This document shows, in pieces, positions 1 to 64,000 of a stretch of 64,000 nt of DNA. Numbering within the stretch: position 1 is the first letter of the stretch; the number at the start of each line of letters is the position of its first letter. Both the position numbers and the translations under genes were made by a program. The notes beneath the pieces were generated by a model. It was given only the letters and a program-made list of their open reading frames with translations. It was not told the origin of the DNA and made no database searches. Origin of the DNA: a virus (lineage: Duplodnaviria > Caudoviricetes); the IMG/VR virus record IMGVR_UViG_3300047476_002143, positions 455 to 64,454 of that record; one strand, 5' to 3'.

Positions 1-234
1 CTCGTTTAAATCGAACGAACCCTCTCTCAAGTACATTTCCAATGGTAACATAAAACCACCGATAGCGGTTCCCATAGTTAACAGAAATCTTACGTTCAAA
101 TTGAACTTTCTTTTTGATATCGTAACTATCTTATGAGTTAACGAATACATCATTTTCATGTAGTTTGTTAACTTAGAGTCATTTGCCTCTTTGATAATAA
201 TCTTTAATTGTTGTTCTGTCAGAATATAATTCAT
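1..234 (-). CDS. Partial hypothetical protein (MNYILTEQQLKIII...), runs off the window edge
   Basis: Open frame from ATG at 234 to the window start, with a TATTTAT motif just upstream on the minus strand. Confidence 0.65.
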   Translation of the reverse strand, partial: MNYILTEQQLKIIIKEANDSKLTNYMKMMYSLTHKIVTISKRKFNLNVRFLLTMGTAIGGFMLPLEMYLREGSFDLNE

Positions 235-269
235 ACACAATAAATACATTGTTAAATATATTTATTTAT

Positions 270-872
270 ATGTTGAACCCTGAATTAAAAATAGGTGACA
301 GAATAGTCTGTTTTGCAATGGAAGACGAGGTCTCAGTACCTCCTGGTACAAAAGGTACTGTTACGAAAGTACAAAGAGACCCTTTCGAAGAAGATGAAAA
401 AATTATTAGTGTAAAGTGGGATAATGGAAGCACTTTATCGTTATTATCTAGTGTGGATAAATGGAAGTTTGTAAAACAAAAGATTCAAGAACAGCCCAGT
501 AGAGAAGATGACCCTCATGCTCACTTTATGGGCACTAATAGGGAATTAAGAAGAGCCTTTGATTTGAATTATTTTTTAGAATATTTTAAATTGTTACAGA
601 AAAGCGGTATTACGAATATGTTTGGTTCTTCTCCTTTTGTTTATATGGACGCAGAACATCTGGAAAGATATTATGGTGAAGATAGAGAAGAGGATGAAAA
701 TTTTCAAAACCTACTCGAAATTCAAGACGAAGCAAGGAGTAAATTTCTAAGCGGATTAGTTGAATTTGCTCAGTTGAAAAATATTGATTTGAATGATGAT
801 TCTAGAATCAACTCTTTGGCCAGAAAATTGGGAATAAGCTTGCTACAATACTATATGATGTTTTACCGTTAA
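270..872 (+). CDS. DUF4314-like plus DUF5049-like hypothetical protein
   Basis: GDRI..M.D..VPPGTKGTV..V.WDNGS.L.L (DUF4314-like) and SGITNMF (DUF5049-like) motifs; ATG at 270 follows TATTTAT. Confidence 0.6.
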   Translation: MLNPELKIGDRIVCFAMEDEVSVPPGTKGTVTKVQRDPFEEDEKIISVKWDNGSTLSLLSSVDKWKFVKQKIQEQPSREDDPHAHFMGTNRELRRAFDLNYFLEYFKLLQKSGITNMFGSSPFVYMDAEHLERYYGEDREEDENFQNLLEIQDEARSKFLSGLVEFAQLKNIDLNDDSRINSLARKLGISLLQYYMMFYR

Positions 873-1594
873 TTACTAAGAGGTGCCTTAATCTTCGGGT
901 GTGATTGATAGTTAATCAACTCAAAACAATCAGGTCTATAACTTAGTATTTTTTCACTAAATCCTTTTTCGCCCAAATTTTCCTTAACCGCTTCGTGCAT
1001 ATACCAATTTCTTTCAGTAATTTTTACTTTAGGTAACTCATATGGAGTTCTAGTAATCTGCTCTTTCGCTTGTTCGATATGATTTGAATAAAGATGTACG
1101 TCACCTAAGTTGCCAATTAATTCATCAGGAACCATATTCACTTCTCTTGCAATAATTTCTAACAACAAACCATAGGATGCTATGTTAAACGGCAGACCAA
1201 GTAATGTATCTACACTTCGTTGATTCCACATTAGAGAGATTGCTCGTGTTGGAATATTTTGTTTATCCATTTCAACAGATATTTCCCCAATACTATTCCA
1301 AGGTCCATCGGTGTCGTTAAGTAATTTAACTCTTTCTTCCCAACTCAACTCTCTAGTATAAACTTGAAATCCATAATGACAAGGTGGAAGAACTTGATGT
1401 GGTAAATCAGATGCGTTCCACGCTGATATAAGCAATCTGCGACTATCAGGATTCTCTTTAAGTTGTTTAATCAACTCTGATATTTGGTCAATACCTTTGT
1501 TACCAAACTCGTTATTAAATTCTTTGTCTGTTTTTAATTTCCGTAGGAATTCTTCTTTTGAAAATGGAGTTCCGTCTTCGTGTGTATATTTCAT
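869..1594 (-). CDS. thyA: Thymidylate synthase, C-terminal (catalytic) fragment
   Basis: IDQI, PDSRRLLISAWN, LPPCH (catalytic Cys), QRSVD..LGLPFNIASY, GDVHLYSNH, C-terminal IKAPLSN. Confidence 0.95.
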   Translation of the reverse strand: MKYTHEDGTPFSKEEFLRKLKTDKEFNNEFGNKGIDQISELIKQLKENPDSRRLLISAWNASDLPHQVLPPCHYGFQVYTRELSWEERVKLLNDTDGPWNSIGEISVEMDKQNIPTRAISLMWNQRSVDTLLGLPFNIASYGLLLEIIAREVNMVPDELIGNLGDVHLYSNHIEQAKEQITRTPYELPKVKITERNWYMHEAVKENLGEKGFSEKILSYRPDCFELINYQSHPKIKAPLSN

Positions 1595-1598
1595 AACT

Positions 1599-2300
1599 TT
1601 AATTTATATAAAACCAATTTTTATATTTTTCCTTATGTTTTTGTGAACGACCTCTACCTTGTAATATCCATCTAATAGAGAATTCATTCATATTAAGAAA
1701 ATCCGCAGCCGCTTTCGCAGATTCAAACTCAACACCATCTATTGAACATCTTTTGTTTGATGATGCGGGCATCTTCCTACCTTCATATTTTTTAATTTTA
1801 TCGGTGTTCGCTTTGTTTGATATATTTGAACCATTAAACCTACCTTGTAACCATCCTTCTTCAATAATTTTAGGGTCATCAGGAAGTGCTCGTAAATTTC
1901 TACCATCAGGTTTATGATACCATTTAGTTCCTATTAAACTTTCTTTAATAGAATTTATTTGATTCTCAGATGGTTTGAATTTTTGCCATATCTCCAACAT
2001 TTGTCGTTTAGCATATTCATAAACTCTTGAGGATGGTTTATACCTCGTTTGGTTATCTGAACTACGACACATTGACCAAAACGCATATCTTAAATCAGTA
2101 TTATTTGGGTATATTTCGTGTAATAACCAATGAATTAAAAAATGCTCTCTAGCGGTTAATTCAACTAAATTATTTGGTTCATTGGTTCCGTTCATACATT
2201 TTGGTATAATGTGGTGTGTTTCAACATACCCTTCCAATTTCCTATTTTTTGCTCTGTTAATTATGCTGTCGTGTATTTTTTGATGATTCATATTTTCCAT
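1599..2300 (-). CDS. Free-standing HNH homing endonuclease (MobE/MobB-like)
   Basis: HHIIPK..G.....NLVELTAREHF..H.LL HNH signature, C-terminal DNA-binding repeat-like region, own TATTTATA motif at about 2312-2319. Confidence 0.88.
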   Translation of the reverse strand: MENMNHQKIHDSIINRAKNRKLEGYVETHHIIPKCMNGTNEPNNLVELTAREHFLIHWLLHEIYPNNTDLRYAFWSMCRSSDNQTRYKPSSRVYEYAKRQMLEIWQKFKPSENQINSIKESLIGTKWYHKPDGRNLRALPDDPKIIEEGWLQGRFNGSNISNKANTDKIKKYEGRKMPASSNKRCSIDGVEFESAKAAADFLNMNEFSIRWILQGRGRSQKHKEKYKNWFYIN

Positions 2301-2345
2301 TGTTTACTATATATAAATATGGTAATAAATGGAAAAAGATTAACA

Positions 2346-2891
2346 TTATTGAACTTTTTTCAAATAATCTTCATACAACTCATCATCGGATTTACCATTC
2401 CAGTTACGCCAGCCGTGACCATAGATTGGTCCTAACTCACCCCACTTCTTAGCAAACTCATCATCGGTTTTGATTTTGTTGATGAACTCTTCTTGTGTTA
2501 AGCGTTCATAAATTGGATAACCACTAGAATAGTCTGTTTTTCTTTTCCATACCATAGAACTTCTTAATGGGTCTGAGTCACTGCCAATAACTTCTTCTAA
2601 AGGTGTTATCTTACAATAGTTCTTATAAGCATCGCCATCCCAAATGTGACAATCGTAATCCAAAAGAAATTTGATATTAGTATCACCTCTTAGGAACCAT
2701 AACAACTCAGCCACCATAGTTTTCCATGCCATCTTCTTTGTAGTTAGTAATGGAAATCCCTCTTTCATATTGTGACGGATTTGCCAACCGAAGATTGATT
2801 TGGTTCCTGTACCTGTACGGTCTTTCTTATCTACACCAAAATGTAGGATATGTTCTAATAATTCTTTATATTGACGGTCTATGCTATTCAT
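2346..2891 (-). CDS. thyA: Thymidylate synthase, N-terminal fragment
   Basis: KKDRTGTGTKSIFG, FPLLTTKK, ELLWFLRGDTN, LGPIYG.GWR.W; ends in a TAA stop. Confidence 0.95.
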   Translation of the reverse strand: MNSIDRQYKELLEHILHFGVDKKDRTGTGTKSIFGWQIRHNMKEGFPLLTTKKMAWKTMVAELLWFLRGDTNIKFLLDYDCHIWDGDAYKNYCKITPLEEVIGSDSDPLRSSMVWKRKTDYSSGYPIYERLTQEEFINKIKTDDEFAKKWGELGPIYGHGWRNWNGKSDDELYEDYLKKVQ

Positions 2892-3100
2892 GATAATACA
2901 ATTATTTCACCTGAGTTATGTACAGGTATGTTATAAGTAAATTTATTGAGTTTTAAAACATCCTCAACAAGATTTCGCATCATTTCAGACCTACCTACAA
3001 TGATTCTTACAGGAAGTTTCTTAGAATTTAGAAAAACAAAATTTTCAACTTCTAATTGAACTTGATGATGAAAATATCCGTGTAGGTCTAATTCTTTCAT
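2888..3100 (-). CDS. Stand-alone Smr-domain-like protein
   Basis: LDLHG and IIVGRS motifs typical of Smr/MutS2 C-terminal domains. Confidence 0.7.
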   Translation of the reverse strand: MKELDLHGYFHHQVQLEVENFVFLNSKKLPVRIIVGRSEMMRNLVEDVLKLNKFTYNIPVHNSGEIIVLS

Positions 3101-3390
3101 TCTGTTTCGTCTGAAATTATATTACCTAATTCTTCAGCAGCCTTCGGATTTCTTTCCTCCAATATTCTGAAGGCAATATGAAATCTGTTAGTTTCTATTT
3201 CACAAGGATATAATTCGGCATACAAAGAATCTTTTTGGTTTTCTAAGATTCTAATCTTATCTTTTAATTTATTAATTTCAAGTTCATACCTTTTATCAAC
3301 TTTGTATCTTTCTGAGCCATTTTTAACTACAACCCAAATTGAAAAAAGTGTTAAGATTACAACTAAGAATCTTAAGGTTTTATCTGCCAT
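3097..3390 (-). CDS. Membrane-anchored coiled-coil hypothetical protein
   Basis: N-terminal hydrophobic helix; overlapping start/stop within an operon. Confidence 0.6.
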   Translation of the reverse strand: MADKTLRFLVVILTLFSIWVVVKNGSERYKVDKRYELEINKLKDKIRILENQKDSLYAELYPCEIETNRFHIAFRILEERNPKAAEELGNIISDETE

Positions 3391-3393
3391 AAA

Positions 3394-4167
3394 TTATTGT
3401 TTTTTTTTAAAAAAATTGTGAAACAAAGATAGTTCTTTTTTTTCATTTCGTAAACCAAAATAACTAGTCTTTCTACCATTCCAATTTTTTCCCATTTCAT
3501 TTATGGTTGAATTTTCAGAATCAAGATGAATTGCAATAATTTCAGGTATTAGTGCTCTATTTTTTCTTGACCATTTTTTTGCGAAAAGAACATCGGTTCT
3601 GTCTGCGGCTCCGTGTACTTCAGGATATTCATAAACTTTGGAAGTACCAGGGTGCCACATTTGAAAAAACCCAATTGGTTCATAACCCTCGGCCATATAT
3701 TCACCTATCCTAACACCCATCGGAAAAACAGTGGGGTGAATATAAACCCATCCTGTGTGAGTTTGTCTTGGTAAGGAAATGAACTCCATCCAGGATTCAA
3801 AATTTGGACACATCATTCTATCTATACCATATAGATTTCTTTCATCTAGGGAAATTCTCTCTAATATACCCCTTGTTAAGGGAGGTAGGTAGATATCAGC
3901 ATCTAAATGAATCACCCATCCTTTTTTTGAAAGTTTTTTCAATCCCGCATTAATCCCTTTGGCCTTATTGAATGGGTCTCCGTTTTTTGTAAATTCATCT
4001 GTGACAACGCACTCAACGTTGTAATACTCGCAAAGTTTCTGTGTTTGCTCATCTTCAGGTGATGTAACAACCACCAAATGATTGAACACCGTCTTATTAT
4101 ATGCTAAGGTATGAGACAAAAAATCACTGTAGTTTACGCAGACAATAACTCCTTCTAAAAACATCAT
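3394..4167 (-). CDS. Glycosyltransferase (GT-A / GT2-like)
   Basis: FNKAKGINAGL, WVIHLDADI (DxD), IGFFQM. Confidence 0.75.
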   Translation of the reverse strand: MMFLEGVIVCVNYSDFLSHTLAYNKTVFNHLVVVTSPEDEQTQKLCEYYNVECVVTDEFTKNGDPFNKAKGINAGLKKLSKKGWVIHLDADIYLPPLTRGILERISLDERNLYGIDRMMCPNFESWMEFISLPRQTHTGWVYIHPTVFPMGVRIGEYMAEGYEPIGFFQMWHPGTSKVYEYPEVHGAADRTDVLFAKKWSRKNRALIPEIIAIHLDSENSTINEMGKNWNGRKTSYFGLRNEKKELSLFHNFFKKKQ

Positions 4168-4221
4168 ATATTGGTTTTACTATAAGTATGATACCTAAAA
4201 TCTTCGAATATTAACTTATTG

Positions 4222-4470
4222 TCAATAAATTCCGGCTCTTTTCTCCCAATCTTCCATGTATAATGTTATGGCTTTATTCTGCCTGCAAGAATGTGCATGT
4301 TCGTGGAGTAACGATTGGAATGCATCCTTTAGTTGTGTAAATTCTCCTTCAGAAGATTTCCTACCTATTTCATACGATTCTTTCAATGCACTTAATATTG
4401 CATTTTCATCAAATAACGTTGTGTGGGTCTGATGTTTTTTTAAAATCTTGTTAAAATCTGGTTTGTTCAT
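4222..4470 (-). CDS. Hypothetical protein
   Basis: ORF in operon; ATG at 4470 overlaps the ligase stop. Confidence 0.6.
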   Translation of the reverse strand: MNKPDFNKILKKHQTHTTLFDENAILSALKESYEIGRKSSEGEFTQLKDAFQSLLHEHAHSCRQNKAITLYMEDWEKRAGIY

Positions 4471-5591
4471 ATTTCTTCTTTTTGCCAAAATGGTTTGGAA
4501 AATATAGGTTTATTAAGTTTCCAAATCAACTCGTCTGCTTTATTTCTTTTTCCGTCCCAAATAGCAAACATGATACCATGTAGCTTTGGGTCAACATACT
4601 TTTTCAGATGTTCTGCAAATTCTTTTTTTGTTGGTTCCGGGTCAACATCATTATATTTTCCATATCTGAAATAATCATGAGTTTTACCACAATATTCAGA
4701 TACAGAAAAATGGCCATATCTTAATGCACTTACTTGAGATTTAACCCACTTATCGAATTCATCAGGTACGATATCCACCAACTCAAGAACGTCTTTACCA
4801 TCCTTTAAATGTTCCCAAATATCATAAGTTGTTAATTGAGTTAGTATTTTATGTAGTCTAACATACTCTTCTCCCTTAACTTTCATTCTGAACCCGCTTT
4901 GGAATTTGATAACAAATCCTTCTTGATTTTGTGAAATTTTGGACTTCAGTTCGGAATAATCCCGAATTCCATCATATTTTTTGACAATTTTGAACCCGAG
5001 ATTTTCATATAGATTTTTAAATCTTATACCCTCTAAGTGGATGTTATTATCATGAATTCTGAGTTCATAACCGTCTTTATTGTCGATTACTGCAAGTAGT
5101 ATTAAATCTTCATAATCATATTCGCAGACAATTCTATTTTCAGGATATATAATTTCAAAAAGATATGTGAACCCCTTCAATAATCTATCATATCTATATT
5201 TTTTGAGAATTTGCATTCCCTTTATTGCTTGGTCAGATGAAAAAGAACCTTTGGTTGCCAATATCCATTCATCATTATAGTTGAATAATATACCTAAAGA
5301 ACCATCCATTTTTTCGAAGACCTCAAAAGGTTCATTCGGTATTTTAAATTGAGACTCATTTTTACCAACTAACTCTTCGTAGTTAAAAAACTTATCGAAG
5401 GATTTTGCAATAACAGTTCCTTCATTGTCTAATACCAACCCGCGTGTTTTTAATGTAATATCATCCCACTTACCTTCGTATTGTGTCTTACGAGAGTAAT
5501 TGTATATGGATATAGGTAAAGATGGGTGGTCATTTTTGACCACCCAACCCTCTTCGACATATTGGTTTAATATTTCAAGATTTAGTTTCAT
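4467..5591 (-). CDS. T4 Rnl1 (RnlA)-like RNA ligase
   Basis: RGLVLD, KFFNYEE, motif I EKMDGSLG, ATKGSF, EGFVI, KVKGEEY. Confidence 0.88.
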   Translation of the reverse strand: MKLNLEILNQYVEEGWVVKNDHPSLPISIYNYSRKTQYEGKWDDITLKTRGLVLDNEGTVIAKSFDKFFNYEELVGKNESQFKIPNEPFEVFEKMDGSLGILFNYNDEWILATKGSFSSDQAIKGMQILKKYRYDRLLKGFTYLFEIIYPENRIVCEYDYEDLILLAVIDNKDGYELRIHDNNIHLEGIRFKNLYENLGFKIVKKYDGIRDYSELKSKISQNQEGFVIKFQSGFRMKVKGEEYVRLHKILTQLTTYDIWEHLKDGKDVLELVDIVPDEFDKWVKSQVSALRYGHFSVSEYCGKTHDYFRYGKYNDVDPEPTKKEFAEHLKKYVDPKLHGIMFAIWDGKRNKADELIWKLNKPIFSKPFWQKEEI

Positions 5592-5818
5592 TACGCAATT
5601 TCTGAATTAAGAACCTCACCAGGTTCAAATGAGTCTATAGTATATTTTTTGAAGTAATCATCAGTCCAAGTAAGAGATTCTTTGGTGAACCAATCCTTCT
5701 TTGGGTAGTCTGTTTTTTCCAAATATTTGTTTAAGTTATCTATGGCCTGTTTTTCGGATTCTGCCACAGTGAAAAATTGTTCACCGTAATTATTCGGATT
5801 AAAATAATATAGTTTCAT
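5591..5818 (-). CDS. Hypothetical protein
   Basis: Tightly packed ORF in the minus-strand operon. Confidence 0.55.
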   Translation of the reverse strand: MKLYYFNPNNYGEQFFTVAESEKQAIDNLNKYLEKTDYPKKDWFTKESLTWTDDYFKKYTIDSFEPGEVLNSEIA

Positions 5819-6152
5819 TTTTATATTTTTTTTTCTTTGAACTTTTGTTAACTACAAAGTTAACCACCATCGACCCGATAAACGCACCTGTGGTTGTGGA
5901 TAATAGGTCACCAAAATTTCCAGACTTAGGAGAATTTTTGTGGTCAATAATTTCTTTTATTAGTCCAGCAGATAACCCGGTCACAGTACCAACTATCAAC
6001 CTCTCTTTGGAGGTTTTCCCAAAATAACTCGATGATAAAGACCCTATAAAGTATCCACAAGAAAAATGAGATATTGAACTATTATCGAATAATTTTTGTG
6101 ATTGAGAATTTAAAGATAAAAGTAAAAAACCAACTATAATTGGAATCCTCAT
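5799..6152 (-). CDS. Small membrane protein (YfiM/DUF2279-like)
   Basis: Signal peptide, HF..G, G..KE..D and GDL....G motifs. Confidence 0.5.
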   Translation of the reverse strand: MRIPIIVGFLLLSLNSQSQKLFDNSSISHFSCGYFIGSLSSSYFGKTSKERLIVGTVTGLSAGLIKEIIDHKNSPKSGNFGDLLSTTTGAFIGSMVVNFVVNKSSKKKKYKNETILF

Positions 6153-6153
6153 A

Positions 6154-6357
6154 CTATCGTTTAATTTCCATAACGGTATTTGCGATTGGAAGCCTGAGAA
6201 CTGGATATCTTTTATCTTCCATCATGTCTGTTTGACGTACCTCATAAAATCCTTCCATAACCGCAACGGTTGGAACGTCTTCATAAGTCTTAGTGTTTCC
6301 GCCCTCAAAAGTTACCTCAGCGGTTTTGGTTGTTGTGTTAAAAATCAATGTTTGCAT
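6154..6357 (-). CDS. Hypothetical protein
   Basis: ORF in operon. Confidence 0.55.
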   Translation of the reverse strand: MQTLIFNTTTKTAEVTFEGGNTKTYEDVPTVAVMEGFYEVRQTDMMEDKRYPVLRLPIANTVMEIKR

Positions 6358-6368
6358 ATTTGTTTGTT

Positions 6369-6605
6369 TTAAATTTCTTCATATCTAATTGTTGCATCAC
6401 CTGCAACATGGTCAAAGCTCCTCCATCTTGTATATCCTATGTGTTTCGGAAGTAAGTGGTGTTCTCTATGAGAGCAGACTTCACATTCTCTAACCACAAC
6501 TCTAACAAATTCACGACCATCAGGATGACCAGTGACTTTGTGTTTTTCTCTTTTGTATTTCCAAGAGTGTAATCCAATAATACAAAAAATTTTTCTAAAT
6601 TTCAT
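6369..6605 (-). CDS. Small Cys/His-containing protein (DUF1660-like)
   Basis: IFC..GLH.W and C..C pattern. Confidence 0.5.
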   Translation of the reverse strand: MKFRKIFCIIGLHSWKYKREKHKVTGHPDGREFVRVVVRECEVCSHREHHLLPKHIGYTRWRSFDHVAGDATIRYEEI

Positions 6606-6606
6606 A

Positions 6607-7020
6607 CTAAAGTTTTATTTCGAACCTGTTTTTCATTATCTCTAACTTGTCTTCAGGTACACCGTGTACATTTTTTCCACCGTGTCGATTTTCGACAATC
6701 AAAGATACAACTTTATATCCATATTTATCGGCTAAATCATAATAATCTTTCATTTCCCACTCTTGAGTGAAGGTATTGGAAACAGCAATCTCAGGGTAAT
6801 ATTGTTGGTTCAGTTGATGGTCTTGCATTCTTATTTCAACCTCGTTTTTACACCAAGCATGTGCTTCCCTGATTTTTGAGCCATCAAAATTATAGTTTCC
6901 TTCTTTATCGTAGAAAAACTTATCCGCCTCACAAACGGCATATTCATTCCAAATATTAGTTGCAAATGTAGATTTGCCTGAACCAGGAAGACCTCTTACC
7001 AAAAATAATATTCCACTCAT
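6607..7020 (-). CDS. P-loop kinase (AAA_33 / polynucleotide kinase-like)
   Basis: VRGLPGSGKST Walker A, EAD.FF, VSNTFTQ.WE, NVHGVP. Confidence 0.85.
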   Translation of the reverse strand: MSGILFLVRGLPGSGKSTFATNIWNEYAVCEADKFFYDKEGNYNFDGSKIREAHAWCKNEVEIRMQDHQLNQQYYPEIAVSNTFTQEWEMKDYYDLADKYGYKVVSLIVENRHGGKNVHGVPEDKLEIMKNRFEIKL

Positions 7021-7262
7021 TTGTAATAATTTTTAACTTTTTTTATGTTAATATCTACAAGGATTCCGTCATTAGTTAAACGACCATAATGAAATGAGCT
7101 ATCTTCTTTCACCATAACAACAACATCATAGCTCAATATCCTGCCGAATCCATTTCTATTATCTTCCAAAGTATCGACTATTACGTATTCATTAGAATTT
7201 AATACTGGCTCAACGCACCCTACAAATATAAGACAAACTACCCCAAATAAAAATTTTTTCAT
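7017..7262 (-). CDS. Putative lipoprotein
   Basis: MKK-hydrophobic-FVGC lipobox-like signal. Confidence 0.55.
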   Translation of the reverse strand: MKKFLFGVVCLIFVGCVEPVLNSNEYVIVDTLEDNRNGFGRILSYDVVVMVKEDSSFHYGRLTNDGILVDINIKKVKNYYK

Positions 7263-7263
7263 A

Positions 7264-7566
7264 TTAATATAAATCTTCTGAATATAATGTTTCTTTTAAT
7301 TCTTTGGTTTGTCCTGCGTCAAAAGCAATTCTACCACCCTCTTTTCTGCCAACAAATCGATTTCTATTAGTTAAAAAACCTTGTTCTTTTTCAAAGATAC
7401 CAAGTTTTTGTCTTTCAGAAACTAATCCTCCAATTTGTGGAAAAATACAACCATGCCTCCACCCACACAGAACCAATCCTGTGGTAATATTTTTTGGTTG
7501 AAGTCGGTATTCTTTGCCATCATCAAACCAAATTGCGGCACATAAAATATATTCTTTTTCCATCAC
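7264..7566 (-). CDS. Conserved phage hypothetical protein
   Basis: ILCAAIW, G.RH, QGFLTN.NRFV.R.E and LYSEDLY pattern common in phages. Confidence 0.65.
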   Translation of the reverse strand: MMEKEYILCAAIWFDDGKEYRLQPKNITTGLVLCGWRHGCIFPQIGGLVSERQKLGIFEKEQGFLTNRNRFVGRKEGGRIAFDAGQTKELKETLYSEDLY

Positions 7567-7757
7567 CAGCTTTCAATATCAGTTAAATCCAAAATATGTT
7601 TATTACCAAGTATCTCACCTTGAACGGTCACGACATCACCTATTCCGGTCGGATGAAAAGTATAGGTATAAGAACCATATTCTCCATAAATTTTATGAAT
7701 TGCTTCTTGCCATTCTTTTAGCTTTACCATTTGTTTTTCAGAAAGTTCGAATTTCAT
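7563..7757 (-). CDS. Hypothetical protein
   Basis: YTF.PTGIG...LDLTD..SW pattern; ORF in operon. Confidence 0.6.
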   Translation of the reverse strand: MKFELSEKQMVKLKEWQEAIHKIYGEYGSYTYTFHPTGIGDVVTVQGEILGNKHILDLTDIESW

Positions 7758-7765
7758 AAAAAATT

Positions 7766-8434
7766 TTATTGTGAGTTTAATAATCTTTCAACATGGTGGT
7801 CATTTGGCATTTCAGAAAGTTTTTCTCTATGTCTTAACATAGGTACTACTTCTCTGTAAACATCGTATGGCCTGAGCTCTGGGTGACCATCCATACCAAC
7901 ATCCATTCTCTGACCTTTACCGAACCTCATGTGAGTTGGTAAGTGACAGTGACCGTGTAGGTGCATTACACCCTTATTAAGACCATCCCAAGAACTTATG
8001 GGGTAGTGCATCAAACGGAACTTAAACTGTCCCATTTCGAGTGTATTATAGTGAGAAACGGACTTGAATAACCCTTGACTACCTTGTCTGTTATTCTCTA
8101 TGTGGTGGTCATGGTTTCCCAAAACCAAATGTATGTTCTTACACACCAACCTATCCCAAAACTCACGTATTTGCTCGAAACCACCGAAAGACCAGTCACC
8201 AAGATGTATCAATATGTCATCTTGACCAACAACTTGATTTATGTTGTTGACCATTCTTGTATTCATTTTTTCTACGGTTGCAAAATCACGAGTTTGTGAT
8301 ATGGGGACTTCACCTGACTCTGTTCTCCATGCGGTTGTTCCACGACATATATTCTTATGTGAAAAGTGTGTGTCAGAAGTTATCCACACATTTACTTCGG
8401 GTACGTTTTTGGTATCTACTGGTATCTTTATCAT
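7766..8434 (-). CDS. Calcineurin-like metallophosphoesterase
   Basis: SDTHFSH, HLGD, GNHD, HYP, HLHGHCH motifs; TATCTTTG promoter immediately upstream. Confidence 0.88.
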   Translation of the reverse strand: MIKIPVDTKNVPEVNVWITSDTHFSHKNICRGTTAWRTESGEVPISQTRDFATVEKMNTRMVNNINQVVGQDDILIHLGDWSFGGFEQIREFWDRLVCKNIHLVLGNHDHHIENNRQGSQGLFKSVSHYNTLEMGQFKFRLMHYPISSWDGLNKGVMHLHGHCHLPTHMRFGKGQRMDVGMDGHPELRPYDVYREVVPMLRHREKLSEMPNDHHVERLLNSQ

Positions 8435-8448
8435 GACACAAAGATAAT

Positions 8449-8706
8449 CTATTTAATTGTAACTGCAAAAACGGGATTTTGTTCTCCTGCGTGAAGACCC
8501 AAAATATTGTAGTCATAAAATTCTTCAGATTCCTCATAGGTCATACCATCTCTCTTTTGCAAAATTTCTAGAATCTTATCTTTTGAATATAATATTCTCG
8601 GGGAGTTTCCAAACTCCTCCACAATTCCGATGATTGCGTCATCAAGACCGTCCAAAATCACCGCACCTTCGCAGTATTCGCGTATATCGTATTCGTTGAT
8701 TGTCAT
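8449..8706 (-). CDS. Conserved phage hypothetical protein
   Basis: DG.DDAIIG...Y...EE..EF..YN..G...GE..P pattern. Confidence 0.65.
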   Translation of the reverse strand: MTINEYDIREYCEGAVILDGLDDAIIGIVEEFGNSPRILYSKDKILEILQKRDGMTYEESEEFYDYNILGLHAGEQNPVFAVTIK

Positions 8707-8842
8707 AAATAAAAAAACAAGTGAACCCAAAAATAAGATAAGTAAATTACCAAGATACTACCAAGAAATTTGAATTTCACTTGTTCAATACAACATTAGT
8801 TGTTTTATTTCATTACGTCAATATTTATTTAAAAACATTTAT

Positions 8843-9757
8843 ATGAAACAATGGGCTTTAGGATTGATGTCTAACGATGAAAAAAGAAGCATCTTGGACC
8901 AACACAAAACACTATATAATGGTTATAAAACCATGCAACCAAAGGTATCTAACGAGCAACCACTTTATACTCAAGATTTTGCTAACGATAAAGGCGGAGT
9001 TACTGTGAATAATAAAGGAAATGTTAAGGCTTATACTAATATCGGTATCAATGAACAAGTTGAGAAAGAATCAATGTGTTCTGAGTGTGGTGGAATGATG
9101 TATGAAGGTGAATGTTCTGAGTGTGGATATAATGGTGGAGAAATGGGTGAAGAAATGCAACAAGTTAAAGACTTGGAAAACGTTGAAGACCTTAATTTAT
9201 CCGATAAGTTTGATTACACTGAAGAAGAAATGTATGAAGATGATGCTCTTGATGCGGATGCTCTACAAAATGTGACAGGTCAAGATGCCCCACATGATGC
9301 TGATGATATGGCACCCGATGGTATGGACGATGATAGTGACAACGATAGAGGTATGATGGCTGACAGTGAAATGGAAGAACAAGTTGGTGGTGGAACCGCT
9401 CCTTATCAAAATTTCGATTCAATCAAACCGGCATATAACTTTGTTTCAGGTGGTCCAGTAAAGGAAGATGAATTTGAAACAATGGAATCAGCTTGGGCTG
9501 ACGACAAAGATGATATGGAAGACTTTGAAGATGATGAAGAAGTTTATCCAATTTTCACAAAGGATGAATTTCTTGGAATGGGAAAAAAACTCGGTGATAA
9601 GGAATTGGACGAACCAGAAAGTTCTGAATGGGAAGAAATAACTCCAGATAGTGATGAAGATGACCTTTCACATTTAGACGAAGAGATTAGAGAATCAGTA
9701 ACAAAACAGAAAAATAGAATTATGGAAATGATGAACCGAATGAAAGGTTACAATTAG
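8843..9757 (+). CDS. Acidic hypothetical protein, probably virion-associated
   Basis: D/E/M-rich, CSECG repeats, TATTTAT upstream, terminator downstream. Confidence 0.7.
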   Translation: MKQWALGLMSNDEKRSILDQHKTLYNGYKTMQPKVSNEQPLYTQDFANDKGGVTVNNKGNVKAYTNIGINEQVEKESMCSECGGMMYEGECSECGYNGGEMGEEMQQVKDLENVEDLNLSDKFDYTEEEMYEDDALDADALQNVTGQDAPHDADDMAPDGMDDDSDNDRGMMADSEMEEQVGGGTAPYQNFDSIKPAYNFVSGGPVKEDEFETMESAWADDKDDMEDFEDDEEVYPIFTKDEFLGMGKKLGDKELDEPESSEWEEITPDSDEDDLSHLDEEIRESVTKQKNRIMEMMNRMKGYN

Positions 9758-9759
9758 AA

Positions 9760-9789
9760 AAAATCCCCTCCGAAACGAGGGGATTTTTA
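9760..9789 (+). terminator. Intrinsic terminator
   Basis: AAAATCCCCTC-CGAAAC-GAGGGGATTTTT hairpin plus T tract. Confidence 0.8.
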
Positions 9790-9850
9790 TTTTATTTATA
9801 TAAAAAATAGATTTTCAGTTTTTTTATGATATTTCTTTAATAAAAAAACA

Positions 9851-10153
9851 ATGGAAATTAAAGAAATTGTGGAATATTTTGTTAACACAGAAACAAATAT
9901 TCTTGAGGTAAGTTTTAGAACAATTGATGATGGTGAAGATGAAGTTAGGGTTGACAATATAGATTATTCAGTAGTAAGTGAATACGGTTATGATTTGGAA
10001 ACAGAGTCATTCGATTTTTTTGACGATGAGGACGATGATGATTCGTATGATGATGAAGAGAAAATAGAGTTGGATGTCGATGATTTGGTTTCATTCTTAA
10101 ATGAATACTATACATTAAACGAATCATCAATACCAAAGTCGGTACCATATTAA
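9851..10153 (+). CDS. Acidic hypothetical protein
   Basis: ORF with A-rich initiation region. Confidence 0.7.
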   Translation: MEIKEIVEYFVNTETNILEVSFRTIDDGEDEVRVDNIDYSVVSEYGYDLETESFDFFDDEDDDDSYDDEEKIELDVDDLVSFLNEYYTLNESSIPKSVPY

Positions 10154-10176
10154 TCATTTGAAACTATTTATTGTTT

Positions 10177-10425
10177 ATGGAACTAGATGTAGATGTATTA
10201 ATATCAATTTTCGAAAAGTATTCAGTATCAAGAAATAAATCTGAATTGGATGAACAGGATGACGCAGCCCCTGCGGCACCTTCAGGTGGAGGAGGTTCTA
10301 CGTCATCAGTACCAAAATGGTCTGACCTTTATACAATAAAGAGAGGTAAGGCAAATATGCTTGGTAAGGGTGGTGAAAAATGGCAGACTGGACTGACTAG
10401 GGGATTAGCTAATCAGGTTTGGTAG
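10177..10425 (+). CDS. Hypothetical protein
   Basis: ATG after TATTTAT; repeated (T/K)RG.AN motif. Confidence 0.65.
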   Translation: MELDVDVLISIFEKYSVSRNKSELDEQDDAAPAAPSGGGGSTSSVPKWSDLYTIKRGKANMLGKGGEKWQTGLTRGLANQVW

Positions 10426-10674
10426 AAATCTCTACAAATCAAATTTTATTTCGAAATTTGTATCAATTTCCAACAAATTTAATTTTGAAATTTGTTCATC
10501 AATAAATCTATCTTCATCTGTGGTAGGATTGATTCCACTTGATAAATTAGAAAGGATGGAGATGAATTTTATTTTGTTGTTTGTTTCGTTCATCATTTTT
10601 ACTGAACCTAAAGTTATATTTTTCATCAAACAAAGATGAGAAAAAAAACGATAATGAACAAATATTTATTAATT

Positions 10675-11535
10675 ATGTACACAAATAATCTGTTACAGGA
10701 AGAAACAGAAAGAATCAAAAACTTAATTTCCGAACAAACTTTTTTGGGGGGACCCGCTATGGGGATAGTCTCACCTCGAAACACGTTGAAGACTTTTAAT
10801 TGGATTAAAACCTGGGACAATAGAGATTGGTTAAATTTTGTTGAGATGACTACTGGTATTTTAGGGTCAATACCTAGTCCCGCTTCTCCATTTTTATTAG
10901 GTATTTCTATAGGGGCAGGAATTGCAAATGCCAAACTTTATTATGATGGTGGTGACCCATATACCGCCGGATTATACTTAGCGTTTAGCGTAATACCAGT
11001 AGCTTCTTTAATAAAACAATTAAAATTTTCAAAAACTTTTATGCGTTTAGGGAAAGATGGTAGTGTTAAACTTTTAGAAAAAATAAAATCAGGTACCGCA
11101 ACAGCGTCCGAACAAAAAATGGCAAAAGATTTAGTTCGAGAAATAGGGCCAGTATCAAATGAATTAGGTAAAGAAGTTGTAAGACAAACAATATCAAAAA
11201 TATTATCAGAATTACCCAAAAAAAGTCTTTCGTTTGTAATTAAATTATGTCTAATGATGTATAATTTAGGTGTTTTTGGAATAAGGGCGGGAGTAACTAT
11301 AGGAGGTACCTTTTTATCATATGATTTAATGTATAGGGCCTTAAATTATAAAAATAAAAAAAATATGTCTTTGAGGGAAAAAAATGAAATGGCTAAGGTG
11401 TATAATTTTATTGTGAATAATGAAGATGAAATAAAAACATTAAGTATAGACGATATTAAGAAAAATCAATCGTCCTTGCTTGAACATAGTAACTCCTTTA
11501 TTTCAATAGATACAACACATGAAATAAAATTTTAA
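10675..11535 (+). CDS. Hypothetical protein with hydrophobic helices, probably virion-associated
   Basis: TATTTAT upstream; N-terminal E..RIKNLISEQ motif. Confidence 0.7.
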   Translation: MYTNNLLQEETERIKNLISEQTFLGGPAMGIVSPRNTLKTFNWIKTWDNRDWLNFVEMTTGILGSIPSPASPFLLGISIGAGIANAKLYYDGGDPYTAGLYLAFSVIPVASLIKQLKFSKTFMRLGKDGSVKLLEKIKSGTATASEQKMAKDLVREIGPVSNELGKEVVRQTISKILSELPKKSLSFVIKLCLMMYNLGVFGIRAGVTIGGTFLSYDLMYRALNYKNKKNMSLREKNEMAKVYNFIVNNEDEIKTLSIDDIKKNQSSLLEHSNSFISIDTTHEIKF

Positions 11536-11543
11536 GTAAAAAA

Positions 11544-12884
11544 ATGAAAAATAATCTAATACTAGAAATAGCAAGAACCAAGCAACTTATGGGTGTAATA
11601 TCCGAACAAGCAGGGTTAATTTCAATTTCTGACGATATCGTAAAAGGTCTTAAGTCCTTAATAAAAAAACCCACGCCAGAATTATCTCAAGACATTGATT
11701 TACTTTCTCAAATTATGGCAAGAGGAAGTAGGCGTATAAATCAAAATGATTTAGTTGTTCTATTAACCAGAATTATAAGAACCGATAAAAAAATTGCGGA
11801 TTATTTAATACCAAAAATTATTCAAAATTTAGATGTTGGTAGTCAAAACTTTATTCAAAATTTTAAAGGGTCAATATCAAATTTCAAGTCTCGAGGGGGA
11901 AAGTATGAGGATGCAATTAGAGGTATAAATGCGAACCTCAATGCAAGAAATACGGCAACAGGAGTACCTGTTTTTAACACCCCAATACCTGAAATCAAAG
12001 AATATTTAAAGAAAGATTTTGAGAGATATGCTTGGGAACTATACAATCCAATTAAAGCAAAGGTAAAGTCTAAAGCTACCGAAATCGGAAAAAATACTGG
12101 TAAAGGATTCAAAGCAGGATGGAATTCAAAATCAGGAGGATTCTTAACCTTGAGAAGTGTTTTGAAAACGGTGTCCCCTGAAAAAGTGGAAAAACTCTTT
12201 CCAAACTATTTTAAAAAATTGACACCTGAAGAAAGAGAAATAATGTGGAAGTGGGTTAAATGGGGAGTTCCCGATGTGCCTTCATTGAAAAATTCTTGGA
12301 GTAAACTTGGAATTGGCGGATGGGTTGGTAATCTTTCAGCACAAATATTACACAAAACTCTTTGGTTAATGTTATTACTCACCGGATTTCAACTAATTAG
12401 AGATTATATTCAAGACTACCTCAAGGAGGGTGAAGAATATGCAGGATGGAATGGGTTTGCAGCGTTAGCTCACAGAATAGTTAGGGCTTTTGACTTTCCT
12501 CATCTCGGAGTTACAAGTCCTATGATTTGGATAATAGGACTAATATTTCAGCCTGTTTGGGCGGGAATGACAGGTTCTGATAAAAGCTTCAATCAACAAT
12601 TTAAAGATTATTTAATCGGTGAGGACGAAAATAATATTCCAAAACCTCCAAAACGTCTAAAGGATTGGTTAGGTACAGTATCCAAGAATACAGATACTTT
12701 AATTGATAAAACAAAAAATCGTATAGATACATTAACTAAGGGTACTAATGTAAACACTGAGGATATTTTACCTGATTCAATAACAGTTCCAAAACCAATA
12801 CAAGATACTACAGTAACGTCACCGAGAAATTCTGAGCAAGACCTGTATGATTGGGATACGGATACCACAATAAATCAAAAATAA
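11544..12884 (+). CDS. Hypothetical membrane-interacting protein, probably virion-associated
   Basis: N-terminal EIARTKQLMGVISEQ motif; two hydrophobic segments. Confidence 0.7.
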   Translation: MKNNLILEIARTKQLMGVISEQAGLISISDDIVKGLKSLIKKPTPELSQDIDLLSQIMARGSRRINQNDLVVLLTRIIRTDKKIADYLIPKIIQNLDVGSQNFIQNFKGSISNFKSRGGKYEDAIRGINANLNARNTATGVPVFNTPIPEIKEYLKKDFERYAWELYNPIKAKVKSKATEIGKNTGKGFKAGWNSKSGGFLTLRSVLKTVSPEKVEKLFPNYFKKLTPEEREIMWKWVKWGVPDVPSLKNSWSKLGIGGWVGNLSAQILHKTLWLMLLLTGFQLIRDYIQDYLKEGEEYAGWNGFAALAHRIVRAFDFPHLGVTSPMIWIIGLIFQPVWAGMTGSDKSFNQQFKDYLIGEDENNIPKPPKRLKDWLGTVSKNTDTLIDKTKNRIDTLTKGTNVNTEDILPDSITVPKPIQDTTVTSPRNSEQDLYDWDTDTTINQK

Positions 12885-12896
12885 TTTAATTATTAT

Positions 12897-15152
12897 ATGA
12901 ACGAAAAAGAATTAAAAGAATTGTGGGATTTCATGAAAAGTAATGACCCAAAATTTCCTGATTACCCTATTTTTAAAGGTAAAATGGATACACCGGAAAA
13001 AAGAAAACGTTTTTTTGATAGATATTATCTTTCCACATTATCCGACGCTTTTTTAGAAGACGACTGGACTGCAGATGATTTTGAAAATACGTACGGACCT
13101 CAAAAACCAACACAATCAAAATTTACTGAAGTTAGGATAAAACCTGAAGAGGTTTGTAATGGTGGTAAAATAGTGTCTGAAGGAATGAAAGGTGATATTG
13201 TTTGGATGATTCAAAATCAGTTGAAGGTGACCCCTTTAACAAACAATTTTGGTCCAAAAACAAAACAAGCCGTTGTTAATTTTCAAAATAAAAACAATTT
13301 AAAAGTTGATGGAAAAGTCGGTGCAAAAACGTGGGAATTATTATTCGAAGGAACTCAATATGCCTGTAAAAAAGAAGACCCGAAAAAAACAACAGATATG
13401 GGAACAAAAACAAATCAGAACATAAAGACAGAACCTACAAAAGATACTCCGAAAGTTGGCCCACAAATCAAAAGAGTTAAATGGATTGGAGAACAAGTTG
13501 CGGTTAAGCAGGCAGACCCAAAAAAGTCCTTTTTGACAAAATCACTTAAGATAAAAGATAACCAAGGTTTATCATGTTTAGATAGACTTGCCAAAAAACA
13601 TAAACTAAAAGAACATCCTGAATACGGAAATGCAATCTTGGAATTGGAAGATGGTAGACCTTCAGTGGTATATATTGGAATTAATCCTCAGAACAAACAG
13701 GAGGAAAACTTCTTTATTGCGTCAGACGGTACAAAACTTACCGGAATTTTCCAAAGTGGAAACGAAATAGATATTGAGTGCTCAGGTCAAATATTAGATT
13801 TAGGTGTGTTTGGAAATTTGAGCGAAAGACAAAAACAATTTGTTCAATACAATGTAACACCTCAATCAGGTTATAAAGTCGGTGTTAGTCCGGGTGAAGA
13901 AGAGTATTACGATAAATTTGATATTGTGAACACCTTCAAAGGAGCATCTGATTATTTTGCACCAAATACTTATTTCGTTTATAAAAGAAAAGGTTATAAA
14001 GTAGAAGAAAGAGGTGAAGAATATTATAATCAGGTAGAAGCCCTACTGAACAAAGTGGGATGGACATACAAAAAACCTGACGTTACCTCTCAGGCTTTTT
14101 CAACCAAAACAGACATAAGAACCCAATTTCCGAAATATACGGAGCTTTTTCCAAATGGATTGTATATCTATTTCACAGGAAATACTCGTTCAACAAAAGA
14201 AAGACAACTTGTAACTACTTTAATGTCTGATATTGAAGAAAGTGTTGATTCTCCGAATGGTAAAACTTGTAGAGATGCGGTAAATATTTTATACGATGCT
14301 AAACAAGGATATGATAAAAAAATAATTTATTTTTCAGGTGATACCGAACTAGAAACGGTTAGAGAGTATGTGAAAAGGTGTCAAGTAAAATTTGAAAAAA
14401 ACTTTTTTAGATTTTTGGGTGGAGGAGCAAAAGAAAAGTATGAAGAATTAAAATCAAAAAAACATGGCCCAACAGGGGTAATGAAATTCAATTTGTCTGA
14501 AAATTTGAATAGTGTAATCAAGAAAAAACTTTTAACTATCAAAGAACAAAAAGATGATAATAAAATTACCAAAAACATTGTTGAAAGTAGACTTGGAATG
14601 ATTGTTGAATCAATTAAAAAAAATAAAAATATTGATAAGATATCATTAGATTTTATGTCAGAATTGAATCAGTTGAATGAACAAGGACTTGTGAATGAAG
14701 ACTTTGGAGAAAACCTGAAAAACATATTCGGTTCGGATTTATCATCGATGCCGAAGACATTTTTCGAAAATATTTTTGACAAAATATTGACCAAAATAGA
14801 TATGAACGATTCTTCTTTGAAGAAGTCATTGGTTTTGATGTCAGAAAAAAATCTCTTCGAGATTGTAAAGGCATTCAAAGATTGTGATTCAATGTCTAAT
14901 TTAATTGCAAAAAATATTGTAGAAATATTACACAATAATATAAGTTCTGAGAAAAATTCGATGGGTAAAGGATTGAGTTCGATTAAAAGTTTAATAGGAC
15001 AAGAAATCAGAAAAGACGAATTTGTTCAGAAGGTTAAAAACAATATCCACAACTTAGTTTGTGAAGAATTTTCCAAACTAACGTCAAATGCCGAAAATTT
15101 ACTTTCCAAAATCAAAGGAAGTACAACAAAAGACTTTTCAGGTAATCTGTAA
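12897..15152 (+). CDS. Large protein containing a peptidoglycan-binding (PG_binding_1) domain
   Basis: GMKGDIVWMIQ..L...FGPKTKQAVVNFQ..NNL.VDGKVGAKTW. Confidence 0.75.
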   Translation: MNEKELKELWDFMKSNDPKFPDYPIFKGKMDTPEKRKRFFDRYYLSTLSDAFLEDDWTADDFENTYGPQKPTQSKFTEVRIKPEEVCNGGKIVSEGMKGDIVWMIQNQLKVTPLTNNFGPKTKQAVVNFQNKNNLKVDGKVGAKTWELLFEGTQYACKKEDPKKTTDMGTKTNQNIKTEPTKDTPKVGPQIKRVKWIGEQVAVKQADPKKSFLTKSLKIKDNQGLSCLDRLAKKHKLKEHPEYGNAILELEDGRPSVVYIGINPQNKQEENFFIASDGTKLTGIFQSGNEIDIECSGQILDLGVFGNLSERQKQFVQYNVTPQSGYKVGVSPGEEEYYDKFDIVNTFKGASDYFAPNTYFVYKRKGYKVEERGEEYYNQVEALLNKVGWTYKKPDVTSQAFSTKTDIRTQFPKYTELFPNGLYIYFTGNTRSTKERQLVTTLMSDIEESVDSPNGKTCRDAVNILYDAKQGYDKKIIYFSGDTELETVREYVKRCQVKFEKNFFRFLGGGAKEKYEELKSKKHGPTGVMKFNLSENLNSVIKKKLLTIKEQKDDNKITKNIVESRLGMIVESIKKNKNIDKISLDFMSELNQLNEQGLVNEDFGENLKNIFGSDLSSMPKTFFENIFDKILTKIDMNDSSLKKSLVLMSEKNLFEIVKAFKDCDSMSNLIAKNIVEILHNNISSEKNSMGKGLSSIKSLIGQEIRKDEFVQKVKNNIHNLVCEEFSKLTSNAENLLSKIKGSTTKDFSGNL

Positions 15153-15201
15153 GTATAAATTAGAAAACAAAAGGGGGTGTTCTAAAATCTAAAAAGAAGG
15201 G

Positions 15202-15882
15202 TTAACTACCCTTCTTTTTTGTTTTAACTATTTCGTCGATTATACCATAGTCAAGAGCCTCCTCGGCGCTTAACCACAAATCACGTTGAGCATCTTCCAT
15301 AACTTGTTCACGAGATTTTCCACAAAAATCACCTAGTAAATCAAACAATACGTTGTTTGTTTTTTCCCACTCTATCATTGATATTTTTGCGTCTTGGATG
15401 TTACCAACCGCTCCACCAGAGCTTTGATGTAACATGGTCTTGGAGAATCTTAATGAACTCCTTTTACCTTTAGTTCCTGCTCCAAGAAGAACTGAACCCA
15501 TAGATGCTGCCATACCTGTATTAACAGTACGGATATCACAAGAAATATAATGCATCACATCAACCATTGATAGACCTGATTTAACACTACCACCAGGAGA
15601 ATCGATATGCATCGTGATGTCGGTTTTATCTGTGGAATCCAAGAACATAAGTTGAGCTTGAACAACAGTTGACATTCTATCGTCAACACCACCAGCAACC
15701 CACAAAAGTCGGTCTCTCATCAAACGAGAGAAGATATCCATTTGAGTTACCCTCATTTCTCTTTCCTCCAAAATATAAGGAGTCATTGAGTTTTCAATAT
15801 GTTCACCGATATAATGTAAATCGAGTGAATTTTTTCCTAAATGTTTAGCATAATAACTTTTAAATTCGTTTCCCAAATTCAT
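15202..15882 (-). CDS. clpP: ATP-dependent Clp protease proteolytic subunit
   Basis: DIFSRLMRDR, IDSPGGSV, GMAASMGS (catalytic Ser), MLHQ, RDLWLSAEEA..YG.ID. Confidence 0.95.
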   Translation of the reverse strand: MNLGNEFKSYYAKHLGKNSLDLHYIGEHIENSMTPYILEEREMRVTQMDIFSRLMRDRLLWVAGGVDDRMSTVVQAQLMFLDSTDKTDITMHIDSPGGSVKSGLSMVDVMHYISCDIRTVNTGMAASMGSVLLGAGTKGKRSSLRFSKTMLHQSSGGAVGNIQDAKISMIEWEKTNNVLFDLLGDFCGKSREQVMEDAQRDLWLSAEEALDYGIIDEIVKTKKKGS

Positions 15883-15914
15883 AATCAAAATTTTATCAAA
15901 GGTAAAAAAAATAT

Positions 15915-16403
15915 TTAATTAAAAAAAGTTTTTTGAAAGTCGTCCCAAACATTTTGCAACACGTAGTTATCGTTCATAATTGTTGGAACAAACGGTTTGT
16001 GACTCATTTTCATTTTGGCCTCTTCAGGTGTTCTGTTAGCCTTTTTGAGGTTACACTTGAAACAAGACGTAACAAGGTTCTCCCAAGTATTGAGACCCCC
16101 CTTCGATTTTGGAATTACGTGGTCAAGAGTTAATGATTTTTTGGAACCACAGTACACGCACTCATACCCGTCTCTTTTATATATTCTTGTTCTGTTTGCC
16201 CTATACGCTCTCTTGTGAAACTTAATATAATTCAATAGACGTATAATAAGAGGTCTAACGAACTTTTTAACACCACTAACAAGTTCTTTGATGTCACACT
16301 TAATTATCTCGGCTTTACCCTTATAAACAAGGTTAAACCCCCTTTGTATTGAGGTTACATTAAGTGGACTATAGTCAAAATTTAATACAAGTACCTGTTC
16401 CAT
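15915..16403 (-). CDS. HNH endonuclease (McrA/HNH_5-like)
   Basis: VLVLN.DY.PL, RD..C.YCG...TLDHVIPKS.GG..TWENLV..C..CN..K. Confidence 0.88.
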   Translation of the reverse strand: MEQVLVLNFDYSPLNVTSIQRGFNLVYKGKAEIIKCDIKELVSGVKKFVRPLIIRLLNYIKFHKRAYRANRTRIYKRDGYECVYCGSKKSLTLDHVIPKSKGGLNTWENLVTSCFKCNLKKANRTPEEAKMKMSHKPFVPTIMNDNYVLQNVWDDFQKTFFN

Positions 16404-16444
16404 TATTGGAATTATTTTGGCAAAGATATGTTTATTTGTTGAAT

Positions 16445-16473
16445 AAAAAAAGGGTCAGAAAATCCCGACCCTT
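16445..16473 (-). terminator. Attenuator-type intrinsic terminator of leader 3
   Basis: mRNA AAGGGUCGG-loop-CUGACCCUU followed by a U tract. Confidence 0.8.
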
Positions 16474-16485
16474 ATATGTTAATTT

Positions 16486-16578
16486 TTAACAATAGTTTAT
16501 GGTTCGGGACTTTCCACGTCTCGTTACAACCGAATTCTCATATTTAATCATCTTGTCCAAAAGACTCAACTTTATCAT
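16486..16578 (-). CDS. Putative leader peptide 3 (MIKLSLLDKMIKYENSVVTRRGKSRTINYC)
   Basis: 30-codon ORF after TATTTAT; its AAAGUCCCGA is complementary to the terminator 5' arm. Confidence 0.6.
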   Translation of the reverse strand: MIKLSLLDKMIKYENSVVTRRGKSRTINYC

Positions 16579-16641
16579 AACAATAAATATTAAGATGATT
16601 TTTGGAAGTTTAAATTAATTTTTTATCTTTGTGAAACAATT

Positions 16642-16715
16642 GGACCCGTAGCTCAGACGGTTAGAGCAGGAAACTCATAATTTCAAGGTCGTTGGTTCGA
16701 ATCCGACCGGGTCCA
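16642..16715 (+). tRNA. tRNA with CAT anticodon (Met or lysidine-Ile2)
   Basis: GGACCCG/CGGGTCC acceptor stem, CT-CAT-AA loop, TTCGAAT T loop; TATCTTTG promoter at about 16624. Confidence 0.85.
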
Positions 16716-16731
16716 CATAAAAAATATAAAT

Positions 16732-17106
16732 ATGGAATACGGTTACGGACCAGAAAAGCACATCATCGATGAAATAAAAAAATCGAGGGTTTTAATAGTA
16801 GTATCTTCATTAATATTGATTACGGTATTTGTTCTATTTTCAATTTGGGGTACATCAGAAATTATGGACTTGGACAAAAAGGAATTTCTTGTGGTTAACA
16901 AAAAGTTAAACAATATCACAACCGAAGTTGAATCTATTAGTTTGAAACAAGACCAAATGCAACAATCAATAAGTAATATTGAAAGCAAGATGGATAGTTC
17001 AATAATCATCTCACAATCAACAAACTCCAAGGTTAGTTCTTTGAATGGAAAAGTTGCAAGAGTTTCCGAAAATATGGACACAATTATTGTTTACATAAAA
17101 AAATAG
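16732..17106 (+). CDS. Membrane-anchored coiled-coil protein
   Basis: Single transmembrane helix followed by a heptad-like region. Confidence 0.65.
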   Translation: MEYGYGPEKHIIDEIKKSRVLIVVSSLILITVFVLFSIWGTSEIMDLDKKEFLVVNKKLNNITTEVESISLKQDQMQQSISNIESKMDSSIIISQSTNSKVSSLNGKVARVSENMDTIIVYIKK

Positions 17107-17110
17107 AATC

Positions 17111-17383
17111 ATGCCTTATATTGATATGGACATAGATGTTGAAGACTTTTTATATGCTTGTAGTCGAAGAGACATCAAAGAGTTAATTCAATCTCTTGTT
17201 GAAAACGACCATTTACCTAAAGAAGTGTTGAATAAAAATGGTGATGTCAAAGAAGATTTAGTTAGGAGAGGAAGAGGTGAAGACGATTTCTCAGATAAAC
17301 TTGAACAATTGAAAACAAAATACTATTCTTTAACACAGGAAGAAGAAGAGTTCTTTGATAGGGTTTTTAAGAAATATTTGTAA
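17111..17383 (+). CDS. Hypothetical protein
   Basis: ORF in operon. Confidence 0.65.
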   Translation: MPYIDMDIDVEDFLYACSRRDIKELIQSLVENDHLPKEVLNKNGDVKEDLVRRGRGEDDFSDKLEQLKTKYYSLTQEEEEFFDRVFKKYL

Positions 17384-17403
17384 GTAAGAGTATATTTATA
17401 AAC

Positions 17404-17475
17404 ATGATGAACATCGACTTAAATAAGTTTAATCCGGCACCTGCGAATGGTGATGGCAATCTTATGTCAAGTTGA
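17404..17475 (+). CDS. Putative leader peptide 1 (MMNIDLNKFNPAPANGDGNLMSS)
   Basis: 23-codon ORF after TATTTATA; stop codon overlaps the antiterminator strand; codons match the downstream tRNAs. Confidence 0.75.
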   Translation: MMNIDLNKFNPAPANGDGNLMSS

Positions 17476-17496
17476 GTTCGGTAAAATATTATGTTT

Positions 17497-17531
17497 AAAA
17501 AACCCTGAACTCTTAAGTTTGGGGTTTTTTT
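17497..17531 (+). terminator. Attenuator terminator before the tRNA-Pro/Asn/Asp/Gly/Ala cluster
   Basis: AAAAAACCCTGAAC-TCTTAA-GTTTGGGGTTTTTTT; alternative pairing of GAGTTCGG (17474-81) with CTGAACTC (17505-12). Confidence 0.8.
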
Positions 17532-17536
17532 ATGTT

Positions 17537-17611
17537 CGGGATGTAGTACAGTCCGGTTAGTATGCATGGTTTGGGACCATGAGGTCGCTGGTTCGAATCC
17601 AGCCATCCCGA
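17537..17611 (+). tRNA. tRNA-Pro(TGG)
   Basis: CGGGATG/CATCCCG acceptor, CATGG-TT-TGG-GA-CCATG. Confidence 0.93.
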
Positions 17612-17617
17612 CGGAAT

Positions 17618-17689
17618 GTCTCCTTAGCTCAGTGGTAGAGCATCTCGCTGTTAACGAGAGGGTCCAAGGTTCGAAACCTTGAGGGGACG
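17618..17689 (+). tRNA. tRNA-Asn(GTT)
   Basis: Cloverleaf, TCTCG-CT-GTT-AA-CGAGA, G73. Confidence 0.92.
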
Positions 17690-17695
17690 CAGAAC

Positions 17696-17767
17696 GGTCT
17701 CATAGTTAATCGGCTATAATATCCCCCTGTCACGGGGATGTGGCGGGTTCGATTCCCGCTGAGACCG
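17696..17767 (+). tRNA. tRNA-Asp(GTC)
   Basis: GGTCTCA/TGAGACC acceptor, TCCCC-CT-GTC-AC-GGGGA. Confidence 0.92.
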
Positions 17768-17771
17768 CAAC

Positions 17772-17981
17772 GAGTAAGAGATACTCAGAGTCTTTAATCC
17801 AAGACTTGAACAATGGATAGATGTTTAGTAGTATCAGTCGTAAATGACTACTCATGGGAATAACGTCGATAAACCTATCTTCGCCCAGTAAAGGTTGACT
17901 GTTTTTATGAGGGATGCCTCACAGGTTTTGGAACAGAACAAAAAACCGAAATAACTACTCACCCATAATCTCAAGGTGGGG
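17772..17981 (+). ncRNA. Unassigned structured RNA of about 210 nt inside tRNA cluster 1
   Basis: Several hairpins (GAGTA/TACTC, AGTCTT/AAGACT, AGTC/GACT, TGAGG/CCTCA), GC content above background, no long ORF. Confidence 0.5.
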
Positions 17982-17987
17982 AAACTT

Positions 17988-18059
17988 GCAGGTATAGCAC
18001 AAAGGTTAGTGCTCTAGTCTTCCAAACTAGAGATGCCGATTCGAGTTCGGCTACCTGCT
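17988..18059 (+). tRNA. tRNA-Gly(TCC)
   Basis: GCAGGTA/TACCTGC acceptor, CTAGT-CT-TCC-AA-ACTAG, U73. Confidence 0.92.
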
Positions 18060-18115
18060 CAGTGGGCCTTTGTGGAGGGCCGAAAGGAAAATAGGTTTTT
18101 TTCATCCACATTTAT

Positions 18116-18188
18116 GGGGTAGAAGCTCTAGTGGATGAGCACAAGATTTGCATTCTTGAGGTTGTGGATTCGAGTTCCACCTATTCCA
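18116..18188 (+). tRNA. tRNA-Ala(TGC)
   Basis: G3:U70 in the acceptor, CAAGA-TT-TGC-AT-TCTTG. Confidence 0.9.
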
Positions 18189-18227
18189 CAAGTATTTATT
18201 ACTAAATAAACTTGAAAAAAAAACAAA

Positions 18228-19151
18228 ATGAAAGTAAACTACAAATTGTTATCAGTTGTGTTCGGAGGGTTTCTAGTAGTATCCTTAGCTTACATCGTAT
18301 TCTTCACAAATAAATCTAACACAGTAATCAAAGAAAAGGAGATTCAATATGTTGAGGTTGTAAATTCTAAGACTGAACTCGAAATGGAGCATCAGTCCAC
18401 ATTGAAAAAATTAGGTGATGCCGAACTCAGAATCGATACTTTATCTGGACTGAATCTCAGTTCTAGTAAAGAAATCATGTCTCTCAAAAAGAAAGTTAAG
18501 TCTATACTTTATAAGTCGAATTTGACTAAAGAAGAGTTAACAACTGCAAAAGGATTGATTGTAGAACTTAATACTAAAATAGAGGACAGGATAAAAGAAA
18601 ATGAAATACTGAAGTCTAGTAATGTTAAATTGACTGAAGATAACACCAATCTCCAAATGGAGAAAAATCAATTGGTAAAAGTATTAGACTCCACAAAAGT
18701 AGAAAAAGAAAATGCAGACAATGTTATTGATTTGGGAAGTACTTTGTCAATTTCTAATCTAACGGTTGAAGGATTCAATATCAAAGGTAAAAAAACGGAT
18801 GTTGTTGAAAAAGTTCACAAGATGAAGTTTTCATTTGTTATAAACGAAAATAGAATTTCTTCAAATGGTGTAAAAACTGTTTATTTCATTCTTCTCAATC
18901 CTATTGGTAAGGAGGTTAAATTAGAAGGTAAATCAGGAATACTTAGTACCAAGAAAGATGGTGAAAAAATATATACATCAAGCTCATCTTTAGACTACAC
19001 AACAGGTTTAATCAAAAAGGCTAACTTCGAGGTAGAACTTTCTAAATTGTCTATGGATGGTATCTATAAAGTTCAAATATATGAGAATGGTTTCATGGTC
19101 GGTGAAAGCAAGGTTTTCTTTAAAAAGAAAAAATTACTCGGATTATTTTAA
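18228..19151 (+). CDS. Membrane-anchored coiled-coil protein with a C-terminal beta domain (Bacteroidota-like)
   Basis: N-terminal transmembrane helix, long coiled coil, Ig-like end (G.YKVQIYENG..VG). Confidence 0.7.
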   Translation: MKVNYKLLSVVFGGFLVVSLAYIVFFTNKSNTVIKEKEIQYVEVVNSKTELEMEHQSTLKKLGDAELRIDTLSGLNLSSSKEIMSLKKKVKSILYKSNLTKEELTTAKGLIVELNTKIEDRIKENEILKSSNVKLTEDNTNLQMEKNQLVKVLDSTKVEKENADNVIDLGSTLSISNLTVEGFNIKGKKTDVVEKVHKMKFSFVINENRISSNGVKTVYFILLNPIGKEVKLEGKSGILSTKKDGEKIYTSSSSLDYTTGLIKKANFEVELSKLSMDGIYKVQIYENGFMVGESKVFFKKKKLLGLF

Positions 19152-19159
19152 AATCATAT

Positions 19160-19187
19160 AAAAACCCTCCTCGTGAGGGTTTTTTTT
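19160..19187 (+). terminator. Intrinsic terminator
   Basis: AAAACCCTC-CTCGT-GAGGGTTTTTTT. Confidence 0.8.
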
Positions 19188-19200
19188 ATTATATTTGCGT

Positions 19201-19554
19201 ATGGCTCATCCAAACATTCACGCAAAATCCTCAGCAAAAAAATTTGGTGGTAAACCCGAAGATTATATCCATTTACACGAGTGGATGGACGAAACAAAGG
19301 CATGGTTTGGTGATTCACTTCACCGAATGTTTAGACATCATAGTGAGGGTATATTCGAAATGGAAAAAAGATTTGGCACAGAGTTCAAAAACTCAGATGG
19401 TAAAACCGTTTATACAAGGTATGTTGGAGAACAACATGTTAAAGAGGATTGTTTCAACTATATACCATCAGCCAAAGAATGGGTCGAAAATATATCCAAA
19501 AATCAAAGACCACAATGGATGTTAAGAACTGTTAAACTCGAGTTTGAAGACTAA
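19201..19554 (+). CDS. DUF6915-like protein
   Basis: MAHP..HA.SS..KFGG..EDY..LH.W.DE.K...D..HR..RHHSEGIF, EQHVKED. Confidence 0.7.
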   Translation: MAHPNIHAKSSAKKFGGKPEDYIHLHEWMDETKAWFGDSLHRMFRHHSEGIFEMEKRFGTEFKNSDGKTVYTRYVGEQHVKEDCFNYIPSAKEWVENISKNQRPQWMLRTVKLEFED

Positions 19555-19571
19555 AAGTTATATTTATTGTT

Positions 19572-20291
19572 ATGGAAAATAATTTTATATCAGAAGAAGA
19601 TGAAGTAGTATTACGTAAGGTCGCAAAATACCTTAAATCATATAATATGAGACAAGGAGTAATTCAAATAGAAAATGATTACTACCGTAATCCTGAAGAT
19701 TTGATTCGTAATCTTTCTAACTTTAGTAACAATTGGAGTGTTGAAATTCCTGATTTCTTTAGACCTTATTTATCTGAAATCATTGAAAAAAGTTTAAAAA
19801 ACTTGGAAAGATTTGATATGGATAACATCAGCTATGACCACATAGATTTAGAAATAAGTTCGGATAGTAATACTTTATGGATAACAAGATATTATGGTTA
19901 TGAAGAACCTGGTGATTCTAATGGACTAACTTGGGGTGATGACACAGAGGATACCGAGTTAGTTACTCGACTTTTGAACGAAATAAAGGAGTCTGGCGCC
20001 GAACCAGATGACGATGGTATTTTGCAATTAGACTTTAATGGTTCAGGGGATAGCGGATACTTAGAGGGTCAATTTTCAATAGGAAGTGGTAGAGTTCCAG
20101 CACATATCGAAGACTGGTGTTACGAGGTGTTAGAAAATAATTTCGGAGGTTGGGAAATAAATGAGGGTTCACAGGGGTATTTTATATTCAATGTCAAAAA
20201 CAGGGTTATAGAACTCGAGATTACCATGAATCAAATGGTAGAAGAAAGTGACGAAATCCTTTCAGTTAATTTTGGAAAACCCAAAGAATAA
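19572..20291 (+). CDS. DUF6878-like protein
   Basis: F.GSGDSG and GWEINEGSQG motifs. Confidence 0.65.
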   Translation: MENNFISEEDEVVLRKVAKYLKSYNMRQGVIQIENDYYRNPEDLIRNLSNFSNNWSVEIPDFFRPYLSEIIEKSLKNLERFDMDNISYDHIDLEISSDSNTLWITRYYGYEEPGDSNGLTWGDDTEDTELVTRLLNEIKESGAEPDDDGILQLDFNGSGDSGYLEGQFSIGSGRVPAHIEDWCYEVLENNFGGWEINEGSQGYFIFNVKNRVIELEITMNQMVEESDEILSVNFGKPKE

Positions 20292-20356
20292 TCGTATATT
20301 TGTATGGTTCTTTGAAATATTGCCCCTGTGGTGGAATAGGCAGACACGCAGGACTT

Positions 20357-21104
20357 TAGGTAGACACTAAGTTTTTTTACTTCTTCTCTTCCGTTTTCAG
20401 TATTACTGAATATTTATAATAAAATAATATTATGAATAGAAAGTATACGAAAGAGGGTCTTCAGGAAATCGCAAATAAATGTTTTTCATTTAGACAAATG
20501 ATTCTTGAACTTAATCTTAAAGAAACTGGAGGTAATTACGTAAATATTCAAAAACGTTGTAAAGAATTTGAGGTCGACACAAATCATTTTTTTGGACCAG
20601 CATGGAATAAGTTAGGACATCCGTTGTTCAATAAAAAAAATGGAACTCCGATTGAAAATTTTTTTATTAAAGGTGAGAAAAAAATTGCATCATCCAAAAT
20701 AAAAAATAGAATTCTTAATAACAATTTAAGAGAATATAAGTGTGAAATTTGTGGATTAACCGAATGGCTGGGACGAAGACTTGTAATTGAGTTACACCAC
20801 ATCAACGGAGACCCAACAGATAATAGATTACAAAATCTTCAAATGTTGTGCCCAAATTGTCATTCACAAACTCATAACTATTGTAAAAAAGAAGAATTAA
20901 GAAAGATTAATGTTTAATACAGAGTGCTTGAATGGAAACGTTCAAAGTAGAACCCCGTAAATTCGGTGAACCCTTTAACATGGGAATACCGAGCGAAGCC
21001 CGAAAGGGAACGTGTAGAGACTAGACACGGGGCACCTTTAACATGGTGAAGGTATAGTCCAGACCACAAACATTTATGATGGTAGTGAAAACTATAGTGG
21101 TAAG
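20357..21104 (+). mobile_element. Group I intron in the tRNA-Leu anticodon
   Basis: P AAATTCGGTGAA, Q AATACCGAGC, R GTAGAGACTAG, S AAGGTATAGTCC; terminal G at 21104. Confidence 0.88.
20432..20917 (+). CDS. Intron-encoded HNH homing endonuclease
   Basis: KCEICG..EW...LELHHINGD..DNRLQNLQMLCPNCHSQT; TATTTATA upstream at about 20411. Confidence 0.9.
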   Translation: MNRKYTKEGLQEIANKCFSFRQMILELNLKETGGNYVNIQKRCKEFEVDTNHFFGPAWNKLGHPLFNKKNGTPIENFFIKGEKKIASSKIKNRILNNNLREYKCEICGLTEWLGRRLVIELHHINGDPTDNRLQNLQMLCPNCHSQTHNYCKKEELRKINV

Positions 21105-21166
21105 AAAATCCTGTTCGCAGAAAAAGCGAGTACGAGTTCGATTCTCGTTGGGGGCACATAAAAAAT

Positions 21167-21270
21167 ACACATCGCTCAGAAATGAGGACTGGACAGACGC
21201 TATGTATGAAGAAAACGACACACTACGATAAAGGTAGTGAAAAGACAGTTTAACAGTACAGACGATGTGT
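21167..21270 (+). ncRNA. Unassigned structured RNA between the two tRNA-Leu genes
   Basis: ACACATCG/CGATGTGT closing stem, CTCA-GAAA-TGAG and CACTAC/GTAGTG hairpins. Confidence 0.5.
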
Positions 21271-21275
21271 TAATT

Positions 21276-21356
21276 GCCCCGATGGTGGAATGGTAGACAC
21301 GGCAGTTTTAGGAACTGTTGTCGCAAGACATGTCGGTTCGAGTCCGACTTGGGGTA
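21276..21356 (+). tRNA. tRNA-Leu(TAG)
   Basis: GCAGT-TT-TAG-GA-ACTGT, long variable arm. Confidence 0.92.
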
Positions 21357-21357
21357 C

Positions 21358-21702
21358 ATGAAAAAGTTAATTTTATTTTTTTTATTTTCTTTCTTTTTTC
21401 TGTCATGTGAGAAAGAAAGTTTTGATGTTGTATTCTTAAACGTAGGTTACTGTCGAATTCCTAACGGTGTGGAACTGAAATTTATTGTCGACGAAACATT
21501 ATCGGTAAAGAAATATGTTATTGAATCGGCAAAAGACATGTCGAGAAATTATACCGAATTGGCTTCAATAGAAAGTAGAAAAACTCAAGGTCAACAACTG
21601 TATAGTTACAAATTGGGTATGAATCGTCCTCTCATATATAGAATCAAAGCGGTTCATACAAATAAAAAAATACAATTTTCAAAAGAGTTTTTACTTAATT
21701 AA
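21358..21702 (+). CDS. Putative lipoprotein
   Basis: MKKLILFFLFSFFFLSC lipobox; the true start lies after the tRNA. Confidence 0.7.
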   Translation: MKKLILFFLFSFFFLSCEKESFDVVFLNVGYCRIPNGVELKFIVDETLSVKKYVIESAKDMSRNYTELASIESRKTQGQQLYSYKLGMNRPLIYRIKAVHTNKKIQFSKEFLLN

Positions 21703-21738
21703 TAGTTTTTATATATTTGTTAGATAATTATATAGTAC

Positions 21739-21834
21739 ATGAACAACACATCAAAACATATCGTCATTAGTAAACAACAGTTTAGTTGTTGGTATTGTCA
21801 TATGCTTACCTGTAGTTCATCATTAGTTAGTTAA
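21739..21834 (+). CDS. Putative leader peptide 2 (MNNTSKHIVISKQQFSCWYCHMLTCSSSLVS)
   Basis: 31-codon ORF after a TATATTTG promoter (21712-19); CTGTAGTTC (21810-18) pairs with the terminator 5' arm. Confidence 0.75.
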   Translation: MNNTSKHIVISKQQFSCWYCHMLTCSSSLVS

Positions 21835-21857
21835 GTTCCTGAAGACTTATATACACG

Positions 21858-21891
21858 ACCCCGAACTACAGAAATGTATTCGGGGTTTTTT
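21858..21891 (+). terminator. Attenuator terminator before tRNA cluster 2
   Basis: ACCCCGAACTACA-GAAA-TGTATTCGGGGT plus T tract. Confidence 0.85.
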
Positions 21892-21898
21892 ATTTTTG

Positions 21899-21907
21899 GT
21901 TCTTTGA
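21899..21907 (+). promoter_or_regulatory. boxA-like antitermination motif GTTCTTTGA
   Basis: The same 9-mer lies upstream of the tRNA-Leu unit (20307) and of the tmRNA (42544-52, minus strand). Confidence 0.55.
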
Positions 21908-21931
21908 CATATTGGTTGTAAATTTGTAAAA

Positions 21932-22012
21932 CAAAACACGGGTGGCTCCCTTAATAGTTAAGGCTGACCTTAAGCATCTACCGAAAGGTATACAGGGGGC
22001 GAAAGTGTTTTG
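21932..22012 (+). ncRNA. Unassigned structured RNA of about 80 nt
   Basis: CAAAACAC/GTGTTTTG, GCTCCC/GGGGGC, TTAAGG/CCTTAA, TACC-GAAA-GGTA. Confidence 0.5.
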
Positions 22013-22018
22013 ATTGAT

Positions 22019-22089
22019 AGTCCTTTGGTGTAGCGGTAACACAGAAGTATTTGGAGCTTCTTTCCTTGGTTCGAATCCAAGAGGGACTA
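22019..22089 (+). tRNA. tRNA-Gln(TTG)
   Basis: GAAGT-AT-TTG-GA-GCTTC, AGTCCTT/AGGGACT acceptor. Confidence 0.88.
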
Positions 22090-22090
22090 C

Positions 22091-22215
22091 AAAGATATAC
22101 ACTGAAAAGTGTTGTTAGCAATTCGGAATAGTACGGAACGAGTAATAATTCTACAAACTCCTTCTGAGCGAAATCCTTAGGTTGTAGAGGCAGTGGAGCA
22201 ACACCACATATCTTT
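22091..22215 (+). ncRNA. Unassigned structured RNA of about 125 nt
   Basis: AAAGATAT/ATATCTTT, GTGTTGTT/AGCAACAC and CTACAA/TTGTAG nested stems. Confidence 0.45.
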
Positions 22216-22223
22216 TCAAAAAT

Positions 22224-22311
22224 AGTCAGGTGATGAAATGGTATTAAGGTGGAGGTATGACGCAGTAATGTAGTCCCAAAACAGTTACAGGTTCGAATCC
22301 TGTCCTGACTT
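22224..22311 (+). ncRNA. tRNA-like element without a canonical anticodon arm
   Basis: Perfect AGTCAGG/CCTGACT acceptor and ACAGG-TTCGAAT-CCTGT T arm, irregular middle. Confidence 0.65.
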
Positions 22312-22317
22312 CAATAT

Positions 22318-22392
22318 TGTCTCGTAGCTCAGTTGGTTGAGAGCGTTTGCCTGATACGCAAGAGGTCGTCGGTTCGAGTCCGACCGAGACAA
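22318..22392 (+). tRNA. tRNA-Ile(GAT)
   Basis: TTGC-CT-GAT-AC-GCAA, TGTCTCG/CGAGACA acceptor. Confidence 0.92.
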
Positions 22393-22408
22393 CTCAAAAT
22401 AACAACAA

Positions 22409-22762
22409 ATGAAAATACCTTCAATTAAAATTGCCGAATGGAAATTTTTCGGAAGACGTACTGTTGGCCTTACAATATTCCCATTCATTTTTATCAGGGA
22501 ATCATATGCGGATAAAATAAATGACGAAAAATTGAGTCAAATTATAAATCATGAGTCAATTCATATTATACAACAAAAAGAGTTACTCGTCATTATTTTT
22601 TACTTGTGGTATTTTTTGGAGTTTTCTATAAGATATCTGAAAACATTTAATTTTGACAAAGCTTACTACTCAATTTCCTTTGAAAAGGAGGCTTATGAAA
22701 ATGAAAAAAATTCGGAATACATAAAAAATAGAAAACTTTGGAGTTTTTTAAAATATCTTTAA
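22409..22762 (+). CDS. Bacteroidota-type small membrane protein with an HExxH motif
   Basis: GLTIFPFIF, INHESIH..QQKEL, AY..ISFE.EAY. Confidence 0.7.
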   Translation: MKIPSIKIAEWKFFGRRTVGLTIFPFIFIRESYADKINDEKLSQIINHESIHIIQQKELLVIIFYLWYFLEFSIRYLKTFNFDKAYYSISFEKEAYENEKNSEYIKNRKLWSFLKYL

Positions 22763-22769
22763 TTTGAAG

Positions 22770-22842
22770 GGTGACGTAGCTCAGTTGGTAGAGCACTTGC
22801 CTGAAGAGCAAGGTGTCGTCAGTTCGATTCTGACCGTTACCA
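22770..22842 (+). tRNA. tRNA-Phe(GAA)
   Basis: CTTGC-CT-GAA-GA-GCAAG. Confidence 0.92.
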
Positions 22843-22847
22843 CAGGA

Positions 22848-22950
22848 TGTTAAGTAGTGGATATGTAAGCGGGCTCAAGCTCGGTAAGTCGAAATGGGTT
22901 ATGATTCTCTTTACGAGACCACATTGTGGGTTCGAGCCCCACCTTAACAA
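22848..22950 (+). ncRNA. tRNA-like element with an expanded, rearranged core
   Basis: TGTTAAG/CTTAACA acceptor, GTGGG-TTCGAGC-CCCAC T arm, internal hairpins including TCTC-TTTAC-GAGA. Confidence 0.6.
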
Positions 22951-22955
22951 CAAAC

Positions 22956-23058
22956 AGTCGGACGGTGATTCGTTCTAAAGTAAGCCGTCTCCAAGCTTTT
23001 GGTAAAAGAGATGAACGCCTAATTCGAAAACTACTAAGTTCGAATCCTGTCCCGACTT
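22956..23058 (+). pseudogene. Degenerate tRNA-like element related to 22224-22311
   Basis: AGTCGG/CCGACT ends and a GTTCGAATCCTGTCC tail; T stem mismatched. Confidence 0.5.
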
Positions 23059-23074
23059 ATAAAAAAGATTTTTT

Positions 23075-23224
23075 ATGAAAGAAGAAATAGTTTGTCCTCA
23101 TTGTGGAGAAAAAGAAAACTTTCACTTCAATTACGACTACGCACAAACACACATGCCGATTATAAATGTATTGTGTAATGAATGTGGTGAATATTTTGAA
23201 ATGAAAGAACAACCGACCTCTTAG
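23075..23224 (+). CDS. Small zinc-ribbon protein (49 aa)
   Basis: CPHCG...CNECG; not in the ORF track; the 3' end overlaps the start of tRNA-Lys. Confidence 0.65.
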   Translation: MKEEIVCPHCGEKENFHFNYDYAQTHMPIINVLCNECGEYFEMKEQPTS

Positions 23225-23288
23225 CTCAGTTGGTTAGAGCACTTCACTTTTAATGAAGGAGTCCCGCGTTCGAGTCGCGGAGGGGTCA
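23215..23288 (+). tRNA. tRNA-Lys(TTT)
   Basis: CTTCA-CT-TTT-AA-TGAAG. Confidence 0.92.
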
Positions 23289-23358
23289 CAAAAAAATTTA
23301 AGAAGAAATTTGTTCTTCATAAGAAAAATGATTATGTTTTTCTTAAAATAAATTTTTT

Positions 23359-23772
23359 ATGAAAAAGGTAATCGTTCTTCTCATCTCATCAGTTCTTCTC
23401 TTTTCTTGTACTAAAGAAAACAAAACAATCCAATCCAAAAAAAGTAATGTCCTATTGAACGACTCTTTAATTTCTTCGAAAAATAAACAAACCATAAATG
23501 GTACAACTTTGGTTGCAGAATTTAATCCAAAAACAGGTCAGATTTTAATCGTTGAAGAAAAAAATACATCTCTCGACCTGATGGTTAGGTACCAATCGTA
23601 TAAGGGAAATAATTTAGTACTGAATAGTAATATTAATTATGGTAATTATATTTCTCCTTTTGTAGTACTTGGGTACCCATCTATTCCTAGAGGAATGAAA
23701 TATATGGTCAAAATCCAAGTCAAAACTATTTCAGGTGATTTTCAGTTTATTTTTCAGGGAAATAAGAAATAA
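23359..23772 (+). CDS. Putative lipoprotein
   Basis: MKKVIVLLISSVLLFSC lipobox. Confidence 0.7.
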   Translation: MKKVIVLLISSVLLFSCTKENKTIQSKKSNVLLNDSLISSKNKQTINGTTLVAEFNPKTGQILIVEEKNTSLDLMVRYQSYKGNNLVLNSNINYGNYISPFVVLGYPSIPRGMKYMVKIQVKTISGDFQFIFQGNKK

Positions 23773-23839
23773 TCCCTTATTTTTGTAAAACAAATTAAAA
23801 CCATGATATTTTATCATGGTTTTTTATTAAATTACGTAT

Positions 23840-24442
23840 ATGATAGACAATTTGGAGTTGATTAAACCATTATTAAATTTTGAAGACCAAGAAGATTTTT
23901 ATATGTTATACATCTTCAAAAGAAAAAAAGACCAACCTGAAGATGAAAGGGATAATCACCAATCGGTTAGGACAATTAAGAGTTATTGCGTTAGCAATCT
24001 TGAATACCTTGATAAAAGATACGATGAGATTAAACAATTGTGTGAAATTTTCAAAGCCAGAGCGTATATTCATGTTCAAAAACAAAACCACCGAGATGTT
24101 TCTTTGAGTATGATGGTGGAATTGGCCCAAAAAATACAATTTGGTGTTCATTACCAACAATATCTTTTTGATTCAGTCGTGGGTCAGTTGAAAACTCATG
24201 AAAAAAGATGGATTGTGGATTTGGATACTACTGATGAGAATGAAGTTGTAAGAATGACTAAGGTTATAAATGTCACAAGACCTGAAGGTGATAAAATTGA
24301 GGCGATTATCCCAACGAAGAATGGTTATCATTTTATTACAAAGAGATTTGATGTTGAGATGTTTAGAAATGTTTATCCACATATTGATATACAAAAGAAA
24401 AATCCAACTTTGTTATATCTACCAAAATCCTTATCTTTGTAA
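23840..24442 (+). CDS. Conserved phage protein with primase-polymerase-like motifs
   Basis: WIVDLD (DxD) and PTKNGYHFIT. Confidence 0.55.
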   Translation: MIDNLELIKPLLNFEDQEDFYMLYIFKRKKDQPEDERDNHQSVRTIKSYCVSNLEYLDKRYDEIKQLCEIFKARAYIHVQKQNHRDVSLSMMVELAQKIQFGVHYQQYLFDSVVGQLKTHEKRWIVDLDTTDENEVVRMTKVINVTRPEGDKIEAIIPTKNGYHFITKRFDVEMFRNVYPHIDIQKKNPTLLYLPKSLSL

Positions 24443-24443
24443 T

Positions 24444-24617
24444 ATGAAGGTGATGATTAAGAAAGATAGTACTGACATATGTCCATACCTTTACGAAGGT
24501 TCAGTACTACAAAACGTCAGAGAAACTAAGAAAAATTATATTGGTATTTTTTCTTCGTTTGCTGGTTCTTATGAAGTCAAAGTTCCAAAAACAAGAGCAA
24601 AAAAACTTGAAAAATGA
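24444..24617 (+). CDS. Hypothetical protein
   Basis: ATG just after a TATCTTTG motif (24432-39). Confidence 0.55.
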   Translation: MKVMIKKDSTDICPYLYEGSVLQNVRETKKNYIGIFSSFAGSYEVKVPKTRAKKLEK

Positions 24618-24847
24618 AAGCAATACTTGAATTCAATTTACCCGATGACCAACAAGACTTTCAACTCGCATCGAATGCTATGAAATTTTGGTCTGTTTTG
24701 TACGAATTGGACCAAGACCTCAGAACAAAAACTAAATATGCATCTGACGACTTACCACAAGACAAATATGATGCATATGAGGAAGTTAGAGATATGTTGC
24801 ATGAACTTATGAGAAATGAAAATATAAGTCTGGATATGGTCTCATAG
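24614..24847 (+). CDS. Conserved phage hypothetical protein
   Basis: MKAILEFNLPDD N-terminus common in phages. Confidence 0.7.
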   Translation: MKAILEFNLPDDQQDFQLASNAMKFWSVLYELDQDLRTKTKYASDDLPQDKYDAYEEVRDMLHELMRNENISLDMVS

Positions 24848-24855
24848 GTTTATAT

Positions 24856-24929
24856 GGTGGACGTAGCTCAGTTGGTAGAGCACTAGTTTGTGGCACTAGT
24901 TGTCGTGGGTTCGACTCCCATCGTTCACA
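24856..24929 (+). tRNA. tRNA-His(GTG)
   Basis: CTAGT-TT-GTG-GC-ACTAG, encoded G-1. Confidence 0.92.
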
Positions 24930-24936
24930 CAATAAT

Positions 24937-25010
24937 GGTCAGATACCCAAGTGGCTTAAGGGGAGGCTCTGCAAAAGCTTTATACGTCGGTTCGAATCCG
25001 ACTCTGACCT
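24937..25010 (+). tRNA. tRNA-Cys(GCA)
   Basis: AGGCT-CT-GCA-AA-AGCTT, U73. Confidence 0.92.
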
Positions 25011-25024
25011 CAAAAAAATTTATC

Positions 25025-25294
25025 ATGGAAGTATCGATGGATGGATTGAGAAAACGTTTGATTGGTGACTATAACTCACTTACAAAAAAGTTGAATAGGA
25101 ATATCAAAGACAAATCTCATGACCCTCAAATTATAATCGACCCTGATTATATTAGTAGGGAAATGGATGGTATCAGAAGTGCAATCATCACTTTGGCTTT
25201 CAGTTATATTGATGGCGTTGAAGGATTCGGAGTATTACCTGAGGATTTAGAGTTTGAAGTTTTTAATCCCGAAGATGATGAAGATGAAGAATAA
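25025..25294 (+). CDS. Hypothetical protein
   Basis: Start moved to the ATG after tRNA-Cys. Confidence 0.6.
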   Translation: MEVSMDGLRKRLIGDYNSLTKKLNRNIKDKSHDPQIIIDPDYISREMDGIRSAIITLAFSYIDGVEGFGVLPEDLEFEVFNPEDDEDEE

Positions 25295-25589
25295 GTTGTA
25301 TATTTGCAATGATAGTTTTGGTAGTAGAATAAACGCTGGTGATATTGTGGAATTGTGTATGGAGTGGGAAATGTCATCAACATGGACATCAAAAGTATAT
25401 TGGAATGTGTTAGATGGTGCATTTGTAGATGCTCACCCAGGGCGTGTGAAGTTGGGTTTGGCATTTCACAGAAACTTGAGAGAGTTTATAGATAGAGAAC
25501 CAATGAAAATTGAGAATGAGGATGGTGAGATTGAAGTTCTTAAAACATATTGTAAGAAAGTTAAAAATAAAAAAATACGTGTGTGGTGA
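25284..25589 (+). CDS. Hypothetical protein
   Basis: ORF overlapping the upstream stop; 3' end overlaps tRNA-Trp. Confidence 0.5.
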   Translation: MKNKLYICNDSFGSRINAGDIVELCMEWEMSSTWTSKVYWNVLDGAFVDAHPGRVKLGLAFHRNLREFIDREPMKIENEDGEIEVLKTYCKKVKNKKIRVW

Positions 25590-25647
25590 AACGGTATCAT
25601 GAATCTCTCCAAAAGATTTGTTTCTCGTTCGAATCGAGACACACGTG
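25577..25647 (+). tRNA. tRNA-Trp(CCA)
   Basis: ACGTGTG/CACACGT acceptor, AATCT-CT-CCA-AA-AGATT. Confidence 0.9.
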
Positions 25648-25648
25648 C

Positions 25649-25731
25649 ACATACATCACAATCAGTCAAGCCACATTTAGCTGTCAGTGTATGTAAGATG
25701 AGAGAAGGAGGTGGCTGGGACATTCTCTCAT
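25649..25731 (+). ncRNA. Two-hairpin RNA with a possible kissing-loop pseudoknot
   Basis: ACATACAT/GTGTATGT and ATGAGAGAA/TTCTCTCAT stems; complementary loop segments AGCCAC/GTGGCT. Confidence 0.55.
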
Positions 25732-25737
25732 AAAATT

Positions 25738-25868
25738 TATAGGTTGATTGGGGAAGGGACTATATTAAAACCTGGTGATGGGTGGGTTTATAGTTCGGAG
25801 TTGGAATCATCATAGTAATGCCAATCGTAAAAGGAGTTGTCCACGCGACCATCTTCTCCTTTCCTATA
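25738..25868 (+). ncRNA. Unassigned multi-stem RNA of about 130 nt
   Basis: TATAGG/CCTATA, GATTGG/CCAATC, ACTATA/TATAGT, AAAGGAG/CTCCTTT. Confidence 0.55.
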
Positions 25869-25871
25869 TTT

Positions 25872-25953
25872 GGGAGTATCGCCTAGCGGCAATGGCAGAA
25901 GACTGTAAATCTTCCCTCTTTTGAGTTCGTTGGTTCGAGTCCAGCTACTCCCA
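25872..25953 (+). tRNA. tRNA-Tyr(GTA)
   Basis: GAAGA-CT-GTA-AA-TCTTC, variable arm. Confidence 0.92.
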
Positions 25954-26091
25954 CAACTATTTATTTTTATGAGAAAAAAATTTAACAAATTCAAAGTCAA
26001 AATTGTTGAATGTTATCGATTCTTACAATTTATCGAAAGTAAAAGACTCGAACTCATGGAAAGAGCAACGTGGGGAAAATTCTGAAATATT

Positions 26092-26310
26092 ATGAGAAAA
26101 AAACAGAACCTATTTAAATTACTACTATTTTTTTCTTTGTACAATTTGTTATCTTGTAATATAACTAATACCAAATTTTTAGGTTCTAGTAATCTATTTA
26201 GAGAAATTACTTTCGATGGATGCGAATACTATCAAATCGAATATGGTATTGGTGAAGACAGTGTATTTAGATTAATACATAAAGAAAATTGTAAAAATCA
26301 TAGTAGATGA
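26092..26310 (+). CDS. Putative small lipoprotein
   Basis: LLSC lipobox; DGCEY...HK.NC.NH pattern. Confidence 0.6.
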   Translation: MRKKQNLFKLLLFFSLYNLLSCNITNTKFLGSSNLFREITFDGCEYYQIEYGIGEDSVFRLIHKENCKNHSR

Positions 26311-26344
26311 ATGAAATCCGGCAATACAAATAAGTTCATAATAT

Positions 26345-26419
26345 GACCTTGTAGTATAACGGATAGTATGTCTCACTTCGAATGAGCGGGTTTAGGTTCG
26401 ACTCCTAATGAGGTCACCA
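26345..26419 (+). tRNA. tRNA-Arg(TCG)
   Basis: CTCA-CT-TCG-AA-TGAG, encoded CCA. Confidence 0.88.
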
Positions 26420-26489
26420 AAGTTTTTTCAAATCAAAATATGATATTTGACTCAGAATTTTTTTTAGTTTATAATTATAAATGTAATTA

Positions 26490-26560
26490 GGGTGGTTCGT
26501 TTAGCGGTAAGACAATTGACTCCGACTCAGTAAAGGTAGGTTCGATTCCTACACCATCCA
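26490..26560 (+). tRNA. tRNA-Arg(CCG)
   Basis: ATTGA-CT-CCG-AC-TCAGT, GGGTGGT/ACCATCC acceptor. Confidence 0.8.
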
Positions 26561-26589
26561 CAGAACTTATTGTTCGTAAAATGAAAACG

Positions 26590-26723
26590 TTTCTGATACT
26601 TCGTATTATGTTTTTGTAATATGACGTATATTCTTCCTTTGATGGGGGGGATACACTCTCGCTAGAGTCATTGTCGCTATGGTGGTGGCTCAGAATCACG
26701 AGTCGGAGTAACCGTATTAGAAA
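26590..26723 (+). ncRNA. Unassigned multi-branch RNA of about 135 nt
   Basis: TTTCTGATAC/GTATTAGAAA closing stem enclosing about four hairpins with G-U pairs. Confidence 0.5.
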
Positions 26724-26748
26724 TAATTTTATAATTAAAACCAGTTTT

Positions 26749-27048
26749 ATGTTATTACAAGTTGTTAAAATGTCAGATGAAGTGACGGTAAGCTCACTTC
26801 CACACCCAATTTCGATGTTTTTCTTAGGTATTTTTGCTATCACCATCATTTTCATGTGGCTCGAAGTTAATCGTTCATCTAAACGTAAGGACAAAATATG
26901 TTCTGATGTTGAAGATTTGAAAAAAGAGTACTCTCAATTTAAATCAGAAATAAATCATAAATTTTCTGAACTCTCAAAGAAAATAGATTCGAGAGTTGAT
27001 AAGGCTGTCGTCAGTTTAAAGAAACAAAGTAAACTAATCAATGAATAA
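26749..27048 (+). CDS. Membrane-anchored coiled-coil protein
   Basis: Transmembrane helix followed by a coiled coil; terminator at about 27049-27074. Confidence 0.6.
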   Translation: MLLQVVKMSDEVTVSSLPHPISMFFLGIFAITIIFMWLEVNRSSKRKDKICSDVEDLKKEYSQFKSEINHKFSELSKKIDSRVDKAVVSLKKQSKLINE

Positions 27049-27094
27049 AAAAACGCAGAGAAATCTGCGTTTTTATCAATTTGTTCTAAAAAGA

Positions 27095-27259
27095 TTATTT
27101 CTTTTTTTCAACTATTGACCACACAGTACCGAGAAGTCCTAAAACTCCACCAAGTACTTCTTGAACCATTGCATCGTCAACTATTCCTTTAACTACAAGG
27201 ATACCACCAGCGAAAGTGATTACGTGCCTAATAATACCAAAAACTTGTTCTTTAGTCAT
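27095..27259 (-). CDS. Putative holin (two transmembrane helices)
   Basis: GIIRHVITFAGG.LV.KG...WS...KK pattern of small phage holins; TATTTATA upstream. Confidence 0.7.
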   Translation of the reverse strand: MTKEQVFGIIRHVITFAGGILVVKGIVDDAMVQEVLGGVLGLLGTVWSIVEKKK

Positions 27260-27316
27260 AAATTTTCTTTTTTTGTAAGGTTTATTTATAATTATAAATA
27301 TCAATCAACTTTTTTT

Positions 27317-27697
27317 ATGATAGACAGTTGTGTCAGTTTACTAAAGGATGTCATCGACTTGGTCGTGAAAAACAAACAAATGCAAAAAGAAACTAAATTC
27401 AGGGTTGCAATACTTTTGGAAGAAATATCAAAAATATTAGAGGATACCGCAATAAAATTATCAAATAATGAGTATCCACATTTCAATTGTACATTGATGG
27501 AAAAAATGTCAGACCATCTTAATTTTTATTTGACAGATTTTATCCCTGAAAAACAATTAAACGAATTACACGACTCTTTAAAAAAAGCATCTCAAGTCGA
27601 AAAACAGTTCGCTGTTAGAGATGAACCATCAACAATTCCATCAATCTATGAGGCCGCAGCTAATTTCAAATTATTTTCTCTTTTACTTAAAGTTTAG
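27317..27697 (+). CDS. Hypothetical protein
   Basis: ORF divergent from the holin gene. Confidence 0.55.
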   Translation: MIDSCVSLLKDVIDLVVKNKQMQKETKFRVAILLEEISKILEDTAIKLSNNEYPHFNCTLMEKMSDHLNFYLTDFIPEKQLNELHDSLKKASQVEKQFAVRDEPSTIPSIYEAAANFKLFSLLLKV

Positions 27698-27711
27698 TAT
27701 CTTTGTATTAT

Positions 27712-27796
27712 GGAGGGTTGCCTGAGTGGTTAAAGGAGCGGTTTGCTAAACCGTGGTCGGGTAACTGACCCGTTGGTTCGAATCCAACACTCTCCG
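27712..27796 (+). tRNA. tRNA-Ser(GCT)
   Basis: GCGGT-TT-GCT-AA-ACCGT, long variable arm, own TATCTTTG promoter. Confidence 0.93.
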
Positions 27797-27891
27797 CAAA
27801 AAAATCATTCTAACATTTGATTTAATAGGTAATAATGACTATATTTATATTCTACTAACAAAAAAAAAGTATAAACAAACAAAAAACAATT

Positions 27892-28095
27892 ATGAAAAAA
27901 GTATTAGCAATTCTTTCAATCGCAGCATTGGCATCTTGTAATGGTAATGGAGCAACTAACATTTCTGATTCAACTAACGTTGACTCTGTTGTAGTAGTTG
28001 ACACTGTTGTCGTACCTGATACTGTACTCGAGGCCGAACCAATTTTGGATACCGTATCTTTGGGTTCAAAATCTGAAAGAGAAAATCTGAAATAG
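27892..28095 (+). CDS. Small lipoprotein
   Basis: ALASC lipobox followed by DS/DT-V repeats typical of Bacteroidota. Confidence 0.75.
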   Translation: MKKVLAILSIAALASCNGNGATNISDSTNVDSVVVVDTVVVPDTVLEAEPILDTVSLGSKSERENLK

Positions 28096-28144
28096 TTATT
28101 CAGGAATTAAGAAAAAATTAAACCCACCTAAATGGTGGGTTTTT

Positions 28145-29491
28145 TTATCCAGGTAACATAAATTTAACAACATCTCCGATGTATTCTCCTATTTTACTTC
28201 CGGACGGATTATATCTCCCTGAACCTCCAGTATTCGTATCTGTTGTTGCAGATTTAACACCTGAAAGGACTGAAGATAATAGTGAGTAAAGTGCAACTCC
28301 GCCAGCGGCTATTGCTGCCATAATCGCACCTATACTTAATTTATTTAATATTTTTTTCTTTTCTTCCTCAGTCATATTACTCAAGTCAAGTTTTTTCTTA
28401 ACATCATCTAGAATCTTTTCTGCCCTTTGACGCATTTTAGATTCTGTATCATTTGTATTCCCGTCATCACCTTCTCTTTCATCTGGTGTTGGTTCGGTAT
28501 ATGATGGAGGAGGAACTGCGGAAACAACTTGACCGCCTAAATAATTTTCTGGGTCTGCCAACTTATTGTTTTTATATAATGTGTAATGTAGATGGGGTCC
28601 ATCTGTTCGTCCCGGCATTGGGTCATTAGGTCCTCCACCCGTAAGACCTATCACATCACCTTGTTTGACGGTTTGTCCTGGTGAAACAAGGAATTTTTTT
28701 ACATGACAAAATCCTGTTCTAAAATTACCGGCATGACTTATTCTTATCCTTCCGCCACAAGGCCAAAAGTCGTCAGTCGTCAAAACAACTCCTGATAAAG
28801 GAGCAATTATTTCAGTACCAGAGTTTGCACGTAAGTCAATTCCTATGTGTTGTTTTCCCCTTCTTCTTCCCATTTTCGAAGTAACTTCTAAATCACCCCT
28901 CAAAGGTGGTCCAAAACTTTGAGTTTCTTCTTGCCCTCCTCTTTGTTCTTTAAGTCCTTCACTTGGTGACACCATTTGATTTGCTAAATAATCGCCGGTA
29001 ATACTACCTGATGGATTATATCTTCCTGAATATTTGGTATTCAATTCACCTTTACCTGAAATAATATTTTGAATAGGAGTCTTTTTGGAACAAACATATA
29101 CATAAGACCCTCTAGCAACACTACCTAACTTGTCACCAATATCTACAGATTGATTTTTAACAACAGATATTGAACTTAAATTGCCAACATACACTTGATT
29201 CTTATCACTTGTTTCTAAATAAAGATAGTTGTTACCTGTATTGGATAATTTGCCGGTTGCAATCACTTTAGCTTTGATAGGTGAACTAACATCCCCCCCG
29301 TTTTTTAGTATGTATTTGATTCCTTTAGTCCAACCACTCGGTGGTGCAACACCCGAGTCTGAACTATCAACCACAACATCTTCGTCACCAAATATACTTG
29401 TAACTTTTGTTTTTTCTTGTTCTCTGATAATTTGTTTATTAGAGAGAATTGAGTCATATATTTTATATATTTCAGATATTTCTTTACTCAT
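28145..29491 (-). CDS. M23 family peptidoglycan endopeptidase
   Basis: HIGIDLRA, HVK...GQTVKQG..IG.TG, GPHLHY; a degenerate second M23-like domain at the N-terminus. Confidence 0.88.
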   Translation of the reverse strand: MSKEISEIYKIYDSILSNKQIIREQEKTKVTSIFGDEDVVVDSSDSGVAPPSGWTKGIKYILKNGGDVSSPIKAKVIATGKLSNTGNNYLYLETSDKNQVYVGNLSSISVVKNQSVDIGDKLGSVARGSYVYVCSKKTPIQNIISGKGELNTKYSGRYNPSGSITGDYLANQMVSPSEGLKEQRGGQEETQSFGPPLRGDLEVTSKMGRRRGKQHIGIDLRANSGTEIIAPLSGVVLTTDDFWPCGGRIRISHAGNFRTGFCHVKKFLVSPGQTVKQGDVIGLTGGGPNDPMPGRTDGPHLHYTLYKNNKLADPENYLGGQVVSAVPPPSYTEPTPDEREGDDGNTNDTESKMRQRAEKILDDVKKKLDLSNMTEEEKKKILNKLSIGAIMAAIAAGGVALYSLLSSVLSGVKSATTDTNTGGSGRYNPSGSKIGEYIGDVVKFMLPG

Positions 29492-29527
29492 ACTTGATAA
29501 ATACCTTACTCTAACTAAAAATTGATT

Positions 29528-30052
29528 CTATTCTTCGGAAAGAAAATATACGATTCCTTTAGACCAATAATCTCCAAAGTCTAATTCCGAATTTTTGTAT
29601 TTGATTGATGTAACCAGTTCCATACCCTCTATGTCAGAAAAATGCAATTCTAACTTATTAATATCAAAAGATGTATCTTCCACTATTGTGTAAAAAAAAG
29701 TTCCTTTGATGTGGTCATTTACGTACAACTTATTTTTTTGGTAAACTTCCTTGTATGACGTTGATTCAGATATTAATTCATTGAAAGTAAGATTTTCAAC
29801 TTCATCTGAAAATACGACTTCTTCTGCTTCATTAAATACTGTAATCATAGAATGCTCAGGGTATGCACCAATATAAACCTCATCACTACCAACTAAGGAA
29901 AAGTTATCATCTATTTCCAAAATGTCAGAAATATCCTCAAATATGCAACTTCCTAAATCCAAATGTTCGAGTTTCTCTTTTTGTTCTTCCGTGATATTAT
30001 GGACATTGATTTCAGCACCTCTACCATGAAGCGAAATTGTGAACTTTGGCAT
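29528..30052 (-). CDS. Hypothetical protein
   Basis: ORF. Confidence 0.6.
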   Translation of the reverse strand: MPKFTISLHGRGAEINVHNITEEQKEKLEHLDLGSCIFEDISDILEIDDNFSLVGSDEVYIGAYPEHSMITVFNEAEEVVFSDEVENLTFNELISESTSYKEVYQKNKLYVNDHIKGTFFYTIVEDTSFDINKLELHFSDIEGMELVTSIKYKNSELDFGDYWSKGIVYFLSEE

Positions 30053-30084
30053 ATATTATGATTTAAATGAAAAATAATAAAAAA

Positions 30085-30164
30085 AGTGGTCAGGGACAAG
30101 TGGGAATAACCCTTGGAGTCGACTTCCTTTCACTGCTGCAGACAGTTACACTTGTATGACCACT
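30085..30164 (-). ncRNA. Unassigned long bulged hairpin RNA
   Basis: AGTGGTCA/TGACCACT and ACAAGTG/CACTTGT stems; downstream of tRNA-Thr. Confidence 0.45.
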
Positions 30165-30283
30165 ACACGTTAGAAACAGATAATATCACCATGTTCCCAG
30201 TCTTCTTGGGATTCTTGTGGTTTCGGGTCAAGTTCTACCTTGGTGTACAAAATCACTGACATATCAAACTAACGGATTTTATG

Positions 30284-30356
30284 AGCCTCCTGCCGGAATC
30301 GAACCAGCGACAAATTGATTACAAATCAATTGCTCTACCTGCTGAGCTAAGGAGGC
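30284..30356 (-). tRNA. tRNA-Thr(TGT)
   Basis: ATTGA-TT-TGT-AA-TCAAT on the minus strand. Confidence 0.92.
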
Positions 30357-30362
30357 TTTTTA

Positions 30363-30560
30363 TTAAGTATCTTGAAAATTTAATTTATTCATTTCCTCGA
30401 TACTTGTAAGACCATTTTTCCAATCTTTCCACTTATCGAAATCTTGCAGGTCTTGTAATGTTTTTTCGTGAACTAAAACGAAACCCTCAGGTACAACTCC
30501 TACAAATCTACGAACATTTCCCTCCCTTTCCAATACTTTTTCAATATTTATTTTTTCCAT
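30363..30560 (-). CDS. Hypothetical protein
   Basis: ORF. Confidence 0.55.
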   Translation of the reverse strand: MEKINIEKVLEREGNVRRFVGVVPEGFVLVHEKTLQDLQDFDKWKDWKNGLTSIEEMNKLNFQDT

Positions 30561-30658
30561 CTTTTTTATTTATATAGTTAGCGGTACTGTATGCAAAAAA
30601 TAGTATTACAAAAACAATAATTGATAAACTTAGTAAACCAGCACAAAGATACAATATT

Positions 30659-31198
30659 TTATTTAGTAATGTCATCGTTCAAAAATTTAATTATTTTTTC
30701 TTTGATGCCACTTTGTTTGATACCCTCATTACTTTTTGGAGTACGAACAAAATTTTTGAGTCCCCATAAATAATTTCCACTTATAGGACCATAACGCTCA
30801 GACAGGTCCATATCATCAACCGCCACCCAATTTGTAACCTCGGGATGTTCCTTTAGATACTCTAAAATTTCCAAACTTCTTGTTTCCTCTAAATCCGTAT
30901 TTCTATTAAAAAAATGACTTGTATTAGGTAATGACATTGTTGTATATGCAATCGGTGATTTTAGTATACCCCTTAATTTGTATAGTTCTTGCATCTGTTC
31001 CAAAGTTCCATGGTATTTCCAATCAGATGATATTATGATATCACAATCTGTGACTTCAATAATTTCATTTAAAACTTTGATTGCCTTCTGATTGAACCTA
31101 TCGAATATACTGTCCAAACCTTCTTTGTTTTTGAAACGGGAACCCCACTCTGTCGACAAACAGATAACACCGTCGTGGTCTAAAAATAATGATTTCAT
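30659..31198 (-). CDS. HAD phosphatase of the RNA-repair (HAD_SAK_2-like) type
   Basis: LFLDHDGVI, IIISSDWK, WVAVDDMDL. Confidence 0.8.
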   Translation of the reverse strand: MKSLFLDHDGVICLSTEWGSRFKNKEGLDSIFDRFNQKAIKVLNEIIEVTDCDIIISSDWKYHGTLEQMQELYKLRGILKSPIAYTTMSLPNTSHFFNRNTDLEETRSLEILEYLKEHPEVTNWVAVDDMDLSERYGPISGNYLWGLKNFVRTPKSNEGIKQSGIKEKIIKFLNDDITK

Positions 31199-31426
31199 TT
31201 AAAATGTTTTTCTCGGTTCAAATAATTTAATAGTACTCAGCTTAACATTCTTAACCGGCATTCTATCAATTGTAATCTGTAAATTCCAAGTTGGGAAGAT
31301 AGGATTATAATCCAAATACTGACAAGTTCCCACAAATCTTTCTCCTTTTTCATCGGTAAATTGTATTTTTTTACCCATGAATTCTTCCTGATACGCCTCA
31401 ATAACTTCTCGTGGTATTTTGTTCAT
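31199..31426 (-). CDS. Hypothetical protein
   Basis: ATG after a TATTTTTG promoter motif. Confidence 0.55.
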   Translation of the reverse strand: MNKIPREVIEAYQEEFMGKKIQFTDEKGERFVGTCQYLDYNPIFPTWNLQITIDRMPVKNVKLSTIKLFEPRKTF

Positions 31427-31503
31427 TTTACAAAAATAAGTATTTATTATTAAAAGAACAAAAGTCTTTACGGACATTAACTTTAAATCCACAAAGATGG
31501 AAG

Positions 31504-31728
31504 ATGGAGAAAAACAGGTTTACGTGGCAAAGGACGTTTCAGGACAACCTGTCACAGATATTTCTAACACTGGCACTATTCTTCAACCCATTTGGGTTCG
31601 ACGTGGTTCAATACTCTCTGATATTATGGACAGGAAGTTTATGGAGAGCCAACCTCGTTATGTACTTTATTGCGGGATTCTTTTTTGGTCTTTATTTTTA
31701 CTTTCGAAGGTTATCTAAAAAACCTTAA
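31504..31728 (+). CDS. Small membrane protein
   Basis: Hydrophobic, FFNPFGFD motif. Confidence 0.55.
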   Translation: MEKNRFTWQRTFQDNLSQIFLTLALFFNPFGFDVVQYSLILWTGSLWRANLVMYFIAGFFFGLYFYFRRLSKKP

Positions 31729-31743
31729 TTTTTTTTATAAAAT

Positions 31744-32355
31744 ATGACAATACATTTTATTTGGGTTGGGGATAATAAAATACCTGATGTTTTTAGGGAT
31801 AACATCTCAAAAGTTAAATCGGATAATTCTGAAGATAACATAATGGAGTGGGGGGACGAGTCGTTAGTTCCTATTTTAAAATCATATGACATGTATGATT
31901 TATATCAAAAATCTACAATTTTTCATAAATTACAAATTGCAAGGTATACAGTGTTAGACTTTTATGGTGGATTATATACAGATTATGATGTGTATTGGAA
32001 ATTACCGATTTCCCATTCAATTTTGGATAAATTAGATAAAGATTTAATCTTTATAAAAAGAAATTCACTTTTTTTCTATAAAAAGGAAACTGTAATTCGT
32101 CTATCCTTGTTAGATGATTATGTTATATATGCTAAGCCAAGTATCACTAATAATTTTTTAAAATATAGTCTCAATAGGGCATCAGAAAACAATAGACTTA
32201 AACAAGATGAAACAGAACCATTTAGTGTGTATTCATTAACGGAATGGATATATGATTCGCAATATGAAGTTGGGTATTTTTCTCATCATGAGATTTATAG
32301 TAATATAGAGTCAACAATTGCATATCACGACAATAAAAAAACTTGGCAATTCTAA
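31744..32355 (+). CDS. Glycosyltransferase, GT32/DxD family
   Basis: IHFIWVG, RY.VL..YGGLYTDYDV. Confidence 0.8.
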   Translation: MTIHFIWVGDNKIPDVFRDNISKVKSDNSEDNIMEWGDESLVPILKSYDMYDLYQKSTIFHKLQIARYTVLDFYGGLYTDYDVYWKLPISHSILDKLDKDLIFIKRNSLFFYKKETVIRLSLLDDYVIYAKPSITNNFLKYSLNRASENNRLKQDETEPFSVYSLTEWIYDSQYEVGYFSHHEIYSNIESTIAYHDNKKTWQF

Positions 32356-33860
32356 AGTGCCTTAAGGTTTCCTTCCTTGAATGCGTCGAAATTAGGTCCT
32401 TTTACAAGTAAAAATTTGTTTCCTTCTTTTTTGTATCCTAAGATACCTGAAAGTCTTGCTGAAGCAAAAAATGAAGAAAATTCACCTCTCCAATTTACAG
32501 ATGGTAAAAAATCGTTCTTACCCTTGAACGAATAATATGTTTTTCCGTTTTCTACTTTTTTATCGAGTTTACCTATGTCAGTTAAAAAGTCAAGTTTGGT
32601 TCCGACTTTACCTGCGTCTAACCAATCGGTCAATTTTTTAATATATCCTTTGTCAGCCCTTTTGAATGTGTATCCATAATGAAATCTATCAGGTCTCCAA
32701 AATTTTTTGTCACCAGCAACTAATTTTTGTAAAACAGGATTTTGTCCAACATGTGTTCTTATTTTGTCGGCAATACTTCTAGCGAAGAAAGAATGAGTCT
32801 CACTAGCATCTTCTTTTATCGGATATGTATTGTAAAATTGCTCAGTTTCTAAACCTAAATCTCTAAAATATTCAGGTGGTGGGTCGAAGTTCACCCCGTT
32901 AAATTCCACAACTGCACGATAGATGTCACCATCACCTGGTTTATATTGTACCGTTATAAATAGATAGTATTTATCAACTAAAAAATTATCATAACCATCT
33001 GACCAGTCTATCTGAACAGTTCCCTCATAATGACCTTTCATATCAGGTATTGAATCAAATCCTTCAACAACTATGAAAATGTCTTTACCTGACTCTAAGT
33101 AGTTAGGTAACGAAGAAATGGTTTTTTTGTTTGTATTGAACGCATCTCGAAGTATTGATTCCCTATCGAACTTACTTACATAAGTTGAGTAATCTTTATC
33201 GATAGCTTCCATCATTTCAGGGAACGCATAATTTAAAACTTCGATTTCCCTTCCATTCATATTATAATCAGAGGAATCCCAATAGGTTTTTCGTCCAGAA
33301 TTATTGAAATGAATTGCTATTTTAGAATAATTTGAACCTGAACTTTTTTTCTTATTGATTATATAGTATAGTTTTTGTTGACCAGTAGTGTATGTGTCAA
33401 ATCTATTATCTGCCTTTGCAGCAGTACACCATTTTGTATTTGAACCATACTTACAAGAAGCTTGTCGGGTTTTTGGAACAACTACAACAAATGTATCATC
33501 TTCATAAATTTTATCTACTTGTCCTTCTAATTCTTTTTCTTTTTCTTTTTGTACGAAAGAACTCACCGCCTTTTGTAAATCAGAGAAACTTTTATATTGA
33601 CTGATGTCTTTTTTTTCGAGCTGACTTTGATATTTGTCAAATAATTTTAGTTCGTCAATTATTGTTTCTACCCACCACGCAACATCATCTCTTTTAGGGT
33701 CAATAACTCTCAAAACAAAATCAGTATATTTGTGATTGAAATCGACAAGGTCAGAGATATTTAAAATCCAATCTAATGTTTCTTCATTAAACTTGTCGGA
33801 ATATTTTTTCTTTAAATCTTCCTTTCTACCTTCTCTCAATAAAATTGACATAAATTTCAT
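32352..33860 (-). CDS. Conserved large-phage protein (YG..TKWC motif)
   Basis: VVVPKT..ASCKYGSNTKWCTAA; TATTTAT upstream. Confidence 0.7.
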   Translation of the reverse strand: MKFMSILLREGRKEDLKKKYSDKFNEETLDWILNISDLVDFNHKYTDFVLRVIDPKRDDVAWWVETIIDELKLFDKYQSQLEKKDISQYKSFSDLQKAVSSFVQKEKEKELEGQVDKIYEDDTFVVVVPKTRQASCKYGSNTKWCTAAKADNRFDTYTTGQQKLYYIINKKKSSGSNYSKIAIHFNNSGRKTYWDSSDYNMNGREIEVLNYAFPEMMEAIDKDYSTYVSKFDRESILRDAFNTNKKTISSLPNYLESGKDIFIVVEGFDSIPDMKGHYEGTVQIDWSDGYDNFLVDKYYLFITVQYKPGDGDIYRAVVEFNGVNFDPPPEYFRDLGLETEQFYNTYPIKEDASETHSFFARSIADKIRTHVGQNPVLQKLVAGDKKFWRPDRFHYGYTFKRADKGYIKKLTDWLDAGKVGTKLDFLTDIGKLDKKVENGKTYYSFKGKNDFLPSVNWRGEFSSFFASARLSGILGYKKEGNKFLLVKGPNFDAFKEGNLKAL

Positions 33861-33922
33861 ACCTAATAAATATACAAAAGGGAGAATATAAATTCTCCCT
33901 TTTTGAGTTTCCGAAGCTCCTG

Positions 33923-33994
33923 TAGTCCCACGTGGAATCGAACCACGATAGTCTGCTTAGAAGGCAGAAATTTTATCCATTAAATTATGGGACC
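33923..33994 (-). tRNA. tRNA-Arg(TCT)
   Basis: CTGC-CT-TCT-AA-GCAG on the minus strand. Confidence 0.88.
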
Positions 33995-33996
33995 AT

Positions 33997-34344
33997 TTAT
34001 TTCATAAATAACTGAACCAAAAGTATACAAATTCCAAGTATTAAACAAATAATAGTTTTAGTTGTGAATTGTTCGTTAAAAAGAAGAACTGAAAATGTTG
34101 AAAACACCATAATTCCAATCGCAAACCCCATAAGTCTACTCGGCCAAATCTCACCATTAAACCCCTCAACTAAATAGTTAACCGATTTAATATATATCCA
34201 ATTAACAGGTATACTGGAGAGTAAAATTATCCATAGGTATTTCTCATACCAATTATATTTTATTGCCCCCTGTAACTGAAAAAATGAGCAAATTTGCCCA
34301 ATTAAACCCAATATCAATCCCAACCCCAATTTGGTTAAATTCAT
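33997..34344 (-). CDS. Small multi-pass membrane protein (DMT/SMR-like)
   Basis: About four hydrophobic helices. Confidence 0.6.
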   Translation of the reverse strand: MNLTKLGLGLILGLIGQICSFFQLQGAIKYNWYEKYLWIILLSSIPVNWIYIKSVNYLVEGFNGEIWPSRLMGFAIGIMVFSTFSVLLFNEQFTTKTIICLILGICILLVQLFMK

Positions 34345-34413
34345 GAAATAAATATAATAATTTTTTTCCAATAAAAAACCCCTCACGATAGAGGGGTTCT
34401 GGTGGACACTTTT

Positions 34414-34755
34414 TTAACAATAGGCCCTGAGCAAATATCCGACAAGTGCCCCAAACCATACTGCGATTGGGAACTCTTTTTTGTTACCTCCCATTAGAGA
34501 TAAGTGAGCAACAACCGCTCCACCCATGAAGGTAGAAATAAGCACAAGACCAATGACTGAAGTCATAGGTACCAAAAGTAGGACCGAACCTAACATTTCA
34601 CCCAAACCTGTTTGGAGTCTATAATTTTCTAAATTCATGAATTTAAAGTTTCCTTTAGATTCTTCGGTTCCTCTAATTTTATCAAAGGCGTTTTTTGCCA
34701 AGAATAATGAGGTTGCTACTGAAAGAACCCATCCGATAATACATAATACTGTCAT
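34414..34755 (-). CDS. DoxX family membrane protein
   Basis: G.GE..G..LLL.P.T...G..L...F.GGA..AH pattern. Confidence 0.75.
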   Translation of the reverse strand: MTVLCIIGWVLSVATSLFLAKNAFDKIRGTEESKGNFKFMNLENYRLQTGLGEMLGSVLLLVPMTSVIGLVLISTFMGGAVVAHLSLMGGNKKEFPIAVWFGALVGYLLRAYC

Positions 34756-34832
34756 AATTAATTTTTTTAAAACTTAATAAATTTATTTGACAATGTCAAA
34801 TAAAAAACCCCCACCGAAGTGAGGGTTTTGAG

Positions 34833-36032
34833 TTAGTTTCCTTTTGTTGGGAACCTCGTCCATTTGGAAGACCAAAGTGGTGTTGCAAGTTCAGGTATTA
34901 CTGAAGTAATTTCTGAATTGCCTTTTGATAGTGATAATGTTTTTAATTGGTCGTTTGTTAATATAAGTGTTGCTTTACTGATAAAATTAAGTGAAGGATT
35001 AAAAGTTCCAACTGAATTATTTTCAAATACTGAAACCCCATCTTTAACAAACTGTGCAGTTTCATTACTTTCCAAACTCAATCCACCTTTCATCCAACCC
35101 CAAATCACACTGTTCTTCATTGTGAATTGTGTTGCTCTTCTGAATCTCAAACCTAAGTTATGATTAGGAAGTGATGTGGCATCGTTTGGACCAACCAAAG
35201 TCATATTAAGAAGTTTTGGGTGAGTGAAAGGTTGTGCGAGTGAGCCAACGCCATCGTTATCGCACTCTACCCCATTACCAGCATCACCATTATCTACAAA
35301 TTGTGGGTCTCTTTTTGCAACACCATTTGTTATTGTTCCTGTGTAACCGAAGTCAAAATCAAAATCATCATCTGCAGTTGCAAATGCGTAAAGATATTTT
35401 GGAGATACTGTTCCACCGAAGAACTCAAAAGCATCATCGTTAGCGTAAATTGTTTGAACGTATTCTATTACTGTTCCACTACCAACACCTCCAAGAGTTA
35501 ATGCATTGATTTCTGAATTTGGAAGTGCTGCAATACCTGCGTATTCAATTCTGACATACTTCAGAATACCACTATTGTCAGCATCATTAGTTCCGCCGAA
35601 TGGTCTACCAATACCACCTTCGATTGTTGGTTCAGAACTTCTGTTTGTTTTTGCTCTTCCCAAAATTACAATTCCACCCCAATCGCCAGGAGACCTCTCG
35701 CCAGCGTTTTTACCTGAGGTGAAAATAATTGGTTTTTCAGGAGTTCCTTCTGCAATTATTTGAGCTCCTCTTTCAATGCAAAGTGCTCCTTTTTCTGCAA
35801 CATCGGAAATAATTGTTGTTCCTGGTTGAATGATTAGTTTTGCACCATCTGTAACATATACATACCCTTTGAGAGTCCATACTTTGTCAGATGTCAAAGT
35901 TGTTGTTTGATTAATGTTTCCTGTTAAAGTAGTTTGTGAAGGAACATTAATTGGTGGAGTTCCTCCCCCTAATTCTTTTTCGCAACTTAACAAAAGTGTT
36001 GAGAATAAAACTGCCGTTAATAATTTTTTCAT
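34833..36032 (-). CDS. Surface lipoprotein, beta-helix-like partner of the TonB receptor
   Basis: LLLSC lipobox, PIIFTS, GDWGG...LG, YVRIEYAG, DDAFEFFGG, DDDFDFD. Confidence 0.8.
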   Translation of the reverse strand: MKKLLTAVLFSTLLLSCEKELGGGTPPINVPSQTTLTGNINQTTTLTSDKVWTLKGYVYVTDGAKLIIQPGTTIISDVAEKGALCIERGAQIIAEGTPEKPIIFTSGKNAGERSPGDWGGIVILGRAKTNRSSEPTIEGGIGRPFGGTNDADNSGILKYVRIEYAGIAALPNSEINALTLGGVGSGTVIEYVQTIYANDDAFEFFGGTVSPKYLYAFATADDDFDFDFGYTGTITNGVAKRDPQFVDNGDAGNGVECDNDGVGSLAQPFTHPKLLNMTLVGPNDATSLPNHNLGLRFRRATQFTMKNSVIWGWMKGGLSLESNETAQFVKDGVSVFENNSVGTFNPSLNFISKATLILTNDQLKTLSLSKGNSEITSVIPELATPLWSSKWTRFPTKGN

Positions 36033-38281
36033 AAGTTTAGATTTAATGAAACTGAGAGAGTTTGTTCGTTATTGATTTTTATTAACTCTCTGTTGTTTAT
36101 TTTTTGATAGTATACTGTTGGTTGAGCGATTAGGTCACCAATAGCGAGTTTAAGTTCACCATTTTTTATTTTTCTTAGGTAAACGATGTCCATTACGTCT
36201 CTTGAGTTTTCAAATATATCTGCATATCCTTGAAATCCTACCGCAGAAATTCTATCACCCACTCTGTTGTATGAAATATTGAATGTGTTTTTTCCTTTGT
36301 GGAAATTCAATCCACCATTAACCACATAGTTTGATTGTCCTTGTAATTGTCTTTCCACTCCATTAACTTTAACGTGAGAGTTTGAAACTGTTGAATTTGT
36401 ATAAACATCCAACCAGGAACAAATTTGTTTTCTAAGTTCAAATTCAATACCGTAAACACTTGCTCTGTCAGGATTTGTGAAAGTCAAAAGTAAGTTTGAT
36501 GGTACTGAACCATCTGCAACTATTTGTTCTATTGGTCTTACGAAGTTCTTACCGAATAAAGCAACTGATATATTTTCCCCTGATTTCGGATAGTACTCCC
36601 ACTTCAGGTCTAAATTATAGATGTCTGTCTTTTCTAAATTTGTATTACCTAAAAGTTGAGCATTTCTTACAAAATCGTAATAAGCGAAGTTTGCAACTTC
36701 TCTGAACTCAGGTCTTGAAAGTGTTTTGGAAAATGAAGTTCTGAATTTTGTTTTGTCTAAATTATAGGAAAGATTAATGGATGGTAAGAAGTCCAAATAT
36801 TCTCTATTTACCTGAACCTTTTGTCCACTGAAATCTGATGTCTCAACATTGAATAAATTATATTCAGTTCTAATCCCACCGTTTATCTTAAGTTTTCCAA
36901 GTGTCTTATCATATTGAACATAACCGGAGCCCAAATCAAAATCTGCACCATATCTGTCAGTATTGTTTGTAATTTCATTTAATATATCATCGGCATCGTA
37001 TCTGAAGATTCTTGCTTTGAAATTTCTTAATTTTTTCAGATATGATACTCCAATCTTGAAATCATTTATCTCCTTGTTTAATGAACCATTGAATGAATTC
37101 TCGTCCATTACAGACCAAAACCTGTATGTGTCTCTCCAAGCAGTTGTATAGTCTGTATTCGTTCCTAATGACTTTGTAATTGGGTTTACTCTATAGTCAG
37201 GTTGGTCTCTTAACATCAAGTTCCAACCAACATTAAAATCTAAAGTTTTTATCTTACCATCAAATTGTGAATTTACAATTGTCTTAACAATATTATTAGA
37301 GGAATTACTTCTGACATCTTGTACGTTGTCATAGTTCTCACCATTTCTTGTCAGGTAAGAATTTTCAATTTGGTGATTGAATAAAGTTTTCCAAGAATAT
37401 TTGTTTTGGCCCAAATAAGTTAGGTTCATTAACCCATTAACTAAAAATACTTTAGTAAATGATGTATCTTTATACTTGTAAGCTAATTCAGTAGATGATT
37501 GATAATCTTGTCTGTCAATAAAATTCAGAGAAAATGAATTTCTTGCATTTGCCGACATTAACAAATTCCATTTATCTTTTTTGTAACCGAAAGACAAATT
37601 ACAATTCAAGTTTGGAAATGAATTTGTTGTTTTAGAGTTAGGAGAGCCTATTAGTTTGGTGAAAGCCCTTCTATCACCATTAGATGCAACTCTAAAGTCG
37701 TATGTGGACGGAAAGTTGGTGGGGAACTGAATATATTCCACCGAGTTGAATTTTTGGAATGTAGAAACGGTCCCGTACCCCGAACCCATTCCTATTGTAA
37801 AAAAATTTTTTGATACATCTTTAGTGTTTACCTGAATTATGCCACCCCCAAAATCACCAGGAAGTGATGCAATTGCAGATTTGGAAACAATAATATTATC
37901 TATCAGATTGGATGGGATAATATCGAAAGAAAATGCTCTTCTATCAGGTTCTGTTGAAGGTAGAAGAGTTTTATTTAGTATTGCTGAATTATACCTGTCT
38001 GATAATCCTCTAACTAAAACAAACTTATCGTTTTGAATTGTTACACCATTAACTCTTTTGAGGGCATCTCCGACAGTTCTATCAGGAGTTTTTTTGATAA
38101 ATTCTACTGAAAGTCCATCGGAAACGACTGAACTATTCCTTACAATATTGATTACTGCAATGTTGGTTTCTTTCTTCGTTGTACTTTTAACTTTAACTTC
38201 ATCTAACTTTTGATTGAACAATGTGTCTTGGGAAAAACTGAATATTGGTAATACCAATAATAAAAATAAATTTTTAATCAT
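36029..38281 (-). CDS. TonB-dependent outer-membrane receptor
   Basis: Signal peptide, plug domain (VRGLSDRYN, LPSTEPDRRAFSFDIIPSNLID), RPEFRE, GN..L...I.NLD..WEYYP. Confidence 0.9.
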   Translation of the reverse strand: MIKNLFLLLVLPIFSFSQDTLFNQKLDEVKVKSTTKKETNIAVINIVRNSSVVSDGLSVEFIKKTPDRTVGDALKRVNGVTIQNDKFVLVRGLSDRYNSAILNKTLLPSTEPDRRAFSFDIIPSNLIDNIIVSKSAIASLPGDFGGGIIQVNTKDVSKNFFTIGMGSGYGTVSTFQKFNSVEYIQFPTNFPSTYDFRVASNGDRRAFTKLIGSPNSKTTNSFPNLNCNLSFGYKKDKWNLLMSANARNSFSLNFIDRQDYQSSTELAYKYKDTSFTKVFLVNGLMNLTYLGQNKYSWKTLFNHQIENSYLTRNGENYDNVQDVRSNSSNNIVKTIVNSQFDGKIKTLDFNVGWNLMLRDQPDYRVNPITKSLGTNTDYTTAWRDTYRFWSVMDENSFNGSLNKEINDFKIGVSYLKKLRNFKARIFRYDADDILNEITNNTDRYGADFDLGSGYVQYDKTLGKLKINGGIRTEYNLFNVETSDFSGQKVQVNREYLDFLPSINLSYNLDKTKFRTSFSKTLSRPEFREVANFAYYDFVRNAQLLGNTNLEKTDIYNLDLKWEYYPKSGENISVALFGKNFVRPIEQIVADGSVPSNLLLTFTNPDRASVYGIEFELRKQICSWLDVYTNSTVSNSHVKVNGVERQLQGQSNYVVNGGLNFHKGKNTFNISYNRVGDRISAVGFQGYADIFENSRDVMDIVYLRKIKNGELKLAIGDLIAQPTVYYQKINNRELIKINNEQTLSVSLNLNL

Positions 38282-38406
38282 AATTTTTGGTTGACACCAA
38301 TAATTAGAAAATTAAGGTTAAATGACCCCATTTTTTGTGTTAATTTTGGGCTAACAAAAAACCCCCTCACAAATGTAAGGGGGTCTGAGAATAAACTTGA
38401 TAAATT

Positions 38407-41400
38407 TTATTTACCAAAAATATATCTAATACCTAACTGAGCTGACCATACGTCAAATACAGAAGAATTAAACTGATACGTGTCTCTCACTAAGAAAGTA
38501 CCTGTAGCATCTCTTTGAGTTGCCAATCTGAAAGTTGGAACGTTGTTCACGTCTTTACTAACAAAGTTTAACAACTGAGGAGCGGTTGCTCTTTGAGAAA
38601 CACCCCACTCATTATTCAACATATTTGTAAAGTTAAGAATATCAAAACGAATTTGGAAAGCGTTTCTTTGTCCTTTGATTTTCACGAATACATCTTGTGC
38701 TACTGATAAATCTAATCTGTGTAAATAAGGAAGAACACTTGCATTTCTTTCTGCGTATGTACCTCTTCTTTTTGATAGATATGGGTCTTGACTAATGAAT
38801 TTATCAAAAGCTGCTTGTTGTTGTGCTTCAGTGTAAGTAACTGCACTTGCACCTGAACCTACTGTCAAAGGTGCGAATTTAACATCAGAACCTTTCATAG
38901 GAACAAAAATCAAATCATTGTTTGTTACTCTATCACCGTTCAAGTCACCAGCCGCAACATATGAATATGGATTAGATTGTTGACCAACATAACCTAAAGT
39001 TATTGTTGTTGTTCCACCATACTTTTTACCATAATCAATTCTGTAACCCAACAAACCAACCATACGGTTTCTAACCAAGAAATCTGAGTTAGTTAAAACT
39101 AAACTGTTATTACCCATAACAGAAACTGCTGACTGCCAAGAACCGCTCGCGATTGAACCTGCACTCATGAAATCTTTAGAATCTGATGTTGTCCATGCGA
39201 ATGAACCCCAAAGACCTTTAGACACAGGTTTTTCAAGTTTCAAGGTAAGTGACTGATGGTAAGCCCCATTTTTGTTTGTAAGAACTGCCGCCATAGACAC
39301 GTTGTCGTTTACCCTAACACCAGCATCGTTGCCGGCATAAATCATACGTTGGTCAACACCACCCAATCTTGAACTGTGATTTTCAAGGTTTGCATTATAG
39401 TAATGAACTGCGTTGATTGTTCTGTTATACAAGTATTCTGCACTTGCTATCAAACCTAACCAAGGAAGTTTTTGGTCAACCGCAAAGTTTGTTTTCCAAA
39501 CCTGTGGAAACTTATAATCTCTGTCGGTCAAAGCCAAATCGAATGTTGAAGGAAGTGTTGGTGTTGATGGAGTGAAGTATTGTGCCGGATTTGTAGTAAA
39601 TCCATAACCAGATGCGGCAGCACCTGATACATCAATAAATCCTGTCAACACACCGTTGTTTCCGATTTGATTAGATAAAAACACATACGGAGGACGACCA
39701 GTGAATACACCGCTACCACCACGAATTTGTGTTTTCTTATTGCCAGCAACATCATAGTTGAAACCAAAACGCGGTTCTACCAAGAACTGTGTTTTTGGCA
39801 TCAACCCTGTGTTGAATTTTCTACCACCACCGAATGTCATTGCAGTGATTTTCGGATTTTCAAGTGCGGTATTACCAAATGCAATAATGTTTGCTCTCAA
39901 ACCAAAAACTAATTTAAGGTCTTTGGTTGCATTGAACTCATCTTGACCATAAACATCTAATCTTGTGGTTTTAAGAACCTGCATTGGTTCAATTCCGCCA
40001 GGAAGAGCTGAATATCTCATTTGAAATCTTGCCGGTGCAGTGACAGATGGTTTTCCACCATTAGCAATACTTTCATTCGCGGCTTTATAGAAATCAGCCA
40101 AAGAATTGAAAATATAAACACCGTTAGCTGCGGGATAGAAATTGTTATTAGATTGATACGATTGGAAATTAACACCACCAACCAAAGTATGCTTTCCTGC
40201 ATATTTTGTAACGTTATTTGTTACGTTGAAAGTTGAGTAATTCAACTTATTACTTGGAGTGAATGGGTCAAAACCAACAGAAGTATAAGTTGCCGCTCCT
40301 TCTCTAATATCAATAGTTGGGAACAACGGACTTAAGTATGCTCTATCTTCAATTTGTTTGTCATAAGAAACAATCAAATTATTATAGAGTGTGTTGTTGA
40401 ACTTTGAATTCAATTCCAATACTGCAGAGCGGGTATTATCTTGAATGATGTAACCACTGTTCTGAAAAGACATTGCATTGAACTGAGTTGTTCTATTACC
40501 AGCACCTGCTGACTGAGAGTTTGAAATGTTAATTTCAGCTTCTGAGTTGTGGTGAACGTAACGAGCAGTCAACTTGTGTTTTTCGTTAATGTTCCAGTCT
40601 GCTCTTACGAGAAACTTCTTCGATGAGTTTTGGTTAGAATAACCTTCCCAAGGACCGGTTACATAGTTGAATTTTTCTTTCATAAAATCAGAAAGTGCTT
40701 TCATATCAGAATATTTAACACGACTGATTTGTGAACCTGTAAGAGGTGAACCATCAGAAATCCAAGTTGTACCTGGTTCGGTTTTTGTAATCTGTTCGTA
40801 GTTACCAAACAAGAACAATTTGTTCTTGATTATTGGCATACCCAAACGGAAACCAAGAACCTCTTCATCAAATTTTGATGCGGTTACTTTCGTTCCTCTT
40901 GCGTTGTTACCAACATAACGAGAACTATTATCTCTCTGAGTTCTATAAACAGAACCTTCGATATCATTAGAACCCGAACGAGTTACTGCATTGATACCTG
41001 CACCGTTAAAACCACTTTGACGAATGTCAAATGGAGCAACGTTGACTTGAAGTTGGTCAATTGCATCCAATGAAATTGCGGAAGCACCAGTTCTACCACC
41101 TGCTTGAGCTGAAGAACCTAAACCGAAGTTGTTGTTGAACTGAGAACCGTCAATAGTAAAGTTATTCAAACGAGAGTCTTGCGCTCCGAATGATGAACCA
41201 TTACCAAATGGGTTGTACTTTGTAATTCCATCGATTGTTCTTGCTCCTGTGATAGGAATAGTGGTCAACTCTCTACGAGTAAATTGTTGAGCGGCACCTG
41301 TCCTGTCTTTGGAGAAAAGATTGCTACGATTACCGATTACGGTCACACCATCCATGGTTTTGTTGTCTAACTCAAGAACTACGTCAACATCACTTGTAAC

Positions 41401-41694
41401 ACCAAGTTGAGTGTTGATGTCGTTAACTTCTTTCATCTTGTATCCAACAAAAGATACGTGAATGACATAAGGACCACCGGGACGTACAGCAGGAATAGTG
41501 TAAACACCATTTTTGTTCGTTTGTGAACGGTACTCCGAACCTGTTGGTTGGTGAACAGCGTGAACAGAAGCTCCTGCAAGAACCTCTCCTTTTTCATTTT
41601 TTACGACGCCAGCCAGGGTAGAAGTTGTAATCTGCCCGAAAGACGTGAGTGTCACGATAAAGGATAAAAGTGACATCAAGATTGCTTTTTTCAT
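38407..41694 (-). CDS. TonB-dependent receptor with a carboxypeptidase-regulatory N-domain (Oar-like)
   Basis: H.PTG..Y, PGGPY, NNFTIDG..FNN.FGL, PFDIRQSGF.G..INAVT.SG.N, C-terminal QLGIRYIF. Confidence 0.92.
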   Translation of the reverse strand: MKKAILMSLLSFIVTLTSFGQITTSTLAGVVKNEKGEVLAGASVHAVHQPTGSEYRSQTNKNGVYTIPAVRPGGPYVIHVSFVGYKMKEVNDINTQLGVTSDVDVVLELDNKTMDGVTVIGNRSNLFSKDRTGAAQQFTRRELTTIPITGARTIDGITKYNPFGNGSSFGAQDSRLNNFTIDGSQFNNNFGLGSSAQAGGRTGASAISLDAIDQLQVNVAPFDIRQSGFNGAGINAVTRSGSNDIEGSVYRTQRDNSSRYVGNNARGTKVTASKFDEEVLGFRLGMPIIKNKLFLFGNYEQITKTEPGTTWISDGSPLTGSQISRVKYSDMKALSDFMKEKFNYVTGPWEGYSNQNSSKKFLVRADWNINEKHKLTARYVHHNSEAEINISNSQSAGAGNRTTQFNAMSFQNSGYIIQDNTRSAVLELNSKFNNTLYNNLIVSYDKQIEDRAYLSPLFPTIDIREGAATYTSVGFDPFTPSNKLNYSTFNVTNNVTKYAGKHTLVGGVNFQSYQSNNNFYPAANGVYIFNSLADFYKAANESIANGGKPSVTAPARFQMRYSALPGGIEPMQVLKTTRLDVYGQDEFNATKDLKLVFGLRANIIAFGNTALENPKITAMTFGGGRKFNTGLMPKTQFLVEPRFGFNYDVAGNKKTQIRGGSGVFTGRPPYVFLSNQIGNNGVLTGFIDVSGAAASGYGFTTNPAQYFTPSTPTLPSTFDLALTDRDYKFPQVWKTNFAVDQKLPWLGLIASAEYLYNRTINAVHYYNANLENHSSRLGGVDQRMIYAGNDAGVRVNDNVSMAAVLTNKNGAYHQSLTLKLEKPVSKGLWGSFAWTTSDSKDFMSAGSIASGSWQSAVSVMGNNSLVLTNSDFLVRNRMVGLLGYRIDYGKKYGGTTTITLGYVGQQSNPYSYVAAGDLNGDRVTNNDLIFVPMKGSDVKFAPLTVGSGASAVTYTEAQQQAAFDKFISQDPYLSKRRGTYAERNASVLPYLHRLDLSVAQDVFVKIKGQRNAFQIRFDILNFTNMLNNEWGVSQRATAPQLLNFVSKDVNNVPTFRLATQRDATGTFLVRDTYQFNSSVFDVWSAQLGIRYIFGK

Positions 41695-41877
41695 GTTTGT
41701 TTTGTTTATTTGTTTATAATAAAAAACCCCGAGACTATGCGTCAAGGGGTTTAAGTATCCGAAGCTCCAAGGTTTTTGAGGTCGTACAGTTCATAAAGGA
41801 ATTCTCCTAATTTTAAGTATTGTAGTTTTTGTGAACAATTAAAAATATAATATTAAAAAATCATTAAGTCAAATAAG

Positions 41878-41949
41878 TAGCCTCGCACAGAGTCGAACTG
41901 AAATCTCTACCGTGAAAGGGTAGCGTCCTAACCATTAGACGACGAGGCC
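41878..41949 (-). tRNA. tRNA-Glu(TTC)
   Basis: CTACC-CT-TTC-AC-GGTAG; imperfect T stem. Confidence 0.85.
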
Positions 41950-41959
41950 AAAAAAAAAT

Positions 41960-42142
41960 AAACAGGTTTATCGTACCCGATTGTACATCATTACCGATTT
42001 TAACATCGGCGGTCACATTTCGTCATTTGGTAGCTACTCCCGACTTGTAGTGACTCTACCCTCACCGCTCTAATATCATGAACTCAAGACGGCTCTTTGG
42101 GACTAATATACCGTGGGGTTGCACCACAGTCATCACCTGTTT
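41960..42142 (-). ncRNA. Unassigned structured RNA of about 180 nt between tmRNA and tRNA-Glu
   Basis: AAACAGGT/ACCTGTTT closing stem, internal CCGAT/ATCGG and GTGG/CCAC hairpins. Confidence 0.5.
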
Positions 42143-42537
42143 TGGTGGAGATGGACGGATTCGAACCGTCGTCTTGTTTGCGATAACTATAAATGACTAC
42201 ACGTTTAGTACAACATTGGTTCTCAATGTTACGAAATATCAGGTTTGATGTTTGTGAGAAACCCACCTGTAAACAACTTGGTCTCAGAGTTATTTTAAGG
42301 GAGCTCTGACCTGTGACCCCCATATCGGACTTCTGTTCCTAGGTACACGTCCTAATCGACCCGAAACGTTGTTCTCTACGATTACGCAGCAACAACAACA
42401 GCTTCTCTAGTCAAGCCAAGAGTAGCCATTTTAGCAAAAGTATTGCCATTTGTTTTTTAAATCAGTTTTGAAGGAGTTAATTCAGCTCCTACGTGCCACT
42501 TATACCTATACACACCAATCGATACCATGTCATCCCC
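42143..42537 (-). ncRNA. ssrA: tmRNA
   Basis: 5' GGGGATGAC..TCGA, 3' T arm and CATCTCCACCA, G3:U pair, tag ORF at 42382-42447 ending VVVAA-stop. Confidence 0.92.
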
Positions 42538-42609
42538 ATAATTTCAAAGAACATTACAAAGATACGAATAGATAAATACATAAACAAATTTAAAAGTATT
42601 TATTTCATT

Positions 42610-43992
42610 ATGGATGAAGAACAAGTTCAAGACTCTAAACACCATGTCGAAAAAGTTTTTGAAGACGATAATACTCTAATTGTTATCCCTTTAACTAACG
42701 AAGCCAACGGATATTATGGAGGAAAAGGTCCATGGTATGAGGAAGGTTATTATGGTAATAGAGACTTCGAAAAAAGGGTAGAGAACGGTGGTAGGATATA
42801 TCATATTATAAATAAAAAGACAAATGAAAAAGATAGTTTTTATAAAGACCAATATGGTCAATTATTTTATAATGAGATTACAAAACTCAAAAAAGATGAT
42901 ATCGACGAATTAATAAAATTCGTGCCAACTGCAAAAAAAGTTATAATTGATATTACAGGTAGTGACATCTTTAAAAAACTAAAACAGTTTGCAAAAGGTA
43001 AAATAGATAAAAACACTTTGATACATTCGGATGAGTTAATCTACGATTTGAAACAAAATAATTCGAGTCTTGGAGACTCAACTATCTTATTAAGATTTGA
43101 CGAGGACGAAGAATTATTCAAAATATTGGATTTAAGTGATGATGATATTTGGTTTCTTAATGTCATAAACAGTAGAGACTATGAATTTCAGGATGGTGAC
43201 AAAATGTGGGACGATAATAAAGAAGGGTATGGGATTTTTCAGTTCTTTAATGATGAAAATTTTGAAAAGTTAAAACAAATATCACACATTGTATTTCCTG
43301 GTAGAGAATTCCAAAAAAACGATGAAAAGTTTCTTGGAGAATTATATATGAAACTAGAAGAGCATTTCGATAGACAACTCAACAATATGGATTATGAGTA
43401 TATGGACGAATACAACAGTGTAACCTCTGAAAAGGCAAGGACGGAGGTTAATGAAGAAATTACTAACTTCTTGAATGATAAAGGGTTCGATATGATTAGA
43501 AGGTTCGACACACTTACAATAAGTGTTGTTGATTTAATTTATCTTTTTTCAATTAATGGAAGAAAATCAGATACATTGGAAGAGTTTTTAGAAATTGCAT
43601 TAAAACCCTCCGGAAAACAGTCTGTGGGAGGTTGGGGTGATAATTATTATGAATTCGAAGGGAGGGTAGATTTTGAAAAACTAAACGAAAAATTTAGTTG
43701 GGAGTTGGACAAAATTTTGGATTCTTTAGCAGAAAATGATAAATCCAAAGAATATTTTGAACTTCATGAAAGAATTTCATCGAAATATAGACTTGGTGTA
43801 TGGCACAAAACCCCTAAAGACAAAAATATACTTTTCATCATAAGAAAAATTGACCCAGACACCTTGACAATTAAGGTAGACTTAAGAAAGTCGGAAGGTA
43901 ATAATTGGGACAAAACACACCATTTCTCCGAAGAGAACTTCAATAAGTTTTTATATCAACCAGAATTGTTTAGTATTTTTGATGAGAAATAG
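42610..43992 (+). CDS. Hypothetical protein; N-terminus resembles part of 32352-33860
   Basis: KVFEDDNTLIVIP.T..A..YYG and YHIINKK similar to KIYEDDTFVVVVP.T..A..YG and YYIINKK. Confidence 0.7.
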   Translation: MDEEQVQDSKHHVEKVFEDDNTLIVIPLTNEANGYYGGKGPWYEEGYYGNRDFEKRVENGGRIYHIINKKTNEKDSFYKDQYGQLFYNEITKLKKDDIDELIKFVPTAKKVIIDITGSDIFKKLKQFAKGKIDKNTLIHSDELIYDLKQNNSSLGDSTILLRFDEDEELFKILDLSDDDIWFLNVINSRDYEFQDGDKMWDDNKEGYGIFQFFNDENFEKLKQISHIVFPGREFQKNDEKFLGELYMKLEEHFDRQLNNMDYEYMDEYNSVTSEKARTEVNEEITNFLNDKGFDMIRRFDTLTISVVDLIYLFSINGRKSDTLEEFLEIALKPSGKQSVGGWGDNYYEFEGRVDFEKLNEKFSWELDKILDSLAENDKSKEYFELHERISSKYRLGVWHKTPKDKNILFIIRKIDPDTLTIKVDLRKSEGNNWDKTHHFSEENFNKFLYQPELFSIFDEK

Positions 43993-44028
43993 AAAATTTT
44001 TTCCTATCTTTGTGGAAATAATTTTACA

Positions 44029-44868
44029 ATGTCTGATTTAAATTTTCTAAAACAAGTTCTAAGCGTACCCACCGTTACTTATAATGAAAAATTAATGGTG
44101 GAATTTATTTCAACTTGGTTGGAAAAAAACAATATCGAGTACTTCGTTGATACAAATAATAATGTTTATGCAACAAAGCATGACGGTAGTGAGTTACCAC
44201 AAGATTTTTATTTTCCTTGCGTAATTTCTCATACGGACACAGTCCACTCAATTGATTCCATAAATGTAATAGAAGGAAAACTTCCAAATGCACAAGGCGA
44301 CATCAAAGATGTGCTTCTTGCTGTCAATAATCAGGGTAAAGCAACGGGAATTGGTGGGGATGATAAATGTGGTGTTTTTGCTTGTCTCACATTATTAAAA
44401 GAACTTCCATTTCTTAAAGCGGCTTTCTTTGTTTCTGAAGAAACAGGTTGTCACGGTTCAAAAAAATCAGATGATAAATTTTTCTCCAATGTTGGATATG
44501 CAATCCAATTCGACGCACCTGAAAATTGGATGATAACTGAAAAGTGTTTCGGCGCAAGTTTATTTGACAGGGATAGTGAATTTTTTACAAAAGTTGATGA
44601 GGTTTTAACTGAAAATATGGTAAATGAGGATATGGATTATATGAGACATCCTTATACTGATGTTTGGGCTCTCCGAAATAAATACAATTTTTCCTGTATC
44701 AATTTTTCTATTGGGTATTACAACTACCATACCCGAAATGAATATGTTATTCCTGAAGATGTGTTCAATGGTATTAAAATAGGACGTGAAATGATTTCAA
44801 GTTTAGGATACAAACTACATTATAAAGAGAAAAAAGACACATCTAAAGGATACATGCTTTGGGATTAA
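44029..44868 (+). CDS. Zn-dependent peptidase (M20/M28-like)
   Basis: SHTDTVH, GGDDKCGV, EETGCHGS, GYYNYHT. Confidence 0.8.
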   Translation: MSDLNFLKQVLSVPTVTYNEKLMVEFISTWLEKNNIEYFVDTNNNVYATKHDGSELPQDFYFPCVISHTDTVHSIDSINVIEGKLPNAQGDIKDVLLAVNNQGKATGIGGDDKCGVFACLTLLKELPFLKAAFFVSEETGCHGSKKSDDKFFSNVGYAIQFDAPENWMITEKCFGASLFDRDSEFFTKVDEVLTENMVNEDMDYMRHPYTDVWALRNKYNFSCINFSIGYYNYHTRNEYVIPEDVFNGIKIGREMISSLGYKLHYKEKKDTSKGYMLWD

Positions 44869-44931
44869 AAAAAGGGAGTTTTTCTCCTTTTTTTTATGCA
44901 CAAAAAAAAGGGGTCACTGACCCCTTTTTTC

Positions 44932-46944
44932 TTATCTACCTTTTTTTACTACTTTGACTTCCTCATTCTCCACGAGTATGTTATAAGACTTACCCTCAAT
45001 CATTCTACCTGTAAGAACTTCTTCAGACAGAAAGTCTTCCACTTTATCTTGAATTGCTCTTTTCATAGGTCTTGCCCCATAAGTTGCATCATACCCAATT
45101 CTGGAGATATAATCAACAAGAGATTCATCATACGTGATTTTGTATTTCATATCTACCAGACGAGTAATTAACTTATTAAGTTCAAGTCTTGTGATTTTTT
45201 TGATGTCTTCTTCAGACAAGGTGTTAAACATGATTGTATCATCAATCCTATTCAAAAATTCAGGAGAAAAGAAGTTTTTCATTTCTTTCATCAACATTTG
45301 TTTTTTGGCTTCTTCATTAGAGTATGAGTTAGAACCAAATCCAATTCCCGCACCAAACTCTTGGAACTTTTTAACACCAAGATTTGATGTTAGGATGATT
45401 AGAGTGTTTTTGAAGTTAATTTTTCTACCCAAGCTATCGGTAACAAAACCATCATCCATGATTTGGAGAAGAACTGAGAAAATATCTTTATGTGCTTTCT
45501 CCACCTCATCAAACAAGACCACAGAATATGGTTTATTTTTCACTTTTTCAGTGAGCTGACCACCCTCATCGTACCCAACATAACCGGGAGGAGCTCCGAC
45601 CAATTTCGAAATTGTATGTTTCTCTTGATATTCACTCATGTCAACCCTAATCAAAGATTCTTCACTGCCGAACATTTCTTTAGCCAAAGTTTTTGCCAAG
45701 TGAGTTTTACCAACACCAGTCGAACCCAAGAAAATGAATGAACCGATTGGACGATTTGGGTCCTTGATACCTAATCTGTTTCTCTTGATTGATTTGACAA
45801 TTTTCGTAACTGCCGCATCCTGACCAATGATTTTACCAATCATTTCTTTGTCAAGATTAATAAGTGCCTTTGTATCATCGACACTCATTTTATTGACTGG
45901 TATTTTAGTCATATTTGAAACAACATCATAGACATCTTCGAGAGAGATTATTTGTTTGTCTTTTTGTAGCTCGTCTTCAAACTTTTTCTTTTCTTGCTCC
46001 AATTTGTTGATGAGTTTTTTTTCTCTATCTCTAAGTTCTGCGGCCTGTTCGTAGTTTTGTTTTTTAACGACCTCCATCTTCATGAGTCTCAACTCAGATG
46101 CCTTCTTTTTTAACTCTTCGATTGCTTCAGGGACTTTGAGTTCAGTTTGCATACGTGCACCGACCTCATCCATAATATCAAGAGCTTTATCTGGAAACTC
46201 TCTGTCGGTAATGTATCTGTCGGCCAACTTGACACAAGCGGTTACCACTTCATCGTTGTAAGTTACTTTATGGAAAGTTTCGTACTTGTCCCTAACATTT
46301 TTAAGGATTTCAATTGTTTCAACGATACTTGAAGGTTCTACCGTCACTTTTTGGAATCTACGTTCGAGTGCTCCGTCTTTTTCAAAAGATTTGCGATATT
46401 CATCCAAAGTTGTTGCTCCAATGCATTGTAGTTCTCCACGAGCAAGTGCTGGTTTGAAAATGTTTGAACCGTCCATAGAGCCAGCAGCATTACCTGAACC
46501 CACGAGTGTGTGAATTTCATCTATAAAAACAATGATGTTCGGATTTGCGGCCAACTCTTCCATAATAACTTTCATACGTTCTTCGAATTGACCACGGTAT
46601 TTTGTACCGGCAACAACTGAAGTTAAGTCGAGAGCAACGATTCGTTTATCAACAAGATTACGTGGGCAGTCACCATTATTTATTTTAATTGCTAACCCTT
46701 CAACAATTGCAGTTTTACCACATCCAGGTTCTCCAATGATAATTGGATTATTTTTCTTTCTACGAGACAGGATTTGAGCAATACGAATAATCTCTCGCTC
46801 TCTACCAACAACAGGGTCAAGTTTCCCCATTTCAGCCAACTTAATCAAGTCCCTACTGAAATTATCCAACACTGGTGTTGAACTATCATTCTGTTTTTGT
46901 TTCTTACTAGTCTTCATGTCGTCGTCATCCATTAGTTCGTTCAT
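44932..46944 (-). CDS. clpC: ClpC-like Hsp100 AAA+ ATPase lacking the N-terminal Clp repeat domain
   Basis: Two AAA modules ([16 protein letters not shown]), UVR-like middle ([11 protein letters not shown]), IGF loop. Confidence 0.88.
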
Positions 46945-47163
46945 AATTTCTAATTTTGATTTATGTTTATTCAGATACAAATATCTATCAATTTTCGGAC
47001 ACTAACAAACAAATTGTCAAATTTGCAGAAAGAAATATTTTTATATGACTATGTGTCAGTTAAGTTATGTTTTTAACGACAATATGTCATACCAGTCGTG
47101 TTGGCATTTTGTTTGACCTATTTATCAAAAATAAATAAATTTTAATAAAAATTAAAAACTAAG

Positions 47164-47574
47164 ATGGGAAATTATCACAATTTGGACAGAATTTTTGACC
47201 AATTTTTTAACGACAATGGGACAGGTATGTACAAGACATACAAATTGATTTCAGCAAATCAAAATCAAAGTATTGATGATTATGAAATAAACATTGTGAA
47301 GGATGGGGCTTATATCCATTTTGAAGTTCCTGGATTCAATAAAAATAATTTGGATGTCTTAATTGAAGGGTCCGAGCTTGTAATCGAGGGTTCACGTAAG
47401 TATAAAATGAATGGCGAAGAAAAACAAAAAGAAATTAATCGCAGAGTCGAGCTCAATAATCTGTATGACCCAACCACTGTTGAAGCAACAGTCGAGGACG
47501 GACTATTAACAGTTTACATTCCAAGTTTCAAAAAAGAAACACAGAAAAGAAAAAATAGAATAAACCTCATGTAA
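47164..47574 (+). CDS. Small heat-shock protein (Hsp20)
   Basis: EVPGF.K..L.V, L.I.G, A.VEDGLL.V.IP. Confidence 0.88.
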   Translation: MGNYHNLDRIFDQFFNDNGTGMYKTYKLISANQNQSIDDYEINIVKDGAYIHFEVPGFNKNNLDVLIEGSELVIEGSRKYKMNGEEKQKEINRRVELNNLYDPTTVEATVEDGLLTVYIPSFKKETQKRKNRINLM

Positions 47575-47602
47575 AAGAAAAACCCTCCAATCGGAGGGTT
47601 TT

Positions 47603-48154
47603 TTATAAATCCAAACATTTTATTTTTCCATCCTTACCATACCCGAAATTATATTTATGGGCATCGACAAATGTATCTTTATTTTTTATTTTCATAATAG
47701 CCTTTTCACACTTCTTTATAACGGTTAGAAAATTTATAAAAAAGTCATAATCTTTTTTATTATGATTTAATAATTTTTTACCAATATCTACAAAAATCGA
47801 GGCATCAGAACCTTCAGTTATGTATAAATCTGAAAATGATTCCCCTCTATCAACATCCAAAACACCAATATCTTCTAATGATAATTCCAAGCTGTCCCAA
47901 TCGTTTTCAAATTTTTTTGTATCTAATTTCTCTAATTCAACATAATAAATGTTTTCATCTTGCATCTTACCAGCCCTGAAGACTTTAGGAAATATCTCTG
48001 GTTCGGATTTGAATACCTCATACCACTCGTCAACTGTGTCTTTGTGTCCCACTTTGAATAAAACATTTGGATTACTTTTTGATGCAAAAATTTGATGTTC
48101 CATTCCTCTGTTGAAAACTTCTTTTTCTTTAGTACCTAATTCTTGTATTTCCAT
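47603..48154 (-). CDS. Hypothetical protein with degenerate kinase-like motifs
   Basis: G.EH.IF, VLFK, DAH..NFG...IKCLD. Confidence 0.5.
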   Translation of the reverse strand: MEIQELGTKEKEVFNRGMEHQIFASKSNPNVLFKVGHKDTVDEWYEVFKSEPEIFPKVFRAGKMQDENIYYVELEKLDTKKFENDWDSLELSLEDIGVLDVDRGESFSDLYITEGSDASIFVDIGKKLLNHNKKDYDFFINFLTVIKKCEKAIMKIKNKDTFVDAHKYNFGYGKDGKIKCLDL

Positions 48155-48164
48155 ATTTATAATT

Positions 48165-48497
48165 ATGGAGATGTGGCAGAAATACATAGAAAAAACAGAA
48201 GGTCTTAAACCTCTTTTAGAATCATATCTTAAATTGAGACGTTTATTCCAATCGTATGATTGGAGTGAGTCTGATTTGTCAAATCCGCCATTTTATAGTA
48301 GAGAATTGATGGAATTAAGAGATGAATTTGGTTACAAAATGGCAAAGTTGAATAAGGAAATGGATGATTTGGGAATTGATTGGAAACGAGAGGAATTTAT
48401 TAGTTACCTTCAACCATTTCTTACTAAGATTGATGAATTAACACCTTTAAAATATGGCAGTAACGAGAGAAGAAATCAAAGGGACGAAGATAATTAA
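48165..48497 (+). CDS. Hypothetical protein
   Basis: ATG after TATTTATA. Confidence 0.55.
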   Translation: MEMWQKYIEKTEGLKPLLESYLKLRRLFQSYDWSESDLSNPPFYSRELMELRDEFGYKMAKLNKEMDDLGIDWKREEFISYLQPFLTKIDELTPLKYGSNERRNQRDEDN

Positions 48498-48696
48498 TGA
48501 AATTAAGTCGTCCAATTTAAAAAGAACAGAATACGATACCGAAACAAAAAAATTAGTGGTTGAATTCATTAATAATCTTAAATATGAATACGATGAAGTA
48601 CCACATCAAATTTATACTAAATTTAGAAATGCAGATTCTCAGGGTAAATTTTTTACGATGGAGATAGCAAAAAAGTTTAAATACAAAAAACTATAA
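48454..48696 (+). CDS. KTSC domain protein
   Basis: SSN.....YD...L.VEF....YEY..VP...Y..F..A.SQGKFF. Confidence 0.85.
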   Translation: MAVTREEIKGTKIINEIKSSNLKRTEYDTETKKLVVEFINNLKYEYDEVPHQIYTKFRNADSQGKFFTMEIAKKFKYKKL

Positions 48697-48716
48697 TTTT
48701 TTGGTATTTATATGTC

Positions 48717-49442
48717 ATGGGAGAATTTACAAAGATATTAAAAAGTTTTTCGTTACAAGACACATTAAACCCTAAGATTTGGGAAAACCATGACGATGTA
48801 GAAAATTCAAAAATGAAATCAAAGGTACGAGATGCCTTGATGAAGATTGCAGAAAAATTTATAGATTATTTGGGTGATGACGTATTTGTCGAAGATATAA
48901 CCCTCACAGGCTCATTGGCTAACTTCAACTGGTCTGAATATTCAGATTTCGATTTACATATATTAGTTGATTTTCAACAGTATGAGAAAGAGTCAAAACT
49001 TTATCAACAGCTGTTCGACGCAAAAAAATACATTTTTAATGAAAACCATAACATTAAAATTTATGGTTATGATGTTGAACTATATGCTCAAGATGTTGAA
49101 GAAGAACATACTAGCACAGGTTTGTATTCGGTAATGAACGATGAGTGGTTACAAAAACCTGAAAAAGAGTCTCCTGATATTAATAAAAAACTTTTAGTTC
49201 AAAAAATAGACTCTTGGGTAGAAAAAATTGAAAAGGGAATTGGAGAAGGTAAAGATTTAGAAAAACTTAAGACGAAGATAAAAGAGTATAGAAAATCAGG
49301 TTTAGAGAAAGAAGGTGAACTATCTTATGAAAATTTAGTTTTCAAATTTTTGAGGAGGTCTGGACATATAGGTAAATTGTTTGATGCAATTAATCAAGAA
49401 ACCGACAAAGAACTTTCGATAGAGAGACAAATGACAGATTAA
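48717..49442 (+). CDS. Pol-beta-superfamily nucleotidyltransferase
   Basis: LTGSLANFNWS.YSDFDLH, VELY, ENLVFK.LRR. Confidence 0.8.
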   Translation: MGEFTKILKSFSLQDTLNPKIWENHDDVENSKMKSKVRDALMKIAEKFIDYLGDDVFVEDITLTGSLANFNWSEYSDFDLHILVDFQQYEKESKLYQQLFDAKKYIFNENHNIKIYGYDVELYAQDVEEEHTSTGLYSVMNDEWLQKPEKESPDINKKLLVQKIDSWVEKIEKGIGEGKDLEKLKTKIKEYRKSGLEKEGELSYENLVFKFLRRSGHIGKLFDAINQETDKELSIERQMTD

Positions 49443-49542
49443 CTCTGTTTAATATAAATGTTGTAACAGGTAATAATCCTTTGGTATTATTGTGTTTAAT
49501 ACTGAAGAATTGTTAACCTTCGTATATTTATTAAGAAAAATT

Positions 49543-49728
49543 ATGTCAAATACTAATGTAAACGTACAATATGAGTACACCGATGGAATGCTCGGTTCAT
49601 TCAGCGGAGGTACGTGGGATGCTTCTTTAGGTAATGCACCACATCCTGTTGCCTTCGTAGGTACAGGTGACACTGTTACTGATTTAAGCGCAATTACGTT
49701 AGGCGGATTTGGTGGACTAAACAACTAA
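49543..49728 (+). CDS. Small hypothetical protein, probably structural
   Basis: ATG after TATTTAT. Confidence 0.6.
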   Translation: MSNTNVNVQYEYTDGMLGSFSGGTWDASLGNAPHPVAFVGTGDTVTDLSAITLGGFGGLNN

Positions 49729-49744
49729 ATAAAAATATTAAAAA

Positions 49745-50977
49745 ATGGGAGATTTAAAACCAATAGGCAGTGAAAAATTAACAGGACAGGAAAAACTCAA
49801 TAGAATCATGGAGATTGCCAGATATAAAGAGGTTCCTGCGTTAAATGTTAATGAGACAAGCACTAAAGAATTTTCTATAAACTTATCAGATGGTATAGAT
49901 TACCAAATAGTGAAAGAAAAACAAGGATATATTATTAAAAAAACTATATCTGAATCTCAAACAGATTATATCGAACCGATGAAAAATAGAAAATATTTTC
50001 CATCTTACTCTCAAGCTTTGAAAAAACTAAATTTGATGGCGAAAGAATTAAATCGTGTCAATGAAAACGAGGAAGGTGTGAGTTTGTTTGGTGAACAAAG
50101 AAAGTTCGTTTTAAAGACTCCCAAACCTGTTGAGCCAGAAATGGCATCACCAGCACCTCCTGTTGAGCCACCTGCAGTCCCTGAACCAGAGTTACCACCT
50201 TCTCCAGATTCGGAAGCTCCTATGCCAGATATGACATTGGGTTCTGATGATATGGGTGGTGAAGGAATGGATATGGCACCTGAGGCAGATGTAATGGGTG
50301 ATGAATCAATGGGTTCTCCTTCAGGTGAAGAAGTTACTTTTAAAATGATTCAAAAATTGACAGGTAAGCTTACACAAAAAATCAGAGAATATGAAAGTGA
50401 TAAAGGTCTTACATCAGAAAACATAAAATATGTGATTAATATGGTTTTATCTTCTTTAGATTTGACAAACCTATCAGAAGAAGATAAAGAAGACGTTCTT
50501 TCTAAGTTTGAATCTGATGAAGATATGGACATGGGAGATGAAGGTATGGGTTCAGAAACACCTGAAGATGATATAACAAGTGATACTGAAGTTGAAGATA
50601 TTCAAGCTGATATGGATGTTCCTGTAGAATCTGAAATGGGAGAATCTGACTACGGTGTCGGAGCAATTATGGATAGTATATTTGGAGAATCTAAAGTTGA
50701 CAAAGTTATTTCAAAATATTTTGAAATAAGTGATTCAGAGAAGAAGCTTCAAGAACAAAAGAAATTGGTTGACAAGGAAATGAAACAGAAACAATTTGTG
50801 AAACAAATTAACTCTATTAAGAATTTATCTGAGTCAATTGAACAAGAACTTTCATCAAAAAAGTTCTTGGAAGAGAATAAAGATTTTACTTTAATCGGTA
50901 AAACAAACAAAAAAAACTTAGTGTTTGAGAACAAAAAGGGTCAAATAAAAATAACACCTGAAGGTCTCGTAATATGA
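49745..50977 (+). CDS. Acidic/proline-rich hypothetical protein, probably head-associated
   Basis: Co-directional with the head module. Confidence 0.7.
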   Translation: MGDLKPIGSEKLTGQEKLNRIMEIARYKEVPALNVNETSTKEFSINLSDGIDYQIVKEKQGYIIKKTISESQTDYIEPMKNRKYFPSYSQALKKLNLMAKELNRVNENEEGVSLFGEQRKFVLKTPKPVEPEMASPAPPVEPPAVPEPELPPSPDSEAPMPDMTLGSDDMGGEGMDMAPEADVMGDESMGSPSGEEVTFKMIQKLTGKLTQKIREYESDKGLTSENIKYVINMVLSSLDLTNLSEEDKEDVLSKFESDEDMDMGDEGMGSETPEDDITSDTEVEDIQADMDVPVESEMGESDYGVGAIMDSIFGESKVDKVISKYFEISDSEKKLQEQKKLVDKEMKQKQFVKQINSIKNLSESIEQELSSKKFLEENKDFTLIGKTNKKNLVFENKKGQIKITPEGLVI

Positions 50978-51369
50978 GTTATTTGATATATGTAAACGGA
51001 TTAGGACCAAACTATAAAGGAGATAATATATATGAATTTATATTTTCAGATTCTTTAGATGTTTGGGGTGAATCTTGGGAAAAAAAACCAAGTAATTCTT
51101 ATCCTTCTCCGCCAGAAATAAAATATATTAAAAAAGTAGGAGTTCTGAAAAACACTGATATTAAGTTAGAGTTGATTCAGAACTCCGATTTTTTTTGTAT
51201 GAGTGACGCAATGGACGATATCATTGCTTTAGCTTGGGAGGATGACGAATATAAGAATACCAAAAGGTTGGTATTCAGATTTGGTGAAGAAGAAAGTGAA
51301 ATTAAAAATAAATTGTATGAGAACGATTTAATTCTCGAATTCGAAAAAAAAGTTGTATATGAAAACTAA
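50974..51369 (+). CDS. Hypothetical protein
   Basis: Overlapping start/stop in the head operon. Confidence 0.7.
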   Translation: MSYLIYVNGLGPNYKGDNIYEFIFSDSLDVWGESWEKKPSNSYPSPPEIKYIKKVGVLKNTDIKLELIQNSDFFCMSDAMDDIIALAWEDDEYKNTKRLVFRFGEEESEIKNKLYENDLILEFEKKVVYEN

Positions 51370-52051
51370 TAAAAAGGCTTTAGAACTTGTAGAAAGTGGT
51401 TTGAAATCTAATGTGGTAAGTAAGTTATCAGAATCACAAATAGAACAACTACACTCCAAAATATTCAGTGAGCAGACTGGTGTTAGAACAGAAGTTAAAC
51501 CAACCCAAGTCACTACAATTTCACCAGATGCATTACAAAAAGGAGTTAATGTTAATGGAAAAAATATGAAAAAAGATTCTTCAGGTAATGTTGTTGTAAC
51601 TACGACAAATGAGGAAATGTCAGAAGAAAAAAATAAGGATGATAAAAATAATCCATGGGCTATTTGCCACAAACAGCTAGGACCGAAGAAAAATGCAAAG
51701 TTCGAGAGTTGTGTTAGACAAGTAAAAAAATCTTTGAAGGAAGGTAAGAATCCTTTATCTTTGTTTATAGAAAACAAAATTATGGAAATAGTTGAAACTC
51801 ATTTACCTCCAAAAATAACAAAGAAAGATTTGGTAAAATATTTGTCCGAGGCTGAACCAGCAACCGCACCTACTAAAGACCCTAAAACAAAACCAGGAAC
51901 GAAGGAACCACCATCTCCGGTGAAAACACCACAGCATCCAGGAAAAAACCCCAACCCTAAGGTAAACCCAGCACCTAAGGCAAACAAAATAGACCCAGAA
52001 GAAGCAAAAGAAAAAATAATCGATACTATAATGAAAATGTTAAGAAAATGA
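51359..52051 (+). CDS. Hypothetical protein with a Pro/Lys-rich tail
   Basis: Head operon; NPWAIC motif. Confidence 0.7.
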   Translation: MKTNKKALELVESGLKSNVVSKLSESQIEQLHSKIFSEQTGVRTEVKPTQVTTISPDALQKGVNVNGKNMKKDSSGNVVVTTTNEEMSEEKNKDDKNNPWAICHKQLGPKKNAKFESCVRQVKKSLKEGKNPLSLFIENKIMEIVETHLPPKITKKDLVKYLSEAEPATAPTKDPKTKPGTKEPPSPVKTPQHPGKNPNPKVNPAPKANKIDPEEAKEKIIDTIMKMLRK

Positions 52052-53343
52052 AAAAAATAAAAGAACAAATAGATTATGGTGGAAGAAGAGAAAGAATGGA
52101 CCCGAATCTTGAAAGAAAACTAAGGTCTGGTGAAGATATCTACTCTTCTAATCCTGCAATGAGAAAAGGTTCTGAAGATGTGCAAAGGCTCGTTTCCCAA
52201 AGATTTGGTGACGTTGTTGACGCTCTGAAACAAGTTACCGGTATTGAAGATTTGTCTCCGAATCACGTTAAGCAAATGTTAATGGGTGAAATGATGAATG
52301 CCACTTATGGTGTAATGAGACTTGAGAGTAGACATAAAGAAGAATTGAAAGACCTCGCAAAAAAAGTAAGTTTCGATGAAACTGAATTTGATGAGTCTTG
52401 GGTCAATCTTGAAATGTATTTGAACGAAACTCCAATTGACGTTTCTAATTTCAGATATCAACCAGAAGAAGAGGATGAAGAAGAAGAAGAAGATAAAAAA
52501 GAACAATTGAAATTTCAATCATTTGATATCGAGGATTTAACTCCTCAAGAAGAATTGGAATTAGAGAAACATAAAAGAAACATAATCAATGCTCTCATAC
52601 AAGGAGCGGCAAAGAAAGGGCATTACGTTTTTAGGAAACCAGAGGTGAGAGAAGAATTAGACTCAATCGACCCTCAATTATATCCACTCTATAACAAAAT
52701 AATGGCAATCAATGATTTTTTCTATTTTACAATGGAACAAATGATTGAAATGATGAGTCAGACAGGACAAGGTGTTGCAGGTAAAGTTGAGTTAGATGGG
52801 GGTGATGAAGAGGAAGGTGGAGAAGGAGAAGATACCCCTGATACCACAATCAAAGCGTATGGTATGATTTTTCCAATCCTTTGTCATGAAATCATCAAAG
52901 GTATAAAGGAAGTCAATGCAAGACATGGACTCCCTCAGGATACCGAAATGGCACAAAAAGTAATGGGTCAAACCGATTTACTGTCGAATGAACCAATGCA
53001 ATTAAGAGTAGGTCCTGGAGTACAAGAAAAACTAAGAATGGCAATGCCTGATGAGATTTTCAAACCTGAAAACAAAGGTCTTATAAATTGGTTTGAAATA
53101 GAATTATTCAAAATAGAGCCAACAGAATTTTTAGGAATTATGGCCGATGTAATTGACAAGGATGAAAGAAAAAATAAAAGAGCAACTGCTAGATTCGAAG
53201 AAATTATGAAAGAAGCTCAAAGACTTAAAGAGGAATATGAGGAATACAAAAAACAGCAAGGTAGTTCTTCAGAATCTGACGATTTAAGTGATGATGACCT
53301 CGATGATTTCCTATCTAGCATGGGCATTTCAAGAGGAGATTAA
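52048..53343 (+). CDS. Conserved hypothetical protein upstream of terminase
   Basis: INALIQGAAKKGHY, FPILCHEIIKG; position next to terL. Confidence 0.7.
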   Translation: MKKIKEQIDYGGRRERMDPNLERKLRSGEDIYSSNPAMRKGSEDVQRLVSQRFGDVVDALKQVTGIEDLSPNHVKQMLMGEMMNATYGVMRLESRHKEELKDLAKKVSFDETEFDESWVNLEMYLNETPIDVSNFRYQPEEEDEEEEEDKKEQLKFQSFDIEDLTPQEELELEKHKRNIINALIQGAAKKGHYVFRKPEVREELDSIDPQLYPLYNKIMAINDFFYFTMEQMIEMMSQTGQGVAGKVELDGGDEEEGGEGEDTPDTTIKAYGMIFPILCHEIIKGIKEVNARHGLPQDTEMAQKVMGQTDLLSNEPMQLRVGPGVQEKLRMAMPDEIFKPENKGLINWFEIELFKIEPTEFLGIMADVIDKDERKNKRATARFEEIMKEAQRLKEEYEEYKKQQGSSSESDDLSDDDLDDFLSSMGISRGD

Positions 53344-53345
53344 TT

Positions 53346-55100
53346 TTGACAAAAGAACAATTAATAATAGAAGTTACGAAGTGCATGAGAAATACTCCAT
53401 ATGCACTTCGTACTTATTTACAGACATATGATAATACGGTATCAAAATACGTACCGTTAGATTTATTTCCAGACCAAGTCAGTCTTATCGAGGACTACGA
53501 AAAGTATAACGAAAATATTGCCTTAAAGTATAGACAAGCAGGTGTTTCTACAGTAACTGCGGCATGGGCGTCAAAAAAATTAGTTTTCGCGAAAAAACAG
53601 AAACCAGAAAAAATTCTAATCATTGCCAACAAATTGGATACATCAGTTGAAATGGCAAACAAGATTAGAAGTTTCACTGAACAATGGCCGGCTTGGGTAG
53701 GTGTCGGATTTTCACAAGAAAAGAATTCGCAAAGACATTTCAAATTAACTAACGATTGTGAAGTCAAAGCCGTTGCAACATCAAAAGACGCTTTGAGGGG
53801 TTATACACCTACAATTCTTATTTTCGATGAGGCAGCGTTCATTGATGCGGACGGTGACTTCTGGTCTGCATGTATGGCATCCCTTTCTACAGGAGGTAAA
53901 GTTATTGTGGTATCTACCCCCAATGGTTATGACCCAATCTATTATGAAATTTATGACCAAGCTTTAAGAAATATGAACGATTTCAAAATATCAGAGATGT
54001 TTTGGTATCGTGACCCAAGATATACAAAGGATTTGTATATGGTAAAAACAAATGATTTGGTTCATTTTTTATTGAATAGAGAGGAGTATGCTGCTGATGT
54101 TGTCGTTGATTTATCAGTAGATAACGCATACGAAAGAGACCACTCAATAGTCACAGAGTACATCAAACAAGGATATAAACCTTGTTCTGCTTGGTTTGAG
54201 GGAATGGTTAAAAAACTCAAGTATGACAGAAGAAAAGTAGCTCAGGAGTTGGAATGTAACTTTCTAGGTTCAGGAGATAACGTATTTGAATCTGAAATTC
54301 TACAAAACGTATCTCAAAATACTTTACAGGAACCCGGAGCAAAACTTATGGGTGGAGCTCTATGGATATGGAAAGAACCTGTCCTTGGTCACAAATACGT
54401 TATGGGAGTAGATGTCTCGAGAGGAGACTCAGAGGATTTTTCCTGTATTGAAATAATAGACTTTAATGAGAATGAACAAGTGTTGGAATATGTTGCAAAG
54501 GTACCTCCTGACGTTGTTGCTGAAATTGCCTATAAGTGGGGAACAATGTATGATGCCTTCTGTGTTGTGGATTTGACGGGGGGAATGGGTGTTGCAACCG
54601 CAAGAAAACTACAGGAGCTAAATTACAAAAATTTATATATTGACACTGTTGAAAACAACAATAAGTGGAAATGGGACCCGAAGATTAATGAAAAAATTCC
54701 TGGTATAAATTTCAATAGTAAACGTGTTCAAATTATTGCATCATTTGAAGAAGCAGTTAGACATGGATTTAAAGTAAGGTCTCAAAGGTTGTATAACGAA
54801 ATGAATACATTTGTGTATATCAATGGAAGACCTGACCACCAAAAAGGACATCATGATGATTGTATTATGGGAATATCCATGGCAACATATGTTGCGGAAA
54901 AATCTTTCCAACAACTGACAAAAAATTTAAATCACACAAAGGCAATGATTGATTCATGGGCGGTTTCTGTAAATGAAAATAAAAATTCATCACAATTTTT
55001 CAATCCTATGATACCACAGACTGCAGAAAAAAAACAATACTTCCCTAATCAAGGACCGAGTAGAAGTGATTATGAAAAATATAAATGGTTGTTCTATTAG
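53346..55100 (+). CDS. Terminase large subunit (T4 gp17-like)
   Basis: KYRQAGVST, IFDEAAF, VSTPNG, QELECNF, GVDVSRG, HDD; TTG start. Confidence 0.93.
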   Translation: MTKEQLIIEVTKCMRNTPYALRTYLQTYDNTVSKYVPLDLFPDQVSLIEDYEKYNENIALKYRQAGVSTVTAAWASKKLVFAKKQKPEKILIIANKLDTSVEMANKIRSFTEQWPAWVGVGFSQEKNSQRHFKLTNDCEVKAVATSKDALRGYTPTILIFDEAAFIDADGDFWSACMASLSTGGKVIVVSTPNGYDPIYYEIYDQALRNMNDFKISEMFWYRDPRYTKDLYMVKTNDLVHFLLNREEYAADVVVDLSVDNAYERDHSIVTEYIKQGYKPCSAWFEGMVKKLKYDRRKVAQELECNFLGSGDNVFESEILQNVSQNTLQEPGAKLMGGALWIWKEPVLGHKYVMGVDVSRGDSEDFSCIEIIDFNENEQVLEYVAKVPPDVVAEIAYKWGTMYDAFCVVDLTGGMGVATARKLQELNYKNLYIDTVENNNKWKWDPKINEKIPGINFNSKRVQIIASFEEAVRHGFKVRSQRLYNEMNTFVYINGRPDHQKGHHDDCIMGISMATYVAEKSFQQLTKNLNHTKAMIDSWAVSVNENKNSSQFFNPMIPQTAEKKQYFPNQGPSRSDYEKYKWLFY

Positions 55101-55143
55101 ACATAACTATTTATATTATCAAGGAAAAAAGTAAAATTAAAAA

Positions 55144-56976
55144 ATGGCGGATAACAATTTAACAGTTTGGCAACGATTAGGACAAGCATTCGGACCTAAC
55201 TCACTTTTGGGTCAGGATTATCCTACGTTCAAATTTGATAAAAAAGAGTTATTAAGAACTCAAGATAGGGCAACATACGAAAGAGAAAAACTACAGGCAC
55301 AACAAACATATTACATTGCAAATCAATGGGCTAAGATTGAAAATAACCTTTACTCCCAAGCCATATATTACGAACCGTCAAGATTATCTGCAACATACGA
55401 TTATGAATCGATGGAGTATACTCCAGAAATATCGGCAGCATTAGACATATATGCGGAAGAATCCACAACAGTTAATGAAGATGGGTTTATGCTCCAAATT
55501 TATTCGGAATCAAAAAGAATCAAAGCGGTATTAGCCGATTTATTCAATAACACATTGGACATCAATACAAACTTACCAATGTGGACAAGAAACACATGTA
55601 AGTATGGAGATAACTTTGTTTATTTGAAACTTGACCCTGAAAAAGGTATTGTCGGTTGTCAACAATTACCAAACATAGAAATTGAAAGACATGAAATCGG
55701 AATGATGGAAAAAACTCCTGTGGTTCCGGGCAAAACAGAAGCAAAAAGGCAGTTGACCTTCGAGTGGAAAACAAAACAAATGACATTCCAAACATGGGAA
55801 ATCTCTCATTTCAGACTTCTCGGGGATGACAGAAAACTACCGTATGGTACTTCAATGTTAGAAAAAGCAAGAAGAACGTGGAAACAACTATTGCTATCTG
55901 AAGATGCTATGATGATTTATAGAACGTCAAGAGCACCTGAAAGAAGAGTATTTAAAGTTTTTGTTGGGAATATGAATGATGATGACGTTGAGGCATATGT
56001 AAACAGGGTTGCGGATAAATTTAAGAGACAACAAGTTATAGACTCTAAGACAGGAAATGTTGATATGAGATTCAACCAAATGGCGGTTGACCAAGATTAT
56101 TTTATTCCTGTGAGGGACCCATCAACTCCATCACCAATAGAAACCTTGCCAGGTGCAACAAACCTTTCTGAAATAGCCGACATCGAGTATATTCAGAAAA
56201 AATTATTGACAGCACTTAGAGTTCCAAAAGCGTTTTTAGGATTCGAGGAAGTGGTGGGTGATGGTAAAAATCTCTCATTGCAAGACATACGTTTTGCGAG
56301 AACTATTAATAGAATTCAAAAAAGTATGATTCAAGAACTTAACAAAGTTGCAATCATACATTTATTTTTATTAGGTTTTGAAGATGAAATAGATAACTTC
56401 ACACTAGGACTGACAAATCCATCCACACAAGCAGATTTACTCAAAATAGATGTTTGGAAGGAGAAAGTCTTACTATATAAAGACTTGGTAATGGACCCTG
56501 GAAACGGTATTGCCGCCACCTCTTCTACCTGGGCTAAAAAACATATATTCAATTTCTCGGATGATGAAATTAGAACTGACTTACTACAACAAAGATTGGA
56601 AAGAGCCATAGGTGAAGAATTGAAACAAACACCAACAGTAATTAGCAAAACAGGTTTATTCGACAATATAGATAAGCTTTATGGTCAGGCAAGTGGTGGT
56701 ACAGTTACTTCATCTAACGAAACACCTATGAGTGGTGGTTTAGAACCTCTAAGCCCTGATTTTGGTGCTGAAGGGGGTGAAGAGCCTACGCCTCCGCCGC
56801 CACCTCCACCTGGAGGTGAAGGAGAAGCATCTGTAACTCCAGAATCAAAAATTGAAAGATTAAATATTTTGGTTGAAAATAATGTATTAGAAGGTCAAAG
56901 TTTCATAAACTTGAGTCAAGGGAGAGATTCTTTGGGAGAAATTGACAAAGAACTTGATAAGTTATTAAATCTCTAA
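55144..56976 (+). CDS. Portal protein (T4 gp20-like)
   Basis: PYGTSMLE.ARR, EDAMMIYR.SRAPERRVF, DYFIP, IETLPG. Confidence 0.93.
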   Translation: MADNNLTVWQRLGQAFGPNSLLGQDYPTFKFDKKELLRTQDRATYEREKLQAQQTYYIANQWAKIENNLYSQAIYYEPSRLSATYDYESMEYTPEISAALDIYAEESTTVNEDGFMLQIYSESKRIKAVLADLFNNTLDINTNLPMWTRNTCKYGDNFVYLKLDPEKGIVGCQQLPNIEIERHEIGMMEKTPVVPGKTEAKRQLTFEWKTKQMTFQTWEISHFRLLGDDRKLPYGTSMLEKARRTWKQLLLSEDAMMIYRTSRAPERRVFKVFVGNMNDDDVEAYVNRVADKFKRQQVIDSKTGNVDMRFNQMAVDQDYFIPVRDPSTPSPIETLPGATNLSEIADIEYIQKKLLTALRVPKAFLGFEEVVGDGKNLSLQDIRFARTINRIQKSMIQELNKVAIIHLFLLGFEDEIDNFTLGLTNPSTQADLLKIDVWKEKVLLYKDLVMDPGNGIAATSSTWAKKHIFNFSDDEIRTDLLQQRLERAIGEELKQTPTVISKTGLFDNIDKLYGQASGGTVTSSNETPMSGGLEPLSPDFGAEGGEEPTPPPPPPPGGEGEASVTPESKIERLNILVENNVLEGQSFINLSQGRDSLGEIDKELDKLLNL

Positions 56977-57006
56977 TATTTATATTCAAATTAAATAAAA
57001 TTTTAT

Positions 57007-57711
57007 ATGACATTCGGTTTAATAAAGTCCATAATAGAAGAGAATCTCTTAGAGTCTTACAAAGATGAAAAATCATTCAAAAGAGCAATGAATGAGTTCA
57101 AACAAAATATTTTGAACAATAAAGATATTTCCAAAGTTTATGCTTTGTATGATGAACTTTCTAAACCACAAGGTCTGTCTGTAGACGATGCAAAAGACTA
57201 CTTGTCTGAGGGAATTTCGGTAATTCAAAAGTTACTCGAAAAAATTAAGCTTCCAAAAGTTATTGGTGAGTCTAAGGTTATTAACAAATATAAACTTATT
57301 GATGACTTAGTTTACCTAAATAATGTTTCTAACTTATTCGAAAGAGTGGAAATAAAAAAACAAATTATTAAAAATTTACAAGGAAAATCAAAAATTTCTG
57401 AAGGTCACATCAATCTACCGATAAGTAGCATGGTTAAAATTGCAAATCAAACTATTAATAGTTATATCGATGGGTTAGATGAAGAATCAAAGAAAGAATT
57501 CTTTGAAATTATTAAAGAAGATAATTCTACCTTAGAAAGTAAATTTGTATCACTAAAGGAAATGGCGCTTGCAAAATTAGTACCTTTAGCAGAACTACAA
57601 AATGACAATGATACTAAAAATAAAATCGAAGAGACAATTAAAAAAATAGAAGAAGATACATTTAGTCAACTTAACTTTTTGAAGTTGAAAAAACTACATC
57701 AGTCTCTCTAA
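57007..57711 (+). CDS. Hypothetical protein in the head module
   Basis: ORF after TATTTATA. Confidence 0.7.
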   Translation: MTFGLIKSIIEENLLESYKDEKSFKRAMNEFKQNILNNKDISKVYALYDELSKPQGLSVDDAKDYLSEGISVIQKLLEKIKLPKVIGESKVINKYKLIDDLVYLNNVSNLFERVEIKKQIIKNLQGKSKISEGHINLPISSMVKIANQTINSYIDGLDEESKKEFFEIIKEDNSTLESKFVSLKEMALAKLVPLAELQNDNDTKNKIEETIKKIEEDTFSQLNFLKLKKLHQSL

Positions 57712-57893
57712 GAATTTTTAATTTTTTGTGTATAAACCGCTTTTAAAATCTGTTTTCTTTTGATTACAGATTTTTTTGTATACTCCTTTTTGTCATGCAA
57801 TTTTTGTTGTTGCTTGGTTTTTATAACCTTAGACTTGAGTACTTTGAGGGCTCTTTCGATACTATCTTTTCCTTTTATTTCAACAATTAACAT
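57708..57893 (-). CDS. rpsU: Ribosomal protein bS21
   Basis: MLIVEIK..DSIERALK.LK.K..KT.....L...KEY.K.SV..R....KA.Y, Bacteroidota-like. Confidence 0.9.
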   Translation of the reverse strand: MLIVEIKGKDSIERALKVLKSKVIKTKQQQKLHDKKEYTKKSVIKRKQILKAVYTQKIKNS

Positions 57894-57987
57894 ATATTAC
57901 AAATATCGCGAATTATACAAAACTTTGACTAACAGTTTATAATGTGTTATGTTTATAAAAAAAATAAACTAAGTAATATGAAACTGA

Positions 57988-58416
57988 ATGAAAAAAGGGA
58001 AAAGTGTGAAAATGAACTTGTCATCATCTTTTAAATCTATGTATGGTACGGTAGATTCTAAAAATTTGAAATCATTATATATAAACATACAATCTTGGGT
58101 TTTACCAAAAACAGAATTAGATAATTGGAACAGAGTTGTTTGTAACCTAAGTAGAGAACTAAAACACACAGTATTTGATTCCATAGATACTTCAGTTTTT
58201 GTAAAGAACACAATCGTCGATTTGGACCTGAGAACTAGTGGAATTTGTTCAGGAAAAAAATCATTTTTTAATTTAGAAATCAATCTTTTTTTAGAGAAAC
58301 AAGTAGATTTCAAATCATCAGAATTAAAGGATTCAATCAAAAAAATTGTCAGAAACATCCAAAAAACAAACATAATTAACAACGACTATTTCGAATTTTC
58401 TATAACTAAAAAGTAA
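57988..58416 (+). CDS. Hypothetical protein
   Basis: ORF between rpsU and the protease. Confidence 0.7.
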   Translation: MKKGKSVKMNLSSSFKSMYGTVDSKNLKSLYINIQSWVLPKTELDNWNRVVCNLSRELKHTVFDSIDTSVFVKNTIVDLDLRTSGICSGKKSFFNLEINLFLEKQVDFKSSELKDSIKKIVRNIQKTNIINNDYFEFSITKK

Positions 58417-58464
58417 AAATCATAAACTATTCTTTAATTGAAATATTTATTTAAAAAAAAGTTA

Positions 58465-59187
58465 ATGGAAAAAAAATTAAGAATCCTCGAAGCCCACGAA
58501 GTAGGACATGGAATATTGATAGAAATGGATGCTGGATTTGTTTCTCCTGTTTCAGGTGAAAATCTAAAATTTATAAAAGAAGGTAAACAATTTGATTATA
58601 GAAACCCTTTCGAATTTTATGCGGTTCTACAAAAATACGACACACCAAATAGAAATGGTAGAACCTATTCTGAAAAGATTTTAAAGAGAGAATCAGAAAA
58701 ATATAAGACATTAATCGAAAAGGGATTGGCTACTTCAGAATTAAATCACCCTGAGTCATCTCTGATTGATTTAGACAGGGTATCTCACGCAATAACTGAT
58801 ATATGGTGGGATAAAAATATCTTGATGGGAAAACTAAAATTATTAACTTCCCCAGGTTTTCATGAAAGAGGTATTGTGACGACAAAGGGAGATATTGCCG
58901 CAAATCTATTGAGACAAGGGGTTACTTTGGGTATATCATCAAGGGGTGTTGGTTCTCTGAAAAAGGTTGGAGACAGAAACGAAGTACAAGATGATTTTGA
59001 ATTGATTTGTTTCGACTTAGTTTCTTCACCTTCTACACCTGGGGCATATCTTTTTGACGATGTTAGTGAAAGAGAAAAATATGACGAGAACTTGGATGAA
59101 GAAAGAAAGATTAGAATGGGTACGGAACCAAAACTTAACCAGTCTATTGATTTAATGAAAAAATTAACCGATTATTTGTCAAAATAA
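58465..59187 (+). CDS. Prohead core protease (T4 gp21-like)
   Basis: NRNGRTY, ELNHP, GISSRGVGS, FDLVSSPS.PGA. Confidence 0.93.
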   Translation: MEKKLRILEAHEVGHGILIEMDAGFVSPVSGENLKFIKEGKQFDYRNPFEFYAVLQKYDTPNRNGRTYSEKILKRESEKYKTLIEKGLATSELNHPESSLIDLDRVSHAITDIWWDKNILMGKLKLLTSPGFHERGIVTTKGDIAANLLRQGVTLGISSRGVGSLKKVGDRNEVQDDFELICFDLVSSPSTPGAYLFDDVSEREKYDENLDEERKIRMGTEPKLNQSIDLMKKLTDYLSK

Positions 59188-59192
59188 TCAGT

Positions 59193-59405
59193 ATGGATGA
59201 GAAATATTTTGTTGCGAAAGTAACATATGATTTACCTGATGATAATACAGGTAAAGTAAAAAAAATTAGAGAAGAAAAACTTGTTAAAGGTTATTCTGTA
59301 ACAGATGTTGAAGCAAAAGTTACAAAAAAATATGAAAGTTTTTCTTATGATTGGAGAATAACTTCAGTTTCAGAAAGTAAAATTGATGAAGTTATCGAAG
59401 ATTAA
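59193..59405 (+). CDS. Small conserved Bacteroidota-type protein (DUF4494-like)
   Basis: YF.AKV.Y.....GK.KK..E..LV...S.T..EA. Confidence 0.6.
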   Translation: MDEKYFVAKVTYDLPDDNTGKVKKIREEKLVKGYSVTDVEAKVTKKYESFSYDWRITSVSESKIDEVIED

Positions 59406-59532
59406 AAATTTAAAAGTGGTCAATTTCGACCACTTTTTTTATGCCCTGTAATTAATAATTTATTGAAAATAACCATTTAATACAAACTTTTTTAAACAAT
59501 GGAACTATTTATTGTTTAAAATAGGAAAAACT

Positions 59533-61008
59533 ATGCAAGAAAATAAGAATCTTGTTGAAGAGGCACTCATTCAAATGAAAAATGTTGAAGAAGCTATTGC
59601 CGAAAATGCAAAAGGAATACTTGCTTCTACTATGAAGGAAGAAATCAGCCAATTAGTAAAAGAATCTCTTTCTGAACAAGAAGAGTTGGATTTAGACGCA
59701 GATGTTGACATGGCATCGGCAGATGACGATGATGATACAGATGTATCTATTGACGCTGATATGACTTCTGACGACGACTCAGATGAAATGGAGGTAGATA
59801 TGGATATGGATGTTGATTCTGATAATCCAATCGATTTATCTGATGCATCCGACGAGTTTATTTTGAAAGTATTTAAGTCTATGGGTGAAGATGACGGCAT
59901 CATCGTAAAAAAAGACGGTGACGACATTCATTTAACTGACAACAATACTGACTCAGAATATCTTGTTAAAAACTTAGGTGAATCTGAAGAAGAAAATTAT
60001 GAAAATATGGAATACAACGAACAAGAAGACGAAGATGTTCAAGACGTAATAGACGCTATTTTCTCAGACAGTTCTGACGTTTCTGATGATTCAGGTTCGG
60101 ACGAAGTTATGGATGACGAAGATGAAGTTGTTTATGAAATTGAATTTACTGAAGACGATGATTCTGACGATGAAATCGAAGAGTCTGAAGAAATGGACGA
60201 ATCTGATGATATGGATGAGTCTGAAGAAATGGACGAATCTGATGATATGGATGAGTCTGAAGAAATGGACGAAGAAAATTGGCAGATGGACGAATCTTAT
60301 AGTCATAAGAAGTCAAAAAAAGTAGAAACAAAAGAAAGTAAAATGTCCGTTAAACCTAAAGGTGTTGGAATGGGTAAAGCTAAATTCTCTTATAAGAAAT
60401 CATCAGGTGGTTTCAGTGAGGACAAAAAAGAAGGTCCTAAAACTATGGGAACTGGCAAAGCTAAATTCGAATACAAGAAAGGTGAAAACATGGAAGGGGA
60501 TAACAAAATTGTTAAGAAATCTGAAACAAAAGAAGCTGCTAGAACTTTAGGATTCGGTCCTAAAAAAGGAGCTTTGAGAAAAGGTATCACAAACAATAGA
60601 AATATGATGGAGTCCCTAGAAACAGAAGTTAGTTCTTTGAGAGAAAAGAATGAAGAGTACAGAAAGGCATTGAATGTATTTAGAGAAAAACTCAACGAAG
60701 TTGCAATTTTTAACTCTAATCTAGCATATGCTACAAGACTTTTCACTGAACACTCAACAACTAAAAAAGAAAAAATAAACATTCTTAGAAGATTCGACGA
60801 TGTTGATTCACTTAAAGAGTCTAAAGGACTTTATAAAGTTATCAAAGAAGAATTGACTAAGACTGAAACAAAATCAATAAATGAATCTGTTGGTAACAAA
60901 TTGACAAAATCTGTACAATCAGGTTCATCAACTACTTTAATCGAAAGTAAAACATATGAAAATCCTCAATTCATGAGAATTAAGGACTTGATTACTAAGA
61001 TTAGGTAA
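59533..61008 (+). CDS. Prohead scaffold/core protein (gp22-like by position)
   Basis: Very acidic, C-terminal coiled coil, directly upstream of the capsid gene. Confidence 0.75.
   Translation: MQENKNLVEEALIQMKNVEEAIAENAKGILASTMKEEISQLVKESLSEQEELDLDADVDMASADDDDDTDVSIDADMTSDDDSDEMEVDMDMDVDSDNPIDLSDASDEFILKVFKSMGEDDGIIVKKDGDDIHLTDNNTDSEYLVKNLGESEEENYENMEYNEQEDEDVQDVIDAIFSDSSDVSDDSGSDEVMDDEDEVVYEIEFTEDDDSDDEIEESEEMDESDDMDESEEMDESDDMDESEEMDEENWQMDESYSHKKSKKVETKESKMSVKPKGVGMGKAKFSYKKSSGGFSEDKKEGPKTMGTGKAKFEYKKGENMEGDNKIVKKSETKEAARTLGFGPKKGALRKGITNNRNMMESLETEVSSLREKNEEYRKALNVFREKLNEVAIFNSNLAYATRLFTEHSTTKKEKINILRRFDDVDSLKESKGLYKVIKEELTKTETKSINESVGNKLTKSVQSGSSTTLIESKTYENPQFMRIKDLITKIR
60181..60273 (+). 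repeat. 36-bp coding tandem repeat (ESEEMDESDDMD, about 2.5 copies)
   Basis: GAGTCTGAAGAAATGGACGAATCTGATGATATGGAT repeated. Confidence 0.85.
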
Positions 61009-61045
61009 AAAAATAAATAAACAAGAAAAAAATAAAATTCACAAA

Positions 61046-62851
61046 ATGGGAGCTTTATTAGAATCAGGTCTTGTTGGTAACATCGGTCTTAAGCACCTTA
61101 AAGTTATCAAAGAAGACACAATCAGCAAATGGGATGGCCTAGGTTTCTTAGAGGGACTTAAAGGTCACATGAAAGAGAACGTGGCTCAACTTTATGAGAA
61201 CCAAGCGTCTCACTTAATTAACGAAGCATCAACTACAGCAGACTCAGGTGCTTTCGAAACAGTTGTATTTCCAATTATCAGAAGAGTATTCTCTAAGTTA
61301 TTGGCTAACGACATCGTATCTGTACAAGCAATGAACTTACCTATTGGTAAATTGTTCTATTTCGTACCTCAAATTCAGAATTACCAAAATGCTGCAAATC
61401 AGCACTACGCACCTTACGGAGCACCGAACGGTCCTTCTGACCCTAACTCAGGTTACGATTGGAACCAAGGAAGGGACCTTTATGATAGATTTTATGAAGG
61501 TAATGAACCAGCATTAGACCCTCCAGGTCTTTTTGATTATTCTAAAGGTCAGTTTTCTGCTATCACAGGTGATGCAGTAACTGCGGTTTGGAATAGTTCA
61601 ACACTCAACCTTACTCCTTCTGGTTATACAGCAGGTGATGGTCCTGACGCAGGTGCTTATAGAAAGGTATTGATTGTTATGTCAGGTTTCGCTCAAGTAG
61701 CGGCTGGTAAGTTAATCGGTCCAGATGGTAACCCAATCGACAACGAATCTTTCTTGTCTGATTTGACTATCTACGGTTCTTCTGCAAACGCTTACACATC
61801 AGGTAACACATCTAACCCTTATCTTTTCAGAGTTGTAACTCAAAGATATGGTAAAGGTATCGTTCAGTATGGTAACAATAACGTTGAAGCTATATTCCCA
61901 GATTCGAAAACAGGTGGTGGATACTATGACAACATCTGTGACGTTAATGGACTTATCTATTTAGAGGTTGACCTTCAAGTACCATGTACTGTAGGACAAA
62001 ATTCTCTTGATGGTTATTCTGGTTCAACTTTCGAATCTACAGCGGGAATCAACAACGCGTTTGTACCTGTTTACAGAATCTACAAGAATCTTGAATTCGA
62101 AGACAGAATTGGTGAGGTTTCTTTCGACCTTCAGTCTGTAACAGTTTCTGTAACTGAAAGAAAATTAAGAGCACAATGGTCACCAGAAATGGCACAAGAC
62201 GTTGCAGCTTTCCACAACATCGACGCTGAAGCTGAATTGACAGCTTTATTGTCTGAGCAAGTTGCTGCTGAAATCGATAGAGAAATCTTGAGAGACCTTA
62301 GAAAAGGTGCAGCTTGGAACTTGAGATGGGACTACAACGGTTGGAAGAGATTAGGAAACCAAGCGGTTCCTTATACTCAGAAAGACTGGAACCAAACTCT
62401 TATCACTGCAATCAACCAAATTTCAGCTCAAATCCATAAGTCTACTCTTAGAGGTGGCGCTAACTGGATTGTTGTATCTTCTGAAATCAGTGCAATCTTT
62501 GATGACTTGGAGTATTTCCACGTTTCAAACGCAGCTCCTGAACAAGACCAATACAACATGGGTATCGAAAGAATCGGTACACTTGCAGGTAGATATCAAG
62601 TTTACAGAGACCCTTACTTCCCAGCTAACCAAGTTCTTCTTGGTCACAAAGGAACGTCTCTTCTTGACACTGGTTACATTTACGCACCATATGTACCTTT
62701 ACAACTTACTCCAACAATGTACAATCCATTCAACTTCACACCTATCAAGGGTATCATGACAAGATACGCTAAGAAAATGGTTAACAACCGTTTCTATGGT
62801 AGAATCACAGTTGATGGTGTAAGAACATTCGATTTGAGAGAGTTGAGATAA
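61046..62851 (+). CDS. Major capsid protein (T4 gp23-like)
   Basis: IVSVQAM..P.G..FY, RKLRAQWSPE.AQD..A.H..DAEAEL, EIDREI, YAPYVPL, GIMTRY. Confidence 0.96.
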   Translation: MGALLESGLVGNIGLKHLKVIKEDTISKWDGLGFLEGLKGHMKENVAQLYENQASHLINEASTTADSGAFETVVFPIIRRVFSKLLANDIVSVQAMNLPIGKLFYFVPQIQNYQNAANQHYAPYGAPNGPSDPNSGYDWNQGRDLYDRFYEGNEPALDPPGLFDYSKGQFSAITGDAVTAVWNSSTLNLTPSGYTAGDGPDAGAYRKVLIVMSGFAQVAAGKLIGPDGNPIDNESFLSDLTIYGSSANAYTSGNTSNPYLFRVVTQRYGKGIVQYGNNNVEAIFPDSKTGGGYYDNICDVNGLIYLEVDLQVPCTVGQNSLDGYSGSTFESTAGINNAFVPVYRIYKNLEFEDRIGEVSFDLQSVTVSVTERKLRAQWSPEMAQDVAAFHNIDAEAELTALLSEQVAAEIDREILRDLRKGAAWNLRWDYNGWKRLGNQAVPYTQKDWNQTLITAINQISAQIHKSTLRGGANWIVVSSEISAIFDDLEYFHVSNAAPEQDQYNMGIERIGTLAGRYQVYRDPYFPANQVLLGHKGTSLLDTGYIYAPYVPLQLTPTMYNPFNFTPIKGIMTRYAKKMVNNRFYGRITVDGVRTFDLRELR

Positions 62852-62871
62852 TATGGTCTGAACCAAAATAT

Positions 62872-62898
62872 AAAGGGTCCCTTTTGGGACCCTTTTTT
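62872..62898 (+). terminator. Intrinsic terminator after the capsid gene
   Basis: AAAGGGTCCC-TTTT-GGGACCCTTTTTT. Confidence 0.85.
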
Positions 62899-62926
62899 AT
62901 TGTTCTAAATATTTATAATAAAAAAT

Positions 62927-63712
62927 ATGATTACTCAATCTTGGAATATTAATGAGGAAGAAAAAAATCGTATACTACGATTACATGAAAACGCAACTAA
63001 AAATCATTATCTAACAGAACAATTTCAAACAAAAAATGTAGTTGATTTCGGAAGTGTATTTCCTAGTGGAGAATATGAGTTGGGCTCTAAATTTTCCAAT
63101 GAGGTGAATGATAAGGTTCAGGATATAGTAAGATTTATAAAAGGAAAAAATTTGAAGAGTGTTACAATTGAAATTGAGTCTGGTGAATCCAGAGTAACAA
63201 ATCAGGCACCATTCACAACACCTGGCTCTTTAGCCGAAGCAAGGGCAAATTCTCTAAAATCTTATTTACAATCTGTTTTACCTAAACTGATAAACTTCAA
63301 ACCGAATATAATTGTAAAACAACCAATAATTGGAAGTACTCCTTACAAAATAGGTGACAATAAAGATGACCCAAGTTATACCAAAGAACAATTTGTAAGA
63401 GCAAATATTATATCTAATGCAGATACAGACATCGAACAAAGTTCTTCTGTCATGGAACCAATATACCTAAATAAAAGAATCGTTGCATTAATTAATACGA
63501 AGTCTAGAGATTCTAAATCAATTGCTTCCACAGGCAATATAGATATATCAAGAACGGATTTAGATTTTAATGTTGTTAAAAAAGATTCAACAATTATTGA
63601 AAAAACATATAAAGTTCCTTGGCAATGGTGGAATAAGAATGTTACAACTAATGAAATATCACAAGAAAATTATGATTATATCATTAATACTTTTCCTTCA
63701 ACAAAGCCTTAG
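62927..63712 (+). CDS. Hypothetical protein with an OmpA-like fold signature, probably virion-associated
   Basis: F.SG.Y.L, IE.GES.V.N, LA.ARA..LK.YL, EQFV. Confidence 0.6.
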   Translation: MITQSWNINEEEKNRILRLHENATKNHYLTEQFQTKNVVDFGSVFPSGEYELGSKFSNEVNDKVQDIVRFIKGKNLKSVTIEIESGESRVTNQAPFTTPGSLAEARANSLKSYLQSVLPKLINFKPNIIVKQPIIGSTPYKIGDNKDDPSYTKEQFVRANIISNADTDIEQSSSVMEPIYLNKRIVALINTKSRDSKSIASTGNIDISRTDLDFNVVKKDSTIIEKTYKVPWQWWNKNVTTNEISQENYDYIINTFPSTKP

Positions 63713-63890
63713 AGTTAGCCACAGAATCAACGTATTTTAAATAGAAGACCCTTAGAGAATCTCTGAGGGTTTTTTCATTTACCACTTTACCATTCCATGT
63801 CCAAATAATCGGTTTTTCCGATTTTTTCGTTTGTGAGAAAGATAGAATAGAAATAAATAAAAAAAGTATAAATAAACTTGTTTTTCTCAT
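63684..63890 (-). CDS. Small secreted protein
   Basis: Signal peptide ending SFSQ; TATATTTG upstream. Confidence 0.55.
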   Translation of the reverse strand: MRKTSLFILFLFISILSFSQTKKSEKPIIWTWNGKVVNEKTLRDSLRVFYLKYVDSVANSKALLKEKY

Positions 63891-64000
63891 TATTAGTAGT
63901 TTTACGCAAATATATAGTAAATCTACTATTTCAAAAAAGTATTTGATTATTTTTTTCCAATATTTTATAACCCAATTTTATTCTAGGTTCTAATTGTGGT

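What the first reader, a model, noticed from the sequence alone, without database searches (positions are those of the whole stretch)
16445..25953. Candidate new system: leader-peptide attenuators that sense tRNA shortage and switch on phage tRNA arrays
Seen: three 23-31 codon ORFs (17404-17475 +, 21739-21834 +, 16486-16578 -) share one layout of promoter motif, leader ORF, an 8-10 nt segment near the ORF end complementary to the 5' arm of an intrinsic terminator, then the terminator. Two sit directly before tRNA clusters and their codons list the amino acids of those tRNAs. The lists contrast: leader 1 has no H/Q/C/W/Y and leader 2 has no P/A/G/D. Established: this is the geometry of trp/his/ilv-type attenuation, which normally controls amino-acid biosynthesis genes, and phage tRNAs can rescue translation after host anticodon nucleases act. 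Inference: stalling on depleted or cleaved tRNAs frees the antiterminator and induces the matching replacement tRNAs, giving a multi-input sensor of the tRNA pool. I do not know of this being described for phage tRNA arrays.
Basis: partly seen in the sequence, partly recalled or inferred. Interest (0 to 1): 0.95.

Follow-up and report, generated by a model that had tools for sequence, protein, structure and literature searches.

The report
Leader-peptide attenuators before phage tRNA arrays
A giant freshwater phage places a tiny translated "test" gene and a switchable transcription stop in front of its tRNA gene blocks, each test gene written in the amino acids whose tRNAs follow, so it probably makes more of those tRNAs when ribosomes read these codons slowly.

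Summary

The window is a fragment of a bS21-encoding huge phage with Bacteroidota-type promoters. In 80 related IMG/VR loci the same units recur.
- Leader residues match their own tRNA block far better than another block of the same phage: 0.67 against 0.23, own higher in 70 of 72 swaps.
- The match exists only in the ORF's frame.
- It follows gains and losses of tRNAs on independent branches: 57 against 13 pairs, 38 equal.
- The antiterminator helix shows compensatory changes.

Leader 3 is a conserved small unit, but its ORF and its antiterminator pairing are not conserved.

Caveats:
- A consensus promoter lies between terminator 2 and its array.
- Codon-level matching is only partial.
- There are no expression data.

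Five literature searches found no description. This scan has noted the same system before on other phage DNA.

Verdict: a real new variant of leader-peptide attenuation; the mechanism is inferred.

The parts
17391..17398 (+). Promoter-like motif TATATTTA, 5 nt before the leader 1 start codon
   Evidence: Read. The same TATATTTA(T) motif precedes type A leaders in relatives. Its function is inferred.
17404..17475 (+). Leader ORF 1 (type A), 23 codons, core NPAPANGDGN
   Evidence: Homologous leaders stand before Pro-Asn-Asp-Gly-Thr-Ala arrays in 43 related loci.
17474..17481 (+). Segment 2 of leader 1 (antiterminator strand GAGTTCGG), overlapping the TGA stop
   Evidence: Its duplex with 17504-17512 is -11.6 kcal/mol. 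The fold without the 3' arm is -8.4, z -1.7. Family covariation of GTTC[R]G with C[Y]GAAC is shown.
17500..17531 (+). Intrinsic terminator 1 (stem 17503-11 / 17516-24, then seven T). tRNA-Pro starts 5 nt after the T-run.
   Evidence: -13.1 kcal/mol, z -3.7.
17537..18189 (+). tRNA array 1: Pro(tgg), Asn(gtt), Asp(gtc), a 218-nt spacer, Gly(tcc), Ala(tgc)
21712..21719 (+). -7 box TATATTTG of the leader 2 promoter
   Evidence: Relatives carry TTG-N19-TATCTTTG at the same place.
21739..21834 (+). Leader ORF 2 (type C), 31 codons
   Evidence: It is homologous in 41 distinct sequences (alignment A3). The ATG is invariant, and indels before column 80 are multiples of 3.
21741..21748 (+). Segment 1 (GAACAACA) at codons 1-4, able to pair with segment 2
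   Evidence: fold of 21736-21822 gives -16.1 kcal/mol, z -1.9. The family register is 83.6% paired. The window's own register is not conserved.
21775..21792 (+). Conserved hairpin made by the Gln-Gln and Cys-Trp codons (CAACA / TGTTG)
   Evidence: RNAalifold consensus.
21810..21818 (+). Segment 2 of leader 2 (CTGTAGTTC)
21859..21891 (+). Intrinsic terminator 2 (hairpin 21859-85, T-run 21886-91). Segment 3 is 21863-71.
   Evidence: -17.7 kcal/mol, z -4.7; 90.4% of cells paired.
21896..21926 (+). Consensus Bacteroidota-type promoter motif TTG-N20-TAAATTTG between terminator 2 and the array
   Evidence: 8 full motifs on the + strand of the window against 2.2 in shuffles. The motif is conserved behind type C terminators.
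22019..25954 (+). tRNA array 2: Gln, Ile, Phe, Lys, His, Cys, Trp, Tyr, interspersed with small ORFs and three tRNA-like elements. Arg, Arg and Ser follow to 27797.
16450..16578 (-). 'Leader 3': a conserved small ORF or RNA with a terminator, upstream of an HNH gene and clpP. Not shown to belong to the tRNA system.

Best explanation
Leaders 1 and 2 are most likely ribosome-mediated (leader-peptide) transcription attenuators in front of phage tRNA gene blocks.

How it would work:
- Each unit is transcribed from its own promoter.
- A ribosome reads a 23-31 codon ORF written largely in the amino acids whose tRNAs lie downstream.
- If decoding is slow at any of these codons, the ribosome stays upstream of segment 2. 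Segment 2 then pairs with the 5' arm of the terminator, and RNA polymerase runs on into the tRNA genes.
- If decoding is fast, the ribosome reaches the stop codon. It then covers segment 2 or sits between segments 2 and 3, so the terminator forms.
- Without translation, segment 1 holds segment 2 and the terminator also forms.

The net effect is feedback: the phage makes more of a tRNA block when those tRNAs are limiting. Two to four such units divide the 20 amino acids among them in this phage family.

Shown here: the anatomy, its conservation, the tracking of tRNA content by leader content, and helix covariation.

Inferred: translation, termination, read-through and the physiological trigger.
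For: (1) Family. 80 related loci were fetched. 124 of 127 CCCYGAAC-type terminators have an ATG ORF of at least 15 codons ending within 70 nt upstream, against 1556 of 5000 random positions.

(2) Match to the tRNA block.
- The share of leader residues with a tRNA in the own unit is 0.671, against 0.226 for another unit of the same phage. Own is higher in 70 and lower in 2 of 72 swaps.
- The ORF frame gives 0.637. Other frames give 0.33-0.42, and 7186 chance-ORF comparisons give 0.393.

(3) Covariation with the tRNA set, on a tree built from two other genes.
- Presence or absence: 22.2 same direction, 2.2 opposite, 63.6 unchanged, p 3.6e-5.
- Copy number: 57.1 more, 12.9 fewer, 38 equal, p 1e-7.
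- Cases: the window lacks tRNA-Thr in array 1 and has no Thr codon, while the other type A leaders average 4.8.
- L091 lacks tRNA-Pro there and its leader has no Pro. Its Pro tRNA sits behind a third leader that has three Pro.
- L077 lacks Asp in both leader and array.
- The window's nearest relative, L014, has S16G, Y19F, C20R(CGC) and H21N, together with Gly, Arg(acg) and Asn tRNAs and no Tyr tRNA.
- Leu/Arg-rich leaders precede Leu-Arg-Leu blocks.

(4) Structure.
- Antiterminator 2:3: 85.7% of cells paired against 26-41% when slid; 6 of 11 pairs changed on both sides; 0 of 500 shuffles reach the observed values for cells paired, cells changed on both sides and the covariation score (14 and 45 of 500 for the two counts of pairs and pair types).
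- GTTC[R] with C[Y]GAAC: paired in 62 of 66 units (A-T 37, G-C 23), 0 of 1000 shuffles as high.
- Helix 1:2: 83.6% paired.
- In leader 2 the antiterminator (-17.2) and the terminator (-17.7) have nearly equal energy.

(5) tRNA-Pro starts 5 nt after terminator 1, which leaves no room for a separate promoter.

(6) Ser and Arg codons fall in the box served by the unit's own anticodon: 31:1 (10.9 expected) and 52:15 (35.1 expected).
Against: - A full-consensus promoter motif lies between terminator 2 and array 2 (21896-21926). It also lies behind all type C and some type A terminators in relatives. Read-through is therefore not required for tRNA expression there.
- Array 2 in the window spans 4 kb with ORFs, further promoter-like motifs and a hairpin at 23797-23823. 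Read-through reaching His, Cys, Trp and Tyr is uncertain.
- Gly, Ile and Leu codons show no box-level match (18:20, 34:16, 2:10). In leader 1, GGT and GGC are not cognate to Gly(tcc) by strict wobble.
- Most independent pairs show no change in presence or absence (63.6 of 88). Ala in type A gives 1.2 same against 1.0 opposite.
- Gln-Gln persists in all 36 type C leaders although only 78% of units have tRNA-Gln. Those codons form a hairpin.
- Thr and Asn are common in type C leaders without matching tRNAs.
- The stop codon lies a median 16 nt after the segment 2 core, so a terminating ribosome may not cover segment 2.
- Leader 2's composition alone is not unusual in the window.
- Leader 1's antiterminator is weak (-8.4, 10 of 200 shuffles fold as well).
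- tRNAs were called by ARAGORN only, and unit limits follow a rule of mine.
- Rows from related phages are not independent.
Confidence: 0.72

Rival explanations
1. The units are independent small genes, encoding a micropeptide or an sRNA. Each has its own promoter and terminator and merely sits beside the tRNA arrays by conserved gene order. The terminators only insulate the tRNA promoters.
For: Each unit has its own promoter-like motif and a terminator, followed in type C by a consensus promoter. Part of the peptide is conserved (..H-I/M-V-F-S-x-Q-Q-x-x-C-W-Y-E..). Leader 3 shows that such small units exist here without tRNAs behind them.
Against: This reading does not predict the frame-specific match to the tRNA block. 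It does not predict the changes that follow tRNA gain and loss, nor the covarying segment 2:segment 3 helix that competes with the terminator. Close relatives differ by 4 non-synonymous and 1 synonymous change in the leader. In the window tRNA-Pro abuts terminator 1.
Confidence: 0.12
2. Translation-dependent switches whose output is not tRNA supply. For example, read-through could modulate the downstream promoter by interference, or it could time tRNA expression in the infection cycle, with the codon content acting as a general gauge of translation capacity.
For: A promoter lies directly behind the terminator in type C. The alternative helices are conserved. The encoded bS21 suggests that the phage remodels translation (abstract of PMC9723584).
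Against: In the window, L017, L033 and L070 the type A terminator abuts tRNA-Pro with no promoter in between. Read-through can only add tRNA transcripts there. The specific tracking of each amino acid fits feedback on the same tRNAs better.
Confidence: 0.1
3. Chance small ORFs in AT-rich spacers before ordinary terminators.
For: Small ORFs are common: 31% of random positions meet the same rule. Leader 2's composition is unremarkable on its own.
Against: 124 of 127 family terminators carry such an ORF. The ATG is invariant in 41 and in 27 distinct sequences. Searches also argue against chance.
Confidence: 0.02

Closest known systems
Leader-peptide transcription attenuators of enterobacterial amino-acid operons (trpL, hisL, pheL, leuL, and the multivalent thrL and ilvL). 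Named from my own knowledge; no paper on them was read here apart from the listing of PMC3082878.
   Same: A short translated ORF with regulatory codons, an intrinsic terminator, a mutually exclusive antiterminator helix that uses the terminator's 5' arm, and a helix between the start of the ORF and segment 2.
   Different: The genes behind the terminator are tRNA genes, not biosynthetic enzymes. One leader holds codons for 5-13 different amino acids rather than 1-3. The leaders of one phage divide the amino acids among them. The setting is a phage of Bacteroidota with no Shine-Dalgarno use. A promoter often follows the terminator.
T-box riboswitches (sensing of uncharged tRNA, recalled)
   Same: They sense tRNA status and switch a terminator against an antiterminator.
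   Different: No T-box match appears in Rfam at E up to 0.1. Here the signal lies in an open reading frame and is specific to that frame. There is no specifier loop or T-box motif.
pheM/pheST and thrS-type control of aminoacyl-tRNA synthetase genes (recalled)
   Same: Translation-linked control of a component of the decoding apparatus.
   Different: Those control synthetases for a single amino acid. Here tRNA genes themselves are controlled, for many amino acids at once.

Membership tests
Ribosome-mediated leader-peptide attenuator | A short ORF in the transcript upstream of the controlled genes | tested here: met
   124 of 127 family terminators have such an ORF against 31% of random positions. 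The ATG is invariant.
Ribosome-mediated leader-peptide attenuator | The ORF is enriched in codons for the quantity being sensed | tested here: met
   Own unit 0.671 against other unit 0.226. The match is frame-specific and tracks tRNA gain and loss. At codon level it holds only for Ser and Arg.
Ribosome-mediated leader-peptide attenuator | An intrinsic terminator between the ORF and the controlled genes | tested here: met
Ribosome-mediated leader-peptide attenuator | An antiterminator helix that excludes the terminator | tested here: met
   85.7% of cells paired, 6 pairs with compensatory change; covariation at 4 positions. One search gives the energies.
Ribosome-mediated leader-peptide attenuator | A helix 1:2 that sequesters segment 2 when the ORF is not translated | tested here: inconclusive
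   The family register is 83.6% paired, with 3 pairs changed on both sides. The window's own register is not conserved. Type A was not tested.
Ribosome-mediated leader-peptide attenuator | The stop codon is placed so that a finishing ribosome prevents 2:3 pairing | tested here: inconclusive
   The stop lies -10 to +28 nt (median 16) after the segment 2 core and 23-42 nt before the terminator. This fits a ribosome sitting between segments 2 and 3, but that is not shown.
Ribosome-mediated leader-peptide attenuator | The controlled genes depend on read-through, with no promoter behind the terminator | tested here: inconclusive
   Met for leader 1 (5 nt to tRNA-Pro). Not met for leader 2, which has a consensus promoter motif at 21896-21926.
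Ribosome-mediated leader-peptide attenuator | Read-through shown to respond to ribosome stalling | not testable with these tools
   No RNA run holding the stretch was listed. No cultured phage is known to me.
T-box riboswitch | Match to the T-box covariance model (specifier loop, T-box motif) | tested here: not met
   Rfam scan of 14000-45000 at E up to 0.1: only tRNA, tmRNA and weak unrelated hits.

The most novel reading that the evidence does not exclude
The phage carries a set of multi-input sensors of the tRNA pool that divide the genetic code among them. Each one detects slow decoding at any of up to about 13 amino acids and switches on exactly the replacement tRNAs. This would give the phage autonomous homeostasis of its decoding apparatus. 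It would also give an inducible answer to host tRNA depletion or anticodon-nuclease defence.
Probability: 0.25. Interest if true: 0.95.

Novelty: new variant of a known kind. Interest (0 to 1): 0.87.

Why it matters
Phage tRNA genes are usually discussed as constitutive helpers for codon usage or as spare parts after host tRNA cleavage. How their expression is controlled is largely unknown.

A leader-peptide attenuator whose codons list the tRNAs behind it would be the first case known to me of tRNA genes regulated by the decoding speed of their own codons. It would be a direct feedback loop on tRNA supply. It would also extend classical attenuation to Bacteroidota phages and to leaders that sense many amino acids at once.

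The system is compact, widespread in a large family of lake phages, and directly testable with reporter fusions. The leader sequences could also serve as a marker for which tRNAs a phage treats as one regulatory unit.

Tried and rejected
Searches and structures that led nowhere:
- Megablast of 16400-26000 against GenBank phages found only a 67-nt tRNA-Gly match.
- A search with the 90-aa protein upstream of leader 1 found no relatives.
- The 307-aa protein gave one relative (L009) with different gene order.
- The helix 1:2 in the window's own register is not conserved: 56.8% paired, no covariation.
- RNAalifold on A3 predicts only the Gln-Gln/Cys-Trp hairpin and the terminator.
- Alignment A4 (type A) misaligns segment 2 in several rows, so I did not run the count of structure pairs on it. 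I used anchored counts over all types instead.

Leader 3 as a member of the system was rejected:
- The ORF is absent in L084, L086 and L090.
- Antiterminator duplexes average -7.97 kcal/mol against -5.74 (sd 2.32) for shuffles. Only the window is strong, at -16.0.

Expression: no RNA holder was listed for the stretch. I therefore did not use read laying.

Data handling:
- Two ORFs picked by my rule are spurious: L017 5042, which overlaps the end of the 239-aa gene, and L049, which has no tRNAs. They were kept where they passed the filters, and dropped.
- Units at a locus end with under 5 kb of room were dropped.
- L047 and L067 lack the second marker gene and are not in the tree.

Literature: five searches found no paper on leader-peptide control of tRNA genes. 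Of PMC9723584 I saw the abstract, the outline and the passages that hold 'tRNA'. It has no occurrence of 'leader', 'attenuat' or 'terminator'. Its supplements were not seen. All other papers were seen as search listings only.


Full report
WHAT IS IN THE WINDOW

The window is nearly all of a 64,454-base IMG/VR virus record that CheckV rates 21% complete. It encodes a tmRNA, 21 tRNAs by ARAGORN and a tRNA-Leu(taa) with a 748-nt intron. It also encodes ribosomal protein bS21. That places it among the bS21-encoding huge phages of freshwater Bacteroidota (abstract of PMC9723584).

Leader 1 (17404-17475) ends inside GAGTTCGG (17474-81). This segment can pair with 17504-12, the 5' arm of a terminator (stem 17503-11 / 17516-24, seven T). 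tRNA-Pro starts 5 nt after the T-run.

Leader 2 (21739-21834) carries CTGTAGTTC (21810-18), complementary to GAACTACAG (21863-71) in the terminator 21859-85. Folded without the 3' arm this antiterminator reaches -17.2 kcal/mol (z -4.35). The terminator reaches -17.7.

Is it more than chance in the window alone?
- Leader 1 is. None of 424 chance small ORFs reaches its 0.59 share of P/N/D/G/A, and its run of 10 such residues compares with a chance maximum of 5.
- Leader 2 is not unusual by composition. 124 of 424 chance ORFs reach its share.
- The contrast between the two leaders gives Fisher p 2.4e-4.

RELATIVES

GenBank phages hold nothing similar. A conserved 119-aa DUF6915 protein retrieved 80 IMG/VR loci, some from contigs of 317-326 kb.

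The leader 2 region is conserved in about 55 of them by blastn. The leader 3 region is conserved in many. Leader 1 matches only through its terminator.

A pattern for terminators of the form CCCYGAAC...GTTYRGGG-T5 finds 127 sites, 2-3 per locus in most loci, almost all on the + strand. 124 of them have an ATG ORF of at least 15 codons ending within 70 nt upstream. The same rule is met at 1556 of 5000 random positions.

THREE TYPES OF UNIT

- Type A (leader 1 homologues, 43 loci) stands before Pro-Asn-Asp-Gly-Thr-Ala blocks. Its leaders are rich in exactly these residues, plus Leu and Arg.
- Type B (12 loci by my rule, one of them a spurious ORF) has leaders with 7-9 Leu and 4-5 Arg in 22 codons. 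It stands before Leu(taa)-Arg(tct)-Leu(tag).
- Type C (leader 2 homologues, 57 loci) stands before Glu, Val, Phe, Lys, Cys, Trp, Tyr, Met, Gln, Arg(acg), His, Ser and Ile.

Together the blocks cover the 20 amino acids.

THE MATCH BETWEEN LEADER AND tRNA BLOCK

In 72 within-phage swaps, the share of leader residues that have a tRNA in the own unit is 0.671. For another unit of the same phage it is 0.226. Own is higher in 70 swaps and lower in 2.

The signal is specific to the reading frame:
- ORF frame: 0.637.
- The +1 and +2 frames: 0.373 and 0.328.
- Reverse-strand frames: 0.34-0.42.
- 7186 chance-ORF comparisons: 0.393.

TRACKING OF tRNA GAIN AND LOSS

The tree was built from two neighbouring protein genes (79 rows).
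- Pairs of phages that differ in the presence of a tRNA, and share no branch, change the leader's presence or absence of that amino acid the same way 22.2 times. They change it the other way 2.2 times and not at all 63.6 times (p 3.6e-5).
- By copy number, the phage with the tRNA has more copies in 57.1 pairs, fewer in 12.9 and equal numbers in 38 (p 1e-7). For residues 2-22 the counts are 58.0, 7.8 and 42.2.

Concrete cases:
- The window's array 1 has no tRNA-Thr and leader 1 has no Thr. The other type A leaders average 4.8 Thr.
- L091 has no tRNA-Pro in its type A block and no Pro in that leader. Its tRNA-Pro sits in a block split off from type C, behind a third leader with three Pro.
- L077 lacks both tRNA-Asp and Asp codons.
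- L068 and L081 gained tRNA-Asn, and their leader has four Asn where L065 has one.
- L014, the window's nearest relative, differs from leader 2 by S16G, Y19F, C20R (CGC) and H21N. Its block has Gly, Arg(acg) and Asn tRNAs and no Tyr tRNA.

STRUCTURE

On the alignment of 41 distinct type C sequences (A3):
- The antiterminator helix is paired in 85.7% of cells, against 26-41% when slid. 6 of 11 pairs show change on both sides (24 cells). For cells paired, cells changed on both sides and the covariation score, 0 of 500 shuffles reach the observed values.
- That is as good as the terminator itself: 90.4% paired, 3 pairs changed on both sides.
- A helix between codons 2-4 and segment 2 is paired in 83.6% of cells, with 3 pairs changed on both sides.

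Anchored on the GTTC core across all types (66 of 72 units have it), the base after GTTC pairs with the Y of CYGAAC in 62 of 66 units (A-T 37, G-C 23). Three positions on the other side also exceed all 1000 shuffles.

Own segment 2 to terminator-arm duplexes average -11.43 kcal/mol. With the arms of other units they average -8.99, and with shuffled segments -6.41.

Evidence that the element is both RNA and ORF:
- Segment 2 is conserved as nucleotides in different reading frames (for example L019 against L037).
- The ATG is invariant.
- The four indels in the first two thirds of the ORF are of 3, 3, 3 and 6 nt.

This is what a translated RNA switch should look like.

MECHANISM

I commit to classical ribosome-mediated attenuation.
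- A ribosome delayed at any regulatory codon stays upstream of segment 2. Segment 2 then captures the terminator's 5' arm.
- A ribosome that finishes the ORF covers segment 2 or separates it from segment 3.
- An untranslated leader folds 1:2.

The output is read-through into tRNA genes for the same amino acids, which is a feedback loop on tRNA supply. Every step after the anatomy is inferred.

WHAT SPEAKS AGAINST IT OR LIMITS IT

1. A full Bacteroidota-type promoter motif (TTG-N18-20-TAnnTTTG) lies at 21896-21926 between terminator 2 and array 2. There are 8 such motifs on the + strand of the window against 2.2 in shuffles. The motif recurs behind all type C and some type A terminators. For those arrays the attenuator can only be an additional input. 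In the window's type A unit, and in L017, L033 and L070, no such promoter fits.
2. Array 2 of the window is stretched to 4 kb by inserted ORFs.
3. Codon-level matching is strong for Ser (31:1, 10.9 expected) and Arg (52:15, 35.1 expected). It is absent for Gly, Ile and Leu.
4. Some leader residues are fixed by RNA structure rather than by tRNAs: Gln-Gln and Cys-Trp form a hairpin, and Thr at codons 3-4 is segment 1.
5. The stop codon lies a median 16 nt behind the segment 2 core.
6. tRNAs come from ARAGORN only, and the unit limits are my rule.
7. No expression data are available.

LEADER 3

It is a conserved small unit on the minus strand, in 29 distinct relatives. It has a GATATTTAT motif, an ORF of about 30-35 codons, a covarying GAGA/TCTC hairpin and a terminator. 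A TAnnTTTG promoter and an HNH gene follow.

The ORF is missing in three lineages. I do not count it as part of the system.

COMPARISON WITH WHAT IS KNOWN, AND NOVELTY

The anatomy is that of the trp, his, thr and ilv leader-peptide attenuators (recalled). It is not a T-box.

The differences:
- The controlled genes are tRNAs.
- One leader holds codons for 5-13 amino acids.
- The leaders of one phage divide the amino acids among them.
- A promoter often follows the terminator.

Five full-text searches found no description. The paper on these phages does not mention leaders, attenuation or terminators.

This scan has noted the same system on other phage genomes before, including one note that stresses the downstream promoter. 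Those notes are not independent evidence. What I report rests on my own calls.

I rate it a new variant of a known kind, of high interest, with the mechanism still to be shown.

Noticed in passing
window 20322-21157: tRNA-Leu(taa) is interrupted after the anticodon region by a 748-nt intron carrying an HNH endonuclease ORF (20432-20917). Relatives L012 and L013 have a 26-nt insert at the same site, and G001 has none.
   Followed up: partly
window 16450-16578 (-): 'Leader 3' is a conserved small ORF or RNA unit with a covarying GAGA/TCTC hairpin and its own terminator, upstream of an HNH gene and clpP. Its function is unknown.
   Followed up: partly
window 21896-21926 and 20306-20322: A strongly conserved spacer, GGTTCTTTGAAATATTGGTTG, lies inside the promoter-like motif behind type C terminators. 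It also lies directly before tRNA-Leu(taa). It is more conserved than a promoter spacer needs to be and may be a regulator site.
   Followed up: no
window 22224-22311, 22848-22950, 22955-23062: Three tRNA-like elements with acceptor and T arms but odd cores (Rfam tRNA 30.3 and 23.9 bits for the first two). Relatives carry Glu, Val, Ser(tga), Met and Arg(acg) tRNAs in this array, which the window lacks.
   Followed up: no
window 25740-25870; L010 about 3590-3720 (-): A spacer RNA richer in G+C next to tRNA-Trp is conserved between the window and G001, although the flanking tRNAs differ.
   Followed up: no
window 17769-17987: A 218-nt spacer of unknown nature lies between tRNA-Asp and tRNA-Gly inside array 1. 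It has no Rfam match.
   Followed up: no
window about 57726-57884 (-), 42143-42537 (-): The phage encodes ribosomal protein bS21 (Pfam 32.4 bits) and a tmRNA.
   Followed up: partly
L016 9215 and relatives: In some type A units the terminator loop GTTGAAA supplies the -33 TTG of a promoter TTG-N19-TATCTTTG. Terminator and promoter overlap there.
   Followed up: no

What the first reader, a model, noticed from the sequence alone, without database searches (positions are those of the whole stretch)
17393..18188. Leader 1: NPAPANGDGN core precedes exactly tRNA-Pro, Asn, Asp, Gly and Ala
Seen: the ORF encodes MMNIDLNKFNPAPANGDGNLMSS. Its 10-codon core uses only N, P, A, G and D, which are precisely the five tRNAs that follow the terminator. 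Across the leader each of these appears with two synonymous codons (CCG/CCT, GCA/GCG, GGT/GGC, GAC/GAT, AAC/AAT), several GC-rich and atypical here. GAGTTCGG (17474-81) overlaps the TGA stop and pairs 8 bp with CTGAACTC (17505-12) in the terminator. Inference: a ribosome at the stop masks the antiterminator (OFF), while one stalled in the core leaves it free (ON).
Basis: partly seen in the sequence, partly recalled or inferred. Interest (0 to 1): 0.92.

Follow-up and report, generated by a model that had tools for sequence, protein, structure and literature searches.

The report
Leader-peptide switch before phage tRNA genes
A tiny gene written mostly in the five amino acids carried by the five tRNA genes right behind it, and joined to a switchable transcription stop, probably lets a large freshwater phage make those tRNAs only when they run short, a control I could not find described for tRNA genes.

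Summary
A 23-codon ORF (17404-17475) ends 21 nt before a strong hairpin plus U-run. tRNA-Pro starts 5 nt after the U-run, followed by Asn, Asp, Gly and Ala. Codons 10-19 use only those five amino acids. This is the only such 10-residue stretch among 127,942 six-frame windows of the 64 kb.

A motif scan found 15 related elements on other contigs, in three families. All are short ORFs with the stop codon at a fixed place before a terminator, followed by same-strand tRNA genes. Each family's peptide matches its own array and not the other type.

In the three leader-1 relatives, codons 12-19 change only synonymously or within the five-residue set. Codons 3-11 all change the amino acid. The long start-to-stop hairpin is conserved, with two compensatory pairs.

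Weak points:
- The 8-bp antiterminator is not significant by itself (shuffle p 0.065-0.30).
- I found no expression data.
- W carries a chance-level promoter-box match inside the terminator.

Best reading: a trp-style multivalent attenuator gating a phage tRNA array. Five literature searches found no published case. This scan has noted the same kind of element on at least 8 other phage genomes.

The parts
17393..17399 (+). AT-rich heptamer 5 nt before the leader start codon; possible promoter or translation-start signal (inferred)
   Evidence: In one search the same heptamer lies 5 nt before the start of orf239 and 15 nt before the HNH gene. Its columns are invariant in the four leader-1 sequences. 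Its function was not tested.
17404..17475 (+). Leader ORF: 23 codons plus TGA, with two adjacent ATG codons at the start
   Evidence: The length and frame are kept in 4 of 4 leader-1 sequences. The other two frames carry 2-4 stops.
17431..17460 (+). Sensing core: codons 10-19 use only Asn, Pro, Ala, Gly and Asp. Codons 12-19 (17437-17460) are the part conserved in relatives.
   Evidence: the only such stretch among 127,942 windows; codons 12-19 are 2 invariant, 4 synonymous-only and 2 in-set replacements.
17400..17441 (+). Region 1 and inner 5' strands of the long leader hairpin. It covers both ATG codons and pairs with 17449-17496.
   Evidence: MFE fold (-42 to -43 kcal/mol, z -4.2). On alignment A1, 94.3% of cells are paired against 37-51% when the partners are slid. 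Two pairs show compensatory change, in helix 17423-17430 with 17458-17465.
17449..17496 (+). 3' strands of the leader hairpin, including region 2 (17469-17496)
   Evidence: Helices: 17409-17420 with 17469-17479, and 17400-17408 with 17488-17496.
17474..17481 (+). Antiterminator strand, overlapping the stop codon; pairs with 17505-17512
   Evidence: it forms as the MFE (-8.4 kcal/mol) for RNA 17447/17474 to 17513, and is lost when the RNA starts at 17480; 93.8% of cells paired in 4 sequences, with no compensatory change; shuffle p 0.065.
17497..17531 (+). Intrinsic terminator: stem 17497-17511 with 17516-17530 (GC core 17503-11 with 17516-24), loop 17512-15, U-run 17525-17531
   Evidence: -16.2 kcal/mol. 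helix 5: 98.2% paired. The stem and U-run are invariant and the loop varies. The consensus scan did not list it.
17514..17521 (+). Match to the Bacteroidota -7 promoter-box consensus, lying in the terminator loop and 3' arm; a possible independent promoter (rival reading)
   Evidence: 118 matches in the window against 92.7 expected. The first base of the box differs in L018 and L023.
17537..17768 (+). tRNA-Pro(UGG), tRNA-Asn(GUU) and tRNA-Asp(GUC), 5 nt apart. The first starts 5 nt after the U-run.
17988..18189 (+). tRNA-Gly(UCC) 17988-18060 and tRNA-Ala(UGC) 18116-18189

Best explanation
Leader 1 is a ribosome-mediated (leader-peptide) transcription attenuator that gates the tRNA array Pro-Asn-Asp-Gly-Ala of a T4-like phage.

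Proposed mechanism:
1. Transcription starts just upstream of, or reads in from, the 90-codon gene before the leader.
2. The start region (region 1) pairs with the stop region (region 2) in a long hairpin, and the terminator forms. Untranslated RNA therefore stops 5 nt before tRNA-Pro.
3. A ribosome that runs to the stop codon covers region 2, so the terminator again forms. The array is OFF.
4. A ribosome that waits in codons 10-19 for Asn-, Pro-, Ala-, Gly- or Asp-tRNA keeps regions 1 and 2 apart and leaves 17474-17481 free.
5. That segment pairs with the terminator's 5' arm before the 3' arm is made, so RNA polymerase reads into the tRNA genes. The array is ON.

The circuit would be a supply sensor with negative feedback: a shortage of any of the five charged tRNAs switches on their genes.

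Shown here: the ORF, its composition, the hairpins, their conservation, and the link between leader composition and array composition.

Inferred: translation of the ORF, stalling, the switch itself and its direction.
For: Composition:
- The only all-(P,N,D,G,A) ten-residue stretch among 127,942 windows lies 77-106 nt before the array of exactly those five tRNAs. It ranks 1 of 399 small ORFs.

Relatives:
- A motif shared by leaders 1 and 2 gives 2 matches in the window against 0.00 expected.
- The same motif found 3 loci in viral contigs and 12 in metagenome contigs.
- All 17 instances are short ORFs whose stop sits at the same place in the motif. All 17 are followed by same-strand tRNA genes.

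Leader-1 relatives (L018, L019, L023):
- All keep 23 codons and a Pro-Asn-Asp... array.
- Codons 12-19 are 2 invariant, 4 synonymous-only and 2 in-set changes.
- Codons 3-11 are 0 invariant, 0 synonymous-only and 9 amino-acid-changing.

Other families, Monte-Carlo P of in-set count plus coverage:
- Leader 1 of the window: 0.0012.
- Leader 2 of the window: 4e-4.
- Third family (L024): 5e-6, with 12 of 12 tRNA types represented in a 25-residue peptide.
- Reduced arrays: L013/L015 4e-5, L026 9e-5.
- The cross-matching matrix is block-diagonal. The cognate array is the best match in 5 of 8 rows. Leader-1 peptides score 2.7 and 0.9-1.2 on leader-1 arrays, and 0.9 or less on the others.

Structure:
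- Leader fold z is -4.2.
- The same 1:2 plus terminator topology appears in all nine distinct leaders folded.
- The window's MFE structure is 94.3% paired on the leader-1 alignment, with 2 compensatory pairs.
- Behind a stalled ribosome the antiterminator is the MFE. It is lost once 17480 and beyond are covered.
- In the third family the homologous stop-overlapping antiterminator is 11 bp, -20 kcal/mol, shuffle p <0.001.

No room for a promoter:
- Only 5-7 nt separate the U-run from tRNA-Pro in all four leader-1 sequences.
Against: - The antiterminator in leader 1 is only 8 bp (-8.4 against -16.2 kcal/mol for the terminator). Shuffle p is 0.065 (window), 0.30 (L018) and 0.27 (L023). It shows no compensatory change, and L018 has a U-U mismatch in it.
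- With only the ribosome footprint masked, the fold lets regions 1 and 2 re-pair around the ribosome at 4 of 5 stall positions. The antiterminator wins only if pairing across the ribosome is taken as impossible.
- Both start codons lie inside the 1:2 hairpin, so translation would need co-transcriptional loading.
- A full match to the Bacteroidota -7 box lies in the terminator (17514-17521) of the window and L019. It could be an independent promoter.
- The Gly codons used (GGT, GGC) are not read by the array's tRNA-Gly(UCC) under standard wobble.
- L019 keeps both Ala codons although its tRNA-Ala gene carries a 33-nt internal deletion.
- Whole-peptide enrichment is weak in L018 (P 0.054) and L023 (0.052), where only the 8-codon core matches.
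- The consensus terminator scan did not list the hairpin.
- After leader 2's terminator a promoter-like pair of boxes follows. For that sister element, control of the array by read-through is therefore less direct.
Confidence: 0.7

Rival explanations
1. The leader is translated and does report tRNA supply, but the output is not the hairpin switch proposed. Stalling might instead change pre-tRNA processing or stability, uncouple the ribosome from RNA polymerase so that Rho-type termination occurs, or open the start of the transcript to nucleases.
For: The link between composition and array is strong. The specific antiterminator is statistically weak in leader 1 and has no compensatory change. 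The 1:2 hairpin is the best-conserved structure.
Against: The stop codon sits at a fixed place relative to the terminator 5' arm in all 17 instances. The third family has a highly significant 11-bp antiterminator at the homologous place. A strong intrinsic terminator lies exactly between the ORF and the first tRNA.
Confidence: 0.12
2. The hairpins are only the terminator, or a processing and stability structure, at the end of the upstream two-gene unit (orf124, orf90). The small ORF inside them is an accident of a GC-rich stem in AT-rich DNA.
For: No terminator separates orf90 (end 17383) from the leader. The orf90 3' end is syntenic in L018, L019 and L023. RNA structure is clearly under selection, with 2 compensatory pairs. 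GC-rich stems naturally give Gly, Ala and Pro codons, and the core GC is 53%.
Against: The frame and the 23-codon length are kept while the other frames carry 2-4 stops. Four core codons change only at the third position and 2 change within the set. The chance of the composition match is about 1 in 399 ORFs or 1 in 127,942 windows. Two other families match different arrays that are not GC-driven (Phe, Ile, Lys, Tyr, Asn...).
Confidence: 0.1
3. The ORF with its terminator is a free-standing micro-gene, and the array is transcribed from its own promoter overlapping the terminator (box at 17514-17521). The resemblance between peptide and array has another cause or none.
For: There is a full -7 box match 15 nt before tRNA-Pro. 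Other tRNA genes of this phage (Met, Ser) and the lone tRNA-Pro in L027 have such boxes 7-11 nt upstream and no leader. A promoter-like element follows leader 2's terminator.
Against: The box motif is barely enriched in the window (118 against 92.7 expected). Its first base is not kept in L018 or L023, and no -33 element precedes it. A micro-protein would not be expected to vary at 9 of 9 N-terminal codons while staying inside the five-residue set in its core. PHROGs finds no family for it.
Confidence: 0.08

Closest known systems
Multivalent leader-peptide attenuators of enterobacterial amino-acid operons (thr leader with Thr and Ile codons; ilvGMEDA leader with Ile, Leu and Val codons; also trpL, hisL, pheL). 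Named from my own knowledge.
   Same: A short ORF rich in the sensed codons; a 1:2 / 2:3 / 3:4 hairpin topology; an intrinsic terminator before the regulated genes; sensing of several amino acids by one leader; a terminator more stable than the antiterminator.
   Different: The regulated genes are tRNA genes, not biosynthetic enzymes. Five amino acids are sensed, and 12-13 in the third family. Region 1 is the start-codon region rather than the stall codons. The element is phage-borne, with a probable Bacteroidota host. It does not belong to any Rfam leader family: Thr_leader scores 24.1 bits against a gathering score of 55.
pheST (phenylalanyl-tRNA synthetase) attenuator of E. coli (from my own knowledge)
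   Same: A leader-peptide attenuator that controls a component of the translation machinery in response to the supply of charged tRNA.
   Different: It controls a synthetase, responds to one amino acid, and is cellular rather than viral.
T-box riboswitches (from my own knowledge)
   Same: They couple tRNA charging status to a terminator/antiterminator choice upstream of translation-related genes.
   Different: T-boxes bind the uncharged tRNA directly and need no ORF. No T-box match was found here at gathering score or at E<=1 in 17350-18260.
Stress-induced long tRNA array (trn operon) of Anabaena PCC 7120
   Same: An accessory tRNA array that is silent by default and switched on when translation is impaired (PMC8421152, passages read; PMC10272220, abstract read).
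   Different: Control is at the promoter, through direct repeats and the repressor TrcR. The main text of PMC8421152 has 0 occurrences of 'leader peptide', 'attenuat' or 'terminator'.

Membership tests
Ribosome-mediated (leader-peptide) transcription attenuators | Short ORF upstream of the regulated genes, enriched in codons of the sensed amino acids | tested here: met
   23-codon ORF. 13 of 22 residues after the initiator, including a run of 10, come from the five array amino acids. It ranks 1 of 399 small ORFs. The core is conserved at the amino-acid level. Translation itself was not shown.
Ribosome-mediated (leader-peptide) transcription attenuators | Intrinsic terminator between the ORF and the regulated genes | tested here: met
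   Hairpin 17497-17530, -16.2 kcal/mol, followed by seven U, 5 nt before tRNA-Pro. 98.2% of cells paired in relatives. The consensus scan did not list it.
Ribosome-mediated (leader-peptide) transcription attenuators | Antiterminator pairing that competes for the terminator 5' arm | tested here: inconclusive
   8 bp, 17474-81 with 17505-12, -8.4 kcal/mol. 93.8% of cells paired but no compensatory change. Shuffle p 0.065-0.30 in leader 1, 0.007 in leader 2 and <0.001 in the third family.
Ribosome-mediated (leader-peptide) transcription attenuators | Upstream 1:2 hairpin that sequesters the antiterminator strand when the leader is not translated | tested here: met
   Found in the MFE folds of all nine distinct leaders. 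On the leader-1 alignment 94.3% of cells are paired against 37-51% when slid, with 2 compensatory pairs.
Ribosome-mediated (leader-peptide) transcription attenuators | Stop codon placed so that a terminating ribosome covers the antiterminator strand | tested here: met
   The stop is at 17473-75 and the strand at 17474-81. The placement is the same in the third family, -1..+11 relative to the stop. In leader 2 the strand lies 13-23 nt before the stop.
Ribosome-mediated (leader-peptide) transcription attenuators | Regulated genes are amino-acid biosynthesis, transport or synthetase genes | tested here: not met
   The five genes behind the terminator are tRNA genes. This is the respect in which the element is new.
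Ribosome-mediated (leader-peptide) transcription attenuators | Read-through rises when the cognate charged tRNA is scarce | not testable with these tools
   Needs in vitro coupled transcription-translation or data from infected cells.
Rfam leader families (Thr_leader RF00506, His_leader, Trp_leader, Leu_leader and others) | Score at or above the family's gathering threshold | tested here: not met
   No leader family reaches gathering score in the window. The best sub-threshold matches on 17350-18260 are Thr_leader at 24.1 bits (gathering 55, E 0.046) and the trpB motif at 25.9 bits (gathering 59, E 0.35).
T-box riboswitch | Match to the T-box covariance model (specifier loop and T-box sequence) | tested here: not met
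   No match.
TrcR-type repressor control of tRNA arrays (Anabaena) | Tandem direct repeats over the -10 box and start site, with a TrcR homologue present | not tested
   I only read the papers. No repeat or TrcR search was run here.

The most novel reading that the evidence does not exclude
Large phages carry a modular 'roster' system. Each tRNA array is headed by a test ORF that lists the amino acids of the tRNAs behind it. The array is transcribed only when ribosomes wait at those codons. This would give the phage a homeostatic, per-array sensor of the host's charged-tRNA pool, for example after host tRNA decay or cleavage by anticodon-nuclease defences. Leaders and arrays co-evolve as tRNA genes are gained, lost or swapped. 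It would be the first case of leader-peptide attenuation controlling tRNA genes themselves.
Probability: 0.6. Interest if true: 0.9.

Novelty: new variant of a known kind. Interest (0 to 1): 0.85.

Why it matters
How phages regulate their tRNA genes, and why they carry them at all, is still debated. Proposed reasons include codon-usage compensation, replacement of degraded host tRNAs and escape from tRNA-cleaving defences.

A leader that reads out the speed of decoding for exactly the amino acids of the array behind it would show that the phage makes tRNAs on demand. It would extend the classic trp/his attenuation logic from amino-acid supply to tRNA supply.

It would also give a directly testable, compact sensor of about 130 nt that responds to five tRNA species at once, and to 12-13 in a sister family. 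The co-variation of leader and array across relatives offers a natural experiment on how such sensors are rewritten when tRNA genes are gained or lost.

Tried and rejected
Searches for relatives that led nowhere:
- blastn of 16600-19200 against 50,697 phage records gave only tRNA-sized matches (3-4% of the query) and no relative.
- The search for related loci with the 307-aa gene after the array found one relative, L002/G001. There the gene is not next to tRNAs. G001 lacks leader 1 and its array, although it keeps leader 2.
- The 90-aa gene before the leader found no relative.
- A degenerate pattern for the ten-residue core gave 0 hits in viral contigs.
- A Pro-Asn junction pattern gave 0 hits.
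- PHROGs gave no family for the leader peptide or its three neighbours.

Other leaders in the window:
- I looked for similar leaders before every other tRNA of the window and saw none apart from leader 2.
- The lone tRNA-Pro in L027 has only a promoter box and no leader.

Expression:
- The look-up of sequencing runs listed 23 runs. The 6 RNA runs held 0.04-0.07 of the sampled words.
- I laid 3 DNA runs and 1 RNA run, all stored as contigs. The RNA run had no cover over 17111-17550. This says nothing about transcription of the leader.
- The DNA contigs added no new leader variant. They only confirmed that the same leader is joined to either of two different tRNA-Pro genes.

Spacer between tRNA-Asp and tRNA-Gly:
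- The 219-nt spacer is not unusually structured (z -0.15).

Readings considered and set aside:
- Chance ORF in a GC-rich stem: rejected on the codon-position pattern and on the other two families.
- Independent promoter inside the terminator: kept as a minor rival.
- Functional micro-protein: kept as a minor rival.

Supplementary files of the two papers read were not opened. They hold the 5'-RACE figure of PMC8421152 and do not bear on the claims made here.
Full report
**Context.** The window is nearly all of a 64,454-base IMG/VR virus record that CheckV rates 21% complete. It encodes a T4-type large terminase, a gp20-type portal and a gp23-type major capsid protein. It also encodes a TonB-dependent receptor and a ClpB/ClpC-like ATPase, 21 tRNA genes and a tmRNA. 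It is therefore a fragment of a large T4-like phage. The promoter-box motif and the receptor genes suggest a Bacteroidota host, which is an inference. DNA runs that hold the stretch are labelled freshwater, wetland or aquatic metagenomes.

**The observation.** The ORF 17404-17475 has 23 codons and a TGA stop.
- Codons 10-19 use only Asn, Pro, Ala, Gly and Asp.
- A hairpin follows (stem 17497-17511 with 17516-17530, -16.2 kcal/mol) with seven U (17525-17531). tRNA-Pro starts at 17537.
- The array is Pro(UGG), Asn(GUU), Asp(GUC), then a 219-nt spacer, Gly(UCC) and Ala(UGC). The 307-codon gene starts 38 nt later.
- Each of the five amino acids appears with two synonymous codons. CCG, GCG and GGC are rare in this phage, at 10%, 11% and 5% of their families.
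- The segment 17474-17481 overlaps the stop codon and pairs 8 bp with 17505-17512.

**Is it more than chance?**
- Among 127,942 ten-residue windows in six frames of the 64 kb, exactly one is made only of the five amino acids, and it is this one.
- Among 399 ATG ORFs of 15-40 codons, this one alone reaches 59% in-set (mean 15.7%). The longest in-set run elsewhere is 5, against 10 here.
- The antiterminator complementarity taken alone is not unusual (shuffle p 0.065).

**Relatives.** Protein-based and exact-pattern searches first found only one related phage, G001. It is syntenic around the tRNA region but lacks leader 1 and its array. It does carry a counterpart of the window's second small ORF (21739-21834, 'leader 2').

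Comparing leaders 1 and 2, I saw that they share a composite motif: a 10-nt block with the stop codon at a fixed place, the terminator's 5' arm, and the G-run plus U-run. The window has 2 matches against 0.00 expected in shuffles.

Scanning with this motif found 3 loci in viral contigs and 12 in metagenome contigs. In all 17 instances, window included, an ORF ends at the motif's stop codon and same-strand tRNA genes follow. They fall into three families.

- **Leader-1 type** (window, L018, L019, L023): 23 codons, first tRNA 7-8 nt after the match.
- **Leader-2 type** (window, L013-L017, L025, L026): 31 codons in all seven distinct variants.
- **Third type** (L020-L022, L024, L027): 25 codons. 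One peptide is shared by five loci, with two variable sites in the ORF. Both are third positions of Ala codons.

**Leader-1 relatives.**
- L019 has the identical ORF. L018 and L023 differ at many sites.
- All are followed by Pro, Asn, Asp. L018 adds Gly(GCC), Gly(UCC) and Ala. L019 has Gly(UCC). L023's contig ends after Asp.
- The tRNA-Pro and tRNA-Asp genes of L019 and L023 are unrelated in sequence to those of the window and L018, yet the order and identities are kept.
- A contig of run X8 confirms the same leader joined to the alternative tRNA-Pro.
- Codon by codon: codons 3-11 are 0 invariant, 0 synonymous-only and 9 amino-acid-changing. Codons 12-19 are 2 invariant, 4 synonymous-only and 2 amino-acid-changing.
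- Both of those two replacements stay inside the five-residue set (Asp to Gly, Asn to Asp).
- By my own Fisher calculation on these counts, synonymous-only against changing in core versus N-terminal part gives p about 0.011.
- The reading frame is the only one without internal stops in all four sequences.
- The conserved sensing core is therefore the eight codons 17437-17460. The window's version extends it by two in-set codons.

**Leader composition tracks array composition.** I took as the array all same-strand tRNA genes up to the next leader, a strand switch or the contig end. Random peptides were drawn with the amino-acid frequencies of the window's 40 long ORFs. The joint probability of the observed in-set count and coverage is given below.

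| Leader | P |
|---|---|
| Leader 1 of the window (set then includes Leu) | 0.0012 |
| Leader 2 of the window | 4e-4 |
| L013/L015 (array Cys, Trp, Asn, Arg) | about 4e-5 |
| L026 | 9e-5 |
| L016 | 0.0026 |
| L017 | 0.0032 |
| Third family in L024 (all 12 tRNA types present in a 25-residue peptide) | 5e-6 |
| L018 (only the core matches) | 0.054 |
| L023 (array cut) | 0.052 |
| L025 (array cut after three tRNAs) | 0.27 |

In the third family the only peptide types without a called tRNA are Ala and Ser. Directly after its terminator lies a degenerate tRNA-like gene with an Ala anticodon. Rfam scores it 27.0 bits against a gathering score of 29. Relaxed ARAGORN calls it tRNA-Ala(UGC).

A cross table of eight leaders against eight arrays is block-diagonal. 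Leader-1 peptides fit leader-1 arrays and not the others, and vice versa. The cognate array is the best fit in 5 of 8 rows. These instances are related by descent, so the number of independent events is small: three families plus a few changes within leader 2.

**RNA structure.**
- The leader folds far better than shuffles (-43.3 kcal/mol, z -4.2).
- The start region, with both ATG codons and the first codons, pairs with the stop region and the 20 nt after it. The terminator follows.
- All nine distinct leaders of the three families fold the same way. In each, the strand that can pair with the terminator's 5' arm is held by the start of the ORF.
- On the four leader-1 sequences the window's MFE structure is 94.3% paired, against 37-51% with slid partners. 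It has two compensatory pairs, in 17423-17430 with 17458-17465.
- The antiterminator is 93.8% paired, but 6 of its 8 pairs never vary and none changes on both sides.
- Antiterminator strength against shuffles: leader 1 p 0.065, 0.30 and 0.27; leader 2 p 0.007-0.09; third family p <0.001 (11 bp, -20 kcal/mol, at the same stop-overlapping place as in leader 1).

**Modelling the switch.**
- RNA downstream of a ribosome held in the core (starting anywhere from 17447 to 17474), transcribed as far as 17513, folds into the antiterminator (-8.4 kcal/mol).
- If the RNA starts at 17480 or later, as when a ribosome sits on the stop codon, the antiterminator cannot form and the terminator is unopposed.
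- The last four codons are not from the five-residue set in any variant. They lie where a stalled ribosome would begin to cover the antiterminator. That is my inference from the usual footprint of about 15 nt downstream of the P site.
- A cruder model masks only the footprint and allows pairing across the ribosome. It lets regions 1 and 2 re-form at 4 of 5 stall positions. The model therefore needs the assumption that a ribosome in the loop, or a second ribosome queued at the start, prevents this pairing.

**Points against, and open points.**
- A full match to the Bacteroidota -7 box consensus (recalled by me) lies at 17514-17521, 15 nt before tRNA-Pro. Such boxes precede tRNA-Met and tRNA-Ser in this window.
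- That motif is only slightly enriched (118 against 92.7 expected). Its first base is lost in L018 and L023, and I see no -33 element.
- The Gly codons of the window's leader are not cognate to tRNA-Gly(UCC) by standard wobble. L018 has both Gly tRNAs.
- L019 keeps the Ala codons although its tRNA-Ala has a 33-nt internal deletion. As its leader is identical to the window's, this loss looks recent.
- The consensus terminator scan missed the hairpin. I think this is because the A-tract and U-run extend the stem, but I did not test that.
- After leader 2 a promoter-like pair of boxes follows the terminator, so the sister element may work less directly.
- There is no transcript evidence of any kind for the leader.

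**Comparison with what is known.**
- The layout is that of leader-peptide attenuators, closest to the multivalent thr and ilv leaders (my own knowledge). The regulated genes, however, are tRNA genes.
- No Rfam leader or T-box family is matched at gathering score. Thr_leader reaches 24.1 of 55 bits.
- Five full-text searches returned no paper describing such control of tRNA genes. They covered leader peptide or attenuation with tRNA genes or tRNA operon, phage-encoded tRNA, and tRNA depletion with ribosome stalling. I judged from listings and abstract starts only.
- The nearest published case is the stress-induced trn array of Anabaena. It is controlled at its promoter by the repressor TrcR (PMC8421152, passages read, with 0 occurrences of 'leader peptide', 'attenuat' or 'terminator'; PMC10272220, abstract read).
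- Earlier notes of this scan describe the same kind of element on at least eight other phage genomes, and on this genome's leaders 2 and 3. I did not test those other genomes. The three families found here are my own evidence.

**Verdict.** It is a new variant of a known regulatory kind and has high interest. The individual antiterminator helix of leader 1, and all dynamic steps, remain to be shown.

Noticed in passing
L019 (reverse strand) 10726-10811 in the orientation: An 86-nt tRNA with a long variable arm, as in Ser/Leu/Tyr-type tRNAs, but with the Asn anticodon GUU. It stands where the other arrays have an ordinary 73-nt tRNA-Asn.
   Followed up: no
L019:2340-2615 (minus) aligned with window 17980-18235: In L019 the tRNA-Ala gene is a remnant with a 33-nt internal deletion, while the leader still has both Ala codons.
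   Followed up: partly
window 17537-17612 compared with L019 and L023, directly after the terminator: Behind the same leader, the tRNA-Pro (and tRNA-Asp) genes are replaced by copies of unrelated sequence with the same anticodon. Both forms occur in one DNA run, X8.
   Followed up: partly
L027 8360-8429: A degenerate tRNA-like gene with an Ala anticodon starts 7 nt after the third-family terminator. Rfam scores it 27.0 bits, just under the gathering score, and relaxed ARAGORN calls it tRNA-Ala(UGC). It would explain the three Ala codons of that leader.
   Followed up: partly
window 21891-21926: Directly after leader 2's terminator lie two -7-box matches, with a possible -33 element before the second. 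In G001 the same element precedes the 77-codon gene. The leader-2 array may therefore have its own promoter.
   Followed up: partly
window 17769-17987: The 219-nt spacer between tRNA-Asp and tRNA-Gly is kept in L019 and in DNA contigs of three runs. A 151-nt contig of an RNA library covers 17805-17955 at depth 2, with 3 differences. The spacer is not unusually structured (z -0.15). Its function is unknown.
   Followed up: partly
window 16624-16631 and 27698-27705: tRNA-Met and tRNA-Ser each have a -7-box match 7-11 nt upstream and no leader ORF. The lone tRNA-Pro of L027 is the same. Single tRNA genes seem to be promoter-driven and arrays leader-gated.
   Followed up: no
window 22224-22311: A tRNA-like element scores 30.3 bits in Rfam, just over the gathering score of 29. 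ARAGORN does not call it.
   Followed up: no
window 53346-62851 and 36029-38281: T4-type terminase, portal and major capsid genes lie beside a TonB-dependent receptor-like gene. This suggests a T4-like phage carrying outer-membrane uptake genes.
   Followed up: no

What the first reader, a model, noticed from the sequence alone, without database searches (positions are those of the whole stretch)
21712..25953. Leader 2: KHIVISKQQFSCWYCH precedes tRNA-Gln, Ile, Phe, Lys, His, Cys, Trp and Tyr
Seen: all eight amino acids of the next eight canonical tRNAs occur within codons 6-21 of a 31-codon ORF, including the rare C, W, Y and H. The order C-W-Y mirrors the gene order Cys-Trp-Tyr. CTGTAGTTC (21810-18) pairs perfectly (9 bp) with GAACTACAG (21863-71) of the terminator, and a boxA-like motif follows at 21899. 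Caveats: a terminator-like hairpin (about 23797-23826) and a promoter-like motif (24432) lie within the cluster, and the later Arg tRNAs have no codons in the leader.
Basis: partly seen in the sequence, partly recalled or inferred. Interest (0 to 1): 0.9.

Follow-up and report, generated by a model that had tools for sequence, protein, structure and literature searches.

The report
Leader-peptide attenuator inside phage tRNA island
A tiny translated gene wired to a switchable transcription stop sits in front of a block of a freshwater phage's own tRNA genes, and its codons largely match those tRNAs, so the phage may make more of them when ribosomes decode those codons slowly.

Summary
The 31-codon ORF (21739-21834), the 9-bp antiterminator pairing, the terminator (21857-21887 plus T-tract) and the boxA-like motif (21899) are all present.

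In this window alone the amino-acid match to the downstream tRNAs is only marginal (coverage 9/10, P about 0.09). Comparison with relatives makes the case:
- The module recurs in 14 other loci found by a DNA anchor outside the ORF, and in 12 more found by a peptide profile.
- The frame stays open through 69-101 substitutions (simulated P 0.001-0.006).
- Three mutually exclusive helices (1:2, 2:3, 3:4) are kept, partly by different sequences.
- Over 14 distinct leader/array pairs, 129 of 133 downstream tRNA identities have a codon in the leader.
- Non-homologous leaders of the same layout precede other tRNA arrays.

The boxA-like motif is identical over 16 nt to the rRNA-operon boxA of Aquirufa, the probable host genus.

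Caveats: a conserved promoter-like box follows the terminator, further such boxes lie inside the cluster, no RNA data exist, and independent evolutionary events are few.

I read it as a ribosome-mediated attenuator, a new variant of a known kind. My literature searches found no description of it. The scan has noted the same idea on other DNA.

The parts
21712..21719 (+). TATATTTG, a possible promoter -7 box (P1), 19 nt before the leader ATG
   Evidence: The box type (TAnnTTTG) sits 4-15 nt before tRNA-Met 16642, tRNA-Ser 27712 and gene 19201. Most relatives do not have it at this place; there tRNA-Leu ends about 35-85 nt upstream instead.
21739..21834 (+). Leader ORF, 31 codons plus TAA
   Evidence: The ORF is open in all 15 leader-bearing loci (window included) that were found through a DNA anchor outside the ORF. 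Simulated P of staying stop-free is 0.001-0.006.
21739..21748 (+). Segment 1: AUGAAC(A)ACA, start-codon region, pairs with segment 2
   Evidence: MFE folds. Pairs kept in 11-13 of 13 sequences. Other lineages use ACUACA or ACAAUGG instead.
21757..21804 (+). Central imperfect hairpin inside the ORF (arms CAUAU/AUAUG and CAACA/UGUUG)
   Evidence: Compensatory changes at alignment pairs 37:69, 49:58 and 50:57.
21810..21820 (+). Segment 2: CUGUAGUUC(AU), codons 24-28. Pairs either with segment 1 or with the terminator's 5' arm.
   Evidence: 92% of cells paired. One compensatory change, U:A to C:G, in L209/L215.
21826..21856 (+). Small conserved hairpin between the stop codon and the terminator (core AAGUUCCUGAAGACUU)
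   Evidence: 96% of cells paired. Also present in the three leaderless modules L082, L208 and L211.
21857..21897 (+). Intrinsic terminator: hairpin 21857-21887 plus T-tract (segments 3 and 4)
   Evidence: -17.1 kcal/mol; 96% of cells paired. In L082/L013 and L208 the homologous hairpin directly ends a protein gene.
21898..21914 (+). boxA-like element GGTTCTTTGACATATTG
   Evidence: 10/11 match to the published consensus. 16/16 identical to the 16S-23S spacer motif of Aquirufa antheringensis. Present with at most 2 mismatches in 20 of 23 leader-bearing rows and 0 of 3 leaderless modules.
21919..21926 (+). TAAATTTG, promoter-like -7 box (P2)
   Evidence: Present in 23 of 23 rows, always 20 nt after the start of the boxA-like core where that core exists. 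Lies 4-10 nt before the first tRNA or the ATG in several relatives.
21932..22012 (+). About 80-nt structured spacer RNA before tRNA-Gln
   Evidence: MFE -28.9 kcal/mol, z -3.46. Its first bases are also present in L212.
22019..23289 (+). tRNA-Gln, odd tRNA-like 22224-22311, tRNA-Ile, ORF 22409-22762, tRNA-Phe, tRNA-like remnants, ORF 23075-23224, tRNA-Lys
23359..24847 (+). Protein genes inside the island (lipoprotein-like 23359-23772, 200-aa 23840-24442, 77-aa 24614-24847), with TAnnTTTG boxes at 23778 and 24432
24857..25954 (+). tRNA-His, Cys, Trp and Tyr, with an ORF between Cys and Trp. TAnnTTTG boxes at 25299 and 25865.
26345..27797 (+). tRNA-Arg(tcg), Arg(ccg) and Ser(gct): the rest of the same-strand array. 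The next strong + strand terminator is at 28120-28142.

Best explanation
Leader 2 is a ribosome-mediated (leader-peptide) transcription attenuator. It sits inside the tRNA island of a large freshwater phage whose host is probably Aquirufa (Bacteroidota).

Proposed mechanism:
- RNA polymerase arrives from upstream, either from the weak P1 box or from the tRNA-Leu unit that directly precedes the leader in most relatives. It transcribes a 31-codon ORF whose RNA folds into a long hairpin, in which segment 1 (start-codon region) pairs with segment 2 (codons 24-28).
- If the ORF is not translated, or a ribosome runs to the stop codon 14 nt past segment 2, segment 2 is unavailable. The terminator (3:4) then forms and transcription stops at about 21891-21897.
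- If a ribosome stalls within roughly codons 4-21, segment 2 is free. It pairs with the terminator's 5' arm (9 bp) and polymerase reads through.
- Read-through RNA, and only that RNA, then carries a host-rRNA-type boxA. This would recruit the Nus antitermination factors for the long untranslated tRNA array.
- A promoter-like box after boxA probably gives a constitutive boxA-less baseline.

Because the stall-sensitive codons are mostly those of amino acids whose tRNAs lie downstream, I think the switch reports slow decoding of these codons. That could be shortage, cleavage or poor charging of the matching tRNAs. The switch would then raise synthesis of the phage's own copies.

Shown by sequence comparison: the anatomy, its conservation, the open frame, the alternative pairings, identity of the boxA-like motif to the motif in the probable host's rRNA operons, and the family-level codon/tRNA association.
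Inferred: translation, stalling, termination, read-through, Nus recruitment and the physiological signal.

Confidence split: about 0.65-0.7 that it is a working attenuator, and about 0.4 that it is tuned to the downstream tRNAs.
For: 1. Conservation found without reference to the ORF. A DNA anchor between stop codon and terminator found 17 loci. Of these, 14 plus the window carry the ORF, with 10 distinct peptides.
2. Open frame. There are 69 (lower bound) to 101 substitutions among 9 distinct 31-codon versions. The simulated chance that all stay stop-free is 0.001 (random positions) or 0.006 (same positions). The other two frames hold 2-5 stops. pN/pS is mostly 0.35-0.8 over the eight branches, and one short branch had no synonymous change.
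3. Structure. 87% of 635 pair cells are standard pairs, against 31-43% when partners are slid. There are compensatory changes in the central hairpin. The antiterminator is 92% paired, with U:A to C:G in L209/L215. The 1:2 helix is rebuilt from different sequences in three lineages: AUGAAC:GUUCAU, ACUACA:UGUAGU and ACAAUGG:CCAUUGU.
4. Control. Of 280 hairpin+T-tract sites, the 6 lying less than 250 nt before a tRNA have much stronger upstream-arm pairing to their 5' arm. The median is -13.2 against -7.7 kcal/mol, Mann-Whitney P=0.0011.
5. Codon/tRNA association.
   - Over 14 distinct leader/array pairs, the amino acid of 129 of 133 downstream tRNA identities is in the leader. For amino acids without a downstream tRNA it is 79 of 133.
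   - Subfamily B leaders cover 13/13 (P about 0.001 against 3,190-3,491 small ORFs).
   - Each leader fits its own array best: the count statistic was the maximum of 720 permutations (P=0.0014), and presence gave P=0.019.
   - L245 lacks tRNA-Glu and both Glu codons.
   - Asn codons number 4-7 where tRNA-Asn follows and 2-4 where none was seen. Among the six long loci the split is clean, 4, 4, 7 against 2, 2, 3.
   - Tyr is replaced in the L087 and L086 lineages, which lack tRNA-Tyr.
   - The Arg codon is CGY in all four distinct leaders that hold an Arg codon and are followed by tRNA-Arg(acg).
6. Non-homologous leaders of the same layout precede other arrays:
   - window Leader 1, in-set 13/22, P=0.0003;
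   - L042, 44 codons holding all 20 amino acids, coverage 19/19, P=0.0014;
   - the 37-codon leader in L231, coverage 10/10, P=0.016.
7. boxA.
   - It is 16/16 identical to the motif 132 nt after the 16S gene of Aquirufa, and a near-copy lies in the 16S leader.
   - It co-occurs with the leader: 20 of 23 rows against 0 of 3 leaderless modules.
   - It lies upstream of the -7 box, so only read-through RNA carries it.
Against: - In this window alone the composition match is marginal (P 0.065-0.09).
- Q-Q, C-W, H and M codons are the arms of conserved helices, so structure alone could fix them.
- Exceptions exist.
   - Arg tRNAs follow with no Arg codon in the window, L206 and L207.
   - tRNA-Asp follows with no Asp codon in L087.
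   - K, Q, H, E, N or T codons occur where no such tRNA follows.
   - L216 has the same leader as L207 but a different start of the array.
   - The same 37-codon leader precedes three different arrays, with P 0.016, 0.046 and 0.21.
- A conserved promoter-like box follows the terminator in 23 of 23 rows. The same terminator+box module works without any leader behind protein genes in L082 and L208. The array therefore need not depend on read-through.
- More promoter-like boxes lie inside the cluster.
- Phylogenetically independent contrasts are too few: same direction 3.3, opposite 0.9, no difference 11.8, summed over amino acids on a poorly resolved marker tree.
- Subfamily B was found by a peptide search, which can only return open frames.
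- The leader has no runs of one codon, unlike most classical leaders.
- A similar layout stands before protein genes (Leader 3, minus strand). The design is therefore not specific to tRNAs.
Confidence: 0.5

Rival explanations
1. It is a real attenuator, but a generic one. It reports whether ribosomes follow the polymerase at all (host shut-off, stage of infection, general elongation rate). The amino-acid match to the array is a by-product of RNA-structure constraints and shared descent.
For: - The layout is also seen before protein genes (Leader 3; its terminator stands out, z -7.6).
- Q-Q/C-W/H-M codons are helix arms.
- The match in this window is marginal.
- Identical leaders precede different arrays.
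- Independent contrasts have no power.
Against: - Four unrelated leader families each cover their own array better than small ORFs do (P 0.0003 to 0.016).
- Leaders 1 and 2 of this window split the amino acids as their arrays do.
- Correlated losses and gains are seen for Glu, Asn, Tyr and Gly, and Arg codons are CGY where tRNA-Arg(acg) follows.
- Amino-acid diversity of the leaders is ordinary, except in L042.
Confidence: 0.22
2. It is a free-standing small gene (a 31-residue peptide, or a structured small RNA that happens to be open) with its own terminator. The tRNAs are made from the promoter after the terminator and from internal promoters. The complementarity to the terminator has no regulatory role.
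For: - The terminator plus -7 box exists without a leader behind protein genes.
- The -7 box is conserved in 23 of 23 rows at a short distance from the first tRNA or ATG.
- There is weak purifying selection on the peptide (pN/pS mostly 0.35-0.8).
Against: - The 2:3 and 1:2 helices are maintained, partly by different sequences.
- Upstream-arm pairing is exceptional among 280 hairpin sites.
- boxA lies upstream of the -7 box and occurs in 20 of 23 leader-bearing rows and in none of the 3 leaderless modules.
- The peptide is poorly conserved outside positions that are RNA helix arms.
- No Pfam-scale domain is possible in 31 residues, and no partner gene travels with it.
Confidence: 0.18
3. The ORF is a chance open frame in the 3' trailer of the upstream tRNA-Leu unit.
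For: Small ORFs are common in 33% G+C DNA. 8,713 ORFs of 18-60 codons were found in the loci used as background.
Against: - The frame is kept open through 69-101 substitutions (P 0.001-0.006).
- The start and stop positions are fixed in all nine distinct 31-codon versions, and a 25-codon version keeps the same stop codon.
- Eight called proteins of this family are in the protein library.
Confidence: 0.05

Closest known systems
Multivalent leader-peptide attenuators of amino-acid operons (ilv and thr leaders of enterobacteria; ilvBNC of Corynebacterium, PMC11857589 seen in a search listing only)
   Same: A short translated ORF holds codons of several amino acids. A terminator follows, with a mutually exclusive antiterminator. 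A stalled ribosome is the signal.
   Different: The genes behind it are tRNA genes of a phage, not biosynthetic enzymes. There are 10-13 amino acids with one to four codons each and no runs of one codon. A boxA follows the terminator, and a promoter-like box follows the boxA.
E. coli trp operon attenuator (trpL; segments 1:2, 2:3, 3:4), from established knowledge
   Same: The same three-helix logic. The terminating ribosome would mask segment 2 (the stop codon lies 14 nt after it). An untranslated leader would default to 1:2 plus 3:4.
   Different: Segment 1 includes the start codon itself, and the whole ORF lies inside the 1:2 hairpin. There is no tandem regulatory codon pair.
pheST leader (pheM) attenuation, from established knowledge (recalled)
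   Same: Attenuation controls a component of the translation apparatus rather than a biosynthetic pathway.
   Different: There it controls a synthetase gene, with one amino acid in a run of Phe codons. Here it controls tRNA genes.
BoxA/Nus-factor antitermination of rRNA operons (PMC5725501, passages read; abstracts of PMC4807359 and PMC10250234 in the listing)
   Same: The motif after the terminator matches the consensus at 10/11 positions. It equals the probable host's 16S-23S spacer motif over 16 nt. It precedes long untranslated RNA genes.
   Different: It is carried by a phage in front of tRNA arrays, an intron-bearing tRNA and a tmRNA. It is placed after a conditional terminator and inside the spacer of a promoter-like site.
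T-box riboswitches, from established knowledge
   Same: Both read tRNA status to control genes of the decoding system through a terminator/antiterminator choice.
   Different: A T-box binds uncharged tRNA directly and needs no translation. Rfam found no T-box or any leader family here.

Membership tests
Ribosome-mediated (leader-peptide) transcription attenuator | Short ORF with a start codon, upstream of and close to a terminator, kept open in relatives | tested here: met
   All 15 anchor-found leader-bearing loci are open (nine distinct 31-codon versions and one 25-codon version). P 0.001-0.006.
Ribosome-mediated (leader-peptide) transcription attenuator | Intrinsic terminator (G+C-rich hairpin plus U-tract) between the leader and the controlled genes | tested here: met
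   -17.1 kcal/mol, T-tract, 96% of cells paired.
Ribosome-mediated (leader-peptide) transcription attenuator | Antiterminator helix that uses the terminator's 5' arm | tested here: met
   9 bp in the window, -9.5 to -15.1 kcal/mol in 11 family members, one compensatory change.
Ribosome-mediated (leader-peptide) transcription attenuator | Anti-antiterminator (1:2) helix that competes for segment 2 | tested here: met
   Three different sequence solutions in three lineages.
Ribosome-mediated (leader-peptide) transcription attenuator | Stop codon placed so that a terminating ribosome masks segment 2 | tested here: met
   the stop codon begins 14 nt after segment 2. Masking follows from the usual footprint size (established knowledge), so this is an inference from geometry only.
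Ribosome-mediated (leader-peptide) transcription attenuator | Regulatory codons enriched for the amino acid(s) tied to the controlled genes | tested here: inconclusive
   In the window, 9/10 coverage (P 0.09) and no runs of one codon. In the family, 129/133, and 13/13 in subfamily B at P about 0.001.
Ribosome-mediated (leader-peptide) transcription attenuator | Controlled genes are co-transcribed with the leader (no other promoter needed) | tested here: inconclusive
   A conserved TAnnTTTG box lies after the terminator, and others lie inside the cluster. The position of boxA argues that read-through RNA matters.
Ribosome-mediated (leader-peptide) transcription attenuator | Read-through depends on translation and on supply of charged tRNA | not testable with these tools
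   No RNA run holds the stretch. An experiment is needed.
Rfam leader families (Thr_leader, Phe_leader and others) and T-box | Match to the covariance model at gathering score | tested here: not met
   No hit in 21700-21930. Only sub-threshold Phe/Thr leader hits at other terminators.
BoxA (Nus-factor binding) element | Sequence match to the BoxA consensus and to the host's rRNA-operon boxA | tested here: met
   10/11 to the consensus. 16/16 to the Aquirufa 16S-23S spacer motif. The motif occurs 7-11 times per genome, against 0-1 for the control pattern.
BoxA (Nus-factor binding) element | Transcribed upstream of long untranslated RNA, and binds NusB/NusE | not testable with these tools
   The position fits only for read-through transcripts. 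Binding was not tested.

The most novel reading that the evidence does not exclude
Phages of this family run multiplexed tRNA-supply sensors. Each tRNA block is gated by a test peptide written in the codons of that block. When host tRNAs become limiting or are cut by anticodon-nuclease defences, stalled ribosomes open the terminator. The read-through RNA then recruits the host's rRNA antitermination machinery through a borrowed boxA, committing polymerase to the whole replacement-tRNA array.
Probability: 0.33. Interest if true: 0.9.

Novelty: new variant of a known kind. Interest (0 to 1): 0.8.

Why it matters
Why phages carry tRNA genes, and how they control them, is an open question. Control of tRNA genes by a translated leader has not been described in any paper my searches reached.

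If the reading holds, it would be the first feedback loop in which decoding speed sets the synthesis of tRNAs themselves. It would show a phage borrowing its host's rRNA antitermination signal. It would also give a sequence-readable indicator of which tRNAs a phage expects to run short of. That bears on codon-usage mismatch and on tRNA-cleaving defence systems.

The many natural variants offer ready-made test constructs: leaders with and without Glu, Asn, Tyr or Arg codons, and modules with and without a leader or a boxA.

Tried and rejected
- No close phage exists in the GenBank phage collection; only tRNA-sized matches were found.
- Rfam gave no leader, T-box or other family in 21700-21930.
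- The upstream lipoprotein-like gene and the 90-aa gene before Leader 1 have no relatives in viral contigs. Leader 1 could therefore not be followed into relatives.
- Of the 80 relatives fetched through the 200-aa gene, 69 have no tRNA nearby and none holds the leader ORF; only L013 shares the terminator. The island is not conserved as a unit.
- A start-plus-CW pattern found only loci already known.
- No RNA holder was listed for the stretch.
- The covariance model R1 found no further strong copies in 33 relatives' records. It gave only weak hits, which led to other leader types. It found nothing in three Aquirufa genomes (one hit at E 0.09).
- The idea that leaders are simply unusually diverse in amino acids was rejected: only L042 stands out.
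- Phylogenetically independent pairs were underpowered.
- The other GCTCTTTGAAAT matches in Aquirufa belong to a dispersed repeat, not to boxA.
- A RiPP-precursor reading was considered and dropped: no modifying enzyme travels with the ORF.
- Papers' supplements were not opened. The boxA tables of PMC5725501 are in supplements that I did not see.
- Literature searches listed no paper on leader-peptide control of viral tRNA genes. I read listings and abstracts only, plus passages of PMC5725501.

Full report
**What the window is.**
- The window is a 64.4-kb fragment of an uncultured virus record, estimated at 21% complete. It has about 33% G+C, 21 tRNA genes and a tmRNA.
- Its 200-aa gene 23840-24442 has 345 relatives in viral contigs, some on records of 200-330 kb.
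- Two of its genes encode TonB-dependent receptors. One of them is 64-66% identical to proteins of Aquirufa and a related Spirosomataceae genome (9 of 25 hits). A freshwater Bacteroidota host, probably Aquirufa, is therefore likely.
- No close phage is in GenBank's phage set.

**The observation.**
- As a coincidence in this window alone it is weak.
- A 16-residue window with all eight amino acids occurs at 4.5 per 10,000 six-frame windows, and at eight other places in the window.
- Against small ORFs of like length from this phage family (3,415 of the pool of 8,713), coverage 9/10 has P=0.09 and in-set residues 21/30 has P=0.065.

**Relatives.**
- A 19-base anchor lying between the stop codon and the terminator, hence blind to the ORF, found 6 viral loci. 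A looser version found 11 metagenome loci.
- Fourteen of these 17 carry a homologous ORF with the same stop codon. The window included, that gives ten distinct peptides: nine of 31 codons and one of 25.
- Three loci (L082, L208, L211) have the small hairpin, the terminator and the following promoter-like box but no leader. In L082 and L208 the terminator simply ends a protein gene.
- The terminator module is thus a genuine terminator, and the leader is an addition to it, or was lost from it.
- A profile of the peptides found eight called proteins in the 1.84-billion-protein library. Through them I found 12 more loci of a divergent subfamily B. These were found by peptide similarity and can only be open frames.

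**Is it translated?**
- Among the nine distinct 31-codon versions found by the DNA anchor there are at least 69 substitutions, or 101 along a minimum spanning tree.
- Simulations that put as many changes at random positions kept all frames open in 0.1% of trials. With changes at the same positions the figure is 0.6%.
- The other two frames hold 2-5 stops each.
- Changes are not concentrated at third positions (18, 26, 25). pN/pS is mostly 0.35-0.8 over the eight branches, and one short branch had no synonymous change.
- This pattern, a frame under selection with little constraint on the peptide, is what a regulatory leader should show.

**RNA anatomy.**
- Folding shows a long hairpin that spans the ORF. 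The start-codon region AUGAAC(A)ACA pairs with UGU(A)GUUCAU of codons 25-28. A central helix is built from CAUAU/AUAUG and CAACA/UGUUG.
- After the stop codon come a small conserved hairpin and then the terminator.
- Truncated before the terminator's 3' arm, the RNA instead pairs CUGUAGUUC with GAACUACAG in 10 of the 11 leader-bearing sequences folded; the exception is L209.
- On the 13-sequence alignment, 87% of pair cells are standard pairs, against 31-43% for slid partners. There are compensatory changes in the central helix.
- The antiterminator is 92% paired and has one U:A to C:G double change in L209/L215.
- The 1:2 helix is kept by three different solutions. Subfamily A pairs the start codon with GUUCAU. 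Subfamily B pairs ACUACA (its Thr-Thr codons) with UGUAGU. L209 pairs ACAAUGG with CCAUUGU. Each overlaps the antiterminator arm.
- The stop codon begins 14 nt after segment 2, so a terminating ribosome would cover part of it. A ribosome stalled at about codons 4-21 would leave it free. This geometric point is an inference.
- As a control, I scanned 280 hairpin+T-tract sites in 84 loci. The six that lie less than 250 nt before a tRNA have much stronger pairing between their upstream region and their 5' arm: median -13.2 against -7.7 kcal/mol, P=0.0011. One of the six is a hairpin inside a tRNA.

**Does the leader match the tRNAs?**
- Fourteen distinct leader/array pairs have at least 2.4 kb of downstream sequence. 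Among them, the amino acid of a downstream tRNA is in the leader in 129 of 133 cases. The misses are Arg three times and Asp once. Amino acids without a downstream tRNA are in the leader in 79 of 133 cases.
- Subfamily B leaders of 28-32 codons cover all 13 identities of their arrays (P about 0.001).
- Re-dealing arrays among six long loci, the true assignment gave the highest count statistic of all 720 permutations (P=0.0014; presence P=0.019).
- Particular changes go the expected way.
   - Glu codons occur with tRNA-Glu in the L206/L207 clade and in subfamily B, and both are gone in L245.
   - Asn codons number 4-7 with tRNA-Asn and 2-4 where none was seen. Among the six long loci the split is clean, 4, 4, 7 against 2, 2, 3.
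   - Tyr is replaced in L087 and L086, which lack tRNA-Tyr.
   - Arg is CGY in all four distinct leaders that hold an Arg codon and are followed by tRNA-Arg(acg).
- Against this, the loci fall into about four clades.
- A marker tree (post-stop region plus tRNA-Cys and tRNA-Trp) is poorly resolved and disagrees with leader similarity. Independent pairs summed to 3.3 in the same direction, 0.9 opposite and 11.8 with no difference, which proves nothing.
- There are exceptions for K, Q, H, E, N, T and D.
- Q-Q, C-W and H/M are helix arms and may be fixed for that reason.

**Other leaders.**
- A scan of 12 loci listed every strong terminator less than 250 nt before a tRNA (five module types). Each has exactly one small ORF ending just before it.
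- Besides Leader 2 these are:
   - Leader 1 of this window (17404-17475, before Pro, Asn, Asp, Gly and Ala; in-set 13/22, P=0.0003);
   - a 44-codon ORF in L042 that holds all 20 amino acids, before 22 tRNAs (coverage 19/19, P=0.0014);
   - a 28-codon ORF in L002 (P=0.006), which model R1 recognises weakly and which may be a distant Leader 2 relative.
- The weak R1 hits led to a further 37-codon leader in L228, L229 and L231. It has its own TAnnTTTG box and an 11-bp antiterminator. Coverage is 10/10 in L231 (P=0.016) but only P=0.046 and 0.21 in the other two.
- In Leader 1, L002 and L042 the ORF's 3' part or the bases just after its stop pair with the terminator's 5' arm. In the 37-codon leader the arm lies within the ORF's last ten codons.
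- In L042 the terminator ends 9 nt before the first tRNA, with no promoter box between.
- These independent cases are the main reason I prefer the tuned-sensor reading to a generic one.

**What follows the terminator.**
- TAnnTTTG, the -7 box type I recall for Bacteroidota promoters, sits 4-15 nt before tRNA-Met, tRNA-Ser, gene 19201 and others.
- One such box (21919) follows the terminator in 23 of 23 family rows. In several relatives it lies 4-10 nt before the first tRNA or the ATG of a 77-aa gene. A promoter after the terminator is therefore likely.
- Between the T-tract and that box lies GGTTCTTTGACATATTG.
   - Its core matches the published BoxA consensus GYTCTTTAANA at 10/11 positions (PMC5725501, passages).
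   - It is identical over 16 nt to a motif 132 nt after each 16S gene of Aquirufa antheringensis. A near-copy lies about 130 nt before the 16S gene. As far as I recall, these are the two places where rRNA operons keep boxA.
- The motif is present, with at most two mismatches, in 20 of 23 leader-bearing rows and in all three loci of the 37-codon leader. It is absent from all three leaderless modules.
- Because it lies upstream of the -7 box, only RNA that has read through the terminator can carry it. That is indirect evidence that read-through transcripts exist and matter.
- Copies also stand directly before the intron-bearing tRNA-Leu (20306) and before the tmRNA.

**Verdict.**
- Leader 2 is best read as a leader-peptide attenuator inside a phage tRNA island. 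It is followed by a borrowed boxA and by a probable constitutive promoter.
- That it senses the decoding of the very codons served by the downstream tRNAs is plausible. The family as a whole and unrelated leaders support it, but it is not established for this window.
- The stretch 21712-25953 is not shown to be one transcription unit.
- Five literature searches listed no description of such control of tRNA genes.
- Earlier notes of this scan describe the same idea in other genomes. I treat them as leads, not as support.

Noticed in passing
window 20306-21160: A tRNA-Leu-like gene is split by about 800 nt that hold an HNH endonuclease ORF (20432-20917) and a structured core. The 5' half follows a boxA-like motif. 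The 3' half, with its T arm, lies near 21125-21160. BLAST matched 21005-21107 to annotated tRNA or intron regions of other phages.
   Followed up: partly
window 22224-22311 and 22848-23067: tRNA-like elements that ARAGORN does not call. Rfam's tRNA model gives 30.3 bits at 22224-22311. Further T-arm-like repeats lie at 22286-22320 and 23033-23067.
   Followed up: no
window 21932-22012: An approximately 80-nt spacer between the promoter-like box and tRNA-Gln folds well (-28.9 kcal/mol, z -3.46). Its first bases are also present in L212, and it is absent from most relatives.
   Followed up: partly
window 17404-17527: Leader 1: a 23-codon ORF rich in Pro, Asn, Asp, Gly and Ala, and a terminator that ends 10 nt before tRNA-Pro, Asn, Asp, Gly and Ala (in-set 13/22, P=0.0003). 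A TAAGTTTG box lies inside the terminator.
   Followed up: partly
The attenuator layout may therefore not be limited to tRNA arrays.
   Followed up: partly
window 42537-42553, minus strand: A boxA-like motif (3 mismatches to the 17-nt pattern) stands directly upstream of the phage tmRNA gene 42143-42537.
   Followed up: no
window 36029-38281 and 38407-41745, minus strand: Phage-borne TonB-dependent receptor genes. The first is 64-66% identical to Aquirufa and Spirosomataceae proteins, which points to the host genus.
   Followed up: partly
L042 2845-3039; L228 777-943, L229 1515-1680, L231 1512-1680; L002 197-337: Other leader-plus-terminator modules before tRNA arrays in related phages. The L042 ORF holds all 20 amino acids in 44 codons. 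The 37-codon leader has an internal copy of the terminator's 3' arm.
   Followed up: partly
window 19160-19201: A bidirectional terminator is followed by TATATTTG only 3 nt before the ATG of gene 19201. This suggests leaderless or near-leaderless mRNAs in this phage.
   Followed up: no
L273-L277 (Aquirufa antheringensis): A dispersed repeat made of TTTGAACTTTG-like units ending in GCTCTTTGAAAT occurs at several places in the host genome. It is not associated with rRNA.
   Followed up: no
loci: Module mosaicism. A tree of the post-stop region plus tRNA-Cys and tRNA-Trp disagrees with leader similarity. Identical leaders precede different arrays (L207 against L216; L228, L229 and L231).
   Followed up: partly
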